Assembly: GCF_965213655.1 (NCBI RefSeq)
Contig: NZ_CBDBZT010000003.1
Location: 3,022,307 to 3,086,306, forward strand
Direction of reading: 5' to 3'
Source of the DNA: Candidatus Palauibacter sp.
GTDB taxonomy: Bacteria > Gemmatimonadota > Gemmatimonadetes > Palauibacterales > Palauibacteraceae
DNA: 64,000 nucleotides
In this document: piece by piece, positions 1 to 64,000 of the stretch
How the letters are laid out: every line of letters begins with the position of its first letter
How positions within the stretch are numbered: the first letter of the stretch is position 1
Program-made: the position numbers and the translations under genes
The notes under the pieces: model-generated
Databases searched by the model: none
Told to the model about the DNA's origin: nothing
What the model saw: the letters and a program-made list of their open reading frames with translations, nothing else

Positions 1-285
1 CCTTCGGGCGATCCTGGGCGCGTTGGGCCGCCCGGCGTTGGGGATCTTGCCGTTGCGCACCAGACGTCCGAGATGGTCCCGCGAGTAACCGCTCTCACGC
101 GCCGCCTCGACGAGCGACAGGGTCGTCTCGTCGCGCTCGACGAGGGTGGCTTCGAGATCGTCGGCGCATCGTTCGATCGCGGTGGCGGGGGTCTCGCCGC
201 CGTAGCGGCGGAGCGACTTGGCCTTCTTGCGCCAGTCGGCGGGCAGGGCCTCGACGGTCGGCGGGTCCTTCATGCGGCGCTTCAT
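1..285 (-). CDS. HTH DNA-binding protein, excisionase/AlpA-like; start is in the window and the 3' end runs off the left edge
   Basis: Minus-strand reading from ATG at 283-285 with a GAAGGAGA Shine-Dalgarno 6 nt upstream. Translation MKRRMKDPPTVEALPADWRKK..TLSLVEAARESGYSRDHLGRLVRNGKIPN has an excisionase-type HTH signature. There is no stop before position 1, so the ORF is missing from the six-frame track. Confidence 0.5.
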   Translation of the reverse strand, partial: MKRRMKDPPTVEALPADWRKKAKSLRRYGGETPATAIERCADDLEATLVERDETTLSLVEAARESGYSRDHLGRLVRNGKIPNAGRPNAPRIARR

Positions 286-596
286 TCCCAGTCTCCTTCG
301 GCGTCCCTGCGGAGCGCGTCGGCGAGGTCGTGGTCTCCTTCTCCCCGCCGGACGGACCGTTCGGCGAGATCGACGCGGCGGCCCAGGTCTGCGAGCCCGG
401 AGGCGCGGCCGATGGCGTAGATGGCCGCCGCGACGGTCAAGAGTGCGGACGCCGCGTGCAGGCCGACCGGGCCGCCGTGGCGTGCGAGGATGAGCGGCCA
501 GTGGGGGCTCAGGTATTCGAGGCGGGCTCCGCCGAGGAGCAGGACGGAACCGGCAAGCGCGGCGGTGAGTCCGGCGCTGATCTTCCAGGGTTGCAT
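282..596 (-). CDS. small membrane protein (104 aa), hypothetical
   Basis: ORF in the six-frame track. ATG at 594-596 is preceded by GGAGAA. It has two hydrophobic stretches and an ATGA overlap with the downstream HTH gene. Confidence 0.4.
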   Translation of the reverse strand: MQPWKISAGLTAALAGSVLLLGGARLEYLSPHWPLILARHGGPVGLHAASALLTVAAAIYAIGRASGLADLGRRVDLAERSVRRGEGDHDLADALRRDAEGDWE

Positions 597-616
597 GGGC
601 GAGTTCTCCGTTGCAG

Positions 617-1507
617 TCAGAGTTCGACTGAGGCGGGATCGCGGTCGGCGGGACCCTTGAGCCAGGAGCCGCCGTCGCGCCCGCCCAGCCCCAGCTTTTG
701 GAGCATCCCCGCGGCGGCCGGTCCGCTGGCGTGCATGGCGAACCCGGCGGCGGCTTTCGCCTTGACGGTCTCCTGGCTGTAGTTGTCGGACGCGACCTCG
801 ATGTTGACGCGGCCGGTCCGCCCCTCGGCGTCCTCGTACTCGATCTGCGCGTCGGGGTAGAGCACCTGGTCCCGGCCATCGAGGGGCAGGTCGAGTTCTT
901 GGGCCGTTCGGTGCCGCTCGGCGTCGGCGGCCCGCTTACCGTGCCTCTTCCGCTCCGACTCGCTCGCCCGGGCGACGGCGGCCTTGAGTTCGGCGTCGAG
1001 CCGGACGCGGCGCACCCTGGCGTCGCGCCTGCGGAGCCGCTCCCGTTCCCTGGCGCAGGCGCGGTAGACGGCGGTGTCGTGGCTGGCCTGCGCGTCCCGG
1101 ATGCGTGGAATTTCGATCCGCTGCCCCCGGTCCATCCCCCGCTCGGCCGCGTGTTCCCGGGCCTTGGTGATGCCCAGGGGAGTGAGGGTCAGGATTTTGA
1201 ACGGGTTGCCGTTCGGGCCGGTGGCGGTGGTCTCGGCGACGAGTCCGTCGTCGATCCAGCCGTTGACGGCCCGCCGCGTGGTGTAGGGGTGGCCGTCGAA
1301 GCGGACCTCGGCGAGGTCGCGGTAGGAGACGGCCCCGTGGACGCCGATGTCGGTGAGCCCGCGCGCGCAGCGTTCGCGGAAGGAGATGGTGGATCCGCGC
1401 TCCCGGTCCGCGGCGTATTCTCGGCGGTGGCCTTTCCGCATGCCTTGGCGATTGCGGCTGGGTGGCGCGGCGGGGCGCGGGTCCGGTTCGACCGTGCGGT
1501 CGAACAT
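617..1507 (-). CDS. hypothetical conjugative-element protein with an N-terminal winged-helix-like region, possibly replication-relaxation family
   Basis: Internal start MFDRTVEPDP at 1505-1507, preceded by GGAGAGGA. The 373-aa track entry has an Arg/Pro-rich N-terminal extension that does not look like protein. The segment YRDLAEVRFDGHPYTTRRAVNGWIDDGLVAE..KILTLTPLG is wHTH-like. Confidence 0.45.
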   Translation of the reverse strand: MFDRTVEPDPRPAAPPSRNRQGMRKGHRREYAADRERGSTISFRERCARGLTDIGVHGAVSYRDLAEVRFDGHPYTTRRAVNGWIDDGLVAETTATGPNGNPFKILTLTPLGITKAREHAAERGMDRGQRIEIPRIRDAQASHDTAVYRACARERERLRRRDARVRRVRLDAELKAAVARASESERKRHGKRAADAERHRTAQELDLPLDGRDQVLYPDAQIEYEDAEGRTGRVNIEVASDNYSQETVKAKAAAGFAMHASGPAAAGMLQKLGLGGRDGGSWLKGPADRDPASVEL

Positions 1508-1529
1508 TCCTCTCCCTCTCATCGGTCCT

Positions 1530-2564
1530 TCAGCGGCTCGGCCCGGCGCTGCGTCCGGGCGCTGGGACCTGTGGCACGGGGACGACGATCCTCTGCGGTC
1601 CCTGCGCGGGCGTTCGCACCGCCGCCACGGCGACGGGGTCACGCGCGGCCACGCGCTCGCGGTGCCGCTCCAGCACGAAGTCGGAGATCTTCTGCGCGTC
1701 CGCGGCGGCGCGCCGGATCTCGCGCGGGTCCTCCTCAAGCGCCTGGATCCAGCCCTCGACGTAGGCCGCGCCCCGGCTCGGGTCGTGGCCGACGCCGACG
1801 CGCTCGCCGGTCATCATGGCGCTGATCTCGGCCCGGAGCTCCTCTCTCGCGTACTGGGCCGATCCGAACCCGCCGTCGATCCCCTGGATGAGGGTCTCGC
1901 GGTTCATCCGGTCCTCGTGGCCGGTGCTGTGGCCCAGCTCGTGGAGCGCGGTCTGGTAGTAGTGGTTGGCGGAGGGGAACTGCCCGCGCTTGGGCAGCAC
2001 GATCTCGTCGCGCTTCATGTGGTAGTAGGCGCGGTCGCCCGCGACGTGGCGGACGGGCACTCCAGCGTCGTCCATGACCCGCTCGGCCTCCTGGTGGGTC
2101 TTCCAGAGCGGTTCGGGCGTCGGGTTGGCGCGCTCGGGCAGCCCGTTGGCCTGTTCGGCGTTGAACACGGTGTACTGCCGGACGTAGGGCGTCTTGAGCT
2201 TCTCGTAGCGGTAGAGCTTCTTGCCCTCGGCGTTCCTCCTGGGCCGCCCGCGCTCGTCGGTCACGGCGATGCGCTTCTTGTCCTGAAAGGAGAGGATGCG
2301 CGTGCCGCGCTCGCCCTTCCTGACCTGTCCGCCCCGGTTCTGGATCTGGCGGTAGGTGCCCCAGCGCACGTCGCCGTAGCCGTTCTCCTGCTGCATGGCG
2401 GCAAGGTGGAGGCTGTTGCCGCCCCGGTAGGAGCGGTCGGTGTCCACGTTCCTGGGCATGACGCGCTCGCCCGGCTGCCACGGCTTCTGCCAGGGCGCGG
2501 TGCCTCGCCGGATCTGCTCGATGATCGCGTCGGCGAACTTGCGGTGATATTCGTCGTGCTTCAT
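1530..2564 (-). CDS. ardC: ArdC-family antirestriction protein (N-terminal ssDNA-binding domain plus C-terminal HExxH metallopeptidase-like domain)
   Basis: 344 aa. N-terminus MKHDEYHRKFADAIIEQIRRGTAPWQKPW, C-terminal motif ALHELGHSTGH. ATGA overlap with the upstream small ORF. Confidence 0.8.
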   Translation of the reverse strand: MKHDEYHRKFADAIIEQIRRGTAPWQKPWQPGERVMPRNVDTDRSYRGGNSLHLAAMQQENGYGDVRWGTYRQIQNRGGQVRKGERGTRILSFQDKKRIAVTDERGRPRRNAEGKKLYRYEKLKTPYVRQYTVFNAEQANGLPERANPTPEPLWKTHQEAERVMDDAGVPVRHVAGDRAYYHMKRDEIVLPKRGQFPSANHYYQTALHELGHSTGHEDRMNRETLIQGIDGGFGSAQYAREELRAEISAMMTGERVGVGHDPSRGAAYVEGWIQALEEDPREIRRAAADAQKISDFVLERHRERVAARDPVAVAAVRTPAQGPQRIVVPVPQVPAPGRSAGPSR

Positions 2565-2767
2565 TCGTCCACCTCCTCGCCGCCGGCGCCGTGCGGGTCG
2601 TCCCAGGCGGCCGCGATCTCCTCCTCGGTCCCGACCTCCTCGGGGAAGAGGCCGTACTCCTCGGCCAGTTCGGCCTCGACTTCGAGCGTCTCGCCGCCGT
2701 CGTGGGCGAGTTCGCGGTCGAAGTCCTCGAACGTCTCGATGGGGATGGTTCCTCCGTTCCAGCTCAT
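2561..2767 (-). CDS. small highly acidic protein (68 aa), translationally coupled between the VirB11 and ArdC genes
   Basis: MSWNGGTIPIETFEDFDRELAHDGGETLEVEAELAEEYGLFPEEVGTEEEIAAAWDDPHGAGGEEVDE. The start overlaps the VirB11 stop (TCAT on the plus strand) and the stop overlaps the ardC start. Confidence 0.45.
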   Translation of the reverse strand: MSWNGGTIPIETFEDFDRELAHDGGETLEVEAELAEEYGLFPEEVGTEEEIAAAWDDPHGAGGEEVDE

Positions 2768-3774
2768 GCCTTCACCTCCTTCGGTGTGTGGGTCTGTTCT
2801 TCTTCGCGGGCCGCTTCGGTCCCGCCCCAGACGGGCTTCGTGATCCAGCGGCCGGCGGCCGCGTCGTAGTCGCAGACCTCGAGCGCGTCTTCGACGAACC
2901 GCCGGCCCTCTCGGCGGGTCACGTGCAGGACGAGCGAGATCCCGTCGACGACGCCCCGGCAGGTGACCTCCCAGGGCAGCGCGTCTCCGGCCTGCATGGC
3001 GCAGCTCGCGAGCCGCGAGAGCGCGGATCGCGCGTTGTTGGCGTGGATGGTCGTGAGCGATCCGCCGTGTCCGGTGTTGAGCGCCTGCAGCAGGTCGGCG
3101 GCCTCGCCGCCTCTGACCTCGCCGACGACGATGTGGTCGGGCCGGTGGCGGAGCGCGTGGCGCACCAGGTCCCGGATCTCGACGGGCGTATCCGACAGCG
3201 TGGCCCCTGCCTCGAACCGGAGGCAGTTCGCCCGGTCGATCCTGAGTTCGAGCGTGTCCTCGATGGCGACGATCCGCTCGTCTTCCGGCAGCAGTTCGAT
3301 CAGCGCGTTCAGGAGCGTGGTCTTGCCCGAGCCCGTGCCGCCGGAGACCAGGATGTTCCGGCGGGCCGCAAGCGTGCTCCGAGCGGCTTCGAGGATGTCC
3401 TCGGGCAGCGAGCCCAGGCGCACCAGGTCGTCCGCCGAGAACGCGCGGCCGCCGAAGCGGCGTATGGTGATGGCGACCTCCGGACTCGCGGGCGGGGTGC
3501 AGATGGCGACCCGCGAGCCGTCCTCCAGCCGGGCGTCCAGGATCGGCCGCGCGGCGGGATCGAGCCCGAGCGGCCGGGCGATGTGGATGGCCGCGCGGTG
3601 GAGCCAGGCGGACGTGAGGTCCGGTGCTGGGTGGGGTTCCAGTTTCCCAGCCCGCTCGACCCAGACGTTCGCGGGTCCGTTGATCATGATCTCGGAGACC
3701 TCCGGGTCCCGGAGCAGCTTCTCGAGGCCCGGAAGGAACGGAGTGAGGTGACCGCCGCCGCTGGCGCGCTTCAT
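2764..3774 (-). CDS. trbB: VirB11/TrbB-family type IV secretion ATPase
   Basis: Internal start MKRASGGGHLTPFLPG at 3772-3774. Walker A motif VSGGTGSGKTTLLNAL. About 337 aa. The longer 489- and 582-aa track entries are GC-driven N-terminal extensions. Confidence 0.85.
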   Translation of the reverse strand: MKRASGGGHLTPFLPGLEKLLRDPEVSEIMINGPANVWVERAGKLEPHPAPDLTSAWLHRAAIHIARPLGLDPAARPILDARLEDGSRVAICTPPASPEVAITIRRFGGRAFSADDLVRLGSLPEDILEAARSTLAARRNILVSGGTGSGKTTLLNALIELLPEDERIVAIEDTLELRIDRANCLRFEAGATLSDTPVEIRDLVRHALRHRPDHIVVGEVRGGEAADLLQALNTGHGGSLTTIHANNARSALSRLASCAMQAGDALPWEVTCRGVVDGISLVLHVTRREGRRFVEDALEVCDYDAAAGRWITKPVWGGTEAAREEEQTHTPKEVKA

Positions 3775-5798
3775 ATCCGGCCCTCCTCGCGCTGCCGCCA
3801 GTAGCCCATCTCCCTCGGCAGGTAGTGGGGCTTGAGGTAGACGCGCCGAGCCGGGAGCGACTTGACCCCGTCGTAGGGGAGACAGATCGCCTGGTAGTTG
3901 GCGAGCAGCCCGAACTGGCGCGGGTCGAACACCGGCTCTCTCTGTTGCCGGAACGACTTGGTCGCACCGATCTGGCCGTCGCCGCCTCCGGCGCGGCCGG
4001 ACAGGAGCGAGAACTCGGGCTTGTTCGTGGTCTCGGTGAACGTGTAGGAGGCCTGCGTCTTCTTGACGGAGCCGCACATGTCGGACGCGATCTTGGCCGA
4101 CGCGTCGTCGGACAGCGACAGGAAGATTCGCGTGCGGAGCGTCTGGACGAGCGTGCGCCACGCCTCTCCCGAGGGGAGCACGGAGCGGAGCGAGGAGATC
4201 GACTGCGTGGCGACGATCGGGATGCAGCGGCACTGCCGCGTGAGCGCGAACGCCTTCTCGTCGCCGGAAGGGTCGTCCTGTCCGACCGTGGCAAACGCCT
4301 GATATTCATCGCAGATGAACACGGCGGGCCGCATGTAGCGGTCGGGCCGTCGGGCGGCCTCCGCCGGCCTTCGGAGCAGCGCCTGCATCCACGCGTTCTT
4401 GAGAAACACGCCGATGGCGCGTGCGAGCGCCGGGTTCGCGCCGGCGGGCATGTTGAGCGCGAGCACCTTGCCGCCCTCGATCAACTCGGCGAGCGGCGGC
4501 AGCCTCCGGCGGAGCCCCGGCATGGCCGGGACGTCCGTGACCTCCTCCTCCTCCTCGGTGCGCGAAGCCGGATCGTCATCCGGCGGGGGCGGACAGAACA
4601 CGCCGGCGACCTCGGGCTGATCGAACAGCGAGAGAAAGACGCTGATGCCCTCGACGATCGAGGTGCGGAGCTTGGCGTCGAGCGCCATCCAGTCCTTCCG
4701 ATACCACCGCTCGACGGCGTCCACCTGCTCGGCGTACTCGCGTCCCGCGCCGCTCCCCACCGGCTCGGTGGCGTGCTCGACCTTCAGTTCCTCGAGCTTT
4801 GCGCCGCGTTCCGCGTCGAGGCGGCACGCCACGGTTTCGGCGCCCGGCGCCATGTCCCAGCCCCAACCCTCGAGCGCCTTCTTGTGGGCGTGGAGGTCCT
4901 TGGCGGCGATGACGGCCCGCATGGGGCACCGCCCAAGAGCCTCCGCCTTCGCCTCCCCGATCTTGCTGGCGAACAGCTTCGCGTCCACCGTGCAGCGGTA
5001 CACGTCCCGGAGCGTGACCCAGCCCCCCGGCAGGAGCCGGTGCAGCTCGACGATCCAGCGGACGAGGTTGGTGTACGCCTGTTGCCAGAAGGGTTCGCGC
5101 GACTTGCCGAAGAGCTGGTTGATGAGCGACGCCACGCCGTAGGCCATCGAGTAGGAGTCGAGCAGCGGATCGTCGAGCGGGTTCCACTGGATCGACCCGC
5201 CGAGCCCGATTTCGAGGTAGTCGTCCTCACGGCCCGCCTCGCTGAGGATGCGCCGGACCTGGTGGCAGAAATCCCCTTTGACTTCGAGAACGAGCGCGCC
5301 CGCCCGGCGGTCGGCATCGCCGGCCTGCCAGCGGAGCAGTTGCCGGGCGAACGGGTACATGCAGGCGGTCGTCTTGCCCGTGCCGACGGCCCCGACGACG
5401 AGCAAGCCCGTGTAGAGTCCCTTCTCGGGTACGACGAGCCAGGAGGGCCGGTCGCTCTCGGCGGGCACGGTCGGGTGGTGCAACTCGCCGACGACGAGCG
5501 ACGGCGCGTCGTCCTTCGAAGAAGTGGGCCAGGCCGGAAGCCTGCCCCGGTTCCGGCGGCGGGTGAGCGGCTGAAGCCAGACCCGCGAGACGGAGAGCAT
5601 GACGCTGCCGGCCAGGAACACGGCCACGCCGGGCGCGAGGTAATACCATGCGCGGATCGCCGTATGGATGCCCGGATCGTTGTAGGCGATCAGGTCCAGA
5701 TACGGGTTGCCGCCGATGGGCGGGAACGGCACGAGGATCGCGCGCACGGCCGCGACCGTCAGGGCGGCCCCGATGAGGACGAGCGTCCACGGCCTCAT
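3771..5798 (-). CDS. traG: type IV coupling protein (VirD4/TraG family)
   Basis: Start MRPWTLVLIGAALTV at 5796-5798. N-terminal TM helices. Walker A motif VVGAVGTGKTTACMYP. About 676 aa. Confidence 0.85.
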   Translation of the reverse strand: MRPWTLVLIGAALTVAAVRAILVPFPPIGGNPYLDLIAYNDPGIHTAIRAWYYLAPGVAVFLAGSVMLSVSRVWLQPLTRRRNRGRLPAWPTSSKDDAPSLVVGELHHPTVPAESDRPSWLVVPEKGLYTGLLVVGAVGTGKTTACMYPFARQLLRWQAGDADRRAGALVLEVKGDFCHQVRRILSEAGREDDYLEIGLGGSIQWNPLDDPLLDSYSMAYGVASLINQLFGKSREPFWQQAYTNLVRWIVELHRLLPGGWVTLRDVYRCTVDAKLFASKIGEAKAEALGRCPMRAVIAAKDLHAHKKALEGWGWDMAPGAETVACRLDAERGAKLEELKVEHATEPVGSGAGREYAEQVDAVERWYRKDWMALDAKLRTSIVEGISVFLSLFDQPEVAGVFCPPPPDDDPASRTEEEEEVTDVPAMPGLRRRLPPLAELIEGGKVLALNMPAGANPALARAIGVFLKNAWMQALLRRPAEAARRPDRYMRPAVFICDEYQAFATVGQDDPSGDEKAFALTRQCRCIPIVATQSISSLRSVLPSGEAWRTLVQTLRTRIFLSLSDDASAKIASDMCGSVKKTQASYTFTETTNKPEFSLLSGRAGGGDGQIGATKSFRQQREPVFDPRQFGLLANYQAICLPYDGVKSLPARRVYLKPHYLPREMGYWRQREEGRI

Positions 5799-6096
5799 CG
5801 GCCGGATACCCTTCCCGGAGGGATCGCTGGCACGCTGGCGACCCCGGGAGGGCGGGGGCGGGTGGTGCGCAAGCACACCCGGCCCCGAACCCGTACCGAG
5901 CCCTCGGCGAGGGGGGTCGCTAGCGTCACGGCCTGTGACGCCCGCGCGGCACGGGCCGGACAGGCCGTCCCGGCGCAAGACGTTGCCGCGCCGCCGGGTG
6001 CGCGTCGGCCGGGGTGCGCACCGCGGAGGCGCCGAAGTGCGCATCGCACCCCCATGTCGTTTGCGCGTTCAGGTACGGCCGCAAGTCGAGGGACGC
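5799..6096. promoter_or_regulatory. 298-bp non-coding gap inside an otherwise overlapping operon, with inverted repeats; candidate promoter or oriT-like region
   Basis: No credible ORF. The 388-aa minus-frame ORF here is Arg/Pro/Gly-rich filler. Inverted repeats include CGTCAC-GGCCT-GTGACG and GGGAC-AGGCC-GTCCC. Confidence 0.25.
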
Positions 6097-7029
6097 TCAT
6101 CGGTAGCGGGCCCCCTGGAGCCGCACCGTCTGCCAGACGATGCCGCGGTCGATCGAGCCGCGCCCGCCCTGCCGCCGCGCCTGGCTTTCGAGCGCTATGC
6201 TCCGCTTCAGCGCGGCCTGGAGACCGCCGAACTCCTCGAGGATGTGGACCGCGCCCTGGAGGATCGCCCGTTCGATCCGGGCAAGCTCCTCCCGGATCTC
6301 CGGGTCGGGTTTGCGATGGCCGCTGGGCTCGGCCCACCCACGCGTCACGCGCCGCGCACGCTCGAGTTCGCGCGTGGTGCGGGCGACGGTCACGATCTCC
6401 GACGACAGGCCCCGGCTGCGGATCGCGCGCCAAAGTCGGGCGTGCGCCTTGCCCCAGGAGCGGAGCGCGGTCGCGGTGTCGTGGCCGGGCTCGGCGTAGA
6501 CGAACAGGGCGCGGGCCGAGTCGAGCGCGACGGGCAGCTTCAGCGGAAAGTGGCGCCGGGTCGTGCCGGCGGCTCCGCGGTACACCTTGACGGGCAGCAG
6601 GTCGCGCTCGATGCCGAGCGCCTCGAACGCGGACACCTTCTCCTGCTCGGTCGGGAGCCACGGCAGGTCTGAGTGCTCGATCACGTAGTCGAGCGAGAGC
6701 AGACGCCGCAGCAGCACTTCGGGTGATGCCGTGCGGCGGTGGCGGATGTGCTCCGCGCCGAGCGCGCGGTAGAGACCCCGCGCGTAGATCCGGCACACCC
6801 GCCCGATCCCCCGGATGCCGGGCACGGTCTCCTCGGCCGCCAGCCCCTGACGGATCAGCGCGAGTACGAGCCGGCGCGCCCGCTCGTGGTGCGTGTCCAG
6901 GAACCGCGTCGCCTGCGCCCGGGTGAACACGCCGCTGTGCAGGCACACGAGTGCGATCCACTCGGCCTTGCGGCCGGTCCAGCCGAAGCGTCTGAGCGCC
7001 TTCTCGCGCCCCTTGAGATGCGCGATCAC
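6097..7029 (-). CDS. replication-relaxation-family-like wHTH protein (hypothetical)
   Basis: 310 aa. WIALVCLHSGVFTRAQATRFLDTHHERARRLVLALIRQGLAAEE..GRVCRIYARGLYRALG resembles the winged-helix N-terminus of Replic_Relax proteins. It lies between the VirB8-like and coupling-protein genes. Confidence 0.4.
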   Translation of the reverse strand: MIAHLKGREKALRRFGWTGRKAEWIALVCLHSGVFTRAQATRFLDTHHERARRLVLALIRQGLAAEETVPGIRGIGRVCRIYARGLYRALGAEHIRHRRTASPEVLLRRLLSLDYVIEHSDLPWLPTEQEKVSAFEALGIERDLLPVKVYRGAAGTTRRHFPLKLPVALDSARALFVYAEPGHDTATALRSWGKAHARLWRAIRSRGLSSEIVTVARTTRELERARRVTRGWAEPSGHRKPDPEIREELARIERAILQGAVHILEEFGGLQAALKRSIALESQARRQGGRGSIDRGIVWQTVRLQGARYR

Positions 7030-7697
7030 GGCGAATCTCCCGTCACGAGCGCGCGGTCGGCCCGCATGTAGGTGACGAGGAGCCCCATCGGGTTGTGGAC
7101 GACCAGCTCGGGCGGGACCGAGTCGAGGAACTCGAAGCGCAGCGTGAGCGTCCAGCGTTCGCGCCGCAGCTCCTGTTCGCCGCGCAACTGCACGAGATCG
7201 AAGTCGGCCGTCGCGCCGTGCGGCGGCTCGGGCGCGGGATGGATGCGCAGCACGACCTGCTCGACTTCGAGTTCGGTCTCTGCCGTCCCCGCCGCGACGC
7301 TCGCGACCTCCGCCCCATCCCTCTGGAACGCCGCGTTCGCGAGATCGGTCGACAGGAACCGGAGGCTGCGTGTCCAGTTCTCCTGCGCCGTCGCACGGCG
7401 CCTCGAGTGGAAGTCGTGGACGAACCGGTTCAGGAAGTATTTCGTTGTCGGATCGAGCGGATCGGCCTGCGCGGTCGCTACCTCGTAGGCCAGCGCCTCG
7501 GCGCGGCCGACCTCATCCACGCGCACCACAATAGGCTTGGGCGGCTCGGCGCCCGCGATCCTGAGCAGCACCAGAGCGCCGAGAACAACGCTTGCCGAGA
7601 GGAAGATCAGGATCCGTCGCAGCTTCCGGTTCGCCTCGACCGCCTCGCCCCAGATCTCGGCGTACTCGCGGCCAGCGTCACGGTCTAGTTTCATCAT
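7026..7697 (-). CDS. trbF: VirB8/TrbF-family T4SS protein
   Basis: 223 aa with an N-terminal TM helix (ILIFLSASVVLGALVLL) and an NTF2-like remainder. Its position in the operon matches. Confidence 0.7.
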   Translation of the reverse strand: MMKLDRDAGREYAEIWGEAVEANRKLRRILIFLSASVVLGALVLLRIAGAEPPKPIVVRVDEVGRAEALAYEVATAQADPLDPTTKYFLNRFVHDFHSRRRATAQENWTRSLRFLSTDLANAAFQRDGAEVASVAAGTAETELEVEQVVLRIHPAPEPPHGATADFDLVQLRGEQELRRERWTLTLRFEFLDSVPPELVVHNPMGLLVTYMRADRALVTGDSP

Positions 7698-7712
7698 TGG
7701 ATCTCCTTCCGT

Positions 7713-8702
7713 TCAGACGGGGGGCTTGATGGGGGCGGCGGCCTTGCTGGCGCCCTGCATGACGAGGGCGACGAACCCGGACCCGGCGGAGCCGGAGCCG
7801 GAGACGAGCATCGAGGCGAGTTCGCCGACCTTGAGGCCGGCCATGAGGCCGCAGACGACGAGCGGCATGAGGACGACGGCCCAGAGCCAGAGCTCGAACG
7901 GGTCCGCCGTGCCGGTGCCCATCAGCGCATCGGCGTAGGTCGTGATGTAGCCCATGCCGACGCCCATGAAGACCCTGAGCACGGCCCCGGCGACGACGCC
8001 GTAGAGCGTGTAGACCATCATGGTCCGGAACCATCCCCAGAACAGGAACGAGAGCGGCTCGAACAAGAGGAACGCGATGAACACGGGTCCCAAGAGGATC
8101 GCGATGGCGATGGCGACCTGCGCCCAGATCACCTGCGCGTAGGTGACGCAGAAGAGCGCGAGCAGGCAGAACACGAGCGAGGCGCCCATCGCGAGCGTGA
8201 CCAGCGAGGAGAAGATCACCGTGGTGCCGGCGGTCACGATCGAGAGCAGGTTGCCCGTCGACCATGCCGCGCTCAGGTGCGCCGAGTACGCCTGCACGAG
8301 CGCGGTCATCTCGGTGTAGCCTGCCGACACCACGTCGGAGAGGAACAAGTTCTGGAACCAGATCCCGCCTCCGGCGACCATGGCCGGGAAGGTGAGCCCC
8401 ACGCCGGGGATCGGGACGATGTAGTAGTGGAGCAGCGTGCGGGGGATGGCGATCCCGATCACGAGCTTGACGATGTCCCAGGGCTGGAACGTGCCGCTGA
8501 ACGCGATCTTGAGTCCCGTCCAGGCGACCATGACGGCCGCGAGCCCGCCCCAGAGCTGAAGTCCCAGCGTATGCACATCGGGCGCGGCTCCGCCGACGAC
8601 GGTGTCGAGCACCACGTCGAGGAAGCTCTTGAAGTCCTGAAGCTGGCCGGGCGGGATCTGCGCCGGGACGTTCGGGTCGATCGACTGCGGAGGCAGTTGC
8701 AT
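7713..8702 (-). CDS. trbL: VirB6/TrbL-family polytopic T4SS membrane protein
   Basis: 329 aa with multiple TM segments and a Gly/Ser-rich C-terminal tail. Confidence 0.7.
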   Translation of the reverse strand: MQLPPQSIDPNVPAQIPPGQLQDFKSFLDVVLDTVVGGAAPDVHTLGLQLWGGLAAVMVAWTGLKIAFSGTFQPWDIVKLVIGIAIPRTLLHYYIVPIPGVGLTFPAMVAGGGIWFQNLFLSDVVSAGYTEMTALVQAYSAHLSAAWSTGNLLSIVTAGTTVIFSSLVTLAMGASLVFCLLALFCVTYAQVIWAQVAIAIAILLGPVFIAFLLFEPLSFLFWGWFRTMMVYTLYGVVAGAVLRVFMGVGMGYITTYADALMGTGTADPFELWLWAVVLMPLVVCGLMAGLKVGELASMLVSGSGSAGSGFVALVMQGASKAAAPIKPPV

Positions 8703-8715
8703 GGCCGTCGCGCCC

Positions 8716-9633
8716 CTACCGGTAGAACGAGGGGACCCGGAACAGTAGCCCGTCCCGGAGTGCGGATCGGTTCAGCAAGGCGGCATCCCGCATCGTCTCG
8801 GCGAACGTGTTCGCCCGAGCGTGGTCGTCGTGCCAACGGCCAAGCCACTCAAGGCGGGCGAGTTCGGCTTGCCTCGCCCGGCTTGCCTCGGCGGCGGCCT
8901 GGTGCGCGAGCACCTGTCCGGCGGCCGCGTTGATCCGGCCCTGGCTCAGAGCGGCGGCGACCCGGGCCTGCTGCAGGGCCGTGTTCGAGAGGTTCCTGTT
9001 CGAGGTCAGGTCCGCGAACGAGCCCTGCGCGCTCTCGATGGTCCCGGCGAGCGCGGCCGCCGCGTCCAGCGCTGCGTAGTCGAGGACCCGCTGCCGGTCG
9101 GCGGCCTCGCGGGCACGGCGGTAGTCCTCGAGCGCGCGCGTCGCGGCCTGCGGCGGGAGGTTCCGGAAGAGCGCCAGTACGTCAGCCTCCGTCACCCGAT
9201 CGGCCGTGCCGTGCGCGGTGCGCCAGAGGTTGGTGAACGAGCGGCCGTTGCCGAAGCGCCGGACGGCGTCCACCGTGCCGCGGGCCTGTCCCGTGAAATC
9301 GGACCGCCAGCCGAGTCCGTCGCGCACGAGTCCGACGGGGTCGGCGGCGAGGTCGGAGAACGGTTGCAGAAGCGCGTCGATTTCGCCGCGCGCGGCGCGC
9401 TCCATGTGGTCGAGCTGGTCTTCAAGTTCCGTAAGCTGGCGGGCCATCGAGCGGATCTGGCTGACCTGGTGCGAGATCTGCGTGATCTGGTTCGCGATGA
9501 TCGTGGCCCGCTGGAACCAGCTGCCGAAGTCGAACTGCGCGCTCGCGGGCCGGGCGCCCGAGAGGAGAAGCAGCGGAACGAATAGGGCGGGGGTGACGAT
9601 GCGGCGGCGCATGGGGGAGTCCTTTCGTGTCAT
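8716..9633 (-). CDS. trbJ: TrbJ/VirB5-like secreted coiled-coil T4SS protein
   Basis: Signal peptide MRRRIVTPALFVPLLLLSGARPASAQ followed by Ala/Gln-rich coiled-coil regions. Operon context. Confidence 0.55.
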   Translation of the reverse strand: MTRKDSPMRRRIVTPALFVPLLLLSGARPASAQFDFGSWFQRATIIANQITQISHQVSQIRSMARQLTELEDQLDHMERAARGEIDALLQPFSDLAADPVGLVRDGLGWRSDFTGQARGTVDAVRRFGNGRSFTNLWRTAHGTADRVTEADVLALFRNLPPQAATRALEDYRRAREAADRQRVLDYAALDAAAALAGTIESAQGSFADLTSNRNLSNTALQQARVAAALSQGRINAAAGQVLAHQAAAEASRARQAELARLEWLGRWHDDHARANTFAETMRDAALLNRSALRDGLLFRVPSFYR

Positions 9634-10874
9634 CGGGGTGTGGTGCGGGTGGGGGTTGGAACCAGGACATCGGAGGTGAACCAGACGCGGAGCCGGTGGC
9701 CCGCGCGGATCGTGATCTCCGGCAGCCGGTTCAGATACCGGTCCAGCATCGAGGCGGCGCTGCCGCCGAGCCCCTGGCCGACGCCCGCCCGGAGTCCGTA
9801 GGGCGAGGCCCCGGCAAGCGTGAGCCCGCTCAGCGCGCCGACCGCACCGGCGGCGGCGAACGTCGAGAGGTAGCGCCGGTTGACCTGGTCCCGGAGCGCG
9901 CTCTCGCCCGCCTGGTTCAGCCCGGCGAACTCGAGGTCGATCGAGCTTCCGTCGGGCAGCAGGAGCCGGTGGAACGCCACGGCGAGACGGCTCTGGTCGC
10001 GGTTCTGGACGGCGCTCGCGGTACCTACGACGCGGGCGCCGCGCGGGACCAGAACCCGCTGGCGGTCGGCCGAGTACAGCGGCACCGACACCATCGCGAG
10101 CACCGGGCCGGGGAACTCGCCGGAGAGTTGGGTGAGCAGCACCGCTTCGAGGAACGAACCCTCGGGGATGCGTTCCCAGCCCGGCGGGTCAAGCGGGCGG
10201 ACCAAACGGCCGGGCTCGGATGTGCGGGGCGAGGGTGGAGCGGCCTGCGGGAGGGGGCCTTCCGCGTTGGGCGCGTAGTATTCTCCGGTTGCCAGCCCGG
10301 CCACCATGTCGGCCTCGAGGGCAGCCAAGGACTGCCCGAGGGACGCGAGCGCGCCGTCGAGTGCCGCATCGGGAGACTCGGGTTCCAGAGAAGACACCGC
10401 AGCCGCATCCAAGGCCCGGTTCGGATCCCGGTGCGACTGCGCGACCGGAAGCGACCGGAGCGAGCGCCTTCGCCGCTCGATCTCCTCGAGTCGGAGCGCC
10501 TCGCGTAGCTCGAACTCGGCTGGGCCGACGCCGGCCCGGGCATTGCCGGCATCCGCCTCCGCGTCTTGTCCGGCTCTCTCCCGTCCGGCGTCATCGGACT
10601 GTTGCCGCTCGCTGTCCGCATCGGCCGCCGCCTGCTGGCTCTGGCGCATCGTCTCGGCATCGAAGCGCCCGTCGAGCGCGCGGCCCGTGCGGTCGTCCAC
10701 GGGCCGCTGCTCCGTGGGCGCGGCTCCCCCGGCCGTATCGTCGGGACGCGACAGCGACGAGGAGAGGAACAGCCCGGCGACGAGCACGGTGATCAGGGCG
10801 ATCCCGGCCTTCGTGACGATGCCGCCCGGCAGCGCCCCCTTCGGCTCCTTCACCCACTGCTTCCAGCCGCTCAT
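9630..10874 (-). CDS. trbI: VirB10/TrbI-family T4SS protein
   Basis: Internal start MSGWKQWVKEPKG at 10872-10874. TM helix, then a Pro/acid-rich linker, then the conserved C-terminal beta domain (..VLVPRGARVVGTASAV..). Confidence 0.75.
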   Translation of the reverse strand: MSGWKQWVKEPKGALPGGIVTKAGIALITVLVAGLFLSSSLSRPDDTAGGAAPTEQRPVDDRTGRALDGRFDAETMRQSQQAAADADSERQQSDDAGRERAGQDAEADAGNARAGVGPAEFELREALRLEEIERRRRSLRSLPVAQSHRDPNRALDAAAVSSLEPESPDAALDGALASLGQSLAALEADMVAGLATGEYYAPNAEGPLPQAAPPSPRTSEPGRLVRPLDPPGWERIPEGSFLEAVLLTQLSGEFPGPVLAMVSVPLYSADRQRVLVPRGARVVGTASAVQNRDQSRLAVAFHRLLLPDGSSIDLEFAGLNQAGESALRDQVNRRYLSTFAAAGAVGALSGLTLAGASPYGLRAGVGQGLGGSAASMLDRYLNRLPEITIRAGHRLRVWFTSDVLVPTPTRTTPR

Positions 10875-11746
10875 CTCGAACCCTCCCCGGGCTCGAACCG
10901 CCAGCGCAGCCGCTCCTCGCCGATCTGGAGCCACCCGTCGCCCAGCACCCGGCGGGCGATGTAGAGGCCGTCCTCGGTGAGGTCGAACGCGACCAGGCTC
11001 GGCTCGCCGTCGGTCAGTTCGTAGAGGGCCGGCGACTCCTGTGCGTGCGACCGGATGTAGGTGAAGAGCCCGTCGTGCCACATCGCCTCGATGAGGAATG
11101 GCCGCTCGGACGCGCCCCGGTCCAGCCGGTACTCGAACCGCAGGCGTTCGGGGTAGGAAGCGTGGAACGCTTCGATCTCCGCAGCCGCCTGCTCCTGCGC
11201 CTCGGCGATCCCGGCCTCGGCCTCCTCGCGTGCCAAGCCCGCGGCATCGGCGGCCTGGGCCGCCATCTGCCGGTACGCCGCCACTTCGCTCCGGGCCACG
11301 AACCCCGGAGTGCCGGACATGCCCGCCGCCTCCGCGCCCGCCTCGACGCGGACGACGAGGTGGGGCGGCTCCTCGCCGTGCTCGGAGACGAGGAACGAGT
11401 AGATGCGCCCCGACTCGCAGACGAGCGCGACGTTCGTGGCCGCGTCCTCGGCCAGCGGTTTGAGATATGCCACGTTCGCCGCGCCGGTCAGGTGCCAGTA
11501 CTCCGAGTCGCCGGCCACGAAGTCGAGGATCCGCTCTTCGGTCGGAAGCACGATTACCGTCGTGTGGCGCACGCGCGCGCGGAGCCGGGGGATCCGCTCA
11601 TTGCCTTCCTCCGGCACCGGCACGCGCAGGTAGGCGGCATCGGCGCTCGTTTGTTGCGCGCAGACGTCGGCGGGAAACGCCGCCACAAGCAGGGTCAGCA
11701 GGACGACGACGATCCCCGGCAGGATCGCGGCGGTGGGTGTCTTCAT
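10871..11746 (-). CDS. trbG: VirB9/TrbG/CagX-family T4SS protein
   Basis: Signal peptide, then TVIVLPTEERILDFVAGDSEYWHLTGAANVAYLKPLAEDAATNVALVCESGRIYSFLV, which matches the VirB9 core. Confidence 0.8.
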   Translation of the reverse strand: MKTPTAAILPGIVVVLLTLLVAAFPADVCAQQTSADAAYLRVPVPEEGNERIPRLRARVRHTTVIVLPTEERILDFVAGDSEYWHLTGAANVAYLKPLAEDAATNVALVCESGRIYSFLVSEHGEEPPHLVVRVEAGAEAAGMSGTPGFVARSEVAAYRQMAAQAADAAGLAREEAEAGIAEAQEQAAAEIEAFHASYPERLRFEYRLDRGASERPFLIEAMWHDGLFTYIRSHAQESPALYELTDGEPSLVAFDLTEDGLYIARRVLGDGWLQIGEERLRWRFEPGEGSR

Positions 11747-14197
11747 GGGGTCACGTCCTTTTCTTTCATGGGAGTGGGATCGGATGGGTTCGGCCAGGCG
11801 AGCACCTCCAGCCCCCGGACCAGTCCGTGCCTCGCCACGGCTTCGGCGCGCCTCTCGGCGTCCAGCGGCGAGGAGGTGTAGAGCCAGTAGCTCTCCGGAT
11901 CGACTTCGAGCCGGAGCACCGCCGCCTCGTCCGGGCGGCGGAGATACAGTTCGCGCTTGGGCGTCAGCTCACGGATCCGGGCCACCTCCGACTCGTTCAA
12001 CCGGAATAGCGCCCCGGCCTCGGCGGGCAACTCGGGGTTGGCGAGGAACAGCTTGGTGGGGATCGATTCCAGGAGCGCCGACGCGCCGGGCGTCCCGGTC
12101 ACGTCCACGGCGGACTGCGTGGCGAGCACGAGCGCGGCGTTCTTCTTGCGCCACGTCTTGGCCGCCTCGGCCAGGTAGTTCAGCACGGCGGGGTCCTGCA
12201 TGTACCGCCACGCCTCGTCCACGACCATCAGCTTGAGCCGCGCGGTCTCCGCCGGGTCCTCGATCTCGAGGCGCATGCGCTCCAGCAGGTACGACAGCGC
12301 CGCCTCGCACAGATCCGCGTGCTCCGCCGCGCCCGCCAGGTCGATCACCTGCCAGTCCCGGAACTCGATATCGGGCGCGTCCGCCGGGGGGTTATCGAAG
12401 AACGCGCCCCACGCGCCGCCCTCCGTCCAGCGGCTCAGCGCGGGCCACATCGCGGAAGGAAGCGAACCGGCCAGCACGCTCAGCGTGCGCCGCTCGGCCC
12501 CGAGCGCGTACAAGTCCTCGATCCGCGCACGGATCTCGCTCGTGTCCGCTCCATCGGCCTCGTATCCGCCCAGTCTCAGCAGCCGGAGCACCCAGCCTGT
12601 GAGGAACTGGAACGTCCTCGTGGTCGGGGGCAGCGCGAAGGGTTGAAGTCGGAGCGTCGGCTCCGCTTCGCCCGGTGCGAGTTCCAGATAGCGGCCTCCG
12701 AGGAGGCGGGTCAGCCAGCGGTACGATCCGCCCAGGTCCAGGATCAGGATGCGCGGATCGTACTTGAGCGCCTCGACCAACAGGAAGTTCAGGGCAAAAC
12801 TCTTGCCCGAACCCGTCGCGCCCAGGATCAGCGTGTGGCCCACGTCGCCACAGAACAGGTCGTAGCGGTACGCCGTCCGCCACGGCGTCTCGAAGGCCGC
12901 CAGCGGCTCGCGGTCCAGATGCCGGCTCGTTCGGTTCCCCTTGGGCGGCCCGAACACGGGCGCGAGGCACGCGGCGAGCCCGGCCGATACGAACACCTTC
13001 CGCACCTGTCGGCGCCTCGGCTGGGCCGGGAGCCTGGCGAACCATGCGGGAAGCTGGCCGTAACCCTCGCGGATCACCTTCGCGTCGTGCGCGGCGAACA
13101 GGCGGCGCACGTCGCCGTCCAGCCGCTCGATCCCTTCGAGTGCGCCGTGGAGCGCCACGGTGAGCGACGCCTCGCCGTAGGCCACGCCGTCGGCTTCGAG
13201 TTCGACCAGAGCGCTCCCAAGCCGGTCCGACTCCGCGACCGCCGCCGAATCGACCATCGCCGCCGCCGTGCCCTGCGCGTCCTGCGCGTGCGCCATCATC
13301 GAGTAGCGCCGCGAGAAATAGTGGCGCTGTGCGCTTCGGATCCGGCGACGCGCCGATTCGACCGTCCACGGCCGCCATTCGAGCGAGACGGTCGTCACGG
13401 CATCGAGGCAGTAGAGGTCTTGGAGCAGGTTGGCATGCGCCTGCCCAGGCGGAGACAGCAGCGAGTACAGGATCACCGGCTCTCCGTCGAGCCGAAGATG
13501 CGAACGCTCCGCCTCAAGCTCCGAGAGCGCGAGCCGCCAGTTCATGCCGCTCCCCGTCGCGCCGTCCCAGAACGTGCCGGGCCTGTTGGTCAAGTCGGAA
13601 AGGAGGCAGGACGCCTCGTGCGCACCGAGCAGCTCGATGGGTGTGTGTTCGGCCACGAGCGAGCGGCCCGTGTCGATCATCGCCCGGAACCGGTCCGCCG
13701 CAGCCTCGATCTCCGAGGCGAGGTAGGTCGCCCCCGTCTTGCCGCCGCGCTTCCGAGGTCGCTTGAGCCGTGATAGCGGTCCCGACCGGGAACTCCCGCC
13801 GACCGGACGGAGGCCCGGGTTGTGCGTCCACACCACGAAGGCGTCGAGCCGCTGGACGCGCCCGGCGAGGAACGCGCTTCGCTTGCGCCCCGACAAGGAC
13901 GCGATGTCCGAACCGTTGTCCTGAGGACTCTCGGCGCGGCTCGGGCCTGAGCATGTGGAACTGGAGGCGCGTGCCGGGACCGAGGCCCGAGAGCAACCTC
14001 TGCCAGAGTCCCAGCACGCGGTCGATCTGCTCCGGCGTGCGACCGTCCACCACGGCGGGCCGGATCCGGCCCGCCGCGATCAGCTCGCCCGAACGGGTCA
14101 GGCAGGTGCGGCCGTCTTCGAGCCAACCCCAGTAGGGCAGCTCCTCGGCCAGCGAGCCCGCCGCCTCGTGGGCCCGGAGTTCGTCGGCGACCCTCAC
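11743..14197 (-). CDS. trbE: VirB4/TrbE T4SS ATPase with an apparent single-nucleotide frame disruption near 13.89-13.94 kb
   Basis: The N-terminal VirB4-like segment (GTG start at 14195-14197 overlapping the trbD stop; ..LPYWGWLEDGRT..QFHMLRPEP) is in one frame (track ORF 13514..14389). The rest (..SAFLAGRVQRLDAF.. and Walker A GATGSGKSFALN) is in the 11743..13896 frame. Confidence 0.8.
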
Positions 14198-14499
14198 CGC
14201 GAACTCCCACGGACCACGATGTGCCAAGGCTCGTCCGCCCACTTGCCCGGATCGTACCGGGCCGGGTAGCGCGCCGCCGCCCGAAGCACCGCGAGCATCG
14301 CCGGATCCCTCCGGCCCGCCAGCCATCCCGCGCCGTAGCAGACCGCGAAAACCAAGCCGCCCGCCACGAGCGAGGCCGTCGCGTTCCACACCGCGACCGC
14401 GAGCGTCGCTCCCATCAGGAACAGCCGCCGCTCGACGCCCAGCACCGTCAGCGGACGATTCAGCGCAGAGTAGCCGGCCCAGCGCGTCAGGCCTCGCAT
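14194..14499 (-). CDS. trbD: VirB3/TrbD-family small T4SS membrane protein
   Basis: Internal start MRGLTRWAGYSALNRPLTV, about 101 aa with a TM segment. 1-nt overlap (TGATG) with trbC, and its stop overlaps the trbE start. Confidence 0.7.
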   Translation of the reverse strand: MRGLTRWAGYSALNRPLTVLGVERRLFLMGATLAVAVWNATASLVAGGLVFAVCYGAGWLAGRRDPAMLAVLRAAARYPARYDPGKWADEPWHIVVRGSSR

Positions 14500-14786
14500 C
14501 AGAACAGCCAGCCCAGGAAGTTCACCGCCCCCACGGCCATCCCGATCCCGAAGATGATCCCGGCCAGCGTGCGCTTGCTCCCGCCCTCGCCGAACGCGAA
14601 CATCAGCCCGCCCACCACGATCGCGATCAGCGACAGGCCGCGCGCGATCGGTCCCGTGAACTGCGTCTGAAGCTCGTTCACCGCGTCCACCCACGGGCTC
14701 GTGCCCTGCGCGTGGAGCGCACCCGGCGTCAGCATGAGCAGCATGGCCCACGCAGCTGCCCGCATCATCGTCAGCAACCTTCTCAT
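14499..14786 (-). CDS. trbC: VirB2/TrbC-family pilin
   Basis: About 95 aa. MRRLLTMMRAAAWAMLLMLTPGALHA signal peptide followed by two hydrophobic helices, which is pilin-like. Confidence 0.7.
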   Translation of the reverse strand: MRRLLTMMRAAAWAMLLMLTPGALHAQGTSPWVDAVNELQTQFTGPIARGLSLIAIVVGGLMFAFGEGGSKRTLAGIIFGIGMAVGAVNFLGWLF

Positions 14787-15070
14787 CGTTTCCCGCCTTT
14801 CACTGAAGGGGTTGGTGGGCGACGACCTTCCCGCCGCCCCGGTTCGGTTTTCGGATCCCGCGAACGATCCGAGCCGTGCGTGTTTTCGTAGGCTTCCATG
14901 AAGGCCAGAATCCGCTCCACCGTCGCCAGCCTCGGCGAACGTCCCCGGCGCACGTCGCCCACGAACTTCCGGTCGCCGACCGCGCGTTCCCCGAACTCCG
15001 TTGGCGACATCCCCGTCCTTTGCAGGAATGCCGTCATGCGCCGCTCGAACTCCTTCGTCAGGTTCTTCAT
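14783..15070 (-). CDS. XRE/Cro-type HTH regulator, first gene of the trb operon
   Basis: Internal start MKNLTKEFERRMTAFLQRTGMSPTEFGERAVGD..TVERILAFMEAYE at 15068-15070. The stop overlaps the trbC start. Confidence 0.55.
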   Translation of the reverse strand: MKNLTKEFERRMTAFLQRTGMSPTEFGERAVGDRKFVGDVRRGRSPRLATVERILAFMEAYENTHGSDRSRDPKTEPGRREGRRPPTPSVKGGKR

Positions 15071-15113
15071 CGCCCGAAAACCAAAACACGGCGTGGGCAA
15101 CGAGCGCAAGATA

Positions 15114-15136
15114 GTGGGAAATACCCTATTTCCCAC
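15114..15136. promoter_or_regulatory. perfect palindrome GTGGGAAATA-ccc-TATTTCCCAC in the divergent intergenic region; candidate operator
   Basis: 10-bp perfect inverted repeat with a 3-nt spacer, about 45 bp upstream of the minus-strand HTH gene. Local GC is lower than the surroundings. Confidence 0.5.
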
Positions 15137-15378
15137 GTCGTTGAGAGACAACGAGTTGCGGAATCGGGTTTCCGCACCCCTCCGCCAGCGGGGCGGAAAA
15201 CACCCCGATGGCCTTGAACCACTGGGCTATCGTGGAATCAACCGACGCTATCCGACACGGTGCCTCGAAACTCCCGTGAAAGGGAATCGTGTGGGTGTCG
15301 GCTCGGGGGCTACCCCTACCTGTGGAAGGCGATCGTATTCGGATCGGTGTATGGATCCGATTGCGTTGGCATCGATAA

Positions 15379-15394
15379 GTGGGTAATTTCCCAC
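15379..15394. promoter_or_regulatory. related half-site pair GTGGGTAATTTCCCAC immediately upstream of the repressor ATG
   Basis: Shares the GTGGG / TTTCCCAC arms with the palindrome at 15114-15136. Overlaps the GTG start proposed by the ORF track. Confidence 0.35.
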
Positions 15395-15396
15395 TC

Positions 15397-16110
15397 ATGG
15401 GACGAAGAAGGAAAGATGCCGATCAACTGGACCCGGTGCGCCGGAGGCTGCTCAGGCTGTTGGACGAGAGCCGCACGACCATGCGCACGGCCTCGCAGGC
15501 AATCCAGCGAAACGACGCCTACCTGCACCAGTTCATCCACCGGGGCACGCCCAAGGTGCTGGCCGAGGACGACCGCGAGGCGCTCGCCGAGCATCTGGGG
15601 TGCAGCCCCGACCTGCTCAGGCACGACCGAAGGTTGACGCGCCGGGCGCGTCCGAATCCGGCGCCGCCGAGTCCCTACGCGGCTCCGAGGGGCTACAGCG
15701 CGGTGCCGGAGATCAATGTGCGCGCGTCGGCGGGTCCGGGCGCGTGGAACGACGACTTCGAGGAGGAGACCGACACCTGGCTGTTCGCCGATCCGCTCAT
15801 CCGCCACGAGTTCCGGGCCAGGCCAGAGGATCTGCGGATGATCACCGTGGACGGGGACTCGATGGAGCCGGTGCTCTCAAGCGGCGACCGCATCCTCATC
15901 GACGTGAGCCTCAAGGTGCCGGTCCCGCCCGGCATCTTCGTCATCTGGGACGGCATGGGGCTCGTCGCCAAGCGGATCGAGCACCTGCCCCACTCCGAGC
16001 CGCCCAAGGTCGTGCTCAAGTCCCTCAACCCCGAGTACGACAGCTACGAGTGTGCTGCCGAAGAGGTCCGCGTCGTCGGACGCGCCGTCTGGGCCTCCAG
16101 AAGGCTGTAG
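15397..16110 (+). CDS. CI/LexA-like repressor (XRE HTH plus S24 peptidase autocleavage domain)
   Basis: GDSMEP (Ser nucleophile) and VAKRI (Lys) motifs. HTH near the N-terminus. ATG at 15397; the track lists a GTG at 15379. Confidence 0.8.
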   Translation: MGRRRKDADQLDPVRRRLLRLLDESRTTMRTASQAIQRNDAYLHQFIHRGTPKVLAEDDREALAEHLGCSPDLLRHDRRLTRRARPNPAPPSPYAAPRGYSAVPEINVRASAGPGAWNDDFEEETDTWLFADPLIRHEFRARPEDLRMITVDGDSMEPVLSSGDRILIDVSLKVPVPPGIFVIWDGMGLVAKRIEHLPHSEPPKVVLKSLNPEYDSYECAAEEVRVVGRAVWASRRL

Positions 16111-16400
16111 GGCGCGACGTTCGGATGGCACCCGACTGCACGATCCCGGAAGCGCGGAACGGACCTCGCACCACGCGGTCGCTCCGTGAAGGACGTGCGT
16201 TATATTGACGGATTCGATCCCGTACTTGGAGACGGCAGCCATGAACAGCTTGCCCACGCAGACCGGCGGCATGTCGGCGGTCGGCGATTCGCCCGGCGAC
16301 GGGGCAACGGCTGGGCTGGCATGAGCGCTGCGCCGGTTGGCCCGCGGCCTCGCGGAGATCCAGAGCCGGCGATTTCCGGCGGCGTGCGGCAACTAAACCG

Positions 16401-16656
16401 ATGAGTCGCCGCGAGCGGCTGGTGCGGACCATCCTCGGCGGCCGCTCCGACGCGGAACATCCGCTTCGATGAACTGCGGGCGCTGATGCGGCATCTTGGA
16501 TTCAACGAGCGGGTGCGCGGCAGCCAGCACCTCTTCGACAAGGAAGGTGTCGTGGAGATCGTTAACCTTCAGAGCCGGGGCGGCCACGCCAAGCCCTACC
16601 AAGTGAGGCAGGTTCGGCGATTGATCCTCAAGTACAAGCTGGGAGCGGAAGACTGA
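16401..16656 (+). pseudogene. hicA: hicA-family toxin gene interrupted by a +1 frameshift near 16455
   Basis: Frame A reads MSRRERLVRTILGGRSDAEHPLR then stops. The +1 frame continues NIRFDELRALMRHLGFNERVRGSQHLFDKEGVVEIVNLQSRGGHAKPYQVRQVRRLILKYKLGAED, the HicA core. The junction is at gcg-g-aac. Confidence 0.6.
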
Positions 16657-16868
16657 TGTACAAATTCGAAATCATTCTCTATTGGAGCAACGAGGACGAG
16701 GCTTTCGTCGCGGAGGCTCCCGAGTTGCCCGGGTGCATGGCGTACGGAGACGATCAGGAGAGCGCGTTGGGGAACATCAAGGATGCGATGCAGTTCTGGA
16801 TCGACCGGGCACGGGAGTTGGGACGGCCCGTCCCGGAGCCCAAGGACGATCGTCTCATGCTTGCCTGA
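16656..16868 (+). CDS. hicB: HicB-family antitoxin
   Basis: 70 aa, MYKFEIILYWSNEDEAFVAEAPELPGCMAYGDDQESALGNIKDAM. TGATG overlap with the hicA stop. Confidence 0.7.
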   Translation: MYKFEIILYWSNEDEAFVAEAPELPGCMAYGDDQESALGNIKDAMQFWIDRARELGRPVPEPKDDRLMLA

Positions 16869-17148
16869 CTCGCCTCATGAAACATCCTCCTACTCCTCGG
16901 CCTCGTGCGCGACGCGGGTGGACCTCGACGTCGAGGCAACGCAGCACTTTGGGGAGACGGCGGCGGCGCGGAGGAAACGGAGCCGATCGAGGCCGCCAAC
17001 CGCGATGGTCGAGGCCCAACTCGAATCGGACGCAGCCGCCGAACGGATCACGGAGCACCGCAGAGGCCAAGCGGGAGGCCACGCCGATACAGGCGGGGGC
17101 CCTCCTCCGCCTCGGCGACCGGGCTGCCGTGGGCCGGTCGCTCTCCCC

Positions 17149-19791
17149 ATGAGGACGGTACCAACGCTCTGGCGCGATCAAGCGCCTAAGCCCGCTTGGG
17201 GCAAGTACCGTGACGAGACCGGCGAGTTCCACCCGCTGGAGCACCATTCCGCCGATGTCGCCGCATGCTTCGAGGCCTTGCTTCGCGATCCGGTACTCCG
17301 GGAGCGCTTCACGCAGGCGGCGGGCGCGGAGGGCTTCAGCCGCCTCGCGGAAGCGCGGCTCTGTCTCATCGCCTTTCTTCACGACTTCGGGAAGCTGAAC
17401 GTGGGGTTTCAGTTCGGCGTGCTGGGCGCTGGCTCGCCGGCACCAGAGAGGGTCAATCACATCAAGGCTGCACTCTGGGCTTGCGAGCGCATGGAAATGC
17501 TTCAGGCGCTCGGTCTCTTGGACATGGTCGCTTGGGGTGCCGAAGCACTGGAAGAATACCTCCGCGCAGCACTCGGCCATCATGGGACCCCGGGCCGTCA
17601 ACCGGTTTCACGGCGAGGTCCCGACAAGATCTGGCGCCCGTTCGGCGACTACGACCCGGGCGCGGCCGCGCAATTGCTGGCTCAACGCGCGCGCGAATGG
17701 TTCCCGGAGGCGTTCGAAGCAGGTCCCGAGCTCCCGCGCTCGCCCGCACTGGCCCATCTCTTCGCCGGAGTGCTGACGCTCGCCGACCAGCTCGGGTCGA
17801 ACGAGGAGTTCTTCCCCTTCTGCTCGTCCCCTGATCCGGATTACTTGCAACGGGCCCGTCAACACGCGCGGCGAGCGGTAGCTGAGTCGGGTTTCCGGCG
17901 AGAGGATTGGGCCAGCGAGGCGAGAGCTGCCGACTTTAGCGCGGACGCAGACTATCGGAAGGTCTTCGAGTTCGATTCCCCGCGGCCCTTGCAACGGGCT
18001 GTGGCCGATGTACCGGTCGACTGCCCGTTACTGATCCTTGAGAGCGAGACCGGGTCGGGCAAGACGGAAGCAGCGTTGATACGTTTTGCCAAGCTATGGA
18101 GGGCTGGAAAGGTCGACGGCCTGTACTTTGCGCTCCCTACCCGAGCTGCTGCAGCTCAACTCCATCGACGAGTCCACTCGGCGTTGGAGCGGTTGTTCCC
18201 AAGCCGCGCCCAGCTTTCGACGGTCTTGGCGGTGCCAGGCTATCTGAAGGTTGGAGAAACGCATGGGAAACGCGTCGGTCGGTTCGACGTGGCATGGACA
18301 GACGATCCAGGCGAGGCGGTGCTGCGTGCGCGATGGTCGGCAGAGAGCGCACGCAAGTTCCTGACTGCCACCGCGGCCGTGGGGACGGTCGACCAAGTCT
18401 TGCTTGCAGGGCTGCTGGCTAAGTGGGCCCATTTTCGAGGTGCTTCACTTGCTCGTAGTCTCCTCGTCGTCGACGAGGTTCACGCGAGCGACATCTATAT
18501 GAGCGAGGTGCTTCGCGCGTTGCTCCGTGATCATCTTGCCGTGGGTGGCCATGCGCTACTCATGTCCGCCACCCTCGGTTCCAGAGCGCGGGATGCCCTC
18601 GTCAAGAATGCCACCGCGCGTCGAGACCCGCCCGGTCTACAGCAAGCCAAGGCTCATCCCTACCCTGCGCTGACGCTGGCTCGACGAGATCAGACCTTCT
18701 CCGTCCAGAGCTTCGAGCATACGGGGTACACCAAACGGGTTGGGATGACCGCCGAGCCACTGTTGGGGCAGATTGCGGGTATCGCCTCCCGGGCGCTGGG
18801 TGAGGCGGAGAGGGGTGGCAAAGTTCTCGTCATCCTCAACACCGTCGGGCAGGCGCAGGCCGTCTTCGCGGAGGTCTGCGGTCAGGGAGGTCAGCGGCTC
18901 TGCCTTCAGGTGGAAGATGGCCCCGCCGTCCATCACAGCCGCTTCGCGGTGGAGGACAGGCGACTGTTGGACGCTGCCGTTGAGAAGACGCTAGGAAAGA
19001 AAAGGCCGGTGGGCCGTCAGATCGTGATCGGGACGCAGACCCTGGAGCAATCTTTGGATATCGATGCCGACCTGCTCATCTCCGACCTTTGTCCCGTGGA
19101 CGTTCTACTTCAACGAATCGGCAGGGTCCAGCGGCACGCCCGGACGGAGAGACCAGCTGGCTTCTCCCGCCCGCGCTGCGTGGTGCTCGTGCCGGCGAAG
19201 GGCCTCGATGCGGGTCTCGATGGAGGATTGCTCCGTTACGGTCTGGGCATGTCAAGGCATGGGGGGATCTATCGGGATCTCCGGGTGCTGGAACTGACCC
19301 GTCGGTTGATCGACACACGACCCCAATGGCTGATCCCGGGATCGAACCGGGAGCTCGTAGAGGAAGCGACGCACCCGGAACGGCTCGCGGCGATCGAGGA
19401 CGAGTTGGGCGGCCGCTGGCTGGACAAGGCGAACGAAGCCATCGGTAGAGCTGCGGCGGAACAGCTGACGGCGAGGGCGCACCTGCTGAACCGCGGCAGC
19501 CGATTCTCCGACCTAGTATTCCCTCCGCTTGACGAGCGAGTGCGGACTCGCTTGGGCGACGACGGTCCGCGCATTAGTCTCTCGGAGCCCGTCGAGGGAC
19601 CATTCGGCCGATCGGTCAAGACGTTCAATCTGCCGGCACACTTGTTCGGGAAACCCTCCGACCTCCCGTCCCGCGACGAGATCGAGTCGGCGAAGTTGGA
19701 GCGAACCGACGACGGGCTGTTTCTCCATGTAGGGTCGCGAACGTTTCCGTACGATCGCAGGGGGATCAGTCCGGCGACGGAGAAGGCATGA
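17149..19791 (+). CDS. cas3: Cas3 (HD nuclease plus SF2 helicase), type I-E
   Basis: HD motif LIAFLHDFGKLNVGFQ, helicase motif I LESETGSGKTEAAL, DEVH-like VVDEVHASD. Alternative upstream starts are 17008 and 16783 (the latter would overlap hicB). Confidence 0.9.
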   Translation: MRTVPTLWRDQAPKPAWGKYRDETGEFHPLEHHSADVAACFEALLRDPVLRERFTQAAGAEGFSRLAEARLCLIAFLHDFGKLNVGFQFGVLGAGSPAPERVNHIKAALWACERMEMLQALGLLDMVAWGAEALEEYLRAALGHHGTPGRQPVSRRGPDKIWRPFGDYDPGAAAQLLAQRAREWFPEAFEAGPELPRSPALAHLFAGVLTLADQLGSNEEFFPFCSSPDPDYLQRARQHARRAVAESGFRREDWASEARAADFSADADYRKVFEFDSPRPLQRAVADVPVDCPLLILESETGSGKTEAALIRFAKLWRAGKVDGLYFALPTRAAAAQLHRRVHSALERLFPSRAQLSTVLAVPGYLKVGETHGKRVGRFDVAWTDDPGEAVLRARWSAESARKFLTATAAVGTVDQVLLAGLLAKWAHFRGASLARSLLVVDEVHASDIYMSEVLRALLRDHLAVGGHALLMSATLGSRARDALVKNATARRDPPGLQQAKAHPYPALTLARRDQTFSVQSFEHTGYTKRVGMTAEPLLGQIAGIASRALGEAERGGKVLVILNTVGQAQAVFAEVCGQGGQRLCLQVEDGPAVHHSRFAVEDRRLLDAAVEKTLGKKRPVGRQIVIGTQTLEQSLDIDADLLISDLCPVDVLLQRIGRVQRHARTERPAGFSRPRCVVLVPAKGLDAGLDGGLLRYGLGMSRHGGIYRDLRVLELTRRLIDTRPQWLIPGSNRELVEEATHPERLAAIEDELGGRWLDKANEAIGRAAAEQLTARAHLLNRGSRFSDLVFPPLDERVRTRLGDDGPRISLSEPVEGPFGRSVKTFNLPAHLFGKPSDLPSRDEIESAKLERTDDGLFLHVGSRTFPYDRRGISPATEKA

Positions 19792-21449
19792 ACGTCGGGT
19801 CGCGGACAACGGACGTTGAGAACCACCGGAAATCATCATCGAGGAAAGCGTCGATGCACAATCTCCTTGCTGAGCAGTTGATCCGTTTCCGCAGCGTGGA
19901 CGGCTTGGTAGAGGTCGAGTCGCTGCCCGGCGTTTACGCAGCCATGGTTGCAGATCGCGTTGAGTCGTTCCCCGCATTGCGGCCGCACCAGCGGCACGCG
20001 TGGCATGCCTTCCTCGCGCAACTGGCCGTCTTGGCCTTGGTGCGAGCCCAGCGACACGAGCCGCCCCAACTCGAAGGCGAGTGGCGACAACTCCTCCGGG
20101 CGCTGACCCCCGCTTTCCGCGACGACGCACCTTGGTGCCTTGTCGTTCAAGACCCGTCTCGGCCGGCGTTCATGCAGTGTCCGGCCACCAGCGGGCTTGC
20201 CGAGTATAGGAAATCGGTGGACACGCCCGATGACCTGGATCTTCTCGTGACTTCCAAGAACCATGACTTGAAGTCGTCTGTTGCGGCCGAAGCTGCGGTG
20301 GACGATTGGCTATTCTCCTTGGTAAGCCTCCAAACAATGAGCGGGTATCCGGGTCGGGGGAACTACGGAGTTGCTCGCATGAACGGAGGATGGTCCTCGC
20401 GGCCCTGCTTGGGGCTTGCCCCGGCCGCTGGTGGTGTCGGTGCACATCTTGTCCATGACATCCGTCAAATGATTGATCAGCGGTCAGCTCTGCTCGAGCT
20501 ATACGAGCAGTATTTCCTAACCGAGAGCGGCGTAGGACTGACATGGCTCGAGCCTTGGGACGGGAGGCATTCGCTACGGCTCGTGGATCTCGATCCCTAC
20601 TTCATTGAGATCTGCCGACGAGTCCGAATGGTGAGCCACGGGCGGGGATTCGTAGCCCGCTGTGCTTCGTCAAGGGTCCGTCGAATCGCGGCGGCTGAGG
20701 CCAAAGGCGCTGTTGGCGACCACTGGACGCCCGTCAAAGTAGGCGACGAGACGAAGGCTTTCTCGGTTACCGAGGCGGGATTTCGTTACGACCGACTCGC
20801 CGAGTTGATTCTCGACCAGAGCGCCTACCTGCCCGTGCCGGCAATGTCCATCGGCTCGTCGGAGGGCGACTCTTGGCGCCTCGTAGCTCGCGGCGTAGCG
20901 GGGGGGCAAGGGGGTAAGACCAAGGGCTACCATGAGCGGGCCGACATCATCCTGTCCCCGCGAGTAGCCCGTTCGCTCTTTCTCGGAGGCGAGGACCGTC
21001 TGACCTTGGAGGAACTCGCAAGACGCCAACTCGCCGAGGTCAAGGAAGTCATCTCCGCCCTGCGCCGCGGGATCGCCATCGCAGCGAGTGGAGGGAAGGA
21101 CGCGGGACCCGTCGACAGGACCGATCGGAAGGCGGCGGCACCGTACGCCCTGCGGCTCGACTCGTTCGCCGATGCTCATTTTTTTGAAGCCCTCCAGTCG
21201 CGCTTTGGAGTACCCGAGGAGCTACAAGCCGGAGCGCGTCGCCGGTTTGTGCGACGCCTGATCAGACGGGCGGAAGCGCTGCTCGGGGAAGCGATTCGAA
21301 CGGTTTCTTCTTCGGCGATACATCGCTACAGGGCGGAGGCTCGCGCCAGGAGCGCATTTCACTGGCGCCTGCGCGGATCCGACAGCGTCTTCAGCGATCA
21401 ACCAGATATCTTTGAGACCGAAAGCGAGGAGGAGCCACATGAGACCTGA
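19788..21449 (+). CDS. cas8e: Cas8e/Cse1 (CasA), Cascade large subunit
   Basis: 553 aa with ATGA overlap to cas3. LRPHQRHAWHAFLAQL is a Cse1-type N-terminus. Confidence 0.85.
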   Translation: MNVGSRTTDVENHRKSSSRKASMHNLLAEQLIRFRSVDGLVEVESLPGVYAAMVADRVESFPALRPHQRHAWHAFLAQLAVLALVRAQRHEPPQLEGEWRQLLRALTPAFRDDAPWCLVVQDPSRPAFMQCPATSGLAEYRKSVDTPDDLDLLVTSKNHDLKSSVAAEAAVDDWLFSLVSLQTMSGYPGRGNYGVARMNGGWSSRPCLGLAPAAGGVGAHLVHDIRQMIDQRSALLELYEQYFLTESGVGLTWLEPWDGRHSLRLVDLDPYFIEICRRVRMVSHGRGFVARCASSRVRRIAAAEAKGAVGDHWTPVKVGDETKAFSVTEAGFRYDRLAELILDQSAYLPVPAMSIGSSEGDSWRLVARGVAGGQGGKTKGYHERADIILSPRVARSLFLGGEDRLTLEELARRQLAEVKEVISALRRGIAIAASGGKDAGPVDRTDRKAAAPYALRLDSFADAHFFEALQSRFGVPEELQAGARRRFVRRLIRRAEALLGEAIRTVSSSAIHRYRAEARARSAFHWRLRGSDSVFSDQPDIFETESEEEPHET

Positions 21450-21999
21450 CGATGTTCCGGCACCGGCGGGGGATCGCAGCGCGGATCTCGGTTTGCTCGT
21501 TGTACGGTTGGCCGCTCACATCGTGCGTCTCAAGCCGGGACCGGCGGCGGCGCTTCGCCGAGGGCCCCTCGAAGGCGAAGGGAGCGCAGCGCTCTGGCAG
21601 TTGATGGCGACCAACGGAATTGAGGGGCGGGGGGATGATCTGCCCAAGTGGGGCACCATCATGCAAGCTATCGCAATACTCACCCCGAGGGGCGGCGACG
21701 ACAGGAAGCGGTCCGCCCACGATGGAAGCAAGCCGATGGGCGCGGTGCTTGCCGAGGCTAACATATCGGAGTTGCGGCTTGCGCGACTCCTTGCGTCGCG
21801 GGGCGAGATGCGCCGGAAGCTAGCTGTCCGCACCTGTCGACGACTCGCCGCCAGTGAATCAGTCAGATTCGATCTGCGCACCCTCGCGAAGTTCATTTTG
21901 TGGGACAACGATGAGAGTCAAGCCCATTGGATCGCCCGTCACTACTATAGGATCCCCGCCAAGGCGAGAGACGCACAACTAGGAGATGCTAGCAAATGA
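21439..21999 (+). CDS. cse2: Cas11/Cse2 (CasB), Cascade small subunit
   Basis: About 186 aa. Alpha-helical and Arg-rich. Sits between cas8e and cas7. Confidence 0.7.
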   Translation: MRPDDVPAPAGDRSADLGLLVVRLAAHIVRLKPGPAAALRRGPLEGEGSAALWQLMATNGIEGRGDDLPKWGTIMQAIAILTPRGGDDRKRSAHDGSKPMGAVLAEANISELRLARLLASRGEMRRKLAVRTCRRLAASESVRFDLRTLAKFILWDNDESQAHWIARHYYRIPAKARDAQLGDASK

Positions 22000-23120
22000 C
22001 GACTTCCCGTTTCCTTCAGATCCACAGCCTCCACGGCTACTCTTCGGTGCTATTGAATCGCGACGATTCCGGGCTGGCAAAGCGCATCGAATACGGTGGG
22101 TGTATGCGTACCCGCATATCGTCGCAGTGTCTCAAGCGGCACTGGCGGGTCGCCGATAGCGTGCATGCGCTCACTGGTATCGACGGTGCCCCCACGGCGA
22201 CTCGCTCGCGCGAGATCGTCACTCTGGAAGTGGTGCGTCCGCTGCGCGAAGCCGAGCACGATGAGGATGTGGTGACCGTGGTGGACAAGGCCTTTCAAAC
22301 CGCCGTGTATGGGGACAGGGGCGACCAGCGTAGCAGCCGTCAGCCGCTCCTCCTGGGCTCGCCGGAGGTCGAATTCCTCGCCAAGGAGGCGAGCCGGATC
22401 GCGGCATTGCCACCGGCGGAGGCGAAGGCTGCCGCAAAGGCTTGGGCAAAGAACTCCCGGGCTAACATGAAGGCGATGAGAGAAGAGTGTCGCCTGCCCG
22501 GCGGACTCGTAGCGGCGCTGTTCGGTCGGATGGTGACGTCTGACGTGGAAGCGAACATCCATGCGGCCGTACACGTTGCCCACGCCTTCACCGTGCACCG
22601 CGAAGAGAGCGAGAGCGATTACTTCACGGTCGTTGACGATCTCCGGCGGATCGAGGATGATCCCGGGGCCGACCACATTGGCGAGACGGAACTCACCAGC
22701 GGTCTCTTCTACGGGTACGTGGTGGTCGACCGTAAAATCCTGCTGAATAATCTGGCCGGGGACATCGAGATGGCGGGGGAGGTCTGTCGACGCCTGATCC
22801 ACCTTATTGCCACGGTGACCCCCGGAGCCAAGTTGGGTTCGACCGCACCCTATGGGTACGCCAGTTGGATGATGGCGGAAGCCGGAGACCGTCAGCCGCG
22901 CAGCCTCGCTGGGGCCTTCCGGCGTCCATGCAGCGCCACCACTCAAGCCGCCGAGAAGGCGTTGAGCGGGCATCTTGCTCGTCTCGACGAGACCTACGAG
23001 ACGGGCGAGGTGAGGAGAGCTTTGAGTCTCAACTGTGCGGCGATGCCCAATGCGGAACTGGTTTCACTAAGCGGGCTCGCGGATTGGGCGGCTGACGTCA
23101 TGGCACGAGGGCAAACGTGA
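21996..23120 (+). CDS. cas7: Cas7e (CasC), Cascade backbone subunit
   Basis: 374 aa, MTTSRFLQIHSLHGYSSVLLNRDDSGLAKRIEYGGCMRTRISSQCLKRHWR. Confidence 0.85.
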   Translation: MTTSRFLQIHSLHGYSSVLLNRDDSGLAKRIEYGGCMRTRISSQCLKRHWRVADSVHALTGIDGAPTATRSREIVTLEVVRPLREAEHDEDVVTVVDKAFQTAVYGDRGDQRSSRQPLLLGSPEVEFLAKEASRIAALPPAEAKAAAKAWAKNSRANMKAMREECRLPGGLVAALFGRMVTSDVEANIHAAVHVAHAFTVHREESESDYFTVVDDLRRIEDDPGADHIGETELTSGLFYGYVVVDRKILLNNLAGDIEMAGEVCRRLIHLIATVTPGAKLGSTAPYGYASWMMAEAGDRQPRSLAGAFRRPCSATTQAAEKALSGHLARLDETYETGEVRRALSLNCAAMPNAELVSLSGLADWAADVMARGQT

Positions 23121-23830
23121 TGCGGTGGTTGCATTTGAGGTTCGAAGCTCCCCTCGCTTCGTTTGGAGGGGAGGCGATTGATGCCCGAGGCGTGATTCGC
23201 GACTTCCCCGCTCAATCCATGCTCACGGGGCTCTTCGCAAACGCCCTCGGCTGGACCCGGGCCATGAAGACGGAGCACCAGGCGCTTCAGGACCGCATCG
23301 TGTTCGCGGCCGCCCACGACGAGAGCCCCGACATTCGGCGTCTTACGGACTACCAAACGGCACAGCTCGGCAAAGCTGACAGGGCTTGGACGACAAGGGG
23401 GACTCCGGTGGGACGTGAGAGCGCTGCCAGTACTCTTGCCGGAGCACACCAGCGCTGGCGGGATTACCATTCGGACCTCCGACTCTCCCTCGTCGTGCGT
23501 CTTGAGCCCGCTGAATCAACCCCGACGCTTGAACAACTCGCGCAGGCTTTGAAACGGCCCGCCCGCCCGCTGTTTCTTGGTCGAAAGCCATGCCTCCCCT
23601 CGACCGCGATGTTCCGTGCTTGGGTGGACGAGGCGGATGCGCACAAGGCACTCAGCGCAGTCCTTCCGGCCGGCAGGGACTACTACGCCATGTGGCCACC
23701 CCCGGAGACGACACGGGGAGTGCACGCGACAAGGCTTGTTGCGGATGAACGAAACTGGGCGAGCGGTCTGCACGGCGGAGCTCGCAGAATCTGTACGGGC
23801 CGCGTGGATGGACGGGAGCGAGTGCGATGA
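23117..23830 (+). CDS. cas5: Cas5e (CasD)
   Basis: 237 aa, MMRWLHLRFEAPLASFGGEAIDARGVIRDFPAQSMLTGLFANALGW. Confidence 0.85.
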   Translation: MMRWLHLRFEAPLASFGGEAIDARGVIRDFPAQSMLTGLFANALGWTRAMKTEHQALQDRIVFAAAHDESPDIRRLTDYQTAQLGKADRAWTTRGTPVGRESAASTLAGAHQRWRDYHSDLRLSLVVRLEPAESTPTLEQLAQALKRPARPLFLGRKPCLPSTAMFRAWVDEADAHKALSAVLPAGRDYYAMWPPPETTRGVHATRLVADERNWASGLHGGARRICTGRVDGRERVR

Positions 23831-24612
23831 CGCACATGGTGTATCTGCCCTACAGCCACGAGGCGTTGGGTCGGTGGAGCGGCGGCAGGCGCTTGATGAG
23901 GCATGGGGTTTTCGATGAAGGATACGCTCTCCACGTTCTCCTGAGCGCCGTCTTCGGAAAGGGCATGCTGCAGCCGTTCCGAACGTTCCGGCCATCGAGA
24001 GGAGAAGGAGGCGCTCTATACGCGTATTCGGACCTAGACCAAGAGGCCCTCTGCGCTGTGGCCGAGGCCGCTGCACCGCCAGACGGCTTGGAAGTGGTGG
24101 ATGTTGCCGAACTCCGAACGAAGCCCATGCCTGACCGTTTCTCGCCCGGCCAACGGTTGGGGTTCGACGTTCGGATTCGCCCGGTGCGGAGACTCGCACG
24201 CGACCTGTCTGACTCGCAGTCGGGTAAAGTGATCCGCAAGGGCAGCGAAATCGACGCCTTCAGGCTGGAGTTGTTGCGCCGGTCCCCAGATGGATGGAAG
24301 GCGTCCGAGGAAGCTCCGGCCGCCCGCGTTTCCCGTGACCATGTCTATGCGGCTTGGCTGGCGGAACGGCTCGCGGGTGCTGCGGAAGTCGACGCTCGGT
24401 CCTTTCGGCTGGCATCTTTCCATCGGCTCCGCGTCATCCGCGGAGATGGGCGGGGTCCCGAAGGGCCGGACTCCGTCGTGCATGGCGACTGTGTCGTCGA
24501 GGACCCTGCCTCGTTCGCCGCCATGCTCGCCAAGGGTGTGGGGAGGCACAGGGCATACGGCTACGGCATGTTGATCATCCGTCCGCCGGGCACGCCTCCC
24601 CGAAGCCGATAG
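23827..24612 (+). CDS. cas6e: Cas6e (CasE) crRNA endoribonuclease
   Basis: 261 aa, Gly-rich C-terminus. Position in the operon. Confidence 0.8.
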   Translation: MTHMVYLPYSHEALGRWSGGRRLMRHGVFDEGYALHVLLSAVFGKGMLQPFRTFRPSRGEGGALYAYSDLDQEALCAVAEAAAPPDGLEVVDVAELRTKPMPDRFSPGQRLGFDVRIRPVRRLARDLSDSQSGKVIRKGSEIDAFRLELLRRSPDGWKASEEAPAARVSRDHVYAAWLAERLAGAAEVDARSFRLASFHRLRVIRGDGRGPEGPDSVVHGDCVVEDPASFAAMLAKGVGRHRAYGYGMLIIRPPGTPPRSR

Positions 24613-24618
24613 CGACTC

Positions 24619-25500
24619 ATGCTGATTGGACGTTTGGGGCTGGATACCGCGCGAATACCGCATGCCGACCGGCACGGGTTACTGTGGCTTGCCCGAGGGA
24701 CACTCACCGTACGAGATGGCACGTTGTCTTTCGAACGGATGGAGAAGGCCTCGTCGGGCGACGCGCTGGAACGGGGACGGTACACCATCCCGTTCCAAGG
24801 TGTCTCGATGATCCTTATGGGCCCCGGTTCGACCGTCAGCCACGATGCCCTTCGACTCCTTGCTCGGCACGGTACCGCTCTCGCGGCTGTCGGGACTGAC
24901 GGAGTTCGAATGTACACCGCCCCGCCGCTGATGTCCGGTCGATCGGGTCTCGCGAGAGTCCAAGCACGCTGCTGGGCGGACGAAGAGGCGCGATTGGACA
25001 TTGCGCGGCACATGTATTCCTGGCGCCTCGGAGAAGTGTTCGCTCACCGCAGTATCTCCGCCCTGCGGGGCATGGAGGGGGCACGTATGAGGGAGACTTA
25101 CCGCCTCATCGCGCAGCAGGTAGGGATTGAGTGGCGCGGGCGCCGTTACGATCGACAGCGGCCGGGGGCCGCCGACCTACCGAATCAAGCGCTAAACCAC
25201 GCCTCAAGCGCGGTGGAGGCCGCTGCGGCCGTCGCTGTGGCTTCCACCGCGACGATCCCTCAACTCGGCTTCATCCATGAGGACGCGAGCCAATCGTTCG
25301 TCCTTGATATCGCCGACCTCTTTCGCGACTCGGTCCTGATTCCGGCCGCTTTTCGCGCGGCAAAGCAGGCTTCTCAAGGGGCGTACGCGAACATCGAGAG
25401 GCTGGCCAGGGAGGAAACGGGCACTACCCTCGCAAGGACCGGGACGATCTCCAAGATGATCACCCGGATCAAACAACTGTTCCCCGACGATGCGGACTGA
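24619..25500 (+). CDS. cas1: Cas1, type I-E integrase
   Basis: 293 aa, MLIGRLGLDTARIPHADRHGLLWLARGTLTVRDGTLSF... Confidence 0.9.
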   Translation: MLIGRLGLDTARIPHADRHGLLWLARGTLTVRDGTLSFERMEKASSGDALERGRYTIPFQGVSMILMGPGSTVSHDALRLLARHGTALAAVGTDGVRMYTAPPLMSGRSGLARVQARCWADEEARLDIARHMYSWRLGEVFAHRSISALRGMEGARMRETYRLIAQQVGIEWRGRRYDRQRPGAADLPNQALNHASSAVEAAAAVAVASTATIPQLGFIHEDASQSFVLDIADLFRDSVLIPAAFRAAKQASQGAYANIERLAREETGTTLARTGTISKMITRIKQLFPDDAD

Positions 25501-25505
25501 GTCAG

Positions 25506-25853
25506 ATGCCGGCGACAGTTGTCGTGACAAGGGATGTTGAAGCTCGGTACCGCGGTTTTCTCGCCTCGGTGATGCTGGAGGTAGCGCCTGGCGTCTATGT
25601 GGGTCCGAACGTCTCCAAAGCGGTCCGTGAGCGGATATGGGGCGTGCTGGCCAAGTGGTTCAGCTTGCTCGGACGTGGAGCCATCACGATGGTACATCCC
25701 GACGCCTCAGCCCCCGGCAAACTCAGAATTTATCAGTTAGGAGACCCCCCAAAGGAGATCTGGGAGGCGGATGGGGTACTATTGGTCAGACATGGTTCGA
25801 CCGACGAGTCCGATCCAACCTTGGACGCGGTGAGCGAACCGCGCCACGAATGA
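25506..25853 (+). CDS. cas2: Cas2, type I-E
   Basis: 115 aa, MPATVVVTRDVEARYRGFLASVMLEVAPGVYVGPN... Confidence 0.85.
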   Translation: MPATVVVTRDVEARYRGFLASVMLEVAPGVYVGPNVSKAVRERIWGVLAKWFSLLGRGAITMVHPDASAPGKLRIYQLGDPPKEIWEADGVLLVRHGSTDESDPTLDAVSEPRHE

Positions 25854-25899
25854 TACGAGAAACACATATAAATACCTTCAGTCGACCTGGAAGTAAAGA
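25854..25899 (+). promoter_or_regulatory. short AT-rich CRISPR leader between cas2 and the first repeat
   Basis: tgatacgagaaacacatataaataccttcagtcgacctggaagtaaagag is strikingly AT-rich for this genome and lies directly between the cas2 stop and repeat 1. Confidence 0.5.
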
Positions 25900-28683
25900 G
25901 GTTCCCCCGCACGGGCGGGGATAGACCGACAGGACGCGGGGCGAGCACGAGATGCCTGGGGGTTCCCCCGCACGGGCGGGGATAGACCGCGTTCACGCGA
26001 GCTTACAGACCGTGGCATCCAGGTTCCCCCGCACGGGCGGGGATAGACCCGTGGACAACCGGATCGCCGATTGGGCGTGTCAGGTTCCCCCGCACGGGCG
26101 GGGATAGACCCCCGGCGTAGCTGACGGCGGTCCCAACCGACACGGTTCCCCCGCACGGGCGGGGATAGACCCTATCGGGGCGAGTTGGCCCGCAGCTACC
26201 GGGTGGTTCCCCCGCACGGGCGGGGATAGACCTACAAGGACCGGCGCGGCGTCTCGAAGTCGGCGGGTTCCCCCGCACGGGCGGGGATAGACCCCGCCCA
26301 GCTCGACGCAGCGGCAGATTGTCCGGGGTTCCCCCGCACGGGCGGGGATAGACCCTCGCGCCACGGCTGGCCTGCATCGACGAACATGGTTCCCCCGCAC
26401 GGGCGGGGATAGACCGCCTGCAACCGACCGACCGACCGCTCTGCCGCTGGTTCCCCCGCACGGGCGGGGATAGACCGCAAGCAGGCATCCCACCCGAGGA
26501 AATGGGCGGGGTTCCCCCGCACGGGCGGGGATAGACCCTCGATGCCGATGCGCTGGCCAAGGCGCTCCACGGTTCCCCCGCACGGGCGGGGATAGACCCG
26601 GAAGTTCGGTGGGACGGGGGCGGCACAGCATGGTTCCCCCGCACGGGCGGGGATAGACCCCCGTTCGACGCAGTGCGCCAGCAACTCCTCCAGGTTCCCC
26701 CGCACGGGCGGGGATAGACCGCCGGATACGGGGTTCGAGGCGCGCGCGAAAGCGGTTCCCCCGCACGGGCGGGGATAGACCCGTAACCGCGACAACCCCA
26801 AGGGGGCATCATGGGGTTCCCCCGCACGGGCGGGGATAGACCCGAGTACCGCTGCGGGACCGCGCCAGCCTCCAGGGTTCCCCCGCACGGGCGGGGATAG
26901 ACCGCCGAAGAAACTCCCACACCAAGTTGCCACGGTGGTTCCCCCGCACGGGCGGGGATAGACCGCTGAACGCCTCGCCGCCGTTGGGCGGGGCCGGGGT
27001 TCCCCCGCACGGGCGGGGATAGACCGACCGGGCATGTGATTCCTTGCGAGCCGACCCGGGTTCCCCCGCACGGGCGGGGATAGACCGCGGCCCGCTACTA
27101 CGGGATCGTCACCGCCGGGGGTTCCCCCGCACGGGCGGGGATAGACCGACTGCACAGAATGCAGGGAGTGCCTGTATTGCGGTTCCCCCGCACGGGCGGG
27201 GATAGACCCGAGGGCGCGTGAGCGTACGCATATTCCAAGGTGGTTCCCCCGCACGGGCGGGGATAGACCGCTGGTAGACCCGCGCACCTACAAGAGCATG
27301 GTGGTTCCCCCGCACGGGCGGGGATAGACCCCGGACGCAGGTTGACCGGCTGTACTCGAAGGTGGTTCCCCCGCACGGGCGGGGATAGACCGGAATCGAC
27401 GGAAGAGCGGATCCGGCGCGAGGCGGTTCCCCCGCACGGGCGGGGATAGACCTTGGGAGTCCGCAAAGGCCGAGATCATACGCGCGGTTCCCCCGCACGG
27501 GCGGGGATAGACCGTCCAAGCTCATCGGGATCGAGGTCGGAGCGACGGTTCCCCCGCACGGGCGGGGATAGACCGAGGTAGCCGGCGGCGAAGGCGAGGA
27601 TGGGCGTGGTTCCCCCGCACGGGCGGGGATAGACCCATCGGGACCGGAGTTCCCCGGCACGAGATCCGGGTTCCCCCGCACGGGCGGGGATAGACCCGCT
27701 GGAAGGAACACTACCGGCGAGACCACGGCGGTTCCCCCGCACGGGCGGGGATAGACCTCCTACCGAACGACTCGGCGCATCCGGTCCCTGGGTTCCCCCG
27801 CACGGGCGGGGATAGACCCGCGCCATCCGCCTGCATGAAGACGCTCGCCGTGGTTCCCCCGCACGGGCGGGGATAGACCCCCGGCAGGACCACGGACGCG
27901 CGTTCCGTGCCGGGTTCCCCCGCACGGGCGGGGATAGACCCCCGATAAGCGCGCTTTGGCTCGCGGCGCTCCGGGTTCCCCCGCACGGGCGGGGATAGAC
28001 CCCCCCCCAGCTGGAGCACCAATTTACCGCTAGCGGGTTCCCCCGCACGGGCGGGGATAGACCGTCGGTGCGTGACGAGCGGAGCAAGGCGTGGCAGGTT
28101 CCCCCGCACGGGCGGGGATAGACCGCGGGCGGCCGGGACGTGGGAGGATGCGGACAAGGTTCCCCCGCACGGGCGGGGATAGACCTCGGGCATAGCTCGA
28201 TCAAGCCCCTCACGGGTTGGTTCCCCCGCACGGGCGGGGATAGACCCGGTCCTCAGGCGGTCGGCTCGGCAGAGTCGTAGGTTCCCCCGCACGGGCGGGG
28301 ATAGACCGTGGGGAATCAAGGTCCAAGGGCAAGCGGGTGAGGTTCCCCCGCACGGGCGGGGATAGACCCTACACGCAGATCAGCCGGAAGCTGGTCGTGA
28401 TGGTTCCCCCGCACGGGCGGGGATAGACCCTCCCCAACGTGCCACACCTGGAGCGTATCGCCGGTTCCCCCGCACGGGCGGGGATAGACCCGTAGTACCG
28501 CCTACACCGCCGACGCTCTGTCCGGTTCCCCCGCACGGGCGGGGATAGACCTCACCACCCGTGCAGGCCCAGCGCCCGACGATTGGTTCCCCCGCACGGG
28601 CGGGGATAGACCCAGCGTATTCCAATCGGCCACTACTTGGGGCAGGGTTCCCCCGCACGGGCGGGGATAGACCGATGATCGGC
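25900..28683 (+). CRISPR. type I-E CRISPR array, about 46 copies of GGTTCCCCCGCACGGGCGGGGATAGACC with spacers of about 32-34 nt
   Basis: Perfect 28-nt repeat at 61-nt period through at least the first 19 units (25900, 25961, 26022, ..., 26998). The last canonical unit is at 28656-28683. The repeat has the I-E stem CCCCGC..GCGGGG and the same orientation as the E. coli I-E repeat. Confidence 0.95.
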
Positions 28684-28716
28684 GTACACAAGAGGGCGTC
28701 ATGCGGCGGCCGCCGT

Positions 28717-28746
28717 CGCCGTTCAATGGACGGGTTTGGTCTGCTT
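28717..28746 (+). repeat. degenerate terminal CRISPR repeat (trailer end)
   Basis: After one more 33-nt spacer, ..GTTCaatggACGGGtttGGtctgc keeps GTTC, ACGGG and GG of the repeat but is otherwise diverged. The IS3 end begins directly after it. Confidence 0.4.
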
Positions 28747-28843
28747 TGAAGTTGCCCCGCTTTCACGGACACCCTTCCATTGGGTCAACCAAGGAGGTGT
28801 GTCGTGGCGGCAAGAGCGGGGTGGTATCCGCGGGAGTACCGGG
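28747..28843 (+). mobile_element. IS3-family left-end fragment (about 97 bp) truncated by the IS21 insertion
   Basis: About 97 bp nearly identical to the left end of the complete IS3 copy at 31649-31745 (tgaagttgccccgctttcacggacaccc..gtgtcgtggcggcaagagcgggg..gagtaccggg). Similarity stops exactly where TGTCAGG of IS21 begins. Confidence 0.6.
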
Positions 28844-28998
28844 TGTCAGGTGATTACCGTGTCGGTAGCGGGTGAAAAAGTGACAGGTATGGCGGCCGAA
28901 AAAGTGACACATCGGTCGTTCCCGTAAGGCCGGGTGGAGCAGCCGCTCCGTCCGGGAACGCAGAACTTGGCGTCTTCCACTTCGAGAGGGAGGCGCCG

Positions 28999-30033
28999 GT
29001 GATCGGATGGGAGCGACGCGTGCTTTTGCGACACTACCTGGACGAAGGACTGACGGTGACGGAGATCTCCCGCGAACTGGGGATCAGCCGTCAGACGATC
29101 TATCGCTGGATCAACGAGGGGGAGCTGGACCGGGACCTCGAGGAGGTCCGCTACGGTCCGCGGCCCCCGGTGCCCACGAAGCTGGATCCGTACAAGGCGA
29201 TCGTGCGGGAGCGGCTTGAGGAGTATCCGGAACTGACGGCGGTCCGGCTGCTGGCGGAGATCCGTGCAGCGGGATACCCCGGCGGCTACACGCAGCTCAG
29301 GGAGTACGTCCGGAAGGTCCGGCCCCGTGCTCCGGCCGACCCTCTCGTGCGGTTCGAGACGGACCCGGGAGTGCAGGGCCAGGTGGACTTCGCCCACTTC
29401 CGCTTCCCGTGGGGCCGCCGCTACCTGCTTCTGGTCGTGCTCGGCTACTCGCGGCTGTTGTGGCTCCGGTTCTACCCGCGGCAGGACATGTCGACGCTGC
29501 TCAAGGGTCTGGAGGCGGCCTTCGGCTTCTTCGGAGGCGTGCCGCGGGAGCTCCTGTTCGACCAGATGAAGAGCGTGATCATCCGGGATCTGAGGGGCGA
29601 GGGCGGCCGCGTGACCGAGAACGCCGAGTTCCTCCGCTTCGCCGCACACTGGGGCTTCCGGCCCAGGGCCTGCCGGCCCTACCGGGCGAAGACGAAGGGG
29701 AAGGTCGAGCGCCCCATCGGCTACGTTCGCAAGAGCTTCACCTACGGTCGCAGCTTCGCCGGCGACGCGGACCTGAACGCGCAGGCCGAGTGGTGGCTCG
29801 GGAGCGTGGCCAACGTCCGGATCCACGGCACCACGCGAGAGCGGCCCGCCGAACGGTTCGAACGCGACGAGCGCCAAGTGCTCAGGCCGCTCGCCCACCG
29901 GCCCTACCACTCGCTCGCGCTGCCCGCCGAACGGGAGCCCGAGAAGGTTCGCCGGCTCGCCTCGGTGCCCCGGGTCACCATCGAACGGCGTCCCCTGGCC
30001 GAGTACGACCGCCTCGCCGCGGGGGTCTCGTGA
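28999..30033 (+). CDS. istA: IS21-family transposase IstA
   Basis: 344 aa with an N-terminal HTH (LTVTEISRELGISRQTIYRWINEG) and a DDE core (..VDFAHFRFPWG..LLVVLGYSRLLW..). Confidence 0.85.
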   Translation: MIGWERRVLLRHYLDEGLTVTEISRELGISRQTIYRWINEGELDRDLEEVRYGPRPPVPTKLDPYKAIVRERLEEYPELTAVRLLAEIRAAGYPGGYTQLREYVRKVRPRAPADPLVRFETDPGVQGQVDFAHFRFPWGRRYLLLVVLGYSRLLWLRFYPRQDMSTLLKGLEAAFGFFGGVPRELLFDQMKSVIIRDLRGEGGRVTENAEFLRFAAHWGFRPRACRPYRAKTKGKVERPIGYVRKSFTYGRSFAGDADLNAQAEWWLGSVANVRIHGTTRERPAERFERDERQVLRPLAHRPYHSLALPAEREPEKVRRLASVPRVTIERRPLAEYDRLAAGVS

Positions 30034-30839
30034 CGCCCGCCAAGCGGCCAAGCCGCCGCGACCGGATCCGTGCCCAGCTCGCCGACCTCAAGCTCCCCGG
30101 CGCGCTCGAGGCCCTCGACCCCATCCTCTCCAGCGTCGACGGAGGCCGCTTCACCGCCGCCGAGGCGATCGAGAAGCTCCTCGCCGCCCAGATCGACCTG
30201 CGCAACAACCGCAGGCTCCAGGCCGCCATGCGCGCCTCCCGGCTCCCAGCCGTGAAGACCCTGGCCGACTTCGACTTCAGCTTCCAGCCCTCGATCAAGC
30301 GCGAGCAGATCGACTCCCTGCACGAACTCTCCTTCCTCGACCGCAAGGAGAACGTCGTCTTCCTCGGGCCCCCGGGCGTCGGGAAGACCCATCTGGCCAT
30401 CTCGCTCGCCGTCGCCACCGCCGAGCGCGGACGGCGCATCTACTACGGCGCCCTGGCCGACCTCATCACCTCTCTCGAGGAGGCACAGGCCGCAGGCCGA
30501 CTCCAGCAACGGCTCAAGGTCCTCACCCACCCGGCCCTGTTGATCGTCGACGAGATCGGATACGTCCCCATCTCGCGCACCGGAGCCACGCTCTTCTTCC
30601 AACTCGTCAACCGGCGCTACGAGACCGGCTCCACCATCCTCACCTCCAACCAGAGCTTCGAGGAGTGGGGCCGCATCTTCGGCGACGAGGTCATGGCCAC
30701 CGCACTGATCGACCGGCTGCTCCACCACTGCCACATCGTCAACATCCGCGGTAACAGCTACCGCATGAGGCAGCACGCCGATGTCTTCAACACCCTCCGC
30801 AACAACCCCTCGACCACGGAGGCCGAGACGTCACCTTGA
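30030..30839 (+). CDS. istB: IS21-family helper ATPase IstB
   Basis: GTG at 30030 overlaps the istA stop (GTGA). Walker A FLGPPGVGKTHLA, Walker B LLIVDEIGY. The 476-aa track ORF is a GC-driven upstream extension. Confidence 0.85.
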   Translation: MTPAKRPSRRDRIRAQLADLKLPGALEALDPILSSVDGGRFTAAEAIEKLLAAQIDLRNNRRLQAAMRASRLPAVKTLADFDFSFQPSIKREQIDSLHELSFLDRKENVVFLGPPGVGKTHLAISLAVATAERGRRIYYGALADLITSLEEAQAAGRLQQRLKVLTHPALLIVDEIGYVPISRTGATLFFQLVNRRYETGSTILTSNQSFEEWGRIFGDEVMATALIDRLLHHCHIVNIRGNSYRMRQHADVFNTLRNNPSTTEAETSP

Positions 30840-30910
30840 GGCTCGTCCCCTCCGGCCGGGTGTCACATTTTCACCCGCCGCATGTGTCACATTTTCGCCC
30901 GCCGTTGACA

Positions 30911-31342
30911 TTACCGTACTTGTACCGACTGTATATCTCCACAAGTCTCGGCTGCACGGCTGCCTATCCGCCTACTGTTCTCTCGATCTGCCAAGGATGC
31001 GGCAGTTATTTCGATGTTTCGATTTGTGTGAGCCGGAGTCCCATAGGCGTGGGGGTTGTAACGATTGATAGGTGTCTGGTTAACAGAAATCTCTAAGGAT
31101 CCATCAAATATGACTGCAGATATTGTCAATACTGAGAACCCTGTCACCATTTCACCCCTCACCGCAGCGCTGGGAGTGCTGGCCGTCAGCTCGTAGCCGG
31201 ATCCGAACAGCACTCTCGCCACGCACTCGATGCTGTCTGGTCGCGCCGCGTAGGACCACTTGGTCGCACCACACCCAGCTATTGCTACTAGCGAGACAAT
31301 CGCGGTCGCCGCCAGTGCTTTTGCTCGCTTCATTTCACCCAC
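30911..31342 (-). CDS. small lipoprotein (143 aa) in a low-GC stretch; its stop lies exactly at the IS21 junction, so it may be C-terminally truncated
   Basis: MGEMKRAKALAATAIVSLVAIAGCGATKW has a lipobox IAGC. GC is lower than the flanks. The TAA stop is formed right after ..GTTGACA. Confidence 0.4.
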   Translation of the reverse strand: MGEMKRAKALAATAIVSLVAIAGCGATKWSYAARPDSIECVARVLFGSGYELTASTPSAAVRGEMVTGFSVLTISAVIFDGSLEISVNQTPINRYNPHAYGTPAHTNRNIEITAASLADRENSRRIGSRAAETCGDIQSVQVR

Positions 31343-31698
31343 TACCGACCTCCGGGCTTAAGGCGTAGATAGGAAGCGCCAGAGTCCACGCATGAAGTCG
31401 TGAGCGAGCAGGTGGCAACAAGAGCCACCCCTAGGTCGTCGTGCGTTCTCCGGGTTCGGGATCCGCTGGCTGAAGAGGAACTGCAAGTCCTGCTAGCTCG
31501 CGGCGGCGAGGGGACCGGGGGACTGCTTCCGGCGTGGACGCGGCCCGATGTCCCTTCGCAACCTCATCCCACTCGTCACACAGGTAAGGTTATCGTGTAC
31601 ACCCGCGCCGCGCCACCTCCGCCACCAGCTTCGCGGGGCTGTCGTCGGGTGGAGTTACCCCGCTTTCACGGACACCTTTCCATTGGGCCAACCAAGGC

Positions 31699-31973
31699 GG
31701 TGTGTCGTGGCGGCAAGAGCGGGGCGGTACCCGCCGGAGTACCGGGAGCGGCTTGTCGAGCTTGCGCAGGCGGGTTGTAGCCCGGGTTTGCTGGCTCGGG
31801 AGTTCGAGCCCTCGGAGCAGACGATCCGGAACTGGGTCCGGCGGGCGGACGTGGACGAGGGGTTCCGTAGCGACGGGCTGACGACGGAGGCGCGCAACGA
31901 ACTGCGGCGCCTGGAGCGTGAGAACAAGCGGCTCAGGATGGAGCGGGACATCCTAAAAAAAGCCGCGGCCTGA
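31699..31973 (+). CDS. IS3-family transposase OrfA (HTH)
   Basis: GTG start, VAARAGRYPPEYRERLVELAQAGCSPGLLAREFEPSEQTIRNWVRRA..LERENKRLRMERDILKKAAA. Ends in the A7G run. Confidence 0.75.
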
Positions 31974-32885
31974 CCACCGCTGCGCGGCGGTGCCCCGCGC
32001 AGGAGAGCGGATCGATCCCCGGCGGGGGTACGCGTTCATGAAGGCGCACCGGGCCGAGTTTCCGCTTCGGGCCATGTGCCGGGTGCTGGGTCTCTCCCCC
32101 AGCGGCTACTACGACTGGCTCAAGCGTCCTGCCTCGGACCGCGCGCGGCGGGACGCGCAACTCGAGGCGCGGATCGGGGCGATCTGGACCGGGAGCGGCG
32201 AGACGTACGGCCGTCCGCGGATCCACGCGACGCTCAGGGCCGAGGGCGAGCGGGTGGGCCAGAAGCGCGTGGGGCGGCTGATGAGGGGCTTGGGGATCGA
32301 GGGCGCGACCAGGCGGCGCTTCAAGACGGCGACGACGAAGAGGGACACCGAGGCCCGGCCCGCGCCGGACCTGGTGAGGCGGGACTTCTCGGCCTCCGGG
32401 CCCGACGAGCTGTGGGTGGCCGACATCACGTATGTGCCCACTTGGGCGGGCTGGCTGTACCTGGCCGTTGTGCTCGACGTCTGGAGCCGTCGCGTCGTCG
32501 GCTGGGCCATGGCGACGCACATGCGGACCGAACTCGTCGAGGCCGCGCTGGCGATGGCCCTCGCGCGCCGTCGTCCCCGGGGGCGCATCGTCCATCACTC
32601 CGACAGGGGCTCGCAGACACTTCTCTCGCCTTCGGGGAGCGCTGCCGCGAGTCGGGCATCGCGCAGTCCATGGGCTCGGCGGGCGACGCGTACGACAACG
32701 CCATGTGCGAGAGCTTCTTCGCGACGCTGGAGTGCGAGCTGATCTGGCGGCGCTCGTTCCGTACTGCGTCCGAGGCCCGGCGAGAGGTGTTCGGCTTCAT
32801 CGAGGGGTTCTACAACACGCGCAGGCTTCACTCGGCCCTCGGCTACGAGTCGCCGGTCAGCTACGAGAGGAACCGTGCGGCCTGA
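31957..32885 (+). pseudogene. IS3-family transposase OrfB (DDE) carrying a 1-nt deletion near 32612
   Basis: N-terminal part through HHSDRGSQ is in the frame of track ORF 31990..32742. The C-terminal part TSLAFGERCRESGIAQSMGSAGDAYDNAMCESFFATLECELIW is in the frame of track ORF 32076..32885. The junction cag-aca-ctt-ctc should read cag-tac-act-tct. Confidence 0.75.
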
Positions 32886-33105
32886 GGCGCACCGCAGGCG
32901 CGCACCCGGAGCCTCTCTCCCGCGTCTGAGAAAGACTGACGGGAACAGCTCCGGAGGTGATCAACCACAGAAGTCAACCGTCCGTGAAAGCGGGACAGCT
33001 CCACGAGTAACGGGCGGCTGTTGGCGGGGGCAGTATCAAAGGCCATCGTCGAGGGGAGCGGAAACGCTGCACCCAGTCGTGCCAGTGTGAGTGAGCGACC
33101 CGGAG

Positions 33106-34080
33106 TCATGAGGTGTGGGTGGTCGGGGAGCCAATGGCTCTAACATATAGGTCCTTATGCGCCAAGATCCGGGTCACTAACCTCTCTCGTAGGTCTTCCA
33201 TGTTTTTCCACATGATGTGGTTGTACTGGCGGGTGTCAAAGTGGGGCTCGGTGCCGTCGCGGCAGCAAAAAATGACCTCAAGCCCCAGGCCGTGAGCGAA
33301 TCCGGCCTCATAGTAGACGCTTCCGCGCGCGCCGTCACTTCCGTGGCTGAAGTCGGCCACCAGAAACCGAGACCGCCGAATCTCCGCGATGACCTTGTTA
33401 TCGATCTGACCTGAGAAGTGCTCCATGTCCACACGGTACGGTCTGTAGCCCGCTTCTTCGATGGCCGGTCTGATCGCTCGGTCGTAGACCTCCTCCATGG
33501 ATTCGTCAAACCACATGGCCACAAACGCTTGCCGCGAATTGACCGATTCGGTCGCGAGTTCGGCGAGATGCCGGTACCCGTCCACCGTGACTCGGCAGAC
33601 GTGGCTATTGGGCTTCAACCGACTGAGCCAGGCCCGCGAAACGAGGTACGCCTCCAAATAGGACAGTTCCGACGCATTGATGCTCTCGGAATGCGCGAGC
33701 GCCTCAAGGCCGTCGTCCTGCGTCGACTGGGATGGAAGTATGTAGTCGTGGCCGAGATGGTCGATCCGACCCGCTATGAATCCGAGAAGCCGTTCTGCGC
33801 GAGTCCACACCGGCAGGTCTTCGCCGTCCTTGGCCCATTGGAGGCGCTTGTCGTCGACCCGAGGCATTTCGTTCCCGCCGTTCCTCTGGTCAACGAGGAA
33901 GGTCGTCAAGCGGGCCTTCCATCTGTCGTCGCAGCTGTCGATCAGCGAGCCGGCGACCGTCCCCGAAATCCAGTATTTCCCGCCGGCTCGCGGAGAATCG
34001 ACTATCCAATTGTCCCCCATGGGAGGATCGAACGCCGCTGCGGTCCCCCAGATCGGACAGCCATCTTGACATGGCATCAC
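33106..34080 (-). CDS. two-domain hypothetical protein; C-terminal domain with an NDT-like/TIR-like (SLOG-fold) signature; candidate defence or toxin-antitoxin component
   Basis: C-terminal region AFVAMWFDESMEEVYDRAIRPAIEEAGY..DNKVIAEIRRSRFLVADFSHGSDGARGSVYYEAGFAHGLGLEVIF follows the FxAxxF .. D..G(T)..E.G.A.G pattern. N-terminal roughly 170 aa is unassigned. Low-GC context. Confidence 0.5.
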   Translation of the reverse strand: MMPCQDGCPIWGTAAAFDPPMGDNWIVDSPRAGGKYWISGTVAGSLIDSCDDRWKARLTTFLVDQRNGGNEMPRVDDKRLQWAKDGEDLPVWTRAERLLGFIAGRIDHLGHDYILPSQSTQDDGLEALAHSESINASELSYLEAYLVSRAWLSRLKPNSHVCRVTVDGYRHLAELATESVNSRQAFVAMWFDESMEEVYDRAIRPAIEEAGYRPYRVDMEHFSGQIDNKVIAEIRRSRFLVADFSHGSDGARGSVYYEAGFAHGLGLEVIFCCRDGTEPHFDTRQYNHIMWKNMEDLRERLVTRILAHKDLYVRAIGSPTTHTS

Positions 34081-34567
34081 GGTGCCTCTCGTGTGACGCT
34101 ACTGTTCTGCTGGTCACATCGGCCACCTTCCCGCTCGGCCGGGTGATCATGGGACGTTCCAGTGCCTCCCGAAAGAACGCCACCGGGGCTGCCAGCATTC
34201 GAACAGTCCGACCGGCGGACCTCCCCCATCTCGACGAGGCCGCGAATCTCATATCTGGCCTTGATCCATTTCATGACCTGGAAGCTGCCGGGCGGAGCCA
34301 GTGCCGGCAATCCCGGTCAACGTCTACAGTGGTGCAGGGGCCGGTCGATCAGCGCGGTGGCCGTGACGCCGAACTCTATCGCGCGAGCCGAACTTGAGTG
34401 TACCCTCTATTCATCATTCATCGTCAGGCGACCCAGCACGGGGCGTGCGTACCGCTCGCACCCGCACGACGGGGGGGTCACGTCGCCTCGACGCTTGCGG
34501 GCCCGGATTTGTGCGACGGGTCCAACCCACGTTAGCATTCGGGTCCGAAAGCCAAGGAGATGAGCGG

Positions 34568-34786
34568 ATGGACGATGTGATGCTGGAACGCCTAATCGAC
34601 CGCCTTAACCGCTTCCAAGCTGACGTCTTCGACCGTTTCGACACGATGGACGACCGCTTCAACCGGCTGGAGGCGAAGCTCGATGCCAACACCGACGGGA
34701 TAAGGGCCCTTGCCGAGGCCGTTGAACTTGTAGCCGCCAAACTCTCCGATCAGATCGCGGTCACGACGGCAACCAGAAGCCCGTGA
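34568..34786 (+). CDS. small coiled-coil hypothetical protein (72 aa)
   Basis: AAGGAG Shine-Dalgarno 9 nt upstream of ATG. MDDVMLERLIDRLNRFQADVFDRFDTMDDRFNRLEAKLDANTDGIRALAEAV.. Confidence 0.3.
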   Translation: MDDVMLERLIDRLNRFQADVFDRFDTMDDRFNRLEAKLDANTDGIRALAEAVELVAAKLSDQIAVTTATRSP

Positions 34787-35370
34787 GATTTCTCACGAAT
34801 CCACCGATGCAACGCCATGCCTCCGGGCGGCTTACGGTCTGCCTACGCTTTCGATTGACGCGAACAAACCAGCTTCCAGCCACAGGAGCAATCGCCCGCG
34901 ATCCGTAGCTGCCGCCCCTTGATTAACAAGACGTCTGTACACCCGCCAGAATTGCCGCGTGGCGCGATGCAGGTGGTGCGTGTCGATTTGGATGGGTGGT
35001 GGCGGAGGTGCTGACGCGGTTGTTTCCCCGCCGCACGAGACGGCGAAGGCAACCGCCGCCGCGAGGGGTTCGGATTCGAGTCACTCGGCGTCCTCCGGCC
35101 CTTCGCTTTCCCCACGGCCCCGCCGAGAGACTCCCGACTTACGCGGTCTCGCCCTTCACAGCTGAACCGGCGAATCTTTCGGCCGAGAGATCGGTTTCAT
35201 CTCATCCGGCAGCAGATCCAACGGGTAGGGAATTCCCGCTAAACGATCCGGTATTCCGGCTGTAGCGCGACGATCGCGTCGGGTGTCATCCAACGACAAG
35301 AAGCGCAGATCGTGCAGTCCCAGTTGACTTGAACGATTTCTTGTCGTGCATCACAAACGCCGATCGACGA

Positions 35371-35412
35371 TTTGCAAGCAGGAGGTCGTCGGTTCGAATC
35401 CGATCGGCTCCA
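35371..35412 (+). other. 3' remnant of an Ala-type tRNA or tmRNA (T-arm GTCGG-TTCGAAT-CCGAT, acceptor 3' strand CGGCTCC with U70, discriminator A) lacking the 5' half; putative att-site core
   Basis: Canonical T-loop GGTTCGAATCC and 3' acceptor strand. TTTGCAA lies where the anticodon loop (UGC) would be, but no pairing 5' anticodon stem, D-arm or 5' acceptor strand (GG[GA]GCCG) is present upstream. Confidence 0.55.
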
Positions 35413-35490
35413 TTCCCCGCCGTCGAAATCCGCAACAACTCTCCCCGCTGGTCGGATCGCAGGTTCTCCCTCACGTTCGGTGTGGCGCCA

Positions 35491-35551
35491 GTGTTGCAAA
35501 CGTGCTAGCATATGTACTGCAATCATGTAGTTGTAAGTGTTGCAATCGTGT
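35491..35551. promoter_or_regulatory. AT-rich promoter region with direct repeats GTGTTGCAA(A/T)CGTG x2 and TACTGCAATCATG
   Basis: 14-bp direct repeats at 35491-35504 and 35538-35551, about 65-125 bp upstream of the GTG start at 35615. Confidence 0.3.
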
Positions 35552-35614
35552 CAATGTGAGAAACCTGTCGCCGTCGGATTACCATGCGCCGACTCGAGTA
35601 GGGAGGATCACACG

Positions 35615-36964
35615 GTGGGCCGTCCCCTGGATATCCCTTCTCGATACGTGGTTCGTGAACGTCCGCCGGAGACGACGGGCGAACTCGGGCCGCGCGAGTA
35701 TTGGCCCAGAGTGGCGGACCGTGAGCTCCGGCAGCGTCTCACCCGATCCGGCGCAGTCCTGATCGAGGGCCCCCGGGCCTGTGGCAAGACGGCCACGGCG
35801 AGGCAGGTAGTGGCCAGCCGCGTGATGCTGGATGCCGACGCTTCCGCCCGTCGAGCCGCCGCCGTCGACCCCGGCTTCCTGCTTCGGGGAGAAGCGCCAC
35901 GTCTCATCGATGAATGGCAGGTCGTCCCTGAAGTCTGGAACCACGTCCGTCACGCCGTCGATGACCGTGCGGGCCGGGGTCACTTCATCCTTACCGGGTC
36001 GGCGGTGCCGCCCGACGACATCACCCGCCATACCGGCGCGGGACGGATCGGCCGCCTGCGTCTCCGTCCGATGTCCCTCCTCGAGTTGAAGCGCTCGACC
36101 GGCGCAGTTGCCCTGTCGAAGCTCCTGGCGGGAAACCCGATCTCCCCCTCCGCAGCTGAGTTGACCGTGGCCGATCTTGCGGCACTAGTTTGCGCGGGGG
36201 GCTGGCCGGGCCACCTGGGCTCGGCGCCCGGTGAGTCGCCGCTCTCCCTCGAGGATGCGATGGCCGAGAATCGCGACTACGTCGGGGAAGTTTGCCGGGT
36301 CGACGTCCGTCGCGTGGATGGGCGCGACAAGGACCCGGCCAGAGTGGGGCGTTTTCTTCAATCGCTGGCGCGGAACGTCTCTACCAATGCGAGCGTGGCG
36401 ACTCTCGTCCGGGACTCGGGCGGCTCCGATCCTCCCCTCGTCAACCATACGGCCGGATCCTACATGAACGCGCTCACGCGCCTGATGGTGGTGGAGGATC
36501 AGCCCCCTTGGGCGCCGCACTTGCGGTCGCGGTCGCGGCTAAGAGTCACGCCCAAACGTCACTTCGTCGATCCCTCGCTAGCCGTCGCGGCCCTGAGTGC
36601 GACCCCCGAACACCTGCTCCACGACTTCGAGTGGTTCGGCTTCCTGTTCGAGTCCATGGTCGTGCGGGACCTGCGCGTATACGCCCAGGCGGCCGAGGCC
36701 CGCGTCTTTCACTACCGCGACAACACGGGATTGGAAGTGGATGCGGTGGTAGACGCCGGACCGGGACGGTGGGCCGCGTTCGAAATCAAGCTCGGCACGG
36801 GCCGCATTGACGATGGCGCGCGGACCCTCCTCAAGTTCGCCGACCGCGTAGATACGGAACGGTGCGGCGAGCCCGCGACGCTTGGGGTGATTGTCGGCAG
36901 TGGGTACGCGTACACCCGTCCGGATGGCGTGGGCGTGATCCCCGTGGGGGCTCTCGGACCGTAG
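35615..36964 (+). CDS. AAA+ ATPase with DUF4143-type C-terminal domain
   Basis: GTG start with a GGGAGGA Shine-Dalgarno 7 nt upstream. Walker A GPRACGKTATARQ, Walker B-like LIDEWQ. Paralog of the gene at 42041..43213. Confidence 0.7.
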   Translation: MGRPLDIPSRYVVRERPPETTGELGPREYWPRVADRELRQRLTRSGAVLIEGPRACGKTATARQVVASRVMLDADASARRAAAVDPGFLLRGEAPRLIDEWQVVPEVWNHVRHAVDDRAGRGHFILTGSAVPPDDITRHTGAGRIGRLRLRPMSLLELKRSTGAVALSKLLAGNPISPSAAELTVADLAALVCAGGWPGHLGSAPGESPLSLEDAMAENRDYVGEVCRVDVRRVDGRDKDPARVGRFLQSLARNVSTNASVATLVRDSGGSDPPLVNHTAGSYMNALTRLMVVEDQPPWAPHLRSRSRLRVTPKRHFVDPSLAVAALSATPEHLLHDFEWFGFLFESMVVRDLRVYAQAAEARVFHYRDNTGLEVDAVVDAGPGRWAAFEIKLGTGRIDDGARTLLKFADRVDTERCGEPATLGVIVGSGYAYTRPDGVGVIPVGALGP

Positions 36965-37148
36965 AAGAGCGAAGACGGCTCAACGGGCCTCGATGAAGAG
37001 GTCGGCGATCTCGTAGATCACGTCTCCGAAGACGAGTGCGCCGCCCTGCGGATACCCGATGTCGGCGATGTTCGCGGCGACGGCGATGGCCACCCCGTCA
37101 TCCGGGTAGATCATGAGCAGCGCGTTGACGCCAGCAGTCCCTGGGGAG

Positions 37149-38396
37149 TCAGTTCACGTCACGCGGGAGTCGCTTCACGATCACCGTCTGGACATCGAAC
37201 CCGTCCCGTTCGATGAACGCGGCCAGGCCCTCGGGTCCGAAGGCATCCGGGATTCGCGTCGCCCCGGTGCGAAAGCTCCCCAGGTAGCTGCCGTCGGCCG
37301 TGAGGATGTCGATGGGGCCGTCTTCGTGAGGCTCCTCGCCGCGGCGCTGGACCCAGATCCGGCCTCCCCAGCTGGTGCCGAGCCCGCGCACCACCGGTAC
37401 CTCCTCAAGAAACTCGATGGTCTCGGCCCGTTCGACCCAGCGGTTGCTCCCGCCACCCCCGACCGCGCGCACTCCACCAGGGGTCCGGGTGACGGAACCT
37501 CCTCCCGCCTCGGCGATTCTCCGGTCCCTTTCCGCTCTCTCAATGCGTTCGGTAACAGCTTCGGGGAAGAACGGTCGCGTGAGAATGTGGGAAACTCCGT
37601 CTTCTGCGCTTGCGATCTTGATTGCGTAGGCAGTGGAATCGGAGAATGCGACCTTCCCGCCGGGAAGCGGGCCCACCCAAAGGCCCGGCTCAAAGGCGCG
37701 ACGCTCGTCCGCCTCTCCGCGTGGTGGACGCCATCCCTCCGCGATCGTCTCCCGAAGCACGTCGTCCCCGGTGAGAATCAGCCGTGCGATCGGACGCGTG
37801 AGCGGACGGGGAGTCCGCTCCGGTCCCCCCAAATACGACGCGCCGGCGAGTTGCGTACCCACGACGACAGACTCGCCGCCGCTCTCGGGCCACATCCAGA
37901 AGAACGATACGCGGGCTGGATCGCCATCCGGGCGAACCTGGCGTTCAAATCCTCCGTCCGGGTCAAATACCAGATACGCGCGCTGCCTGGAATCACCGAC
38001 AACGATCCGACCGTCACGCATGACGGCCATCGTCGTTGCGCCTCCAAATTCGCCCGGTCCTTCGCCAAGTCGGCCGACCACTTGGAGGAGCCCCCCACCG
38101 GGTGTCACAACGATGACGCGACCGGCCAGAGCATCGAGAACGTAGAGATTCCCGGCCCCATCGAACGCTACCGTACGGACTCTCCCGAACTCCTGCCACG
38201 GCTCTCCATCGGCAGCCCCGACCCGGTAGACCTCCTGGAAGTCGGCCTCGAGCCAGCAGTCCTCGCCCGGGAGTTCGATGATCTCCTGAGCGCCCGCCCG
38301 GCCCGGTGCCGACAGCAATCCGATCGCAGCGACGCAGGCGCCAAGCCCCCCTGCTCTGAACTGATCTTTCACAAGCCTCACCGCCTCCGCAGACAT
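37149..38396 (-). CDS. secreted NHL-repeat / six-bladed beta-propeller protein
   Basis: Signal peptide. Repeated GNLYVLD / GRIVVGD blade motifs. 415 aa. Confidence 0.6.
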   Translation of the reverse strand: MSAEAVRLVKDQFRAGGLGACVAAIGLLSAPGRAGAQEIIELPGEDCWLEADFQEVYRVGAADGEPWQEFGRVRTVAFDGAGNLYVLDALAGRVIVVTPGGGLLQVVGRLGEGPGEFGGATTMAVMRDGRIVVGDSRQRAYLVFDPDGGFERQVRPDGDPARVSFFWMWPESGGESVVVGTQLAGASYLGGPERTPRPLTRPIARLILTGDDVLRETIAEGWRPPRGEADERRAFEPGLWVGPLPGGKVAFSDSTAYAIKIASAEDGVSHILTRPFFPEAVTERIERAERDRRIAEAGGGSVTRTPGGVRAVGGGGSNRWVERAETIEFLEEVPVVRGLGTSWGGRIWVQRRGEEPHEDGPIDILTADGSYLGSFRTGATRIPDAFGPEGLAAFIERDGFDVQTVIVKRLPRDVN

Positions 38397-38584
38397 CAGT
38401 TGACCGTGTGCGGGAGTCGCTTCACGATCACCGTCTGGACATCGAGTTCGTCCCGCTCAATGAAAGCTGCCAGCCCTTCGGGTCCGAAGGCGTCTGGAAG
38501 CTGCGTTGCTCCGGTGCGGTAGCTGCCGAGGTAGCGGCCGACCTCGCGCTTCCAGCCCGGCATGGCCGCGAGGTACGCCTGCAC
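38396..38584 (-). repeat. direct duplicate of the last 140-190 bp (C-terminal roughly 45 codons) of the beta-propeller gene; truncated paralog remnant
   Basis: DNA at 38396-38540 is near-identical to 37149-37290 (gggagtcgcttcacgatcaccgtctggacatcga...). Encodes ..[40 protein letters not shown], compared with ..[40 protein letters not shown]. Confidence 0.7.
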
Positions 38585-38651
38585 GGGCGCGTCCCCGTCA
38601 CCCTTCGGAATCTGGGGATTGCCGCCGGAGAGAAGTCTCGCGACCAGACCG

Positions 38652-40145
38652 CTATTCCTCCGTCCGCGCGAACCTCAGGTTCCTGACTCGTCCCGCGTCG
38701 ACTATCATCGCCTCGTAACGGTCGTCGACGAGTTCGGAGAAGCGGAGCGTCGGCCCGTCCTCGGTCGTGAGCTGCCAGTCCGACTCGGCCACGAGCGCGA
38801 CCGGGTCCCACCGACCGAGATGCAGCGTTAGCCCGGCCGCGCCTTCCGCCACGATCCGATAGGTCGCGTCCAACTCGGGGCTGTAGAAGGATCCGGCGTA
38901 GCGCGTGCGATTCGGAATGTCATGGTCGGATGGAGCCTCCGCAGCATCCTCGCCCCCCGCGATCTCCTCCGTCGTCTGCTCCTCCTCCGCCTCGCCCTCC
39001 GCGACCTCCTCGGGCGGGTCCATCGCGTCTTCCAGATAGATCTCGGCCGTGCTCCTGATGAGGGCCGCGGGATCGATCCGTGATCGGTTGCACAGGGCCA
39101 CGAACGAGTATCCGGTGTCGGGATAGCGAGTCATAGCCGTCCGGTAACCGACCCACGAGCCGCTGTGCCCGACCGTGGCCAGCCCCCGGTCCTCGCCGTG
39201 GGAGAGGCCGAAGGCGTAGGGAATCGTGTCGCCGGAGGTGAGCACGGTCCGCTCGTGCATGAGCGCCACCCACTCGAGCCCGCCGACCGTGCCCTCGGTC
39301 AGGTTGCGGTCCCACGTGGTCCACTCCTCCACCGACGTGTAGATGCCGCCGTCTCCGACCACGTCGAGCGTCGTCATGTTGATCCGGAAGCCGTCATCGG
39401 TCGGCGAATAGCCGGTCGCGCGGTTGGGGACGACCTCGTTGTGGTCGTCGTGGAAGTGCGTGTGCGGCATCCCCAGAGGGTCGAAGAACTCGGCCTTGGC
39501 GAACTTCCGCAGGCTCTGTCCCGTGACCCTGGCCACGATCTCGCCGAGCAGGACGTAGCCGGAGTTGCTGTACAGGTACTGGGAGCCCGGAGGAAAGTTG
39601 AGTTCGCGCTGCCGGTTGATCGCGTCGAGGATGTCCTCATTGGTGATGAAGTCCTCGCTCCGGTTCCCCGCCAGGTAGAAGAGCCCGAGGTAGTCACGCA
39701 CGCCGGAGGTGTGGTGGACGAGGTGCCTGACCGTGGGAGGGTCGGTGTAGTCGGGGAATTCGGGGATGTAGCGCTGGACGGGCGCGTCCAGATCGACCTC
39801 TCCCCGGAGGGCGAGCAGCGCGATCGCGCCGGCCGTGAACTGCTTGGAGACCGATGCGATGCGGTAGATGGTCCCGGGGCCGTTCGGGATGCCGTACTCG
39901 AGGTTGGCGGAGCCGTAGCCGACGGCGTGGACCAGACGGCCGTCCCGGATCACACCCACGGAGCAGCCGGGGCCGTCGGCGCCGGCGTAGTCGGCGAAGA
40001 CGGCGTCGACCCGGGCGGCCATCCCGCCGTCGCTATCGGGGGCGCACCCCGCGAGCGCGCGGCCCAGGGCTGCCGCGACCAGGAGCGCGGCGACCGCGGC
40101 CGGGCCGATCCGCCGAAGGTCGTCGCTCCGCGGGCGTGTGCTCAT
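38652..40145 (-). CDS. class C beta-lactamase-fold serine hydrolase (lipoprotein) with a C-terminal extension
   Basis: Lipobox LAGC, SVSK (S-x-x-K) motif. 497 aa. Confidence 0.7.
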
Positions 40146-40690
40146 GACGGCGTCCTCGGCGCGAGGCTGAACGGTTCACGCGCGAACACGCGGCGGACCA
40201 TGGGCTCGAAGAACTCCAGCGGTAGGGAATCGTAGTCGGGATCGAACGAGCACTGGTCCCAGCGGTGACAGAAGTCCACGGCGTCCTGATACCAGGCGTG
40301 GTCGCGGTACTTGTCGCGTGCGTTGGGGTCGCCGCCCACGTGGTGGGCATAGTAGACGCGCTGGAAGAGGCCGTGGTGCCGGACGACCCAGTGCGTGCGC
40401 TCGGTCACGAAGGGGCGCAGCAGGAGCGCGGCCAACTCCCCGTGGCTGTGCGGGGCGAGGAGGTCATCAATGTCGTGCAGGAGCGCCGCCACCACCATCT
40501 CCTCGTCCGCGCCGTCGCGGTGGGCGCGGGTCGCGCTCTGAAGGGAGTGCTCCAGCCGGTCGACCTTGTAGCCGCCCATGGAGCCGGACAACTCGCGGAG
40601 GTGCGCCAGCACGCGGTCGGCGGTCCCCGCGGCGAACTCCTCCTCAAGGCCCGCAAGCATCTCGTAGTCCTCGCGGGTGCCGTCCGCCAT
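40142..40690 (-). CDS. HD-domain phosphohydrolase
   Basis: Internal start MADGTREDYEM. HD motif ..AALLHDIDD.. The N-terminal extension in the track looks spurious. Confidence 0.55.
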   Translation of the reverse strand: MADGTREDYEMLAGLEEEFAAGTADRVLAHLRELSGSMGGYKVDRLEHSLQSATRAHRDGADEEMVVAALLHDIDDLLAPHSHGELAALLLRPFVTERTHWVVRHHGLFQRVYYAHHVGGDPNARDKYRDHAWYQDAVDFCHRWDQCSFDPDYDSLPLEFFEPMVRRVFAREPFSLAPRTPS

Positions 40691-40890
40691 GCGGGTGAAG
40701 CTCACCACGGGATCGCTCGGCTCTCTGCTGGTCGTCGCCGTACGGGGCATGCCGGTCACACTCCCGGTGAGGGCTCTTCGGGGGGCTCTTCGCCGGGCAG
40801 CGTCGGCAGCGGCGCAGGGCATTGTCAAGGGCGCTCGATACCCGGTAGCGTTCGCTACCAGCCGGTCACAACGGAGGGAGGGGATCGACC

Positions 40891-41999
40891 ATGCATCACT
40901 CGATCAGCAGCCTCGCGCGGAATGCGGACGCCCTGACGGCAGTCTGGAGCGGTGGCGAACGGACCGATCTTCCCTACCTCTGGCTGCGCGACAACTGCGG
41001 CTGCGGCGAGTGCTGCGTCGAGCAGACGACGGAGAAGCGGTTCCACATCTTCCACGTCCCGAGCGACCTGAGACCGTCGACGTCGAGGGTGCCGGCTCCG
41101 AGGACGAGGCGATCTCCATCGCCTGGCCGGACGGACACCGCACCCGCTACCGGTCGAGCCAGATCCACGCCCTCCTGAGCCCGCCCCGTCCCGGCTTGCA
41201 GTACTGGGACGGCCGTTTCCAGCCACGGAGGTTCGACTATCAGCGGTTCCTGGCGAGCGACCGCGCGGCGGCGGAACTGATCGAGGAGTTTCTCCGCACC
41301 GGGGTCTGCGTGCTCGTCGACGCTCCCACCGAACCGGATTCGCTGGAGCATCTCGCGCCCCGTCTGGGCCCGGTCCGCGAGGTGTTGTTCGAGCGCATCC
41401 ACAACGTCAAGCTCGATCCGAAGGGATACAACATCGCGCACACGGCCCTGGCCGTCGGAGTGCACAACGACTTCACCAGCTACACGTGGCCCCCGAGCGT
41501 GCAGGCGCTCCACATGCTGGTGAACGAGTGCGAGGGTGGCGCGTCGACCGTCGTGGACGGCTTCGGCGTGCTCGAGGCGCTACGGAGCGAGCACCCCGAC
41601 AAGTTCGACGTGCTGTGCGCGGTGCCGGTGCCGTTCCGCATCTTCAGCGACGAATACGAGTGCTATGCGGCCAACCCCATGGTCGACCTGGACAGCGACG
41701 GCGAGATCAGCATGATTCGCTTCAACACCGCTCAGATGCAGGCCATTCCCCTGTCGGAGCCCCGGCTGGGCGAGTTCTACGGCGCCTACCACGAACTGTC
41801 GCGTCGCGTCAACGATCCCGCCGCCCAGGCCCAACTCCGCCTGGAGGGCGGGATGATCCTCCTGTGCGCCGGACACCGGGTCCTGCATGGCCGCACCGAG
41901 ATGGTCTCGTCCGGAGCGCGCCACCTGCAGGACGCCTACTTCGAGCACGACAACGTCCGCACCCACCTGAGGCTGCTGCGCCGCACCAGCCGGATCTGA
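40891..41999 (+). CDS. gamma-butyrobetaine-hydroxylase-like Fe(II)/2-oxoglutarate dioxygenase (DUF971 plus TauD fold) with an apparent 1-nt frame disruption near 41075
   Basis: WLRDNCGCGECCVEQTTEKRFHIFHVPSDLRP is in one frame (track 40891..41178). TVDVEGAGSEDEAISIAWPDGHRTRY.. and the whole TauD-like body are in the adjacent frame (track 40677..41999). Confidence 0.65.
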
Positions 42000-42040
42000 G
42001 CGCCGGGATCAGGCCGATTCGGCGTCAAGCCAATTCGGGG

Positions 42041-43213
42041 TCAGGAAAATTCAGCGCGGACTTCGCTCAGCGGGACAGCTTCGATGTCCCGACCGAGCGA
42101 GAACCTCTCCAGACCCGGGTAGACGACGAGCTTGCGGGCAGGCCGCAGGTCCTCACAGGCGCTGTGGAAACCACGCGATATCCTGGGTGCGGTACTTCGC
42201 TTGATTTCCACCGCCCAGATCTCACCCGCACCAGCCTCGATGACGAGATCGACCTCCGCTCCGCCCACGGTCCGGTAGTAGCCGAGCGAGGCGTGCGCCG
42301 GAAGGGCGCTCGCGATGTTCTCGATAACCAGCCCTTCCCAGCTGCTTCCGGCCACGGGATGTCCCAGGAGAGAGTCCAGCGATTCGATTCCGAGAAGAGC
42401 GTGACAGACTCCGCTGTCCCGCAGGTACGTCTTGGGAGCCTTCACGAGTCGCCGGCCCAGATTCCCCCGCCATGAGACCAGCCGCCTCACCAGCAACAGG
42501 TCGACCATCAGGTCCAGATAACGGGCGACGGTCACGCCGCTGAGGCTCAGAGACTTGGCCAGACCCGCGGCATTGAACGTCTGTCCCTGGTTGTGGGCGA
42601 GCATCGTCCAGAAGCGCCGGAGCGTCTCACTCGGGATCCGCGGGCCCAGGGCCGGAATATCGCGTTCGAGATAGGTCTGAATGAAATCGAGCCGCCACTC
42701 GAAGCTGTCCGCGTCGTCTCCCGCCTCCAGGCTTTCCGGGAATCCGCCGCGAGACCACAGATCGTCAAGGCGCTCCGCGCCAACCTCCCCCACATTCAGC
42801 GATGTCATTTCGCAGTACGCCACACGTCCGGCAAGGGTCTCGCCGGACTGCCGGAGCAGGTCAATGGAGGCCGAACCGAGGAAGAGAAAGTGACCCGTGC
42901 GGCGGCCGTCCCGGCGGCGCCGGTCGATGACGCCGCGGAGCGGCTCGAAGAGACCCGGTACCCGCTGAATCTCGTCGAAGACGACCAGCCGCTCAGCGTT
43001 CCGGCGGCAGTACGCGTCGACATCGGCCAGCTTGGCCCGATCCGAGGGTCGCTCCAGGTCGAGGTAGGCGGCGCCCCGCTCACGTGCGATATCGAGGGCC
43101 AGGGTTGTCTTGCCCACCTGCCGCGGCCCGGTTAGCACAACAGCCGGGGCCCGCGCCAGCAGGCGCTCTACCCGCAACTTGCTCTCGCGTGGGATTATTC
43201 GCATCATAACCAT
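42041..43213 (-). CDS. AAA+ ATPase with DUF4143-type C-terminal domain
   Basis: Walker A GPRQVGKTTLAL, Walker B VVFDEIQ. 390 aa. Confidence 0.7.
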   Translation of the reverse strand: MVMMRIIPRESKLRVERLLARAPAVVLTGPRQVGKTTLALDIARERGAAYLDLERPSDRAKLADVDAYCRRNAERLVVFDEIQRVPGLFEPLRGVIDRRRRDGRRTGHFLFLGSASIDLLRQSGETLAGRVAYCEMTSLNVGEVGAERLDDLWSRGGFPESLEAGDDADSFEWRLDFIQTYLERDIPALGPRIPSETLRRFWTMLAHNQGQTFNAAGLAKSLSLSGVTVARYLDLMVDLLLVRRLVSWRGNLGRRLVKAPKTYLRDSGVCHALLGIESLDSLLGHPVAGSSWEGLVIENIASALPAHASLGYYRTVGGAEVDLVIEAGAGEIWAVEIKRSTAPRISRGFHSACEDLRPARKLVVYPGLERFSLGRDIEAVPLSEVRAEFS

Positions 43214-43284
43214 GCAAATCTAATACGCCATGTAAGATTTGTCAGGTTGTTGAGGCTCCGCTACAGAAGGAGGATCGAGGCCCC

Positions 43285-44010
43285 TTGGAGGAGATGAGCC
43301 AAGCTCTGGTCTCGGCGCGCTGGGACGCGGAGTACCGCGAGGGGAGATACGCCGGAGAGCCCCCCCTGCCTTTCGTAGATAGAATCCTCGCCACGATACA
43401 TGCCAGTTCGATGGCCGAGCGCAGGGGGCTCTACATCGGGTGCGGAAACGGTCGGAACTATCTTCCGCTCGTACGATCGGGACTTCATCTCTACGGACTG
43501 GATCTGTCTGCCGAAGCGCTTCGCCAGTTAGCTGCCCGGGAGCCTGCACTGGCCAAGCGCCTGATCTGCACGGACTTCCGGACGTTCGTCAGCCGATGCC
43601 GCTTCAGCTACGTCATCGCGATTCAGGTGTTTCAGCACGGCGTTGCCGCCGATGTCGCCGGGTACTTCGCGGGCGTCGGGTCCCTCCTGTCTCCCGGTGG
43701 CCTCTTCTTCCTCCGGGTCAACGCCGCATCGACTCAGGTACGTCGACCCCATACGGTCATTGAGCGGAATGATTCCGGCGGGTTCACGATCCGCTATGAG
43801 TCAGGTCCCAAGCAGGGTCTTCCTGTCCATTTTCTTACGCGCGACGAACTGCACACGCTGACACGCAATGACTTTGCTGTCGTAGCGGAACCCCGCGAGG
43901 GCGTGGCCGTGCGCACGCCACCCGAGACAGGTCACTGGGTGCAGTGGGAAGCGATATGGAAGCGCCTTGACGGCAAATCCGCATGGAGAGGACGGCGAAA
44001 TGGGCCCTGA
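43285..44010 (+). CDS. class I SAM-dependent methyltransferase
   Basis: Motif I LYIGCGNGRN. 241 aa. Confidence 0.6.
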   Translation: MEEMSQALVSARWDAEYREGRYAGEPPLPFVDRILATIHASSMAERRGLYIGCGNGRNYLPLVRSGLHLYGLDLSAEALRQLAAREPALAKRLICTDFRTFVSRCRFSYVIAIQVFQHGVAADVAGYFAGVGSLLSPGGLFFLRVNAASTQVRRPHTVIERNDSGGFTIRYESGPKQGLPVHFLTRDELHTLTRNDFAVVAEPREGVAVRTPPETGHWVQWEAIWKRLDGKSAWRGRRNGP

Positions 44011-44881
44011 ACTCTCTCACGATCCGGGAGATGCGCCCGACAACCCCTTTCGGAGGCTGCGTAGCCGAACGCTGATTCCGTGGGTGATCGTCGGCGGCAT
44101 GGGCCTCGGCCTGGTCCTTGCCTTCGCGGGCCCGTCGTCGGCGATGGATCCCCTGGACTCCCCGGTCAGGGCTCTCATCTCCGGCCTCGCCCTCTATGGC
44201 CTCCCTTGGGCGTGGATCGTGTGGGCTTGCCGCAAGGCCGATGTCGATCCGGGCCGGCTCATCGGACGTGTCCCGGCGGGACATAACTGGCTTCCCGCGG
44301 CGGGACTCCTCGCGACCACAGTCATGTTCTCGTTCGGTTGGTCGTTTGTGGCCGGCTACGGCCTGTCGCAGCTCGCGCCGGAGTTCGTTGGGTCGCTGCT
44401 GACGCCGGAGGACGCGGTCGGGGATTCGATCGCCGTCAGCGTCGTGTGGCCGATCCTCCTGATCACGATCATCCCGGTGACGGAAGAGGTTCTCTTCAGG
44501 GGGGTCCTCCTCAACCGCTGGGGAGTGAAGTGGGGAATGGGGACCGGCATCGTCGCGACCGCGGTGATATTCGGGCTCCTGAACCGGTTCGACGCAGTAG
44601 AAGCAACGGTCTTGGGCGTTGTCGCCGCGCTGCTGTATCTGCAGTCTCGTACGCTGATTGTCCCGATCGCCTTCCACGCCGCCCACAACCTGGTTTCCAG
44701 GGTGGTGGGAGACGCTCTCGCGTGGGAAGAGGGGTTGGCTCCCGCCGCCAAGTTCGAGGAGATCGAGGCGATGGCGCTCCCGGGTGTGGCCATGCTGGCC
44801 GTGGCACTCCCCGTGCTCGTCTGGTATATCCGACGCAACTGGCCCTCGCGCGACGCCGGGATCCCCTACATGAGGGAGTAA
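44000..44881 (+). CDS. CPBP-family intramembrane metalloprotease (CAAX protease-like)
   Basis: EEVLFRG and FHAAHN motifs, multiple TM helices. Internal start MGPELSHD overlaps the methyltransferase stop. Confidence 0.7.
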   Translation: MGPELSHDPGDAPDNPFRRLRSRTLIPWVIVGGMGLGLVLAFAGPSSAMDPLDSPVRALISGLALYGLPWAWIVWACRKADVDPGRLIGRVPAGHNWLPAAGLLATTVMFSFGWSFVAGYGLSQLAPEFVGSLLTPEDAVGDSIAVSVVWPILLITIIPVTEEVLFRGVLLNRWGVKWGMGTGIVATAVIFGLLNRFDAVEATVLGVVAALLYLQSRTLIVPIAFHAAHNLVSRVVGDALAWEEGLAPAAKFEEIEAMALPGVAMLAVALPVLVWYIRRNWPSRDAGIPYMRE

Positions 44882-45002
44882 ACTGCCCGTCCCTCCACGA
44901 CCTGCCTGCTGAGCCTCGGCGCCATTCCTGCCGCTGCGTCGTTGCCATTTCCGCCGTTAGATTGATGCCGAACCTGCCGCTGGACCGACCGAAGGAGGGC
45001 CC

Positions 45003-45944
45003 ATGACGACCCCGAGCGATACCACACGCCGCGACTTCCTGATGAGTCTGGCGGGTGCCGGTGCGGTGCTGGCTGCCCCGCGCGCCGTGTTCGGGAACAC
45101 GCTGTCGGCCCAGGAGACGCTTCCCACGCGCCCGATCCCGGGGACCGAAGAGACGCTCCCCATCGTCGGCTTCGGCTCCTCGAAGCCAGTGCTCGAGATC
45201 CCGACCGAAGGGACCGAGCCCGTGGCGGGCGTGATCCGCATGCTCCTCGAGTACGGAGGCCGGGTCGTCGACACCTCGCCGCGCACGCCGGACATCGACG
45301 CCGAGTTCGGCCAGGTCCTCGTGGCGCCGGAGTTCAGCGGCCGCCTCTTCGTCGCGACGAAGATCAACACGGACGGGGAAGCGTCGGGCATCGCACAGAT
45401 GCGTCAGAACCAGGAACTCGTCGCCGGCAGCCGTACCCTGGATCTCCTTCAGGTCGAAAGCATGCGCGACCTGGACGTGCACTGGCCCAACGTGCGCCGC
45501 TGGAAGGACTCGGGAGAGGCGCGCTACATCGGCGTCACCACCTCCAGCATTGCCCAGCACGAGGCGTTCGAGGCGTTCATGAGGACGCAGCCGCTCGACT
45601 TCGTGCAGATGAACTACTCGGTGATGGAGCCGAACGCGGAAGACCGTCTCCTGCCCCTCGCCCAGGACCTGGGGCTGGGCGTCCTCACCAACCGTCCGTT
45701 CATGAACGGCACCTACTTCGGGCGCGTGAGCGGACGCGACCTGCCCGAATGGGCATCCGAGTTCGACTGCGCGAGCTGGGCCCAGTTCTCACTCAAGTAC
45801 ATCCTCGCCCACCCCTCGGTGACGTGCGCCCTCACCGAGACCACGAACCCGGAGCACATGGCAGAGAACATCGAGTCCGCTTTCGGCCGCCTCCCGGACG
45901 AAGCCACGAAGCGGCGCATGCGGGAGCTGGTTCAGGACTTCTGA
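45003..45944 (+). CDS. aldo/keto reductase with a Tat signal peptide
   Basis: TRRDFLMSLAGAGAVLAAPRA twin-arginine motif. AKR-like body. Confidence 0.65.
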   Translation: MTTPSDTTRRDFLMSLAGAGAVLAAPRAVFGNTLSAQETLPTRPIPGTEETLPIVGFGSSKPVLEIPTEGTEPVAGVIRMLLEYGGRVVDTSPRTPDIDAEFGQVLVAPEFSGRLFVATKINTDGEASGIAQMRQNQELVAGSRTLDLLQVESMRDLDVHWPNVRRWKDSGEARYIGVTTSSIAQHEAFEAFMRTQPLDFVQMNYSVMEPNAEDRLLPLAQDLGLGVLTNRPFMNGTYFGRVSGRDLPEWASEFDCASWAQFSLKYILAHPSVTCALTETTNPEHMAENIESAFGRLPDEATKRRMRELVQDF

Positions 45945-46005
45945 CGGTGGAGAGCGTGCCCACACGCCGTCGGTTGCCGGGCGGCGTGTGGAAGCGCCCC
46001 TCCGG

Positions 46006-46419
46006 TTATCGGTGGTATAGCAGCTCCAACCCATGCGCACAGTCAGCTGCAATTCGCAGCGTCGGCCCTACGACGACTGCGAGGTCGGAACAGCCGCCGG
46101 AATCGTAGATGAGCGTCAGACTGTCCCCTGACTGCGTCCACGTACCCGCGAAGTCCTTCGTCATCCCCATTCCCGTGGCCACATTCCGGGCGCTCATGTT
46201 GCCCGAGAACGTGTTCCCGGACCGGATATCCATGAGCGCGGAAGCAACCATGAACTGAGCGCCTCCAACGGAGACCGCGGCCGGAAGGCCTTCCGCGTTC
46301 ACGGTCACCAAGTTGTATGACCCCACGGCATTCGGCGAGGCGAGCGAAGTCGAGGCTTTGGGCTCCGTAACCGAGGAGCACCCGCCCAGCACCAGCGCCA
46401 CCAGAACGATTCGTTTCAT
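46006..46419 (-). CDS. small lipoprotein, hypothetical
   Basis: MKRIVLVALVLGGCSS lipobox. Confidence 0.5.
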   Translation of the reverse strand: MKRIVLVALVLGGCSSVTEPKASTSLASPNAVGSYNLVTVNAEGLPAAVSVGGAQFMVASALMDIRSGNTFSGNMSARNVATGMGMTKDFAGTWTQSGDSLTLIYDSGGCSDLAVVVGPTLRIAADCAHGLELLYHR

Positions 46420-46543
46420 CGTGACCCCCTCCCATGCCAGACCTGTCTTCCGTCTGATACCCCGTGTCGCCGTGGGGAGTTCGAACGAAAGGAGCCGCTC
46501 TTCTCCTCTCAGACGGCGGACGAAGAACGATCGGACCGCAGCC

Positions 46544-47500
46544 TCAGATCAGGATCTCACCCTCGAAGAGGACGGGTCCTTCGTCGATCCAGACGGTGGG
46601 TGCCCAGTTGATGGCGTCGAAGTGGGTCTTTGCGGAAACCGTGCCGCCGAGGTTGGCGGAGGTGCCGATGCCGATGTGGACGGTGCCGTTCACGCCTTCG
46701 TCGTTGAGCATCTCGCCGGTGAACTCGGTGCAGGCGGGGTTCAGGCCGAAGGCGAACTGGGCGAGGTTGTAGACCCAGGGGTCGTCCTGCCGGGCCAGTA
46801 GCTCGGCCAGGAAGGCGGCTTGGTCGCCGCCCTCGATGTCGGTGACGAAGCCCTTCGAGATGCGGAAGATCACGGGTTCGCGGATCGGTCCCACGCCGTA
46901 GTAGGGGATGCTCCCGTCGCAGACGAACACGCCTTCGGCGGTGCCCTGCGCGGGGGCGCAGTTGGCTTCGATGTTGGGGACTGCCGAAAAGCCGGGGCCG
47001 TCCAGCAGGCAGGCGTGGCTGTTCCCGGTCACGCCCTGGAGGCTCATGGTGAGATCAGTGCCGGCGGGATTCGTGACCCGCAGGCGCCCGCCAGCGGTGA
47101 GCCTTGCCGCAATGGCGTCACATAGCGGCTTTCGCGCGCGGAAGTCCGTGAACAGCCCGCCTTCGCGCATCATCCGCTCGGTGAATGCGGTCATCGAGAG
47201 AACTCGGGCTCCGGCGCCTATGGCCTCGCGGACCGCGCGGGTGTGTGCCAGCGCCAGGGTCACGGGCAGAAAGGCGACGTCGGCGGCCGAGAGCGCCGCG
47301 GCCACCGCGGCTCCGGGCTCTTCGTTATCGATCGAACGCTTGGGCGGCAGCACGATGCTCGGGACGGCCCCGGCTTCGAGTACGGCTTCCGCAACGGCCC
47401 GTGCGATGGCTAGCCGCTCCGGATCGGTGACGACAACCACGTGCTCGGCGGGCTGCACGTCGGCGCACGTCCGCACGAGGATCCCCGCACCCTCTCTCAT
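46544..47500 (-). CDS. M29 aminopeptidase-like / NicX-like family protein (paralog 1)
   Basis: 318 aa. His/Asp/Glu-rich conserved patches (..HIGIGTS..THFD..). Clear paralog of the next gene. Confidence 0.45.
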   Translation of the reverse strand: MREGAGILVRTCADVQPAEHVVVVTDPERLAIARAVAEAVLEAGAVPSIVLPPKRSIDNEEPGAAVAAALSAADVAFLPVTLALAHTRAVREAIGAGARVLSMTAFTERMMREGGLFTDFRARKPLCDAIAARLTAGGRLRVTNPAGTDLTMSLQGVTGNSHACLLDGPGFSAVPNIEANCAPAQGTAEGVFVCDGSIPYYGVGPIREPVIFRISKGFVTDIEGGDQAAFLAELLARQDDPWVYNLAQFAFGLNPACTEFTGEMLNDEGVNGTVHIGIGTSANLGGTVSAKTHFDAINWAPTVWIDEGPVLFEGEILI

Positions 47501-47518
47501 GGGCGTCTCATCCGAGTC

Positions 47519-48526
47519 TCATACCAGAATCTGCTTGTCCTGTTGGACGATCCGGCCATCGACGGCGATGGTCGGCTCCCACATCAGCAAATCGTAGTGC
47601 GTCGGAGCCACGATCTCGCCGCCGAGAGTGTAGCTGGTTCCGATGCCGATGTGGATCGTGCCCATGACGCCCTCGTCCTCGAGCATCTCTCCGGTGAGGC
47701 GGGCGTTCGGGTTCAGGCCGACCCCCAGTTCCGCCACGTTGAAGCAGTGAGGGTCTACGAAAGACTCCAGGTGCTTGCGGAGGAAGTCGGCCTGCGCGCC
47801 GCCGGTCATGTCGACGATCGCTCCGTCGCGGATCGCGCAGACGATGGGCTCCTCGAGTATCCCGATGCCCAGATAGGGGACCGAGGCGTCCATGATGAGC
47901 GTGCCCTCGGCCGAACCCGTCACGGGCACAACGTTGACCTCGATGTCGGGCACCGGGGCCAGTTCTCCGGGGTCAGGGATGTTCGTCAGGACGTTCGCCA
48001 CGCGCCCGGCGATCCCGAAGCGGAGATCTGTGCCGCGCGGAGAAGTGAGGCGCACGGACTGACCCTTCGTGAACGCCGCGCCCAGGCGGCGGCAGACATC
48101 GGCCTGCGCCTCGAAGTCCGTCTCGAGCAGAGCGGGGCTGGCCATGATCGCGTCGGTATAGGCCGTCATCATGCACACGCGCGCCCCCGCTTCCAGGGCG
48201 GTTCGCATCGCCCGGGTGTGCGTGATCGAGACCCGCACGGGGGAGTAGATCACGGCCGCCTCGGCCATCGCACGCGCGACGGGCGGGGGTGGTTCCTGCC
48301 CGTCCTGGTCCCGCATCGGGATGATGCAGACGGTCACGGCGGCGCCGGCTTCGCGGGCCGCTGCGGCGACGGCATCGGCGTAGCGCCGCATCGTCGGGTC
48401 GGTCACGACAACGACGACCTCCCCCGGCTGGACGCGCCCGTTCACGTGCACGAGCCGCCGCGCACCGGGGGACAGGTCCACGCCCGCCTCAGCCACCGTT
48501 CTGTCAGCCATGGACCCGTCGACCAC
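47519..48526 (-). CDS. M29 aminopeptidase-like / NicX-like family protein (paralog 2)
   Basis: 335 aa. Collinear similarity with 46544..47500 (..HIGIGTSYTLGG..THYD..). Confidence 0.45.
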   Translation of the reverse strand: MVDGSMADRTVAEAGVDLSPGARRLVHVNGRVQPGEVVVVVTDPTMRRYADAVAAAAREAGAAVTVCIIPMRDQDGQEPPPPVARAMAEAAVIYSPVRVSITHTRAMRTALEAGARVCMMTAYTDAIMASPALLETDFEAQADVCRRLGAAFTKGQSVRLTSPRGTDLRFGIAGRVANVLTNIPDPGELAPVPDIEVNVVPVTGSAEGTLIMDASVPYLGIGILEEPIVCAIRDGAIVDMTGGAQADFLRKHLESFVDPHCFNVAELGVGLNPNARLTGEMLEDEGVMGTIHIGIGTSYTLGGEIVAPTHYDLLMWEPTIAVDGRIVQQDKQILV

Positions 48527-49847
48527 CGTCCCTCGCGAAGAACTCGTCGAAGCGGCCGTCGAAGATAATCGCAGTGTAGCCGTCTCCGGTCGTGTTCGTC
48601 GCGGTGCGCAGCATGTCGGGGATGCCGCCGGAGAGCGCGACCCAGCTCGCGATGAACTCGCCCTGGGCCTGTCCCTCGAGCCCCAGCATGCTCGCGAACA
48701 GCGTCGCGCTCCACAGTGCGGTCCCCATCCCGGCCGGCAGTCCCGGGGCGGCGATCGTGAACAGGACGACGGCCGGCCACGCGGCGAGCATCATCATCCA
48801 GCTCAACTCGAAGCCGAAGATGTAACTCACGACGAATGGTCCGTATGCGACGTAGGCCAGCGCGCTGGCGTCGAGGTTCGCCACGGCGCCGAAGGGGAGG
48901 ACGAAATCGGCCACCTCGTCGCGCACGCCGACCTTCTTCGCGTTCGCGAGGTTCACGGGGAGCGTCGCCAGCGACGAGCAGGTGCCCGCGGCGAAGAGGG
49001 CGGTCGGCATGTAGTACCCGCTCAGGACAGGCCCCACGGGCCGGCGTCCGACCCTCCGCACGAGGACGAACGTGTAGAACGCCCACCAGACGAGAACGAG
49101 CGCACCTGTGTAGGCGGCCATCGTGAGATAGTGCGAGAGGCCCAGGCTCGCCCCGAAGCGCACGCCCAGGGTGATGCCGAAGGCGAAGATGAGCGGGAGC
49201 ATGACGTAGGCCAGCCTGCCGCCCGCTCGCTCGATGGCGTCGGCGACCCGCCGAAGCACCCGGTAGGTGGGATCGTGCCGGGCGCCAAAGGCTCCGAGCA
49301 GAACGCCGGCGAGGATGGCGAGCAGCGGCCACGAGGCACCGCCCTCCCCGAGGCTCCGCAGCATGGCCGCGGCCTCGGTCCACACGCCCCGGTCCCCGGT
49401 GGTTAGCGGGATGCGAAAGATCGTGGCGGAGGTCACGACGGCGATGAGCCCGGCGACGGTCGACGTGAAGACGTACCAGAGCACGACCGCTCCCGCGAAA
49501 CGACCGGCGAGCCCCCGCCGCACGAGCGTGGCGATGGCCGGGCTGAGGGCGGCGAGGATCAGCAGCGGCACAACCGCGACGACCCAGCCGATGAGCGTCG
49601 ACGTGGCGTCCGCCACCGGCGCCAACGACCCCGGGGAGAGCCCGCCCGCGGCCAGTCCCACCACCAGCGCCAGCAGGGTCCACACATACGTCGGGACGCT
49701 GCGAATGACCCCCGGCGTCACTCCCCGGTGTGTCGGCGAACCCGAGGGCGCAACGTCTCGAAGTAGGGCGACATGTTGATGGTATTCATGGCCGAAGCGT
49801 AGTGTCTTCAGGAAAAAGCTGGCAACGCCAAGGTCAACGTGCACCAC
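48504..49847 (-). CDS. dicarboxylate/amino acid:cation symporter (DAACS family); true start probably downstream of the first ATG
   Basis: Multi-TM, conserved C-terminal ..TNTTGDGYTAIIF.. motif. Confidence 0.7.
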   Translation of the reverse strand: MVHVDLGVASFFLKTLRFGHEYHQHVALLRDVAPSGSPTHRGVTPGVIRSVPTYVWTLLALVVGLAAGGLSPGSLAPVADATSTLIGWVVAVVPLLILAALSPAIATLVRRGLAGRFAGAVVLWYVFTSTVAGLIAVVTSATIFRIPLTTGDRGVWTEAAAMLRSLGEGGASWPLLAILAGVLLGAFGARHDPTYRVLRRVADAIERAGGRLAYVMLPLIFAFGITLGVRFGASLGLSHYLTMAAYTGALVLVWWAFYTFVLVRRVGRRPVGPVLSGYYMPTALFAAGTCSSLATLPVNLANAKKVGVRDEVADFVLPFGAVANLDASALAYVAYGPFVVSYIFGFELSWMMMLAAWPAVVLFTIAAPGLPAGMGTALWSATLFASMLGLEGQAQGEFIASWVALSGGIPDMLRTATNTTGDGYTAIIFDGRFDEFFARDGGRRVHG

Positions 49848-49868
49848 CCCGCTGAGCCCGGAGGGCCC

Positions 49869-51134
49869 ATGGATCGCCCGTCATCCCCTCTCCCGCGCCG
49901 CCGTTTCCTCCACCTGACCGGCGCCGCCCTGGGACTCGCCGCAACCTCCGGCTGCGCAACAGCCGCGAGGACACGCAGTACAATCACCGGTGGGCTAGCT
50001 GCCGGTGCAGCCACCGACCGCAACTACACTCCCCAGCGCTTCGACCCGTGGATCGAACTCGACCGCGCCGCCTGGACCCACAACGTCCGCGAGGCCGCGC
50101 GGCTGGCGAGCGGCCGCCCCATCCTCGCGGTCGTGAAGAACAACGCGTACGGCCTGGGCGACCGGGCGGTCGGGCCGCTCCTCGCCGGGATGCCCCAGGT
50201 GGGCGGCATCGCCTCCGTGCGGGTCGAGGAAGCGCTTGCCATGCGGGAGGAAGGGGTGACCAAGCCCATCGTGGTCATGGCCGAGGGATCCGAGGACGAG
50301 ATCGAGGAGATGGCGCGGCACGACGTGCTCCCGTCCGTCTGGCTGGACGATGCGCCCGCGCGGCTGCGGAGCGTGGCCGGGCGCCTGGGCCGTCCCGTAC
50401 CCGTCCAGCTCTTCATCGACACGGGGATGAACCGGGAGGGCATGCCGTACACGCGCGCGCGCCGCTGGATCGAGGAGCTCGTGCAGAGCGAATACGTCGA
50501 CGTGAACGGCACCTACACCATGTTCACCCACGACCTGGACTTCGACCGCGAGCAACTCGCCCGCTTCGAGGAACTCCTCGCCTGGGCCCGTGGGAGGAAC
50601 CTCCCGCTCGGCACCCTCCACGCTTCACCCTCGTTCGAGTTGTTCCACCTGCCCGAGGCGCACTACGACATGGTGCGGCCCGGGAACGCCCTGTTCGGAA
50701 ACCACCCCGGCGGCGAGGGCGCTGCGGAAATGGCCGACCTCAAGCCCGTATTCCGCCTGAACACGCGCGTGGTGCGGGTCGAACGCCTCGAGCCGGGCGA
50801 CAGCGCGGGCTTCAACCGCACCTTCATGCCCGACCGGGCCACCTGGGTGGCGCTGCTGCCGATCGGCCGCACCGACGGCTATCCGTCTCGGGCGAACGGC
50901 ACCTGCGAGGTGCTGATTAACGGCCGTCCGTACCCGGTTGCCGGAGGGGTCAACTCCGCCCACACCATTCTCGACATCGGCTCGGAGAAGACGGTCGAAG
51001 TCGGCGATGTCGCCACTCTCATCGGCCCCGATCATCCGTCCGTGCTTCCCCACACCGTCGCCGAGCGGACGGGGCTCGGGTTTCTCGGCATCATCCAGTC
51101 CATGAATCCGCGCCTCCCCAGACGGGTTGTGTAG
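49869..51134 (+). CDS. alanine-racemase-fold PLP enzyme (DSD1/YhfX-like) with a Tat signal peptide
   Basis: MDRPSSPLPRRRFLHLTGAALGLAATSGCA, then ..VVKNNAYGLGD.. typical of the alanine racemase N-terminal domain. Confidence 0.6.
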   Translation: MDRPSSPLPRRRFLHLTGAALGLAATSGCATAARTRSTITGGLAAGAATDRNYTPQRFDPWIELDRAAWTHNVREAARLASGRPILAVVKNNAYGLGDRAVGPLLAGMPQVGGIASVRVEEALAMREEGVTKPIVVMAEGSEDEIEEMARHDVLPSVWLDDAPARLRSVAGRLGRPVPVQLFIDTGMNREGMPYTRARRWIEELVQSEYVDVNGTYTMFTHDLDFDREQLARFEELLAWARGRNLPLGTLHASPSFELFHLPEAHYDMVRPGNALFGNHPGGEGAAEMADLKPVFRLNTRVVRVERLEPGDSAGFNRTFMPDRATWVALLPIGRTDGYPSRANGTCEVLINGRPYPVAGGVNSAHTILDIGSEKTVEVGDVATLIGPDHPSVLPHTVAERTGLGFLGIIQSMNPRLPRRVV

Positions 51135-51409
51135 AGCAATCGCGTGGTGCATCCGCGACTGGATCCGTCCTCGACCGGTAACTTGTACAGGGCTCTGTTC
51201 ACCGATCCGTTCACCGCACAGCGAAGACAGTTCCCATGAAGGTCGACACGCATAAGGCGAAGTCACTCTTATCCCGCTTGATCAAGCTGGCCCGGAAGGG
51301 GGAGGCACAGCGGCAGTCGGGAGGCCTCGAGGGGCGGATCGAGATCGGTCCTGATTTTGACGACGAGGACGAAGAGATCACTGCGGCGTTCGAAGACCCC
51401 GAACGCCGC

Positions 51410-52728
51410 TCAGGCGCACCGGTCTGAGATGGCCGCGATCGCGGAATCGATCTCGGCGCGGGTGTTGAAGAAGTGGACGAGAGGCGGAAATCGCGCTCCT
51501 GCCGGACCGGCGACGCGAGGATCCCCTCGTCCTCGCGCAGATCGTTGTAGAGCTGCGTGGCGTCGCACCCATCCGGGAGCTGAACCACGAACACGCCTGA
51601 GCGGTCCGGGCGCGACCGGGGGGACGACACCCCCAGCCCGTCCGTGGCGTCCACCGTCTCGATCGCGTGGTCGATCAGCGACTGGATCCGCTCCTCGATC
51701 CTCTCCAGGCCGATGTTCTCCATCCACTCCAAGGCGCGGGCGAAGCCGGCGAAATCCGCCAGCCCGCGGGTGCCGAACTCGTACCGCGCGGCGCTGGGGA
51801 GCAGCGTGTACTCGCCCTCGTAGTCCATCGTCGCGTGGCTGTGGGAGCCGGCCCAGCTCAGCTGCACGTCGTCCAGCAGTTCCCGGCGGACGAAGAGCGC
51901 GCCGGTGCCCTTGGGGCCGAGCAGCCACTTGTGACCGCAGGTGGAGTAGCAGTCGCAGCCGAGGGCGCGGAAGTCGGTGGCGACACAGCCGGGGCCCTGC
52001 GCGCCGTCGAGGTGGTAGCGCACGCCGCGGGAGCGCAGGAGGTCTCCGAGTTCGGCGGACTCGTCGGCCCGCAGCGTCCGCCCGTTGTTCCGCGACACGT
52101 GGCTGATGCTCACCATCCGCGTCCGATCGGAGAGCTGGCCGCGGACCTCGTCGATGAGGCTCGTGCCCGTGTTCAGGTCGATCTCGCGGATCACGATCCC
52201 GAACCGGTCCCTGAGGACGTACCACGGGATGACGTTGGCGGGGTGTTCCTGGTTGGAAATCACAACCTCGTCGCCCGGCTCCCAGTCAAGGCCCCAGGCA
52301 GCGATGGCGATCCCCTCGGAGGTGCTGTGTGTGAGCGCGACCTCCTCGGCCTCCGCGCCGAACACGCGCCCAAGCTGGGCCCTCAGGTCAGGCTCGATCC
52401 GGGCCATCTCGGTCGAGATGCGGGGCTCGGCCGGGCTCCTGTTCTGGAAGGCCAGCCGTTCCTGAACGTGTTCGATCACAGCCTCGGGAGCGGGACCGAT
52501 CCCGCCGGTCTGGAAGTACAGGCTCTCCGTCGAGGCGGGGATCTCGGCCCGCGCCCGCGCCACCCACGCTTCCTGCGGATTCCCCGGACCGGCTGGCGAG
52601 CGGCTGGCAGCGTCGTCGGGCGCGCCGTCCGACCCGCCCTGGAGGGCAAGCCGTCGCACGGGCATGATCGGAGCCAGGGCCAGCGCGCCTGCCGACCGGC
52701 GGAGGAAGTGACGTCGACTCGTGTTCAT
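51410..52728 (-). CDS. class V aminotransferase / cysteine-desulfurase-like PLP enzyme with a Tat signal, carrying an apparent 1-nt frame disruption near 51515-51525
   Basis: MNTSRRHFLRRSAGALALAP Tat motif. Body through ..REDEGIL is in the frame of track ORF 51211..52902. The conserved C-terminus ..RVAGPAGARFPPLVHFFNTRAEIDSAIAAI is in the frame of track ORF 51410..52225. The continuation of the first frame is Ser/Pro-rich filler. Confidence 0.6.
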
Positions 52729-54224
52729 GGTGCGTCCCCCGGCTCTCCTTCGCTGAGGATCAGCCACCGCAACCTCTCCTCGCTCACGGTTCTGCGCAGC
52801 GGAGCGGCCGCCCGGTAGAAGACGAAGCCCAGCGCGGACCAGGCGGCGAGCACGATCCACTCGGCGGGGATGCGCCCCCCTGCGGCGCGGAAGGGCTCCC
52901 ACGCGGCGACGGCCGCCAGCCCCAGCGCGAGAAGGGCGCTGAGGTACAGGAACGCCCGACCTCCGGGCACGGTGTAGGGGCGCGGCTGATCGGGCCGCGT
53001 CTTTCGCAGCCGGAGGACGCCGAGCACGACGACGAGAAAGACCACTCCGGCCGAGATCGAGGCGCCGCCGACGATCACCAGGATCGCGTTTCGCCCGAAC
53101 AGCGCGCCCACGGCCCCCATGACCGCGACGAATATCACGGCGGTCGACGGCGAGCCGTGTCGCTCATGCACCGCGGCGAGCCGGTGCGGGATCATGTGGG
53201 CCCGCGCCATGGCGAACACGATGCGCGTGGCCGCGAAAAAGAGCGCGTTCCATGTCGTGATCAATCCGCACAGCCCCGCGAACAGAACGACGCGCCCGAG
53301 AAGCGGTGACGTAAAGGCCGCCTCGATCGCCGCGGCGGCCGGGAGTTCCGCCGCGAGCAGTTGCGGGCGCGGAAGGCTCATCGCGGTCGCCAGGATCACG
53401 AGACAGTAGAAGAGGAGTGCGAACACGATCGAGGCGCCGATCACGCGCGGGAGGAGCCGCAGTCGGGCGCCCGACTCCACTTCTTCCATCGCCTGTGGGA
53501 TCGTGTCGAACCCCGCGTACCAGAACCCGGCGGTCGCGAGCACCACGGCCACGCCGGCCAGCGCGGCGCCCGGTGTCGTCCCCGTGAACATGGGTTCGAG
53601 GTTGGCGGCGCTGCCTCCCGCCACCCCGGCGATGACGAAGATCAGGGTGAGGACGATGAGCCCGCCCGTCATCAGATCCTGGAACCAGGCGGCCGTCTTC
53701 CCGCCCCGGTAGTTGATGATCGCGATGACGGCCATGACCGCGAGCCCGAGCGCGAGGCTCCACAGCCGCACCTCCTGCCCCAGCAGCGTGTAGATGACCG
53801 GACCGCCGAAGCCCGGGACGAGCGCGGAGACGACCCATTCGACGGAGATCGCCTCGAAGGAGGTGGTGAAGATGTAGATGAAGCCGAGGAACCAGGCGCA
53901 GGCGAAGCTCCAGCGCGCGCCCCACGCCTCGAACACGTAGGCGACCTCGCCCCCCGTGACCGGGTACGCGGCGGCCATCTCGGCGTAGCAGAGGCCGATG
54001 GCGAGCATGCCGAGGCCGCCGACCACAAAGGCGATGATGGCCCCCAGCACCCCGGCGCCGCTCAGCCACGCACCCATGACAGTGATCCAGCCCACCCCGA
54101 TGATCGTCCCGAAGGCGAGCGAGAAGAGGGAACGAAGCCGGATCCCCCTCCCGAGGACCTCCCGCTCCCGCCCGGAGTCCGACGCGCCGGGCTCAGCCAT
54201 GGGTTCGGTCACTTGCTCGGTCAC
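52725..54224 (-). CDS. APC-family amino acid permease
   Basis: 12 or more TM segments. 499 aa. Confidence 0.7.
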   Translation of the reverse strand: MTEQVTEPMAEPGASDSGREREVLGRGIRLRSLFSLAFGTIIGVGWITVMGAWLSGAGVLGAIIAFVVGGLGMLAIGLCYAEMAAAYPVTGGEVAYVFEAWGARWSFACAWFLGFIYIFTTSFEAISVEWVVSALVPGFGGPVIYTLLGQEVRLWSLALGLAVMAVIAIINYRGGKTAAWFQDLMTGGLIVLTLIFVIAGVAGGSAANLEPMFTGTTPGAALAGVAVVLATAGFWYAGFDTIPQAMEEVESGARLRLLPRVIGASIVFALLFYCLVILATAMSLPRPQLLAAELPAAAAIEAAFTSPLLGRVVLFAGLCGLITTWNALFFAATRIVFAMARAHMIPHRLAAVHERHGSPSTAVIFVAVMGAVGALFGRNAILVIVGGASISAGVVFLVVVLGVLRLRKTRPDQPRPYTVPGGRAFLYLSALLALGLAAVAAWEPFRAAGGRIPAEWIVLAAWSALGFVFYRAAAPLRRTVSEERLRWLILSEGEPGDAP

Positions 54225-54240
54225 GCGCTCGCTCCTGACC

Positions 54241-55230
54241 TCAGCTGTACTGCGACGGGGTGGCCGAGAGGCCGAGCATCTCGCGCGCCTGCGCGGGCGT
54301 GGCGACCTCCCGGTTCAACTCGTGCGCGATCCGCACGGCCCGCTCCACGAGTTGCCGGTTGCTGCGCACTTTCTCCCCGCGCCGGTAGTAGATGTTGTCC
54401 TCGAGCCCCACCCGGACGTGTCCGCCCATGAGGGTGGCGAGCGCGGTCATCGGCAGCTGGTGCGGGCCGATGCCGGAGCAGAGCCACACCGATCCCTCGG
54501 GGAACTCCCGCACCATGTTCACGACGTTGTCCACCGTGGGCCAACTCGACGTCTGGTAGCCCATCACCGTCTGCACCCAGTACGGCGGCTCGATGAGATC
54601 CTGCGCGATGAGATCCCGGATCACCCACCCGCAGCCGGGATGATAGGTCTCGAGCTCCGGCTTGATCCCGCGCGCCTTCATCTCCGCCGCGAAGTGCGCG
54701 ATCTGCCTGTACGAAAACGGCACGCAGTCGTCGTACTCGATCACCGGCCGGGGGTGCGTGAATTCCTCACCGCGCGGCTTGAGTCTGAACTTCCCCATGT
54801 CCGGGGCGAGGTTCAGCGACGCGACTTCCGGATTGGCGTCGAGGCAGGACAGGCGCTGTTCATCGTCCATCCACAGGTCGCCGCCCGTGGTGTTGTTGAT
54901 GATGATCCCGGGGCAGCGCTCGCGCAGGCGGCGGTTCGCGTCCAGCCACACCTCGGGCGTCGTCGCGCCCTTCCACAACGTCTCGGGGTTCCGGGCGTGG
55001 ATATGCACCATCGAGGCGCCCGCGTCGTACGCCTCACCCACGGATTCGGCCAGTTCCTCCGCGGTCTCGGGCAGGGCATCGTTGTATTCCTTGCCCTGGA
55101 TGCCGCCGTTGGAGGCGAGGCAGATGATCACGGGGGGCATCCCGCCGGTGACCCGCTCCATGTAGGCGTAGGGATCGCCGTAGTTCCACGTTTCGCTCGC
55201 TGTCTCAGTCACTCGATTCCTCGGCATCTT
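54241..55230 (-). CDS. kce: 3-keto-5-aminohexanoate cleavage enzyme (BKACE/DUF849 family)
   Basis: Internal start MPRNRVTETASETWNYGDPYAYMERVTGGMPPVIICLASNGG. TIM-barrel BKACE signature. Confidence 0.7.
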   Translation of the reverse strand, partial: KMPRNRVTETASETWNYGDPYAYMERVTGGMPPVIICLASNGGIQGKEYNDALPETAEELAESVGEAYDAGASMVHIHARNPETLWKGATTPEVWLDANRRLRERCPGIIINNTTGGDLWMDDEQRLSCLDANPEVASLNLAPDMGKFRLKPRGEEFTHPRPVIEYDDCVPFSYRQIAHFAAEMKARGIKPELETYHPGCGWVIRDLIAQDLIEPPYWVQTVMGYQTSSWPTVDNVVNMVREFPEGSVWLCSGIGPHQLPMTALATLMGGHVRVGLEDNIYYRRGEKVRSNRQLVERAVRIAHELNREVATPAQAREMLGLSATPSQYS

Positions 55231-55377
55231 CCCCCGTATCCGCTGGGTCGGGGGTTTGGGGTGAAGCGCTGGCTGTCGCCTCGCCGGAGGCTCATGATCG
55301 TCCCGGGAGCCTTGATCGCGGAACGCGGATTCACAAGAGGGATTCGCGAGAGCCATTCACAAGAGTCGGGGGATGTC

Positions 55378-56280
55378 ATGTCCGAAGCGGTGGGGGTGGT
55401 ACGGACCGTTGCCATCGTCGGCGCAGGCACCATGGGGCGCCGGATAGCCTACGGGTGCGCGGCGCGCGGCGTCCGTGCAAGACTCCATGATGTCTCCGGC
55501 GCGGCCCTCGCCGAGGCGCTGCCGGCTGTGCATCTCCTGCTCGAGGCCGATGCGGAACGCTCCGGCGCCACGCTCGCGGAGGCGCGCTCGCTGGTGGAGA
55601 CCTGCGACGACCTGGAGGCGTGCGTGCGCGACGCCGACTGGGTCATCGAGACGGTGCCCGAGGATCTCGAACTCAAGCGCGTCGTCCTGGCCCGCATCGG
55701 CGCGGCGGCTCCGTCCACCGCCCTCATCGCCTCGAACACGTCATCCCTGCCGGGCTCGTGGCTCGCGGAATCCACGGGACGCCCGGCCCGGTTCACGAAC
55801 ATGAACTTCGGCACCCCGGAGCACCTCAAGGTCGAGGTGATGGGGCACCCTGGAACCGCTCCCGAGACGACCGAAGCCGCCAAACGGTTCCTCCGCCAAC
55901 TGGGCCTCGTGCCGATCGTGGCCCGCCGTGAGATCCAGGGCTACCCGACGAACCGCATCTGGCGTGCGATCAAGAAAGAAGCGCTGCACCTGATCGCCGG
56001 GGGCTACCTGAGCGCGGAGGAGATCGACCGCGCGTGGATGCTCGACTGGGGGACCCCCATCGGCCCGTGCGGCCTGATGGACGCCGTCGGGCTCGACGTC
56101 ATCCGCGACATCGAGAACGTCTACCACGAGGCGTCGGGCGACCCGTCGGACCGGCCTCCCGAATTCCTCGAGCGGATGATCGAGCGGGGAGAACTCGGTG
56201 TGAAGTCGGGGAAGGGCTTCTACACCTATCCGTCTCCCGCCTTCGAGCGGGAAGACTGGCTCACCAGCCCGGACGCCTGA
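55378..56280 (+). CDS. 3-hydroxyacyl-CoA dehydrogenase (NAD-binding)
   Basis: VAIVGAGTMGRRIAYG Rossmann motif. The 760-aa track ORF is a GC-driven extension. Confidence 0.75.
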   Translation: MSEAVGVVRTVAIVGAGTMGRRIAYGCAARGVRARLHDVSGAALAEALPAVHLLLEADAERSGATLAEARSLVETCDDLEACVRDADWVIETVPEDLELKRVVLARIGAAAPSTALIASNTSSLPGSWLAESTGRPARFTNMNFGTPEHLKVEVMGHPGTAPETTEAAKRFLRQLGLVPIVARREIQGYPTNRIWRAIKKEALHLIAGGYLSAEEIDRAWMLDWGTPIGPCGLMDAVGLDVIRDIENVYHEASGDPSDRPPEFLERMIERGELGVKSGKGFYTYPSPAFEREDWLTSPDA

Positions 56281-56387
56281 CGCCGGCGGGGAGGGCCCCG
56301 GACAACCGAATCGGCTTCCGGAGTTTCTCCTCTTACGAAGACCTTCGTTGACAGAGCACGAGGCACCACGTATCGTTTCGTACGAAG

Positions 56388-56810
56388 ATGTTCGTACAAG
56401 ATCGGTCGAGGGTGCCGAAGAGGGAGGTGGAAGCCGTGAAGGATCCGACGTTCAGCGACCGCGAGTTGGACATCATGAGCGTCCTGTGGCGCAGGGGGTC
56501 CGGTTCCGTGAGCGAGGTTCAGGATGCGCTCGAGGATGGGGTCGGCTACACGACGGTGCTCAAGATCCTCCAGATCCTGGAGAAGAAGGGCGCCGTCGGG
56601 CACGAGGCCGAGGGCCGCGCCTATCGCTACTTCCCGCTCGTCGCCTCCGAGGCGGCCGGAGAGACGGCCCTGTCCCGGATCCGGGACAAGATCTTCGGCG
56701 GGTCGGCGGAACTCGTTCTGGCCCAGCTCATCTCGGGTCGGGAGGTGTCGCCGGAGGAACTGGAGCGCATGCGGCGCATCCTCGATGAACTGGAGGAGAG
56801 CGAGCCATGA
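56388..56810 (+). CDS. BlaI/MecI/CopY-family transcriptional repressor
   Basis: ..SDRELDIMSVLWRRGSGSVSEVQDALEDGVGYTTVLKILQILEKKGAV.. Confidence 0.75.
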   Translation: MFVQDRSRVPKREVEAVKDPTFSDRELDIMSVLWRRGSGSVSEVQDALEDGVGYTTVLKILQILEKKGAVGHEAEGRAYRYFPLVASEAAGETALSRIRDKIFGGSAELVLAQLISGREVSPEELERMRRILDELEESEP

Positions 56811-58294
56811 CTCTCGCCACGATGATCTACGGACTGATTATCGCCGCCCTCGTCGGCGGGGCCGCGTGGTTCCTCGACCGGGGTCTCCGAGCCGCCGGAC
56901 GTCCGACCCGGTGGATCTGGATCGGCGCTCTCGGGGTCGGCGGACTGGCGCCGTTCCTTCCCCGATTCCTTCCCGCCGCAACGCCCGGGGGCGGTCCCGG
57001 ATCCTTCGCTCTGCCCGTCCACGCTCTCTACCAACTCGGGACGCCGGGAGCGGCGATCCCCGAACGGAGTGGGAACATGCTCGCCGGGATCGGGCCGGAG
57101 GACGCTCTCGGAGCCCTCTGGCTCCTGGGCTCCGTACTCGTCCTCATTTTCTTCGCCCTGCTTTGCCTCCGTCTGCGGCGACTGCGGGCGACGTGGGAGC
57201 CTCGGGAGGTCTGCGGAGAGGAAGTCCTGCGGTCGGAGCGGTTCGGGCCGGCGGTCGTGGGGCTGATCCGGTCCTGGATCGTCCTCCCGTCGTGGAGCTT
57301 CGGACTCGGCGAAAGGGAGCTCGAGATGGTCGTGCTCCACGAACGGGAGCATGTGCGGGCGCGCGATCCCGCACTCCTGGCGGTGGGGCTCCTGCTCGCC
57401 TCGCTCTCGCCCTGGAATCCCGCGGTCTGGTGGTCGCTCGCAAGGCTCCGTCTCGCCGTTGAAGGGGATTGCGACCGCCGCGTTCTGGCCCGTGGCACAC
57501 CGGCGCGAGCCTACGCGCGCCTTCTCTTGACGGTCGCCGCCGGATGCCGGCGGACGCCGGATCCGGTGCCCGCCTTGATTCGTGGCGGTCCCTCCGTAAT
57601 CGAAAGGAGACTGAAGATGATCAGCACTGCGACTCGGAGGCCCCGAATCCGGGCTTCCATCATGGCCGCCGCGGCCGGGTTGGGTCTGTTCGCGCTGGCC
57701 TGCGACACCCCGGTCCCGCAGGGCTTGGACGAGCCCGAGCGCGCCTCGCGTCTGGAAGGCGTCGTCAGCGTGGAAGGAGTCACTAGCGCGGAAACCACTG
57801 TCGGCTCGGAAAGAGGTGTCCGTCTGGAAGCGGAGTTCGGGTACGTGGAGGAAGATGGAACGTACCTGGTCCACTCGGGAGAATGGGCGGTCGATCCGGA
57901 AGCGGGCGTCGGGTACGTGGACGAAGACGAAGTCTTCCAGGCGCTCGAGCTCGACCCGGAAGTCGAAGCGCGCATGCGCGCAATGGTCGAGCGCCTTGAG
58001 GTTGAGGTCGAGAGTACGCGCGAGAAGCTCGCGGAACGCCTGCGAGCGGGCGAAATCAAGAAGGGAACGATCCCCAGAGATCTGTGGCTGCGTCTGGGAA
58101 CCGTGGCGGACCACCTCGAGGAGTTGTCGGGTCCCGAGTTGAAGGAGACGACGACTGAGTTGGCCATGGAGGTGCGCCGACTCCACGCGGCCTTCGAAGC
58201 AGGCGAAATCACGCCCGAAGAGGCGCAGCAAATGCTCCGGACCCAAATGGAGGCCCGCAGGGTCCGTCTGCGCTTGCCCGACAGGCCGCACTGA
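56807..58294 (+). CDS. BlaR1-like M56-family membrane metalloprotease with a non-beta-lactam sensor C-terminal domain
   Basis: HExxH as VVLHEREHVRARD. N-terminal TM helices. ATGA overlap with the BlaI-like gene. Confidence 0.7.
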   Translation: MTLATMIYGLIIAALVGGAAWFLDRGLRAAGRPTRWIWIGALGVGGLAPFLPRFLPAATPGGGPGSFALPVHALYQLGTPGAAIPERSGNMLAGIGPEDALGALWLLGSVLVLIFFALLCLRLRRLRATWEPREVCGEEVLRSERFGPAVVGLIRSWIVLPSWSFGLGERELEMVVLHEREHVRARDPALLAVGLLLASLSPWNPAVWWSLARLRLAVEGDCDRRVLARGTPARAYARLLLTVAAGCRRTPDPVPALIRGGPSVIERRLKMISTATRRPRIRASIMAAAAGLGLFALACDTPVPQGLDEPERASRLEGVVSVEGVTSAETTVGSERGVRLEAEFGYVEEDGTYLVHSGEWAVDPEAGVGYVDEDEVFQALELDPEVEARMRAMVERLEVEVESTREKLAERLRAGEIKKGTIPRDLWLRLGTVADHLEELSGPELKETTTELAMEVRRLHAAFEAGEITPEEAQQMLRTQMEARRVRLRLPDRPH

Positions 58295-58434
58295 TCCGCG
58301 GCCCCGGGTCCGGAGACCGTTGCGGCCCGGCGTCCCCGACGGCACCGTAACTCTGTTCGGTCGCGCCTCCGAGCCTTGACCCGCGGGTCGGCTCGGAGGT
58401 GCTCGTCGCGGGACCCTCGGACCCGGGGAAACAC

Positions 58435-59964
58435 ATGACTCCGTCGCGTCGCTTCGCGGCTTCGTTTGCCGCCGTCCTGACTCTGGCCGCCTTCACCCCC
58501 GCCCCCGCGGCCGATCTCGTTCCCGCCCTCACATGCGACCAGCTGACCGCCATGTCGTGGAGCGGCTTTGTGCTCGACGAGGTATCGGAGGTCGAAGCCG
58601 GCGCGAACGACCCGGCGCACTGCCGCGTGCGGGGGACGATCGACGAGGAGATCCACTTCGAACTCCTCCTCCCGCTGGCCGAGGACTGGAACGGCCGCTT
58701 CCTCATGGGCGGCGGCGGCGGGTTCGTGGGGAGCGTACAGAACCAGGCGCTCCAGTTCGCGGGGCCGACCTCGGTCCTGAGCCGGGGGTTCGCCACGGCG
58801 GGGACGGATACCGGACACCAGGGCCCCGGCATCGACGCGAGCTGGGCCCTGGACCGGCCCGACCGCGAGGTGAACTTCGGCCACCGCGCCGTTCACGTGA
58901 CGGCGGAGGCGGCGAAGACGATCATTCGCCTCTTCTACGAGCGCGACATCGAGTACTCCTACTTCATCGGCTGCTCCCGCGGCGGCGGCCAGGCGATGAT
59001 GTCGTCGCAGCGATATCCGGACGACTTCGACGGCATTGTGTCCGGCGCCCCCGCCTACGACTGGCCCGGTCTGGGCGCCTTCTTCCTCCAGACGCAGCAG
59101 GCCCTGTATCCCGATCCGAACGATCTCACGACGCCGGTGATTACGGACGAGGCCGCGGCCACCCTCGAAGCCGCGATCCTCGACGCGTGCGATGGTAACG
59201 ACGGCGTCGAAGACGGGTTCATGACGAACCCCATGGCATGCGACGTCGACATCGCGTCGATTTCCGGACTGACCGACGAACAGCGGGCGGCCGCGGAAGT
59301 GATCTACGGCGGCGCCCGCGTGGGAGACCGTCACATCTATCCGGGCTTTCCCTTCGGGGGCGAGACGGACGACGGAGGGTGGAAGCTGTGGGTCACGGGG
59401 CGCGAGATGCAGCTCGGTCCGGGCGGACCGAACCTCCACTACGCCTTCGGCACCCAGATGTACAAGTACATCATCTTCGACGATCCGGGCTTCGACTACT
59501 CCGCGTACGACTTCAGCGACTACTTCTCGTGGGAGGAGGACACGCGCCGCGCCCGCGGGATCCTGAACGCGACGGACACGGATCTGAGCGGGTTCAAGAC
59601 GGCGGGCGGCAAGCTGATCCTCTGGACCGGATGGTCGGACTCCGCGATCCCCGCCAGCGGCACGATCAACTACTACGAGGGTGTGGCGGCCGGGGACGAG
59701 GAGGCGGACGATTACACCCGGTTGTACATGCTGCCCGGCGTGCTGCACTGCGCCGGCGGTCCGGGCCCGGATTTCGTCGACTGGATCGCCGCCATCCAGT
59801 CGTGGGTCGAGGTGGACGAGGCCCCCGAGCGGCTCGTGGCGACGAAGTTCGGCGAGGAGGGCGTGGAGATGCAGCGCCCCGTCTGCCCGTGGCCGGCCTA
59901 CGCCGCCTACAACGGCACCGGTGACCCGAAGCGCGAGGACAGCTTCGAGTGCGTCGCTCCATGA
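58435..59964 (+). CDS. tannase/feruloyl-esterase-family alpha/beta hydrolase, secreted
   Basis: Signal peptide. GCSRGG nucleophile-elbow variant of GCSTGG. Confidence 0.65.
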   Translation: MTPSRRFAASFAAVLTLAAFTPAPAADLVPALTCDQLTAMSWSGFVLDEVSEVEAGANDPAHCRVRGTIDEEIHFELLLPLAEDWNGRFLMGGGGGFVGSVQNQALQFAGPTSVLSRGFATAGTDTGHQGPGIDASWALDRPDREVNFGHRAVHVTAEAAKTIIRLFYERDIEYSYFIGCSRGGGQAMMSSQRYPDDFDGIVSGAPAYDWPGLGAFFLQTQQALYPDPNDLTTPVITDEAAATLEAAILDACDGNDGVEDGFMTNPMACDVDIASISGLTDEQRAAAEVIYGGARVGDRHIYPGFPFGGETDDGGWKLWVTGREMQLGPGGPNLHYAFGTQMYKYIIFDDPGFDYSAYDFSDYFSWEEDTRRARGILNATDTDLSGFKTAGGKLILWTGWSDSAIPASGTINYYEGVAAGDEEADDYTRLYMLPGVLHCAGGPGPDFVDWIAAIQSWVEVDEAPERLVATKFGEEGVEMQRPVCPWPAYAAYNGTGDPKREDSFECVAP

Positions 59965-60443
59965 TCACGCTGCGGGTGAACGGCGAGACGCACACGGTCG
60001 ATGTGGATCCCTCGACGACGCTGCTCTACGTCCTCCGCAACGACCTCGGACTGCGAGGGCCCCGGTTCGGCTGCGGTCTCGGCCAGTGCGGGACGTGCAC
60101 CGTGCTCATGGACGGGCGCGCAGTCCGTTCCTGCATGCGGCCGGTGTCCCGCGCGACCGGCGAGATCACCACGCTCGAAGGGCTGTCTGCGGCCGGTGAA
60201 CTGGATCCGGTCCAGCAGGCGTGGATCGACGAGCAGGTGCCGCAGTGCGGGTACTGCCAGAACGGCCAGATCCTCACCGCCAAGGCGCTGCTCGACCGCA
60301 ATCCGACGCCGAGCGACGAGGAAATCCGCCAGGGGATGAACGGCGCCCTCTGCCGCTGCATGACGTACTACCGCATCCAGTCCGCGGTGAAACGCGCCTC
60401 CGAAGCGATGGCCGCCGAGGCCGGCGGGGAGGTGGATCGGTGA
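59961..60443 (+). CDS. (2Fe-2S)-binding small subunit of a molybdenum hydroxylase (CoxS/IorA-like)
   Basis: CGLGQCGTC and C..C clusters. About 160 aa. Confidence 0.8.
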   Translation: MITLRVNGETHTVDVDPSTTLLYVLRNDLGLRGPRFGCGLGQCGTCTVLMDGRAVRSCMRPVSRATGEITTLEGLSAAGELDPVQQAWIDEQVPQCGYCQNGQILTAKALLDRNPTPSDEEIRQGMNGALCRCMTYYRIQSAVKRASEAMAAEAGGEVDR

Positions 60444-62845
60444 GGCCGCCCGCGGAGTTGCCGGCGGGGATCGACAGGGCGCTGGCCCCGTGGGAGGGGA
60501 GCACCTCCCGTCGCGACTTCCTGAAGACATCGGGGCTCTTCGTCCTCGGCTTCAGCGGCGTAGGAGGCATCGGCGTAGCGGGACTCGGCCGGCACGGCTC
60601 CGGCGATCCCGCGGAGGCGAACCCGTATCCCGATCCGGACTACCTGGTGCTCGACTCATGGCTCGTCGTCCATGAGGACGGCACGGCCACCTTCTACGTC
60701 GGCAAGACCGATGGCGGGCAGGGCACAGGGACCGCCATGCGGCAGATGATGTGCGACGAGCTCGACCTCGCCTACGAGCAGGCGACGCTCGTCATGGGCC
60801 GTACCGACATGACCGTGGACCAGGGCGGCTCCGGTGGATCCGACGCCATCGAGCGCGACGCGCTGGCGGCGCGGCGGGTCGCGGCCGAAGCGAGACGGGT
60901 CCTGCTGGAACTGGCCTCGGAGCGGTTCGAGGTCCCCGTGGGCGAACTCACGGTGAGTGAAGGCGTCATCTCGGCGGCTTCCGATTCCTCGCAAACGGCC
61001 ACGTACGGCGAACTGATCGGCGGCCGGCGCTTCGACGTCGCCCTCACGGGGAGGAACGTCAACGAGACGACCGGCCTCGCGCCTATCAAGGCGGTCCAGG
61101 AGCTGAAGATCGTCGGCCAGTCCATCCCGCGGTACGACATCCCGGCCAAAGTCGACGGGTCGCTCGAGTGGGCGGTCGACGTGAAGCTCCCGGGCATGGT
61201 CCACGCGCGGAACGTGCGGCCTCCCTTCGCCGGCGCCCGCCTCGTCTCCGTCGACGAGTCCTCCGTGCGCGACGTCCCCGGCTTGATCCGTGTGGTGCGA
61301 GAAGGGAACTACGTCGCGGTCGTATGCGAACGGGAGGAACAGGCGATCCAGGCGGCGGAGAGCCTCGCCGTGGAGTGGGAGAAGCCGGAGACGGCGCCCT
61401 TCCCGTCCTCGGAGGACCTCTTCGACTACATGCGCGGAGCGACGCCCGTCGGCGCGGGCAACGGGAATGCTCCCCGTCCGCGCCTGGAGGGCGACCCCGA
61501 CGCGGCGCTCGCGGGCGCGGCGACGGTCGTCGAAGCCGGCTATGACATCCCCTTCCAGGGGCACACGGCGATCGGGCCGGCCCACGCCTTGGCCGACCCC
61601 TCCGACGGGCAGATGACGATCTATACGAACGACATGAAGCCCTACAGCCACCGCACCGGGATCGCCGAGTTCCTGGGCATGCCGCCGGAGCGGGTGCGGG
61701 TGATCTGGATGGAGGGACCGCAGCTCTACGGGCGCACGGCGGCGGACGATGCGGGCTTCGAGGCGGCGTACCTGGCCCGCGAACTGGGCCGACCCGTCCG
61801 GATGCAGTGGATGCGGCACGAGGAGACGGCGTGGGATACGAAAGGCCCGGCCTTCGCCATTGACCTGCGCGGGGGTCTCGACGAGGCGGGGAACGTGGTC
61901 GGGCTCGACTACCGCGCCCGGATCGCCAACTACGCGCACGTCGGGTACAACCAGGCCGACACCGTGCTCATCGCCCAGCTCATGGGGATCCGGCCCGAAC
62001 GGCCGCCTCCGGGCGGCGGCCGGGGGCCGGACGAGATGTACCACATCCCGAACCGGCGCGAGGAGACGCGGGCCGTCCGTTTCCCGCTCGCCTTCGAGAC
62101 GCCGCTCCGCACCGGCAACCTGCGCGATCCCAACGGCCCGCAGACGGCCTTCGCCGGCGAGTCGTTCATCGATGAGATGGCGGCGGCCGCGAACGCGGAC
62201 CCGATCGAGTTCCGCCTCCGTCTCCTGCGCGGCACGACCGATGACGACGCGACGTTCCGGAGGGCCCGCTCCATCGCCGTCGTCGAAGCGGCCGCCGAGG
62301 CGTACGGCTGGGAACCGAGGCCCTCGCCCCGCGCGCTGGGAGACGGGCGCATCCTCACGGGGCGCGGCATCTCCTACGCGTACCGCATACAGACGGCTGT
62401 TGCCACCATCGCCGAGGTGGAGGTCGACCGGGAGAGCGGGCGCGTGTGGGTGAAGCGCATGGTGTGCGCGCACGACTGCGGCCTCGTGATCAATCCGGAC
62501 GGCCTCGAGAGCACGATCCAGGGCAACCTCCTGCACGGGATCAGCCGAACGCTGTACGAGGAGGTGCAGTTCGACGGGGAGCGGGTGACGAGCGTCGACT
62601 GGCGCACGCACCCGACGATCACACACAGGGACGCGCCCGAGCAGATCGATGTCGTGATCGTGAACGGCGATCCGAACCCGGACCGTCCGGATCTGCCGCA
62701 CTACGGGGCGGGCGAGCCCTCGCACCGCACGGTCCCGGCCGCCGTGGCCAACGCGATCCACGACGCGACCGGCGTGCGCATGCGCCGCATCCCTCTGCGC
62801 CCCGAGCGCGTCCTCGCCGAACTCACGGCGGCGGGCGTCTCTTGA
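60440..62845 (+). CDS. molybdopterin-binding large subunit of a molybdenum hydroxylase (isoquinoline 1-oxidoreductase beta-like) with a Tat signal
   Basis: GTG overlapping the small-subunit stop (GTGA). RRDFLKTSGLFVLGF twin-arginine motif. About 800 aa. Confidence 0.75.
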   Translation: MRPPAELPAGIDRALAPWEGSTSRRDFLKTSGLFVLGFSGVGGIGVAGLGRHGSGDPAEANPYPDPDYLVLDSWLVVHEDGTATFYVGKTDGGQGTGTAMRQMMCDELDLAYEQATLVMGRTDMTVDQGGSGGSDAIERDALAARRVAAEARRVLLELASERFEVPVGELTVSEGVISAASDSSQTATYGELIGGRRFDVALTGRNVNETTGLAPIKAVQELKIVGQSIPRYDIPAKVDGSLEWAVDVKLPGMVHARNVRPPFAGARLVSVDESSVRDVPGLIRVVREGNYVAVVCEREEQAIQAAESLAVEWEKPETAPFPSSEDLFDYMRGATPVGAGNGNAPRPRLEGDPDAALAGAATVVEAGYDIPFQGHTAIGPAHALADPSDGQMTIYTNDMKPYSHRTGIAEFLGMPPERVRVIWMEGPQLYGRTAADDAGFEAAYLARELGRPVRMQWMRHEETAWDTKGPAFAIDLRGGLDEAGNVVGLDYRARIANYAHVGYNQADTVLIAQLMGIRPERPPPGGGRGPDEMYHIPNRREETRAVRFPLAFETPLRTGNLRDPNGPQTAFAGESFIDEMAAAANADPIEFRLRLLRGTTDDDATFRRARSIAVVEAAAEAYGWEPRPSPRALGDGRILTGRGISYAYRIQTAVATIAEVEVDRESGRVWVKRMVCAHDCGLVINPDGLESTIQGNLLHGISRTLYEEVQFDGERVTSVDWRTHPTITHRDAPEQIDVVIVNGDPNPDRPDLPHYGAGEPSHRTVPAAVANAIHDATGVRMRRIPLRPERVLAELTAAGVS

Positions 62846-62868
62846 GAAATTGCTTTCGCACGTTTCTC

Positions 62869-63945
62869 ATGCACTCGCGAAATCACCGTAACAGTCTAGG
62901 CCTCACGGTTCTAGTTTCGGCGTTCTGCGCGGGATCCGTAACCGCGCAGAGCGCCGAGTTGAGACTGGTCGAGGAGTTGCGGCTGGGACGGGTCGACGGG
63001 TCGGGCCCCGACGTATTCGCCAACATCGATGATCTTGCGGTCGATGCCGGCGGCCGGATCTATGTGGCCGACGTGGGCTGGAGGGAGGTCCGACTCTTTG
63101 ACCGTGACGGACGGTTCGTGCGGCGGCTGGCGCCCGAGGGCGACGGACCGGGCGAGAGGCGGTACTGGCCCGCCGCGGTGTCGACCCGGGTTACGTGGGA
63201 CGCACTTCGGGACCGGCTGTGGATCGATGACGGTCTAAATCTTCTCGTGCTGGATTCTCTGGGAGCGGAGTACGCGCGCGAAACGCGGGCACCGGGGTTT
63301 CTCCCAGGCAACAGAGAGCCCATGGGGACGGTGTTCCGAGTCGATGTACGGGGTCGCCTGTACCAAGTCCTGCAGGGGCCATCCGGGGGCAGCGATTCAA
63401 CTTACGCTTACCTTGCGCGCGGGACGGCGGATTCGGAATTCACGTTCGTATCTGAGCGTATGCTTCGGATCGAGGCGCGAGCGGTCATCAGGGGACCGCC
63501 ACGGACGCGGCGAACCCGGGGAGCCACCCACACCTATACCATCGACAGCCACGAGCCTCCGCAGACAGCCTGGGCGGTCTCGCCCGCCGGCGAGCTGTGG
63601 GGCACCGGCATCAACGAGCCGCGCCTGTGGGCACTCTCGTTCACGGGAGATACGCTACGCACGATGTCGTTGGCGGGCGCGGTCGGCTCCAAACGGATGG
63701 AACTGGACATCTCGCCGGAGGGCTGGTTCTGGATACGGCGCGAGCCCGGCTCCGATGCACGCAGCACCTGGGATCTGCTCGACAACTGCGGTGCGTACCG
63801 CGGCTCCGCATCGGTGCCGCACAACGTGTCGCTGACCGAAGTCGGCTCCGGCGGCCGCATCCATGTCGTGGCATCCGATGCACTGGGCGTCGAGTACGTC
63901 CTGCGTCTGCGACTGGAGGCGAACGTTGAGGCGCGGCCCTGCTAG
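62869..63945 (+). CDS. secreted beta-propeller (NHL-like) protein
   Basis: Signal peptide MHSRNHRNSLGLTVLVSAFCAGSVTAQSAE. GRIYVAD blade motifs. Confidence 0.55.
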   Translation: MHSRNHRNSLGLTVLVSAFCAGSVTAQSAELRLVEELRLGRVDGSGPDVFANIDDLAVDAGGRIYVADVGWREVRLFDRDGRFVRRLAPEGDGPGERRYWPAAVSTRVTWDALRDRLWIDDGLNLLVLDSLGAEYARETRAPGFLPGNREPMGTVFRVDVRGRLYQVLQGPSGGSDSTYAYLARGTADSEFTFVSERMLRIEARAVIRGPPRTRRTRGATHTYTIDSHEPPQTAWAVSPAGELWGTGINEPRLWALSFTGDTLRTMSLAGAVGSKRMELDISPEGWFWIRREPGSDARSTWDLLDNCGAYRGSASVPHNVSLTEVGSGGRIHVVASDALGVEYVLRLRLEANVEARPC

Positions 63946-64000
63946 GCTAGACTAGGCCAAGACATCCAGCCCCCGGCCCTGCGTCCCGGCGAGTTCGTAG

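Follow-up and report, generated by a model that had tools for sequence, protein, structure and literature searches.

In the SXT/R391 ICEs of Vibrio and other Gammaproteobacteria, the gene for the repressor SetR is transcribed divergently from an operon that opens with a cro-like gene; the setR mRNA is leaderless, its operators are intergenic, and SetR is cleaved on SOS induction (PMC4542580; PMC5812530). ICEBs1 (repressor ImmR) and ICESt1/3 (Arp1) likewise place a phage-like, self-regulating repressor directly on the promoter of a long operon for excision and then conjugation; Arp1, an S24 homologue of CI, has been linked to induction by mitomycin C (PMC5812530). In the conjugative plasmid pLS20 of Bacillus subtilis, the repressor Rco is encoded divergently from the main conjugation operon and acts on both promoters through separated operators (PMC4207663). 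Rco is without an S24 domain, and an anti-repressor lifts its repression.

The locus described here, from the genome of a sponge-associated member of the Gemmatimonadota, has a repressor/Cro-like pair heading an operon for a type IV secretion system (T4SS). Positions refer to the window, i.e., the whole stretch of 64,000 nucleotides that was analysed (Table 1). In common with SetR/CroS are an S24 CI-like gene divergent from a Cro-like-led operon (PMC4542580), dyad-symmetric operators (candidates here) in the intergenic region, a leaderless repressor mRNA from a weak promoter (shown for setR, predicted here), an Ala-Gly site with a Ser/Lys dyad, and a repressor gene that apparently lies near the element end, next to variable cargo. 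The two differ in host phylum, and the operon here runs straight into T4SS genes, whereas that of SetR/CroS encodes the FlhCD-like master activator SetCD, which in turn switches on transfer; no FlhC/FlhD-like match was found here. SetR/CroS also has four clustered operators (OL, O1–O3), as against two single palindromes about 262 bp apart, and the N-terminal domain of SetR is HTH_3, which was not detected in the present repressor; the likeness to SetR is one of layout and motifs.

The lambdoid CI/Cro switches (lambda, HK022, 434, P22) are similar in their S24 C-terminal domain (33–38% identity between the present repressor and the CI proteins of HK022 and a Klebsiella phage, with PHROG matches) and in having divergent promoters with shared operators (candidates here), and 47 viral contigs carry this very cassette beside phage genes for recombination and replication. 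However, the place of the 'lytic' operon is taken here by the T4SS operon, operator count and spacing differ, and both DNA-binding domains come from families absent from Pfam. In a way similar to ICEBs1 and ICESt1/3, relatives of the element have an AlpA/excisionase-like gene inserted after the cro-like gene and ahead of trbC, but ICEBs1 and ICESt1/3 are from Firmicutes and their T4SSs are unrelated to the one here; ImmR is also devoid of an S24 domain and depends on the ImmA (M78) protease, whereas the present repressor has its own S24 domain and no ImmA-like gene accompanies it. Divergence from a conjugation operon is shared with pLS20, in which the promoters overlap and DNA looping is involved, while the spacing of sites at the present locus shows no helical phasing.

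We lean towards reading the pair as a phage-derived, CI/Cro-type (SetR/CroS-like) immunity switch that gates the T4SS operon directly. The mechanism itself repeats the SetR/CI paradigm, and the locus is a further example of a known mode of silencing, in which a mobile element is kept off until the cell is stressed.

Table 1. Features of the locus, with positions in the window.
Feature	Positions	Strand	Description or support
T4SS operon downstream of trbC	3771–14502	–	Pfam and NCBIfam matches
T4CP gene (in operon)	3771–6044	–	Pfam/NCBIfam
virB4/trbE, frameshift-split (in operon)	11743–14197	–	Pfam/NCBIfam
virB3 (in operon)	14194–14502	–	Pfam/NCBIfam
trbC/virB2 pilin gene, second in operon	14499–14786	–	PF04956 TrbC, 1e-17; ATG overlaps small-gene stop
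Cro-like small gene (95 aa)	14783–15070	–	Fold search, conservation; ATG at 15070
Leader motif TGGCAA-N5/6-GCAAG (minus strand CTTGC..TTGCC)	15094–15110		Conserved in alignments of 34 and 19 loci
Site 1 (O_T), GTGGGAAATAcccTATTTCCCAC	15114–15136		Perfect 10-3-10 palindrome; candidate operator over leftward promoter
Candidate leftward promoter P_T	15123–15151	–	–35 TTGTCT (15146–15151), 17-nt spacer, –10 TAGGGT (15123–15128)
Palindrome 2, TCGTTGAgagACAACGA	15138–15154		Contains candidate –35 of P_T
Palindrome 3, TGCGGAAtcgggtTTCCGCA	15157–15176		DNA-level conservation, 26 aligned loci
Conserved block CTCCGCCAGCGGGGCGG	15180–15198		DNA-level conservation, 26 aligned loci
Repressor-gene promoter	15361–15389	+	–35 TTGCGT (15361–15366), 17-nt spacer, –10 TAATTT (15384–15389)
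Site 2 (O_R), GTGGGTAATTTCCCAC	15379–15394		5-6-5 palindrome GTGGG-TAATTT-CCCAC; brackets repressor-promoter –10
S24 (LexA/CI-type) repressor gene (237 aa)	15397–16110	+	PF00717, PHROG, Foldseek, residue conservation

The gene pair and the operon that it heads

The repressor and Cro-like genes form a divergent pair that is conserved across about 130 related loci (80 genomic loci and 50 IMG/VR viral contigs); about 70 of the former and 47 of the latter have the small ORF in divergent orientation to the S24 gene. In the window they are separated by 326 bp (15071–15396) with a GC content of 57.7%, compared with 67.6% for the window as a whole, a drop to which a first-pass annotation of the same DNA had drawn attention. 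That annotation had also described a small XRE HTH gene whose stop overlaps the pilin gene, and a CI/LexA-like gene with intact Ser/Lys motifs; these descriptions stand, except that GTG 15379 proved not to be the start of the S24 gene. The conserved start, found in more than 60 loci, is ATG 15397, in agreement with the NCBI record (237 aa, P0001).

The C-terminal part of the repressor has an S24 peptidase fold, matching PF00717 in Pfam at 2e-13 and, among the PHROGs, PHROG 4 ('transcriptional repressor', 6e-33) and phrog_6201 ('CI-like repressor'). Its structural model was matched by Foldseek to T. maritima LexA (3.7e-7), the lambda CI cleavage fragment (2hnf, 7e-6), the 186 repressor and UmuD', as well as to RecA-bound LexA, CI and UmuD structures. 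The catalytic serine, Ser155 (in GDSMEP; encoded at 15859–15861), is present in 120/120 repressor homologues and Lys192 (in VAKRIEH; 15970–15972) in 118/120, the two being 37 residues apart, the same spacing as in LexA. Ala112-Gly113 (in VRASA112-G113PGAW; 15730–15735) lies 43 residues before Ser155, where self-cleaving repressors of the LexA/lambda CI type (MEROPS S24) have their scissile Ala-Gly (or Cys-Gly) bond some 35–45 residues ahead of the serine, and Ala-Gly is kept in that segment in 111/120 homologues. Taken together, this conservation indicates selection for cleavage, and the predicted protein carries all of the sequence-readable requirements of a self-cleaving repressor; the roughly nine homologues of 120 without Ala-Gly count against the switch reading.

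The N-terminal domain of the repressor is less easily placed, which also counts against the switch reading, with no Pfam HTH match even at E ≤ 5. AF2 gives it five helices (residues 13–74) at a pLDDT of only 40–60, and a profile built from 27 diverse members returned marginal matches to HTH proteins (AM32, 0.015; the POU-like domain of HNF-1, 0.1). The domain family comprises 770 clusters at 50% identity. Hardly any variation is seen in the repressor's putative recognition helix, RNxAYLHQF, or in the core of the operator, GG/CC with TTTCC. HicA/HicB and cas3 follow the repressor gene, and the spacers of the adjacent CRISPR array had no meaningful match among all fetched loci. Exact-sequence look-ups of the window's own proteins returned no record.

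In the small protein, the first 65 or so residues form an HTH domain of the XRE/Cro type, with four helices, and a basic, disordered tail follows. The protein had no match in Pfam, NCBIfam, PHROGs or PDB sequence profiles, and fold search alone succeeded: the AF2 model (pLDDT about 90 over residues 11–60) was best matched by C.AhdI, SinR, C.Esp1396I, HipB and the N-terminal domain of 434 repressor, with an rmsd of 1.5–2.0 Å. None of its 96 homologues is named, and some are fused to AlpA. Homology to the N-terminal domain of the repressor was considered and rejected (hhalign probability <1%). The stop of the small gene and the start of trbC overlap as ATGA (14783–14786), through which the two genes are translationally coupled.

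After VirB4, the leftward operon continues with VirB9/CagX, VirB10/TrbI, an unknown gene, VirB6/TrbL, a VirB8/TrbF-like protein, another unknown gene and T4CP, and the identical order was called independently in a relative (L131). Mating-pair formation genes and a coupling protein of an MPF-T-like T4SS are thereby present. Searches of the window found no relaxase, integrase or tRNA and nothing homologous to the AlpA or integrases that related loci carry, and ORFs to the left of T4CP had no family, structure-sequence or plasmid match. Transfer from the present copy is doubtful because VirB4 is frameshifted and neither a relaxase nor an integrase was found in the window, although the element may continue outside it. 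Apparent frameshifts lie at 13917–13937 and 16454–16456.

Candidate operators and promoters

Site 1, described in the first-pass annotation as a perfect 10-bp inverted repeat about 45 bp upstream of the small gene, lies 43 nt upstream of its ATG, and across loci this distance is always 41–45 nt, with the leader motif lying in between. Its arms are conserved in sequence and its centre is variable; at ≤3 mismatches the site sequence has a single match in the window, and 0/100 shuffles gave one. The centre of the palindrome coincides with TAGGGT, the candidate –10 of P_T, so that the –10/+1 most likely to serve a leftward promoter is predicted to be covered by site 1. A strict sigma70 consensus scan found no promoter, and in the register of 42 distinct loci TTG is present in 39 but TAnnnT in only 20, which counts against P_T as drawn.

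The promoter of the repressor gene, a nearly invariant TTG-N17-TAnnnT, is better defined. Only 3+3 of its positions agree with the E. coli consensus, and it was for this reason found by cross-locus register: with 55 distinct loci set in register without gaps, TTG is present in 54, the first T of the –10 in 54, and A2 and T6 in all 55. The –10 lies 6–10 nt from the repressor ATG in these loci (7 nt here), from which a transcript start on or beside the A of ATG 15397, and hence a leaderless mRNA, is predicted. Alphaproteobacterial and viral versions have the same promoter and, in addition, an SD-bearing leader of about 25 nt.

Site 2 ends 2 nt before ATG 15397. The first-pass annotation had correctly noticed GTGGGTAATTTCCCAC as a sequence related to site 1, but had put it at the start of the S24 gene; with the start at ATG 15397 it lies just upstream of the gene and not inside it. 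GG on one side of the –10 and CC on the other do not vary at all (55/55 loci), whereas the bases further out shift symmetrically in one locus (L021, ATGGG..CCCAT), and in two others site 2 changes together with site 1 (both sites having CCTAC in L031 and ATCCT in L048). Sites 1 and 2 have arms of the same sequence (GTGGG..CCCAC, TTTCCCAC). The half-site spacing, however, is 5-6-5 in site 2, wrapped around the –10, and 10-3-10 in site 1, so site 2 is more than a second copy of the same operator, and its position points to autoregulation (or action of the Cro-like protein). The difference also means that one dimer cannot contact both sites alike, which counts against the switch reading, as does the distance between the sites, which varies from 127 to 278 bp across loci. 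Looping of the DNA with fixed phasing found no support (resultant about 0.2 for periods of 10–11 bp), while loops of 127–278 bp without fixed phasing are possible.

The proposal that the palindromes are candidate operators gains from their conservation, their confinement to this region, their overlap with promoter elements and the distribution of the half-site. A search for the half-site across the window and 72 related loci found it concentrated in the intergenic regions and not randomly scattered: the 9-mer GTRGGAAAT occurs 70 times in the 19.1 kb of equivalent intergenic DNA of the 72 loci and three times in their other 734 kb, an enrichment of about 770-fold. Half-site matches in the window beyond sites 1 and 2 are at chance level. 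Further operator copies, e.g., before the T4CP gene, were sought in the window, and none was found beyond chance, a near-match at 33964 lying inside an ORF.

The compact, phage-type versions of the cassette have a shared –35 element arranged back to back, TTGCGTCAA, to which palindrome 2, between the sites, corresponds. Palindrome 3 and the block at 15180–15198 may represent an auxiliary operator, an activator site or oriT. A structured RNA beside site 1 was also considered, but RNAalifold found no consensus pairs on either strand in 26 loci (15137–15225, a block lying between sites 1 and 2).

Operation of the proposed switch and other readings

In the OFF state, low-level repressor made from the leaderless mRNA would bind, as a dimer, the perfect palindrome of site 1 and, since this covers the –10/+1 of the leftward promoter, would block the operon, i.e., the cro-like gene, trbC, virB3, virB4 and onward to T4CP. 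At higher levels site 2 would also be filled and the repressor would limit its own synthesis. A trigger would then cause the repressor to cleave itself between Ala112 and Gly113, parting the DNA-binding from the dimerisation domain and freeing site 1. By analogy with lambda CI, LexA and SetR, RecA filaments on damaged DNA are the most likely trigger, which would couple the switch to SOS. The Cro-like protein, as first product of the released operon, would shut the repressor promoter from site 2, from the palindromes beside it or from both, and so lock the ON state. A SetR/CI-type switch had been suggested in the first-pass annotation, and the conserved divergent pair, the promoter-overlapping palindromes and the SetR/CroS-like layout are in keeping with it; the points that need correction are the start codon of the repressor and site 2 as a simple duplicate operator.

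The sites could instead be divided between the two proteins, the S24 repressor binding only the 10-3-10 site and the Cro-like protein the 5-6-5 site and/or palindromes 2 and 3, in a toggle in which each represses the promoter of the other and the repressor does not regulate itself. This would suit the differing geometries of the sites, the lack of detectable homology between the two DNA-binding domains and the three other conserved palindromes or blocks that have no assigned binder, but the arms of both sites share sequence and co-vary in several lineages (L031, L048), and such co-variation fits one recognising protein, or two that share operators like CI and Cro; we regard the division as unlikely. 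It is also improbable, in our view, that the architecture is as proposed but answers to an anti-repressor, another protease or a different signal, with the S24 domain serving dimerisation or a slow, RecA-independent self-cleavage. The near-universal Ser155, Lys192 and Ala-Gly, which indicate selection for cleavage, and the match of the model to RecA-bound LexA, CI and UmuD structures argue against a trigger other than SOS, as does the neighbourhood, in which no ImmA-like or anti-repressor gene was found beside the pair and the repressor is followed by HicAB and cas3. On the other side, RecA dependence cannot be read from a sequence, Ala-Gly has been lost in some family members, known ICE switches differ in their triggers (e.g., ImmA/RapI in ICEBs1; PMC5812530), and the hosts are sponge symbionts of unknown SOS biology.

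That the palindromes are not operators at all but RNA hairpins, terminators, attenuators or parts of oriT seems very improbable. Their arms are conserved in sequence and not just in complementarity, with many loci having asymmetric arms that mispair; each has a promoter –10 (a candidate one at site 1) at the centre of its palindrome; and the same half-sites occur in phage contigs without conjugation genes. Perfect inverted repeats can fold as hairpins, but besides the RNAalifold result there was nothing above noise in Rfam across 14700–16900 at E ≤ 5, and scans of the region for intrinsic terminators and T-runs found none. In favour of oriT, such regions are often intergenic with inverted repeats, and the blocks at 15138–15198, which have no assigned function, also occur in AlpA/integrase elements that lack a T4SS and are possibly mobilisable.

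The cassette in other mobile elements

In Gemmatimonadota the CI/Cro-type cassette heads T4SS operons or AlpA/integrase modules, while its place in Alphaproteobacteria and the 47 viral contigs is in front of phage early genes, those behind it in the viral contigs including genes for an excisionase, a Sak4-like protein, a Cas4 exonuclease and a Dda helicase. In about half of the genomic loci the small gene leads, through an ATGA overlap or a short gap, into T4SS genes, and an AlpA-like gene follows it in 33/80. The intergenic region is about 65–90 bp in viral versions, compared with 326 bp and extra conserved blocks here. Since the cassette drives not only T4SS genes but also an AlpA/excisionase-like gene with integrases, or phage early genes, it appears as a portable on/off module, one that has been passed across phyla between phages, T4SS elements and islands with integrases.

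Gemmatimonadota are largely uncultured and include abundant sponge symbionts, and to our knowledge nothing is known of how their mobile elements are controlled. The present locus offers a testable module of two small proteins, with DNA-binding domain families outside the coverage of Pfam, two candidate operators and one clearly defined promoter, and its reconstitution in E. coli is feasible. Sponge-associated members carry up to seven copies of the cassette per genome, and it could be speculated, as a tentative idea, that their T4SS elements, AlpA/integrase islands and prophage-like elements form a 'homo-immune' network through this common cassette, in which recognition helix and operator core hardly vary. 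If so, one repressor pool would silence all co-resident elements and one trigger would fire them together, and small integrase/AlpA islands could time their excision to the T4SS element needed for their transfer. Should the coupling to SOS be true, these symbionts would have many of their elements mobilised together under stress.

Divergent gene pair and its putative operators

The S24 protein (237 aa, with 100% identity to an NCBI entry on a 3.37-Mb contig) is encoded in a Candidatus Palauibacter genome (Gemmatimonadota), divergently from an operon that begins with a small gene and trbC/VirB2, followed by VirB3, VirB4, VirB9, VirB10, an unknown gene, VirB6, a VirB8/TrbF-like gene, a second unknown gene and the coupling protein. 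Independent gene calls gave an identical order in the close relative L131. Several features reported in the first-pass annotation were confirmed: the stop of the small gene overlaps the pilin gene, the 326-bp intergenic region is lower in GC (57.7% vs 67.6% window-wide), and a perfect 23-bp palindrome (site 1) lies upstream of the small gene, occurring once in the window and in 0/100 shuffles. A divergent S24 gene with a related palindrome (site 2) at its start is likewise present, but the gene starts at ATG 15397 and not at GTG 15379 as first proposed, so that site 2 ends just upstream of the gene rather than lying within it.

Features of the window in order of position
Feature	Position	Strand	Remarks
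ORFs distal to coupling protein	617-3769	minus	about 402, 248, 373 and 104 aa; coding-like GC3
VirB4/TrbE gene	11743-14197		two frames; break near 13917-13937
trbC/VirB2	14499-14786	minus	second gene of leftward operon
Small gene	14783-15070	minus	95 aa; stop overlaps trbC start as ATGA
Site 1	15114-15136		GTGGGAAATAcccTATTTCCCAC
Candidate leftward promoter	15123-15128, 15146-15151	minus	TTGTCT (15146-15151), N17, TAGGGT (15123-15128, centre of site 1); best candidate
Conserved palindrome	15138-15154		TCGTTGAnnnnCAACGAG; right of site 1
Conserved palindrome	15157-15176		CGGAA-N6-TTCCG; right of site 1
Conserved block	within 15138-15198		CCGCCAGCGGGG; after the two palindromes
Predicted repressor promoter	15361-15366, 15384-15389	plus	-35 TTGCGT, N17, -10 TAATTT, 7 nt, ATG; cross-locus register
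Site 2	15379-15394		GTGGGTAATTTCCCAC; GTGGG-TAATTT-CCCAC
S24 repressor gene	15397-16110	plus	ATG start
HicA/HicB pair	16401-16868		extra G in HicA near 16454-16456; HicB 16656-16868
Type I-E CRISPR-Cas locus	16783-28673		Cas3, Cse1/CasA, Cas7, Cas5, Cas6e, Cas1, array
AbiEi antitoxin remnant	17039-17147		109 bp, N-terminus; cut off by cas3
CRISPR array	25897-28673		46 repeats of GGTTCCCCCGCACGGGCGGGGATAGACC
Insertion-sequence genes	28999-30033, 31548-32885		rve integrase-core transposase, HTH_Tnp_1

The repressor promoter was placed in register by ungapped comparison of 55 distinct loci anchored on site 2, and is nearly invariant: TTG, a 17-nt spacer, TAnnnT and then 6–10 nt to the ATG, with the T, A and T of the hexamer each kept in 54–55 of the 55. 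Alphaproteobacterial and viral versions have the same promoter but a leader of about 25 nt carrying an SD sequence, and the transcription start would therefore fall where the Gemmatimonadota genes place their ATG. Since the two coincide, the repressor mRNA is predicted to be leaderless, a known property of setR mRNA (PMC4542580). Site 2 encloses the -10 hexamer, and the GG and CC adjoining it are invariant, which exceeds the requirements of a promoter; its outer bases vary symmetrically in one related locus (L021).

The distance between site 1 and the ATG of the small gene is fixed at 41–45 nt in every Gemmatimonadota locus, and the arms of the site are conserved in sequence around a variable centre. 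Two loci (L031 and L048) each carry an identical arm variant in site 1 and site 2, and in the related loci 19 kb of intergenic DNA contains 70 half-sites, against 3 in the 734 kb that flank it. Of 42 distinct loci, 39 have the TTG of the candidate leftward promoter, but no more than 20 have a canonical -10. The two palindromes and the block to the right of site 1 are conserved at equivalent positions across the related loci (L001-L080), the palindromes and site 1 being spaced about 21–22 bp from centre to centre. Neither strand of these blocks shows a conserved RNA structure, Rfam has no match to them, and they are DNA elements.

The two regulators and the proposed switch

The S24 protein contains a Peptidase_S24 domain, matches PHROG 4 ('transcriptional repressor') and one 'CI-like repressor' PHROG, and over residues 100-218 shares 33–38% identity with CI of HK022 and Klebsiella phages. 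Its AF2 model resembles LexA, the cleavage-competent lambda CI fragment, the 186 repressor and UmuD'. The Ser/Lys catalytic motifs had been described as intact and are so, Ser155 being kept in 120/120 homologues and Lys192 in 118/120, while Ala-Gly occupies the Ala112-Gly113 position in 111/120. The N-terminal 95 residues define a family, unrecognised by Pfam, that comprises 770 clusters at 50% identity; the helix pattern, an invariant ASxAIGRNxAYLHQF motif and marginal profile matches to HTH proteins point to a possible lambda-repressor-like HTH. The small protein has no family assignment in any database searched, including Pfam, NCBIfam and PHROGs. The earlier reading of it as a small XRE HTH protein heading the T4SS operon nevertheless stands at the level of the predicted fold: its first 65 residues are modelled (AF2) as a confident four-helix bundle that superposes at 1.5–2.0 Å on C.AhdI, SinR, C.Esp1396I, HipB and the 434 repressor DNA-binding domain, and by this model it is of XRE/Cro type.

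The anatomy of the locus, as read from its sequence, is that of a CI/Cro switch. Putative operator site 1 would cover the -10/+1 of the transfer promoter and the related site 2 the -10 of the weak promoter that drives the repressor gene itself and is predicted to give a leaderless transcript. The Cro-like gene that heads the operon under putative repression is coupled in translation to that for the pilin. The operon would be released when the repressor cleaves itself at Ala112-Gly113; by analogy with CI, LexA, SetR and Arp1, RecA filaments would most probably be the trigger. In a less likely rival arrangement, for which the differing half-site spacing of sites 1 and 2 leaves room, each protein would have an operator of its own. 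Looping with fixed phasing between the sites was considered, but is unsupported by their spacings. The CI/Cro-type switch agrees with the initial proposal of a SetR/CI-type switch with the palindromes as candidate operators, but only in part. SetR/CroS of SXT/R391 is the closest described system and the present locus may work alike, yet it is not a member of that module: a SetCD-type activator is missing, the operators are laid out differently and the repressor lacks an HTH_3 domain. Precedents for a phage-like repressor directly controlling a conjugation operon are provided by ICEBs1 (PMC5812530) and pLS20 (PMC4207663); none of the titles and abstracts listed dealt with mobile-element regulation in Gemmatimonadota.

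State of this copy and neighbouring genes

VirB4 is split relative to the intact 815-aa homologue of L131 by a 5-nt indel, with residues 1-87 in one frame and 96-814 in the other, so that the gene is a pseudogene or the assembly is in error here; a real frameshift would probably leave the T4SS of this copy inactive. No relaxase or integrase was found within the window, and nothing in Pfam, NCBIfam, PDB sequences or PLSDB plasmids matched the ORFs distal to the coupling protein; any relaxase of the element would come from a family not yet described or be encoded beyond the window.

The HicA/HicB toxin-antitoxin pair directly follows the repressor gene. HicA is frameshifted by a 1-nt insertion and HicB is intact; L131 carries both genes undamaged, and L045-L047 and L055-L056 have the pair as well. 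L003, L022, L065, L068 and L069 have an intact AbiEi antitoxin gene after the repressor, and the long 'Cas3' ORF from 16783 is artefactual, running through the AbiEi remnant. The complete CRISPR-Cas locus lies immediately next to the T4SS element, at its repressor end, and insertion-sequence genes lie just past the array. Since L131 has BREX-like genes where the window has CRISPR-Cas, this position looks like a variable hotspot for defence cargo. The spacers had no match among all fetched related loci.

Distribution of the cassette

A scan of one genome per species gave 273 places encoding relatives of the repressor, of which 80 were kept. Some genomes hold several copies of the cassette: four of these loci lie on CBDBPR010000004.1 (L009, L011, L027, L047) and seven on OZ220479.1 (L052, L063, L064, L067, L070, L072, L077), the latter a 3.7-Mb Longimicrobiales chromosome on which six of the seven copies have repressors 89–98% identical and several are T4SS-linked. 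On OZ242312.1, one copy is T4SS-linked and the other AlpA/integrase-linked (L008 and L014); their repressors are 90.5% identical, sites 1 and 2 are identical and the first ~135 nt of the intergenic regions nearly so, while the middle differs. This likeness suggests that the ICE-like element and the smaller integrative one are cross-regulated.

In about 70 of the 80 loci the repressor gene has the small gene upstream of it in divergent orientation. T4SS genes follow the small gene in about half, all Gemmatimonadota-type elements, and an AlpA/excisionase-like gene in 33, in some fused to the small gene, with T4SS or tyrosine integrases further downstream. Phage-type early genes occupy this position in Alphaproteobacteria. 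In IMG/VR, the repressor was found on 50 viral contigs, many of 40–48 kb, and the divergent small gene on 47 of these; in the single contig examined, the pair adjoins genes for an excisionase, a Sak4-like annealase, a Cas4-type exonuclease and a Dda-like helicase. Because it recurs beside T4SS, AlpA/integrase and phage early genes and in viral contigs, the pair is, judging from these genomic contexts, a portable phage-type immunity cassette adopted by these T4SS elements.

Follow-up and report, generated by a model that had tools for sequence, protein, structure and literature searches.

A complete type I-E CRISPR-Cas locus of Candidatus Palauibacter, most likely part of the variable cargo of an ICE-containing island

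The window, a 64,000-nucleotide stretch of DNA from the marine Gemmatimonadota Candidatus Palauibacter, contains a complete type I-E CRISPR-Cas system that is probably working. Its eight cas genes occupy 17149-25853, with cas3 first and cas2 last; a 46-bp leader and then the array come next (Table 1). To judge from the sequence, the locus most likely belongs to the variable cargo of an island that contains an integrated conjugative element (ICE). There is a fair probability that a module consisting of hicAB, the cas genes and the array lies in the variable region just beyond the S24 repressor gene of this element, within an island that spans at least 38.5 kb. The island is absent from the near relative L010. 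We infer that the module was captured as cargo of the island or the ICE, and that the system is active. According to the original prediction, a complete type I-E system and its large array would have a conjugation module and divergent repressor on one side and a nest of IS elements on the other, and this arrangement is confirmed. The position that it gave for the beginning of the locus, 16401, proved to be that of a hicA (frameshifted)/hicB pair, which extends to 16868; cas3 begins only at 17149.

The locus is taken to be chromosomal because database records place the exact Cas3 and S24 proteins, the latter as an entry of 237 aa, on a 3.37-Mb contig of Candidatus Palauibacter sp. Identification of the window as a known plasmid was rejected, its plasmid matches being limited to 44-bp trbB and IS fragments.

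Table 1. Positions of the features in the window and the matches on which their assignments are based
Feature	Position	Strand	Assignment and evidence
ICE backbone	1530-15151	-	VirB/Trb-type T4SS; Pfam, PDB VirB11/CpaF matches
ArdC	1530-2564	-	ICE backbone
VirB11/TrbB	2764-3768	-	PDB VirB11/CpaF matches
T4CP	3771-~5810	-	ICE backbone
Unannotated backbone gene	6097-7029	-	
VirB8	7026-7697	-	ICE backbone
VirB6/TrbL	7713-8702	-	ICE backbone
Second unannotated backbone gene	8716-9633	-	
VirB10/TrbI	~9660-10874	-	ICE backbone
VirB9/CagX	10871-11746	-	ICE backbone
VirB4	11746-14197	-	Split over two frames; frameshift near 13934-13944
VirB3	14197-14499	-	ICE backbone
VirB2/TrbC	14502-14786	-	ICE backbone
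Small backbone gene	~14834-15070	-	
S24-peptidase (LexA/CI-like) repressor	15397-16110	+	Pfam Peptidase_S24; divergent from T4SS
hicA-like toxin gene	16401-16655	+	1-nt insertion, frameshift near 16455; weak Pfam HicA_toxin
hicB antitoxin gene	16656-16868	+	Pfam HicB_lk_antitox 2.5e-9
cas3	17149-19791	+	880 aa; HD nuclease and SF2 helicase; NCBIfam, Pfam, PDB
cse1/cas8e	19788-21449	+	Large subunit, divergent; TIGR02547 E = 3e-18, profile positions 1-499 of 504
cse2/cas11	21439-21999	+	Small subunit, 186 aa, separate gene; TIGR02548, PF09485
cas7e	21996-23120	+	TIGR01869 8e-95, 318 bits; PF09344
cas5e	23117-23830	+	GTG start; TIGR01868 5e-47, 160 bits; PF09704
cas6e	23827-24612	+	PF08798 88.5 bits; TIGR01907 41.4 bits, slightly under cutoff 45.2
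cas1e	24619-25500	+	TIGR03638 3e-84, 282.6 bits
cas2e	25506-25853	+	TIGR01873 7e-25, 87 bits
Leader	25854-25899	+	46 bp, 37 % GC, ends AAAGA at first repeat
CRISPR array	25900-28673	+	46 perfect 28-nt repeats, 45 unique spacers
Trailer remnant	28674-28746	+	Orphan 46th spacer-length stretch and 40 nt; IS3 left end from 28747
IS3-family left-end fragment	28747-28843	+	97 nt; 92 % identical to left end of IS3 copy, 31650-31746
IS21-family element	28860-30910	+	IstA 28999-30033, IstB ~30075-30839; Pfam rve, IstB_IS21
IS3-family element	31650-33004	+	Pfam HTH_Tnp_1, rve, rve_3 in different frames; inverted repeats
TIR-like protein	33106-34080	-	PADLOC, Pfam
114-nt conserved structured element	35247-35360	+	nhmmer and alignment
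DUF4143/PDC-S01 ATPase	35537-36964	+	PADLOC, Pfam
Island/chromosome junction	38526-38527	.	37 nt into DUF1801 gene of L010

The cas genes and the array

The gene order, cas3-cse1-cse2-cas7-cas5-cas6e-cas1-cas2, is canonical, and the array lies on the same strand, 46 bp after cas2. All eight cas open reading frames are intact, as the original prediction had it; each has its full length and covers nearly all of its profile. The ATGA overlaps that the prediction gave for the whole operon are present at only three of the seven junctions, the others consisting of a GTGA overlap, an 11-nt overlap between cse1 and cse2, and gaps of 6 and 5 nt. Cas3 covers positions 1-207 of the 207 in the Cas3_HD profile and also has the DEAD and Cas3 C-terminal domains (Pfam), scores above the cutoff for TIGR01587 and TIGR01596 (NCBIfam), and has the GSGKT and DEVH motifs; in the PDB it matches 4q2c at 6e-50, and 4qqw as well. 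Its start is assigned on two grounds, since a database Cas3 entry of 880 aa is 100 % identical to the product and homology with the relatives begins at the same point. Cse1 scores 66 bits against TIGR02547, just below the curated cutoff of 70 (70.05), and has no match in Pfam or in sequence searches of the PDB; it is orthologous in all the related loci, and its position and size are as expected. Cse2 is above both of its cutoffs (TIGR02548, 35.5 against 28.5; PF09485, 28.1 against 24.6). Relative to L091, dN/dS is 0.08-0.30 for each cas gene, and by such sequence comparison the cas genes are under purifying selection and the system appears to be maintained by selection.

The GC content of the leader contrasts with roughly 68 % in its surroundings. 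The leader of L001 is also 46 bp long, and the leader-repeat junction, (A)AAGA, is kept in four of the five related loci, the form in L006 being CAAGA. Both this AT-rich leader and about 46 perfect repeats with about 45 spacers had been predicted, and both are borne out. The repeat, GGTTCCCCCGCACGGGCGGGGATAGACC, occurs in 46 identical copies with a period of 61 nt (62 once) and is found neither elsewhere in the window nor on the minus strand. It is fixed at 28 positions; position 29 varies between C, G and T, with A never present. The hairpin of the repeat (-17 kcal/mol) has the 6-bp GC stem typical of type I-E. All but one of the 45 internal spacers are 33 nt long, the exception being 34 nt, and every one is unique. 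No degenerate terminal repeat is recognisable after repeat 46; the array is cut off by the IS3 fragment, the IS21 element and the second IS3 element, and the trailer is truncated. The 40-nt remnant of the trailer has an apparent likeness to S24 DNA, comparable to L003, but this reaches only the level of shuffled sequence and was rejected.

From what is known of the family, the array would be transcribed from the 46-bp leader and the pre-crRNA would be cut by Cas6e at the repeat hairpin. Cse1, Cse2, Cas7, Cas5 and Cas6e would form Cascade, which finds matching DNA, and the DNA so found would be degraded by Cas3. New spacers would be added at the leader end by Cas1-Cas2.

It had been suggested that the spacers may target the window itself, known plasmids or phages, and no credible match was obtained in any collection searched. 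Within the window, including the T4SS block, there is no self match, the best (21 of 25 nt) being at chance level. The phage collection INPHARED gave no match, and the plasmid collection PLSDB only other CRISPR arrays found via the repeat, or noise at E ~ 0.8. Comparison of 300 spacers, from the window and its relatives, with some 90 related loci yielded two leading candidates, which matched at only 22 and 26 of 33 nt and were rejected. IMG/VR contigs gave no match to the repeat or to seven of the eight newest spacers. Since no protospacer was found, the spacers allow neither activity nor a PAM to be inferred; the indirect signs of activity are confined to the purifying selection and the perfect repeats.

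The conjugative element and the extent of the island

The mating-pair-formation set, consisting of VirB2, 3, 4, 6, 8, 9, 10 and 11 together with the T4CP, is present, with virB4 frameshifted. Genuine decay or errors in long reads may account for the frameshifts in virB4 and hicA. The backbone is collinear with the L008 element of Candidatus Palauibacter rhopaloidicola at 78 % nucleotide identity. No integrase, relaxase, oriT or att repeats are found within the window, past whose left edge the element runs; AlpA and tyrosine integrases are found in related loci. The ICE family occurs in Gemmatimonadota and, going by source names, also in MAGs of Chloroflexi and Gammaproteobacteria.

The conserved backbone of the element family ends with the S24 repressor gene. 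L007, L008 and L009 are homologous to the window up to the stop codon of this gene (16111-16119), beyond which each of these loci has different, often defence-related DNA; in L009, BREX and SMODS/SLATT genes lie around the S24 gene. An odd 28-nt patch after the stop codon looks like a recombination scar. No direct repeats of at least 11 nt join the left edge of the module with the right end of the island. The hicAB pair follows, and its linkage to cas3 recurs in L091, together with a piece of the region upstream of the T4CP of the element. The hicA-like gene matches an intact 84-aa gene of L091 in two frames, and hicB is 85 % identical, with dN/dS of 0.12, to the gene immediately upstream of the L091 cas3.

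To the right of the array, the IS21 element is marked by inverted repeats; its ends, read from the sequence, carry several terminal repeats, and TTACCG is the duplicated target. In the IS3 element, orfB is split over two frames. An ancestral IS21 insertion common to L006 was rejected, since the junctions differ and point to independent insertions. The 114-nt element has no match in Rfam. It was considered as a marker of the boundary throughout the element family, and this was rejected because it is found in only four loci. A 469-aa open reading frame at 37113-38522 was considered as a terminal recombinase and discarded, its translation being of low complexity, and a 415-aa frame on the opposite strand has a weak beta-propeller match only, so that no integrase was found.

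The right-hand end of the island is defined by L010, which matches the window from 49148 to 38527 at 92-96 % and has nothing in common with it to the left of 38527. The T4SS, S24, hicAB, cas genes, array, IS nest, and TIR and PDC-S01 genes are all without counterpart in L010. The DUF1801 gene is intact in L010, while only its first 37 nt are present in the window. Beyond the junction the L010 contig continues for only 9.5 kb, which leaves room for a rearrangement instead of a simple insertion at 38527. The right junction alone is visible. The cas genes, with a GC3 of 0.70, resemble the right-hand cargo (0.74) and not the ICE backbone (0.90) or the chromosome (0.85).

Origin of the module

The original prediction had left two readings side by side, one in which the system rides on the mobile element and one in which it guards a chromosome next to which the element later inserted. 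The first, widened to riding on or with the island, is favoured because L010 lacks everything to the left of 38527 and because backbone homology ends at the S24 stop codon. The linkage of hicAB to cas3 in L091, the GC3 values, the L010 junction and the arrangement in L003 and L004, where a truncated S24 gene and the region upstream of the T4CP abut the array, all count for cargo. Counted against it are the T4SS-free loci described below, the lack of cas genes and I-E repeats in the flanks of further S24-family loci (0 of 83), the lack of an integrase, relaxase or att repeats in the window, the frameshifts in virB4 and hicA, the end of the L010 contig at 9.5 kb, and the lack of a protospacer.

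A broader proposal can be put forward tentatively: a widespread marine ICE family would have captured a chromosomal-type hicAB and type I-E module into a hotspot after S24, and the memory held in its 46 repeats would travel by conjugation. A conserved 18-nt core, GCGCAGATCGTGCAGTCC, may be involved in the capture. The module is flanked on both sides by copies or fragments of this sequence, which also adjoins an integrase gene in a related element.

Rather unlikely, in our view, is a composite island, in which hicAB, the cas genes and array, the IS elements and the TIR and PDC-S01 genes accumulated beside the ICE in a recombination hotspot, outside its att boundaries and without co-transfer. 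The DNA after S24 differs in every locus, as would also be expected if S24 were the end of the element and were followed by local flank, yet related I-E modules in L091 and L003/L004 are also accompanied by DNA of the ICE family. The absence of cas genes from the 83 other S24 loci, a cas composition unlike that of the ICE backbone, the scar-like patch after the S24 stop codon, and the IS3 and IS21 fragments, which mark repeated rearrangement at the trailer, are all consistent with such accumulation. However, in L008 the backbone is followed by cargo and then by the 114-nt element (at 35.25 kb in the window), which suggests that DNA of the element family brackets the cargo, and relative to L010 the whole block, ICE included, ends at a single junction.

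The second reading of the original prediction, an old chromosomal CRISPR-Cas locus that guards the genome and has had a conjugative element inserted directly upstream of it, is very improbable, even though part of the evidence goes its way. In L001, L002 and L006, from three Palauibacter species, the same cas lineage occupies a conserved chromosomal site, after a menaquinone operon, an aminotransferase gene and a small nucleotidyltransferase gene, with no T4SS and no hicAB. Their cas operons are collinear with that of the window at 70-80 % nucleotide identity, the repeat differs at three positions, and the arrays have at least 64 repeats in L001, at least 64 in L002 and 48 in L006. Relatives with a T4SS-free chromosomal locus had been named beforehand as evidence against riding on the element, and such relatives therefore tell partly against it. 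The identity of 70-88 % between cas operons of the related loci likewise argues against a very recent transfer. In the window, however, the module is not at the menaquinone site but directly follows the T4SS and S24, with hicAB next to the cas genes. L010 provides the comparison with a near relative that lacks the locus: it has no cas genes and none of the DNA up to 38527, and its DUF1801 gene is uninterrupted, which speaks for an island, while the three other genomes carry the cas lineage elsewhere. No other Cas3 above 83 % identity was found, yet serine-hydrolase orthologues reach 95 %.

That the system is an inactive relic carried passively in a degenerating island is hardly credible, for although hicA, virB4 and IS3 orfB nearby are frameshifted, the trailer is truncated by IS elements and spacer targets were not found in the collections searched, the eight cas reading frames have their full length and match their profiles almost completely, their dN/dS values are low (0.08-0.30), the leader junction is conserved, and all 46 repeats are identical where a decaying array accumulates repeat mutations.

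Relation to known systems

The system itself is a textbook case of type I-E, and public records already list its genes as encoding Cas proteins. Its eight families and their order agree with the I-E systems of Escherichia coli K-12 and Thermobifida fusca, as do the 61-nt period and the placement of the leader between cas2 and the array, and the structures matched by the window protein, 4q2c and 4qqw, are solved I-E Cas3 structures. The repeat, with its GC stem-loop, resembles the E. coli repeat, TTCCCCGC...GCGGGGAT.AACC. Position 29 of the E. coli repeat is a fixed G, whereas this position is variable in the window; Cse1 is divergent, the leader is only 46 bp long, and the host is an uncultured member of the Gemmatimonadota.

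Hotspot 5 of the SXT/R391 elements is reportedly a site of defence cargo in ICEs, at which the defence systems joined to a conserved conjugative backbone vary from copy to copy. The CRISPR-Cas, TIR and PDC-S01 genes of the window and the BREX and SMODS/SLATT genes of L009 are similarly arranged, but the element families are unrelated and the boundary of the hotspot in the window is defined on the S24 side only. The pKLC102-like ICEs of Pseudomonas aeruginosa carry type I-C CRISPR-Cas; all copies of I-C are ICE-borne, and the att site, at tRNA-Lys, is known (PMC4669384). As is probable for the window, a complete class 1 CRISPR-Cas system with its array is part of a conjugative island that has integrated there and is lacking in relatives (PMC4669384). 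The window differs in that its system is of type I-E, its cas lineage is mostly chromosomal, linkage to cas genes is rare within the element family, and no att site or integrase is found within it.

Sponges and marine sediments harbour Palauibacterales in abundance, according to a paper on the group that makes no mention of CRISPR (PMC10469786). Practical use of the locus is limited while spacer targets are lacking. What is added here is the context: a cas lineage that has a fixed chromosomal site in some Palauibacter species here shares a defence island with an ICE, a toxin-antitoxin pair, a TIR-like protein and the PDC-S01 ATPase. Should the module prove to be ICE cargo, it would exemplify the conjugative spread of CRISPR immunity in an uncultured marine phylum, and would illustrate how chromosomal CRISPR loci are mobilised.

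The cas operon and its array

The eight ORFs upstream of the array match eight type I-E NCBIfam models in canonical order, are all full length and cover their profiles nearly completely, which bears out the predicted complete type I-E set. All of the products but Cse1 pass the Pfam gathering thresholds. The alignment of Cse1 spans the whole TIGR02547 profile (E = 3e-18) but, at 66 bits, falls short of the cutoff of 70. Lacking a Pfam or PDB sequence match as well, Cse1 is a divergent large subunit. The cas3 gene starts at 17149 and encodes an 880-residue product identical to one database entry; in the long ORF, similarity to relatives starts only from residue 127. Position 16401, where the original prediction began the locus, is instead the ATG of a hicA-like gene. 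The ATG at 21439, which comes after GAGGAGGAG, starts cse2; the gene shares 11 nt with cse1, as a Pfam domain search confirmed. The ATGA overlaps that had been described between the cas genes hold for three of the seven junctions; the other four are one GTGA overlap, this 11-nt overlap and two short gaps.

The repeat, GGTTCCCCCGCACGGGCGGGGATAGACC, is present in 46 copies without a mismatch and with a period of 61 nt, once 62; no further copy occurs elsewhere in the window or on the minus strand. It folds into a short GC hairpin (-17 kcal/mol), as expected for type I-E. Between the repeats lie 45 spacers of 33 nt, except one of 34 nt, and none is duplicated. The AT-rich leader lies in a window of high GC content (63-72 %). 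In Cas3, the Walker A (GSGKT) and DEVH motifs are retained, and dN/dS relative to the orthologues of L091, a related I-E locus, is 0.08-0.30 across every cas gene and hicB. Judged from sequence, the intact ORFs, the Cas3 motifs, the low dN/dS and the 46 identical repeats point to a system that is maintained and probably active.

The base that follows the 28 fixed repeat positions is C in 23 copies, G in 18, T in five and A in none of the 46, and the same bias against A is found in the arrays of the related loci L001-L006 (0-3 per array). In E. coli, the corresponding repeat position is PAM-derived. The post-repeat base is compatible with such a nucleotide, and since A is absent here, the PAM-proximal base may reasonably be guessed to be other than A.

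Repeat 46 is followed by one extra spacer-length stretch and then by 40 nt in which no terminal repeat is recognisable. Since IS elements adjoin this end, the old end of the array has been removed by mobile DNA. All three related arrays with a visible trailer end are truncated by foreign DNA 26-73 nt past the last repeat, namely IS21 in L006 (21729-21780), a truncated S24-peptidase repressor (S24) gene in L003 (21545-21571) and the IS3/IS21 nest in the window (28674-28747); none of the three has a degenerate terminal repeat.

Coordinates of features in the window and of their counterparts in related loci (L-numbers)
Feature	Locus	Position	Strand	Remarks
T4CP-upstream region	window	5810-6235	-	
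T4CP-upstream region	L003	22114-22537		
T4CP-upstream region	L007	18181-18451		
T4CP-upstream region	L008	490-915		
T4CP-upstream region	L091	856-963		
S24-peptidase repressor gene	window	15397-16110		divergent from T4SS
28-nt patch	window	16118-16145		9 nt past S24 stop
hicA-like gene	window	ATG at 16401		1-nt insertion (~16455) relative to intact L091 homologue
hicB	window	16656-16868		Pfam 2.5e-9
Leader	window	25854-25899		46 bp, 37 % GC
Repeat array	window	25900-28673		
IS3 left-end fragment	window	28747-28843		97 nt
IS21	window	28860-30910		multiple terminal repeats; TTACCG target duplication
Low-GC DNA	window	between IS21 and second IS3		~730 bp
Second IS3	window	31650-33004		orfB in two frames
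114-nt element	window	35247-35360	+	
114-nt element	L007	4235-4348		
114-nt element	L009	9829-9942		
114-nt element, two copies	L008	15886-15997, 15685-15781		
18-nt core alone	L007	18722-18741		37 nt upstream of integrase gene

Genomic setting of the locus

The window is not a known plasmid by comparison with the plasmid database. Proteins identical to its Cas3 and S24 are recorded from Candidatus Palauibacter sp., encoded on a contig of 3.37 Mb. The window is thus chromosomal and belongs to an uncultured marine Gemmatimonadota, from a group known from sponges and sediments (PMC10469786). Upstream of the cas locus, a VirB/Trb-type T4SS module on the minus strand encodes ArdC, VirB11, T4CP, VirB8, VirB6, VirB10, VirB9, VirB4, VirB3 and VirB2, with virB4 in two frames. 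Beyond the IS nest are genes for a TIR-like protein (PADLOC 4.7e-12) and a DUF4143/PDC-S01 ATPase and an ORF whose sole match, to a beta-propeller, is weak; no integrase was found downstream of the nest. From about 38.6 kb on, the genes are ordinary metabolic ones, and the window has no tRNA genes or Rfam families. Frameshifts occur in three genes near the intact cas operon, virB4 (13934-13944), hicA (~16455) and the IS3 orfB (31990-32885); they may reflect genuine decay of the island or indel errors in long reads.

The original prediction held that the system either rides on the mobile element or guards a chromosome beside which the element later inserted. That the CRISPR-Cas system is an old chromosomal locus is favoured by three other Palauibacter genomes (L001, L002 and L006), whose cas operons, of the same lineage and 70-79 % identical to that of the window in nucleotide sequence, lie at one conserved site. 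There a deacetylase-like gene is followed by MenF/D/B/A/E, an aminotransferase, a small nucleotidyltransferase and cas3, with no T4SS at the site. The sequence that the window shares with these loci starts exactly at cas3. In addition, neither cas genes nor I-E repeats occur near any of 83 further metagenome loci of the S24 family. A small two-gene pair lies directly upstream of cas3 in each context class: a nucleotidyltransferase (NTP_transf_2) and an 80-aa gene at the menaquinone site (about 9100-10000 in the three genomes), and hicA/hicB in the window (16401-16868) and L091 (1514-1980).

Island membership is supported at the right-hand edge. A 322-kb contig from a near relative (L010) carries a 95 % identical orthologue of the serine-hydrolase gene at 38652-40145 and matches window positions 49148-38527 at 92-96 % nucleotide identity. 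Past the break it has unrelated DUF1801, DUF1295, flavin reductase and TRAP transporter genes, and the break falls 37 nt into the DUF1801 gene, which is intact in L010. At this site the near relative thus lacks everything to the left of 38527, at least 38.5 kb with the T4SS, S24, hicAB, cas genes, array, IS elements and TIR and PDC-S01 genes. Right of the edge, the window has a second, chromosomal PDC-S01-type DUF4143 ATPase (42041-43213) besides the island copy; between this gene and a TauD-like gene, L010 has an extra 268-aa gene (7093-8012) that is absent in the window (42004-42056).

Within the island, homology to three other loci of the same S24-carrying family (L007, L008 and L009) ends at the S24 stop codon (16111-16119), past which each of the four has different DNA; the T4SS order in L008, from Candidatus Palauibacter rhopaloidicola, is the same as in the window. 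L091, with the closest Cas3 (83 %), has the hicA-hicB-cas3 linkage of the window and, about 550 bp upstream of hicA, a homologue of the T4CP-upstream region. In L003/L004, a truncated S24 gene is joined to the array 26 nt past the last repeat and is followed by the T4CP-upstream region and AlpA. GC3 of the cas genes is 0.70, nearest the right-hand cargo (0.74) and apart from the ICE backbone (0.90) and the chromosome (0.85). We take the locus to be a hicAB-cas-array module whose lineage is otherwise chromosomal in the genus and which came to lie in the variable region of an ICE-containing island. It would be transferred with the ICE if it lay within the att boundaries; the left end of the element falls beyond the window. 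Of the two alternatives of the prediction, riding on or with the island is favoured: the block absent from L010 supports it, and the T4SS-free site in three relatives speaks against it.

No T4SS lies near the S24 gene of L009 (1-20750 of a 60-kb metagenome contig), which is 85-88 % identical. It is flanked upstream by BREX genes (PglX-like methyltransferase, BrxL) and downstream by methyltransferase, helicase and SMODS/SLATT genes; the same S24 repressor is here the centre of a defence island.

Conserved elements of the S24 family

All copies found of a conserved element of about 114 nt lie in S24-carrying loci and share the orientation of S24; the element has no match in Rfam. It is predicted to form a long hairpin, with compensatory changes in seven of 24 predicted pairs, and its 18-nt core, GCGCAGATCGTGCAGTCC, is almost invariant. 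In L007, the core also occurs alone, in direct orientation to the full element and 14.4 kb from it. Two fragments of the element make up the 28-nt patch beside S24 in the window, where they are inverted and permuted; the patch scores 26 relative to 17 +/- 2.4 for shuffles and may be a recombination scar at the boundary between backbone and cargo. The patch and the lone core in L007 could mark att-type core sites or scars left by recombination.

Another conserved stretch, at 70-79 % nucleotide identity, is the intergenic DNA upstream of the T4CP gene. The gene that follows it varies by element (T4CP, AlpA, integrase or small ORFs), and the region may be a regulatory or oriT-like module.

Spacers and relation to known systems

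The spacers had been suggested to target conjugative-element or phage DNA, possibly including the first block of the window, a suggestion that no credible match in the window, phages, plasmids or related loci bears out. They match neither the rest of the window (best 21/25) nor 50,697 phage records, and 72,556 plasmids give repeat-driven or chance matches only. Related loci totalling about 840 kb contain no credible match to them or to 254 spacers from relatives' arrays, and seven spacers among the eight newest have none in IMG/VR contigs. No spacer is common to related arrays. Mean spacer GC is 67 %, near that of the host, which fits targets adapted to similar hosts.

The window system is a regular type I-E system like those of E. 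coli and T. fusca, and its Cas3 matches solved I-E Cas3 structures. The repeat family also occurs in arrays on large plasmids or chromids of Bosea, Sphingomonas, Azospirillum, Tistrella and Streptomyces (PLSDB), so in other phyla similar I-E arrays are often carried on plasmids. ICE hotspots are well known to carry defence cargo. ICE-borne CRISPR-Cas has a precedent in the type I-C systems on pKLC102-like ICEs of P. aeruginosa (PMC4669384). Given its regular I-E features and the ICE precedents, the window locus adds a member to a known class.

Follow-up and report, generated by a model that had tools for sequence, protein, structure and literature searches.

The window, i.e. the whole stretch of 64,000 nucleotides analysed here, carries on its minus strand an open reading frame of 324 codons at 33106..34080, where the sequence-only reading had placed it. 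The ORF as listed mechanically begins with a GTG at 34080. The alignments of all homologs begin one codon further inside, with the ATG, and therefore the likely coding sequence is 33106..34077 (minus strand), which encodes a two-module protein of 323 aa. Residue numbers given here are counted from the GTG, not from the ATG. A Shine–Dalgarno-like motif, GAGAGG, is found 7 nt upstream of the CDS start. The ORF is a genuine, intact gene and not a chance ORF of GC-rich DNA, because homologs are retrieved with best E-values of 1e-207 to 1e-77, the GC content of its codon positions (0.60/0.45/0.74) follows a coding-type pattern, and comparison with a 96%-identical copy gives a dN/dS of 0.44, a value based on only 36 substitutions. 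The gene had also been described as much lower in GC than its surroundings. Its GC content is indeed below that of the window (0.599 vs 0.676), but the difference is moderate and not dramatic.

About 100 bp downstream of the stop codon, at 33003, we find the end of an IS3-family element that carries inverted repeats of 24 bp, in agreement with the insertion sequence reported earlier. The surroundings in the window comprise IS elements and a DUF4143 ATPase, and the gene adjoins a PADLOC candidate, PDC-S01 (E=1e-64). A type I-E CRISPR array is located at 26022-28429, about 4.7 kb from the gene, and a Cas7 gene is also present in the window. Of the proposed defence neighbourhood, CRISPR-Cas is confirmed; hicAB, named as part of it, was not found by ORF and motif scans, which were non-exhaustive. 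The suggested tRNA-like remnant can be seen by eye as a 32-nt T-arm/acceptor-like stretch at 35381-35412, but it is called neither by ARAGORN nor by Rfam. An Rfam scan of the window and of the upstream region gives no match, and a promoter and terminator scan finds nothing convincing.

A blastn comparison with the genome of a 93%-identical homolog shows only one stretch of the window in common, 33005..34329 (minus strand), with 95.9% nucleotide identity. It comprises the gene with 250 bp of upstream and 100 bp of downstream sequence, and its 3' side is cut by the IS3 end at 33003. Relatives at 83–96% nucleotide identity have only the gene and a leader of 45–250 nt in common, and their surroundings are unrelated. 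What moves between genomes is this single gene. According to the blastn boundaries and the alignment, a leader of about 60 nt (34078..34140, minus strand) travels with it in these relatives. The leader includes the Shine–Dalgarno motif and an imperfect palindrome, TGTGAC..GTCACA; its predicted RNA fold is no better than that of shuffled sequence (z=0.06). A small ORF at 34077-34310 overlaps the start codon of the gene (TGATG). It was considered as a hidden partner and rejected, since its conservation extends only to the 96%-identical copy and not to the 83–87% relatives.

The C-terminal module (aa 181-310; 33151..33540, minus strand) is an NDT/MilB-like, TIR-related domain and a putative N-glycosidase effector. 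It adopts a five-stranded flavodoxin-like fold whose nearest structures are NDT, MilB and DNPH1 (Rcl), and structure comparison also finds the fold TIR-like. The motifs FVAMWFDE, RFLVADFSHGSDGARG and YYEAGFAHGLGLEVIF, quoted in the sequence-only reading as NDT- or TIR-like, are all found in the translation. This kinship is borne out by the fold and by a PADLOC HMM match, but the label SLOG is not supported, as in the fold comparison the nearest class is not SLOG/LOG. Within a Y-Y-E-A-G motif (33301-33315) lies E258 (codon 33307..33309, minus strand), invariant in 103 of 103 sequences. In the model it sits at the start of the helix after strand 3 (helix 254-264, following strand 239-243). Its position would correspond to the catalytic nucleophile of NDT and to the catalytic Glu of TIR, and from motif and topology we take it as the likely equivalent of NDT E98. 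The same 103 sequences, at about 47% identity, show R252, Y256/Y257, H280-F-D282, N287 and W291 to be, like E258, invariant or nearly so. The fold class, the invariant Glu and the NDT-type motifs are established. With NDT, MilB/BlsM and DNPH1, the best structural matches, the domain shares the [FY]xA[GM]WF motif of strand 1 and the Glu that starts the third helix. Its N-x-[IM]-x-W motif resembles the NLMSW motif (N123) of Lactobacillus leichmannii NDT. Two differences are observed. The known enzymes are stand-alone metabolic proteins of about 150 aa, whereas the present domain is fused to an N-module of 180 aa, and an invariant Arg, R252, is found where NDT has D92.

The only PADLOC match of the window protein is the CBASS 'Effector TIR' model PDLC00733 (E=4.7e-12, aa 145-300), with only the C-terminal ~160 of 388 profile positions aligned, and ten relatives likewise match this model alone. 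PF05014 is hit at 14.5 bits (E=0.039, aa 221-278), under its gathering threshold of 28.8 bits. Sisters with 38–43% identity over the domain pass it at 31.7–32.7 bits, and membership of the window protein in the PF05014 superfamily is assigned by transitivity only. None of the TIR-type Pfam models is matched by the window protein at E up to 10; the sisters' matches to PF10137 and PF13271 are sub-threshold (E 0.09–0.23). Neither the single sequence nor the family profile has a significant match among solved structures, and hhalign of the family profile against single NDT and DNPH1 sequences yields only uninformative probabilities below 5%. An NCBIfam scan of the window protein gives no match.

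The N-terminal half (aa 1-180) had been described as unlike anything recognisable, and yet a degenerate zinc ribbon and a MarR-like winged helix are identified in it. The zinc-ribbon-like beta element (aa 1-45; 33946..34077, minus strand) is defined by the AF2 model, in which it forms three short beta strands, and by the sister alignment. It contains the invariant stretches C8-P-I-W11 and S29-P-R31-A-G-G34-x-Y36. These conserved residues line up with the CPxC...CxxCG knuckles of sisters that retain all four cysteines and have weak zinc-ribbon Pfam matches. It is followed by a helical linker (aa 46-118; 33727..33945, minus strand; AF2 secondary structure and column conservation) with conserved K55-A-R-L-T, W/F61-L, Q65-R66 and R94-A-D/E-R-L-L99. 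The MarR-like winged helix-turn-helix occupies aa 119-180 (33541..33726, minus strand). It is acidic, with a median pI of 4.8 across the family (5.6 for the whole N-domain), and its recognition helix and wing are devoid of any conserved basic residue. Across phyla the N-terminal parts are 38–47% identical, against a mean of 71% for the C-terminal domain.

A phmmer search with aa 1-179 retrieves 731 cluster representatives. Among the best 149 of these 731, the NDT-like domain is present in 71 and a different C-terminus in 10. The alternative C-termini include a CAP12/Pycsar TIR domain (PF10137, E=3e-39; PADLOC PDC-S35, 1e-76), TIR_2 (PDC-S66, 4.5e-60), SEFIR (bSEFIR, 1.6e-66), Abi_C HEPN (AbiJ, 8e-15) and a PDC-S05-like domain. 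Siblings with such swapped effectors (P0124, P0135, P0193, P0194, P0211 and P0223) are retrieved by the N-module at E-values of 1e-24 to 1e-15. Conversely, intact zinc-ribbon N-termini precede the same NDT-like domain in proteins of prophages and Bacillus plasmids. The two-module architecture, with an N-module that is joined elsewhere to other immune effectors, is established. Some members of the bSEFIR, AbiJ, PDC-S35, PDC-S66 and PDC-S05 groups thus share the N-module CPIWGT..DSPRAGG..KARLTTWL.. followed by the winged helix, with phmmer E-values down to 1e-24. These siblings and the window protein each consist of one polypeptide of about 320–390 aa, in which a non-catalytic module at the N-terminus precedes an effector that is, or in the window protein would be, toxic or NAD-directed. 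They differ in the effector, which is SEFIR, HEPN (Abi_C), canonical TIR or CAP12/Pycsar TIR in the siblings and NDT/MilB-like in the window protein. A similar concept was put forward by Anantharaman et al. (2013), who predicted fusions of AbiJ-NTD1 to nucleoside deoxyribosyltransferase domains to be abortive-infection proteins and described a non-catalytic NTD common to AbiJ-type HEPN proteins and to NDT, TIR and nuclease effectors. One of our siblings, in which the N-module precedes Abi_C, follows the same plan. By description, however, NTD1 is mostly helical and about 140 aa long, whereas the present N-module has about 180 aa and a beta zinc-ribbon remnant, and none of the Pfam AbiJ_NTD models is matched.

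The CAP12/Pycsar TIR domain of some siblings and the CBASS model as sole PADLOC match of the C-terminal domain could also speak for a signal-activated effector, whose N-module would be the receptor of a nucleotide second messenger that a cyclase or TIR protein produces, as in CBASS, Pycsar and Thoeris, the synthase having been lost or being encoded elsewhere. We consider this quite unlikely. No cyclase, CD-NTase or ThsB-like gene recurs as a neighbour in the 80 related loci that were surveyed, and neither a CD-NTase nor any other CBASS gene is found near the gene in the window or in these loci. The N-module has no CARF, SAVED, STING or cNMP-binding fold match, and closely related copies move as a single gene. 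Furthermore, the siblings match the PADLOC single-gene candidates PDC-S35, PDC-S66 and bSEFIR, plus AbiJ, not multi-gene signalling systems.

The protein had been called an orphan; in fact it belongs to a family of more than 6,500 homologous protein clusters. Full-length relatives are found in at least 576 species of many phyla and are especially common in Chloroflexota and in marine and sponge-associated lineages. An exact-sequence lookup of the window protein in the contig collection gives no match. PADLOC v2 holds no dedicated model for the NDT-bearing architecture. In the literature we found no experimental work on any member of the family and no characterised single-gene defence system that combines a winged helix or zinc ribbon with NDT. 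Homologs are named 'nucleoside 2-deoxyribosyltransferase' in some sources. Salvage enzymes are among the members of the NDT family, and this, together with the name and the MarR-like winged helix, would fit a housekeeping or regulatory role, either as a nucleoside or nucleotide salvage enzyme or as a MarR-type transcription factor with a nucleoside-sensing NDT-like domain. Such a role is very unlikely in our view. The distribution of the family is patchy, and members are carried on plasmids, prophages and integrative islands and have a GC content under that of the host. Their surroundings vary and include no genes of nucleotide metabolism. The DNA-reading surface of the acidic winged helix is not conserved. 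In addition, the N-module is common to AbiJ, bSEFIR and TIR effectors.

Neighbourhoods were compared in the 80 related loci, with neighbour ORFs called by a crude in-house procedure. No partner gene is conserved among them, as already suspected for the window, and the most frequent neighbour family reaches no more than 9 of the 80. Restriction-modification operons of type I, II or III enclose the gene in at least 13 of these loci and in one closer relative. In at least 8 Chloroflexota loci hsdS and hsdR flank it, and stop and start codons often overlap; in 4–5 alphaproteobacterial loci the order is Res-Mod-gene-UvrD/GajB-like helicase; and an 82%-identical relative comes after Dcm-REase-Vsr. 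The nearest neighbours are rich in Pfam families of restriction-modification and defence, and genes more than 7 kb away are metabolic. Neighbours matching PADLOC candidates include PDC-M24B besides the PDC-S01 of the window. Further homologs adjoin an integrase and a relaxase, MqsA and ParDE, or nSTAND3, AAA_15 and a resolvase. No recognisable defence operon encloses the gene in about 80% of the surveyed loci.

That the gene recurs within restriction-modification operons of type I, II (Dcm-Vsr) and III would also fit another activity, that of a restriction-like glycosylase or modified-nucleotide hydrolase. It would strip hypermodified phage DNA of bases or hydrolyse modified nucleotides specific to phages, for example hydroxymethyl-dCMP, and would serve as a non-suicidal back-up of restriction-modification against restriction-evading phages. 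An action of NDT fusions on DNA has been proposed by Anantharaman et al. We regard this as rather unlikely. The N-module is interchangeable with respect to TIR, SEFIR and HEPN effectors of toxin type, and these swaps point to a triggered toxic activity and not to a substrate-specific, housekeeping-like hydrolase. The acidic winged helix without conserved basic residues, within an N-domain of median pI 5.6, is also unlike a DNA-binding glycosylase. A related possibility, likewise unlikely, is that the NDT/MilB-like domain would be a hydrolase or glycosylase against phage-specific modified nucleotides or DNA (e.g. hydroxymethyl-pyrimidine nucleotides) and not a suicide NADase. It would have been recruited repeatedly by restriction-modification operons against phages that escape by base modification, and the N-module would recognise the phage modification machinery.

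PsyrA-type antitoxins are NDT-like, and a UvrD-like helicase gene follows directly after the gene in 5–6 alphaproteobacterial loci. Both observations would fit a stranded antitoxin, the option raised in the sequence-only reading, here of a PsyrTA/ShosTA-like pair whose helicase-like or PRTase-like toxin has since been lost; we consider it highly improbable. Neither the protein nor the helicase matches a PADLOC model of PsyrA, PsyrT or ShosTA, and the UvrD-like neighbour instead resembles the GajB or NERD+UvrD models and is found in fewer than 10% of the loci. No RecQ-like toxin gene adjoins the gene, no toxin partner is conserved in the 80 loci, and the gene travels singly. The catalytic-type residues are invariant across phyla, which would be unexpected for a mere toxin binder, and without a partner the gene is intact and evolves under purifying selection.

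Among characterised defence proteins, the type II retron effectors (Ec86/Eco1 N-glycosidase and Sen2 RcaT) are close in parts. They are anti-phage proteins that are reported to cleave NAD(P)+ or to deplete adenine nucleotides and are active as dimers or filaments, and their parts, an NDT-like domain with a catalytic Glu and a winged helix, are also found, the Glu being putatively catalytic, in the window protein. A type II retron effector bereft of its reverse transcriptase and msr/msd would have this composition. The order of the parts is reversed, however, as in the retron effectors the NDT-like lobe precedes the winged helix. No reverse-transcriptase ORF is found within 5 kb in the window, and no RT family recurs in the 80 loci. 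Furthermore, no PADLOC retron model is matched and no structured RNA is detected upstream. We consider a retron origin extremely improbable. Swarozyc and Evangelion are akin to the window protein as single-gene defence proteins that combine a TIR/NDT-related NADase with an HTH or winged domain. In these DUF4062 TIR-like NADases, of which Swarozyc is an example, this auxiliary domain binds a phage structural protein, the portal, and thereby turns the enzyme on. Their catalytic domain is N-terminal and of DUF4062 type (PF13271), whereas the window protein has no match to this family and its sisters reach an E-value of only about 0.1. Retron, CBASS, PsyrTA, SLOG and DUF4062 were all tried as identities and rejected, since each fails in a defining feature.

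Relatives are often found in restriction-modification operons, in prophages and on mobile islands, and thus a stand-alone anti-phage suicide or defence protein is the most likely identity. A single-gene defence or abortive-infection candidate had been suggested before, and fold, HMM match, neighbourhoods and domain swaps support it, the function itself being predicted. The gene probably encodes a self-contained sensor-effector abortive-infection protein, in which one polypeptide would detect the infection and cleave an N-glycosidic bond. We infer its catalytic activity, substrate, trigger, autoinhibition and anti-phage phenotype as follows. In the resting state the N-module (aa 1-180) probably holds the enzyme inactive. 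It would most likely recognise a phage-derived cue, with protein being likelier than DNA. NDT and TIR enzymes dimerise or form larger assemblies, and activation would probably take place in the same manner. In the activated enzyme the invariant E258 would attack the N-glycosidic bond of an essential phosphate-bearing nucleotide, with NAD(P)+ or a (deoxy)nucleotide as the first candidates. Draining of this pool would stop phage replication or the growth of the infected cell.

If this prediction is true, the family would represent an additional widespread single-gene anti-phage system, with an NDT-type N-glycosidase as its effector. To our knowledge, NDT-type N-glycosidases are so far known in defence only as type II retron effectors. 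The natural swaps of the N-module among NDT-like, TIR, SEFIR and HEPN effectors could show whether phage specificity follows the sensor, and the N-module could help to find the trigger of those bSEFIR-, AbiJ- and PDC-S35-type proteins that bear it. Its repeated occurrence within restriction-modification operons of types I, II and III would make the gene a marker for further accessory defence genes.

The window copy, it should be noted, departs from the consensus at two positions with at least 97% conservation, and both changes (K/R225->Q and D228->N) are unique to it. Because of them it may be attenuated. Its 93%-identical relative retains the consensus at both 225 and 228.

The most informative result of our analysis is domain swapping around the N-module (aa 1-180) of the two-module protein, in which an NDT-like C-terminal domain (aa 181-310) follows. 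A HMMER search with aa 1-179 over the full set of 1.84 billion cluster representatives gave 731 matches at E<=0.001. Among the best 149 of these, 71 carry the NDT-like domain, 68 are truncated just past the N-module and 10 have another C-terminus. By Pfam, the alternative C-termini are CAP12/Pycsar TIR (PF10137, 3e-39), TIR_2 (1e-19 to 1e-23), SEFIR (6e-17) and Abi_C (8e-22); in PADLOC they match the phage-defence candidate models PDC-S35 (1e-76), PDC-S66 (4.5e-60) and PDC-S05 (3e-18) as well as bSEFIR (1.6e-66) and AbiJ (8e-15). Thus, one N-module is coupled to various recognised or candidate immune effectors, and the NDT-like domain is predicted to fill the slot of the toxic effector. Conversely, other N-termini also precede the NDT-like domain, and in Streptococcus prophages it forms the N-terminal part of a lysogeny-module protein. 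Such ~220-aa proteins, with a coiled-coil-like tail behind the NDT-like N-terminus, are found in Streptococcus phage SM1 (gp11, locus L090) and 16 other Streptococcus/Dorea prophages. Their genes lie in the lysogeny/early region, antisense to the neighbouring genes, and the proteins give the top match among all tested proteins to PDLC00733, the PADLOC CBASS 'Effector TIR' model (2e-17). Another relative, P0122 (332 aa), carries N-module residues 1 to ~110 twice in tandem (CPIWGT..DSPxxGGKY..KLTDWL..) without a recognisable effector domain.

The best-supported model is a predicted single-polypeptide sensor-effector protein. The N-module would sense a phage cue, after which the NDT-like domain would cut an essential nucleotide at an N-glycosidic bond. 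This type of logic has support from three published analogies. In the TIR-like NADase Swarozyc, the phage portal is bound by the HTH/winged auxiliary domain. The effector of retron Ec86/Eco1, which hydrolyses NAD(P)+ or depletes adenine nucleotides, likewise consists of an NDT-like domain and a winged helix, but in the opposite order. Furthermore, NTD-NDT fusions were predicted as abortive-infection proteins in 2013. We predict that the gene is an uncharacterised, widespread variant among modular single-protein abortive-infection effectors of the TIR/NDT class; in our incomplete coverage of the literature, no paper on the N-module plus NDT-like architecture was found. The defence role proposed in the sequence-only reading is supported by comparative evidence; its other proposal, a stranded antitoxin, is not.

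The same reading had assigned the C-terminal domain to the SLOG fold, a label that found no support. The sole Pfam match of this domain is PF05014 (NDT) at 14.5 bits, below the threshold of 28.8, which is passed by sister proteins with 38-43% identity in the domain. The single PADLOC match of the query is PDLC00733 (E=4.7e-12), PHROG 16139 (function unknown) matches at 7e-35, and NCBIfam gave no match. Across phyla, mean pairwise identity is 71% in the C-terminal domain versus 38-47% in the N-terminal segments. Invariant or near-invariant residues include F186-x-A-M-W-F-D192, D227/D228, D243, R252, Y256-Y257-E258-A-G260, H280-F-D282, N287 and W291. In an AlphaFold2 model built on 103 sequences (mean pLDDT 84), the helix that follows strand 3 has E258 at its start; from motif and topology we infer that it would take the position of the NDT nucleophile and of the TIR catalytic Glu. 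The active site is surrounded by the invariant arginines R216, R236, R238, R252 and R284, and their number suggests a phosphate-bearing substrate. At aa 225-228 (33397-33408) the window copy reads Q-I-D-N versus K/R-I-D-D in 102 of 103 relatives. Both Q225 and N228 are unique to it, at positions at least 97% conserved; R and D are retained in the 93%-identical relative. With these changes the window copy may be attenuated and catalytically weakened.

The first 45 residues of the N-module are modelled as three short strands. In alignments with relatives from prophages and Bacillus plasmids, which have an intact four-cysteine zinc ribbon, C8-P-I-W11 and S29-P-R-A-G-G fall on its CPxC and CxxCG knuckles, and one intermediate protein retains all four cysteines. 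Therefore, the N-module consists of a degenerate zinc ribbon, a helical linker and a winged helix. Conserved basic residues are missing from both the recognition helix and the wing, and with a median pI of 4.8 the region is acidic, which argues that the winged helix is probably a protein-contact or assembly part rather than a classical DNA binder.

The ORF is found on the minus strand at 33106-34080 (324 codons counted from GTG). Since the alignment of every homolog begins at the ATG one codon inside this GTG, the likely CDS is 33106-34077, with 323 aa; GAGAGG, a Shine-Dalgarno-like motif, lies 7 nt upstream. Codon-position GC (0.60/0.45/0.74), the homologs (best E=1e-207) and a dN/dS of 0.44 against a 96%-identical copy show that this is a genuine gene rather than an ORF arising by chance in GC-rich DNA. 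Its GC is 0.599 versus 0.676 for the window. The motifs quoted previously are present in the translation and the earlier observation is largely right. The gene is no orphan, however, as had been claimed: more than 6,510 protein clusters match at E<=0.001 in a word-seeded HMMER search, and a pattern scan that took a single genome for each species found relatives in at least 576 species. Among the 120 matches listed, nearly all are full-length (~47% identity over ~93% of the query) and nearly all unnamed; conservation covers both protein halves jointly. Carriers include Chloroflexota/Dehalococcoidia, Latescibacterota, Alpha- and Gammaproteobacteria, Acidobacteria, Poribacteria, Dadabacteria, Thermodesulfobacteriota and Rhodothermales; many genomes are metagenome-assembled, with names suggesting marine or sponge origin. 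A subfamily of 390-430 aa (P0016, P0088 and ~15 others) has an extra ~70-aa N-terminal extension, ..WYHPVHA..GWVDNPAKIGVN.WG.., before the CPIW motif.

Crude in-house ORF calls around 80 homolog-bearing loci were clustered, and no neighbour family occurs in more than 9 of the 80. There is therefore no obligate partner. Most of the surveyed loci lie outside any obvious defence operon. Among 117 immediate neighbours, Pfam families are mostly of restriction-modification or defence types (Methylase_S 6, UvrD 6, Polbeta 5, N6_N4_Mtase 4, ResIII 3, HSDR_N 2, AAA_21 2, HerA 2); for 124 control genes at distances above 7 kb, the families are metabolic. In at least 8 Chloroflexota loci, a type I restriction-modification operon carries the gene between its hsdS and hsdR, often with overlapping stop and start codons and with a HEPN/MNT pair and a Schlafen-like gene alongside. 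Such operons in Dehalococcoidia (L014, L026, L036, L047, L052, L081, L083, L087) are miniature defence islands, whose embedded accessory genes encode a HEPN protein, HsdS fused to an MNT/Polbeta nucleotidyltransferase domain, a Schlafen/AlbA_2-like protein, a PDC-M24B-like product (L036, E=7e-80) and a Fic protein. The order Res-Mod-gene-UvrD/GajB-like helicase is seen in 4 or 5 alphaproteobacterial loci. In the alphaproteobacterial loci L024, L046, L054, L059 and L077 (~7000-13100 each) the gene is followed 4-6 nt on by a UvrD-like helicase of ~700 aa with an extra N-terminal domain (GajB-like or NERD+UvrD in PADLOC, E ~1e-24); type III Res and Mod precede the gene in all of these except L059. 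This may be a clade-specific multi-gene module. An 82%-identical relative comes after Dcm methylase, a putative endonuclease and Vsr. Further homologs adjoin integrase and relaxase, MqsA and ParDE, or nSTAND3, AAA_15 and resolvase, and some are on plasmids and viral contigs.

The window and the genome with the 93%-identical protein have only 33005-34329 in common (95.9% nt identity), and relatives at 83-87% nt identity share the gene plus a 45-60 nt leader and nothing more. The conserved upstream part is the last ~60 nt (34078-34140), whose imperfect palindrome may be part of an operator or promoter. A small upstream ORF (34077-34310, minus strand, 65-77 codons) overlaps the gene start by TGATG and has an in-frame 3-nt indel against the 96% copy; it was rejected as a partner, being conserved only in this closest copy and not in the 83-87% relatives. 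The nearest intact upstream neighbour is an AAA_14 + DUF4143 ATPase (35537-36964, plus strand, 475 aa; PDC-S01, E=1.2e-64), whose family (cluster 9) is also present at 5 of the 80 related loci. Between the two, a 32-nt segment (35381-35412, plus strand, GGAGGTCGTCGGTTCGAATCCGATCGGCTCCA) resembles a tRNA T-arm with 3' acceptor strand. Neither ARAGORN nor Rfam calls it, and it occurs only once in the window; an integrative element may once have used it as its attachment site. On the other side, the gene is flanked by an IS3-family element (31650-33003) with 24-bp terminal inverted repeats (TGGAG..CCCGCTTTCACGGAC). A type I-E CRISPR-Cas locus (16783-28429) ends ~4.7 kb from the gene, beyond an IS21 element (istA 28999-30033, istB ~30030-30839). 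It includes a Cas3-sized ORF (16783-19791), a Cas7/CT1975 gene (21996-23120, Pfam 6.5e-92), Cas1- and Cas2-sized ORFs and an array of ~40 repeats (26022-28429, GGTTCCCCCGCACGGGCGGGGATAGACC, period 61). Between IS21 and IS3, a low-GC ORF (30911-31342, minus strand, 143 aa, GC 0.55) with a signal of lipoprotein type (..AIAGCG..) has no match in Pfam or PADLOC. A third, solo copy of the IS3 24-bp repeat is found at 28747-28770, just before the IS21 element, and suggests that insertions in the interval separating the CRISPR array from the gene (28747-33003) were nested or rearranged.
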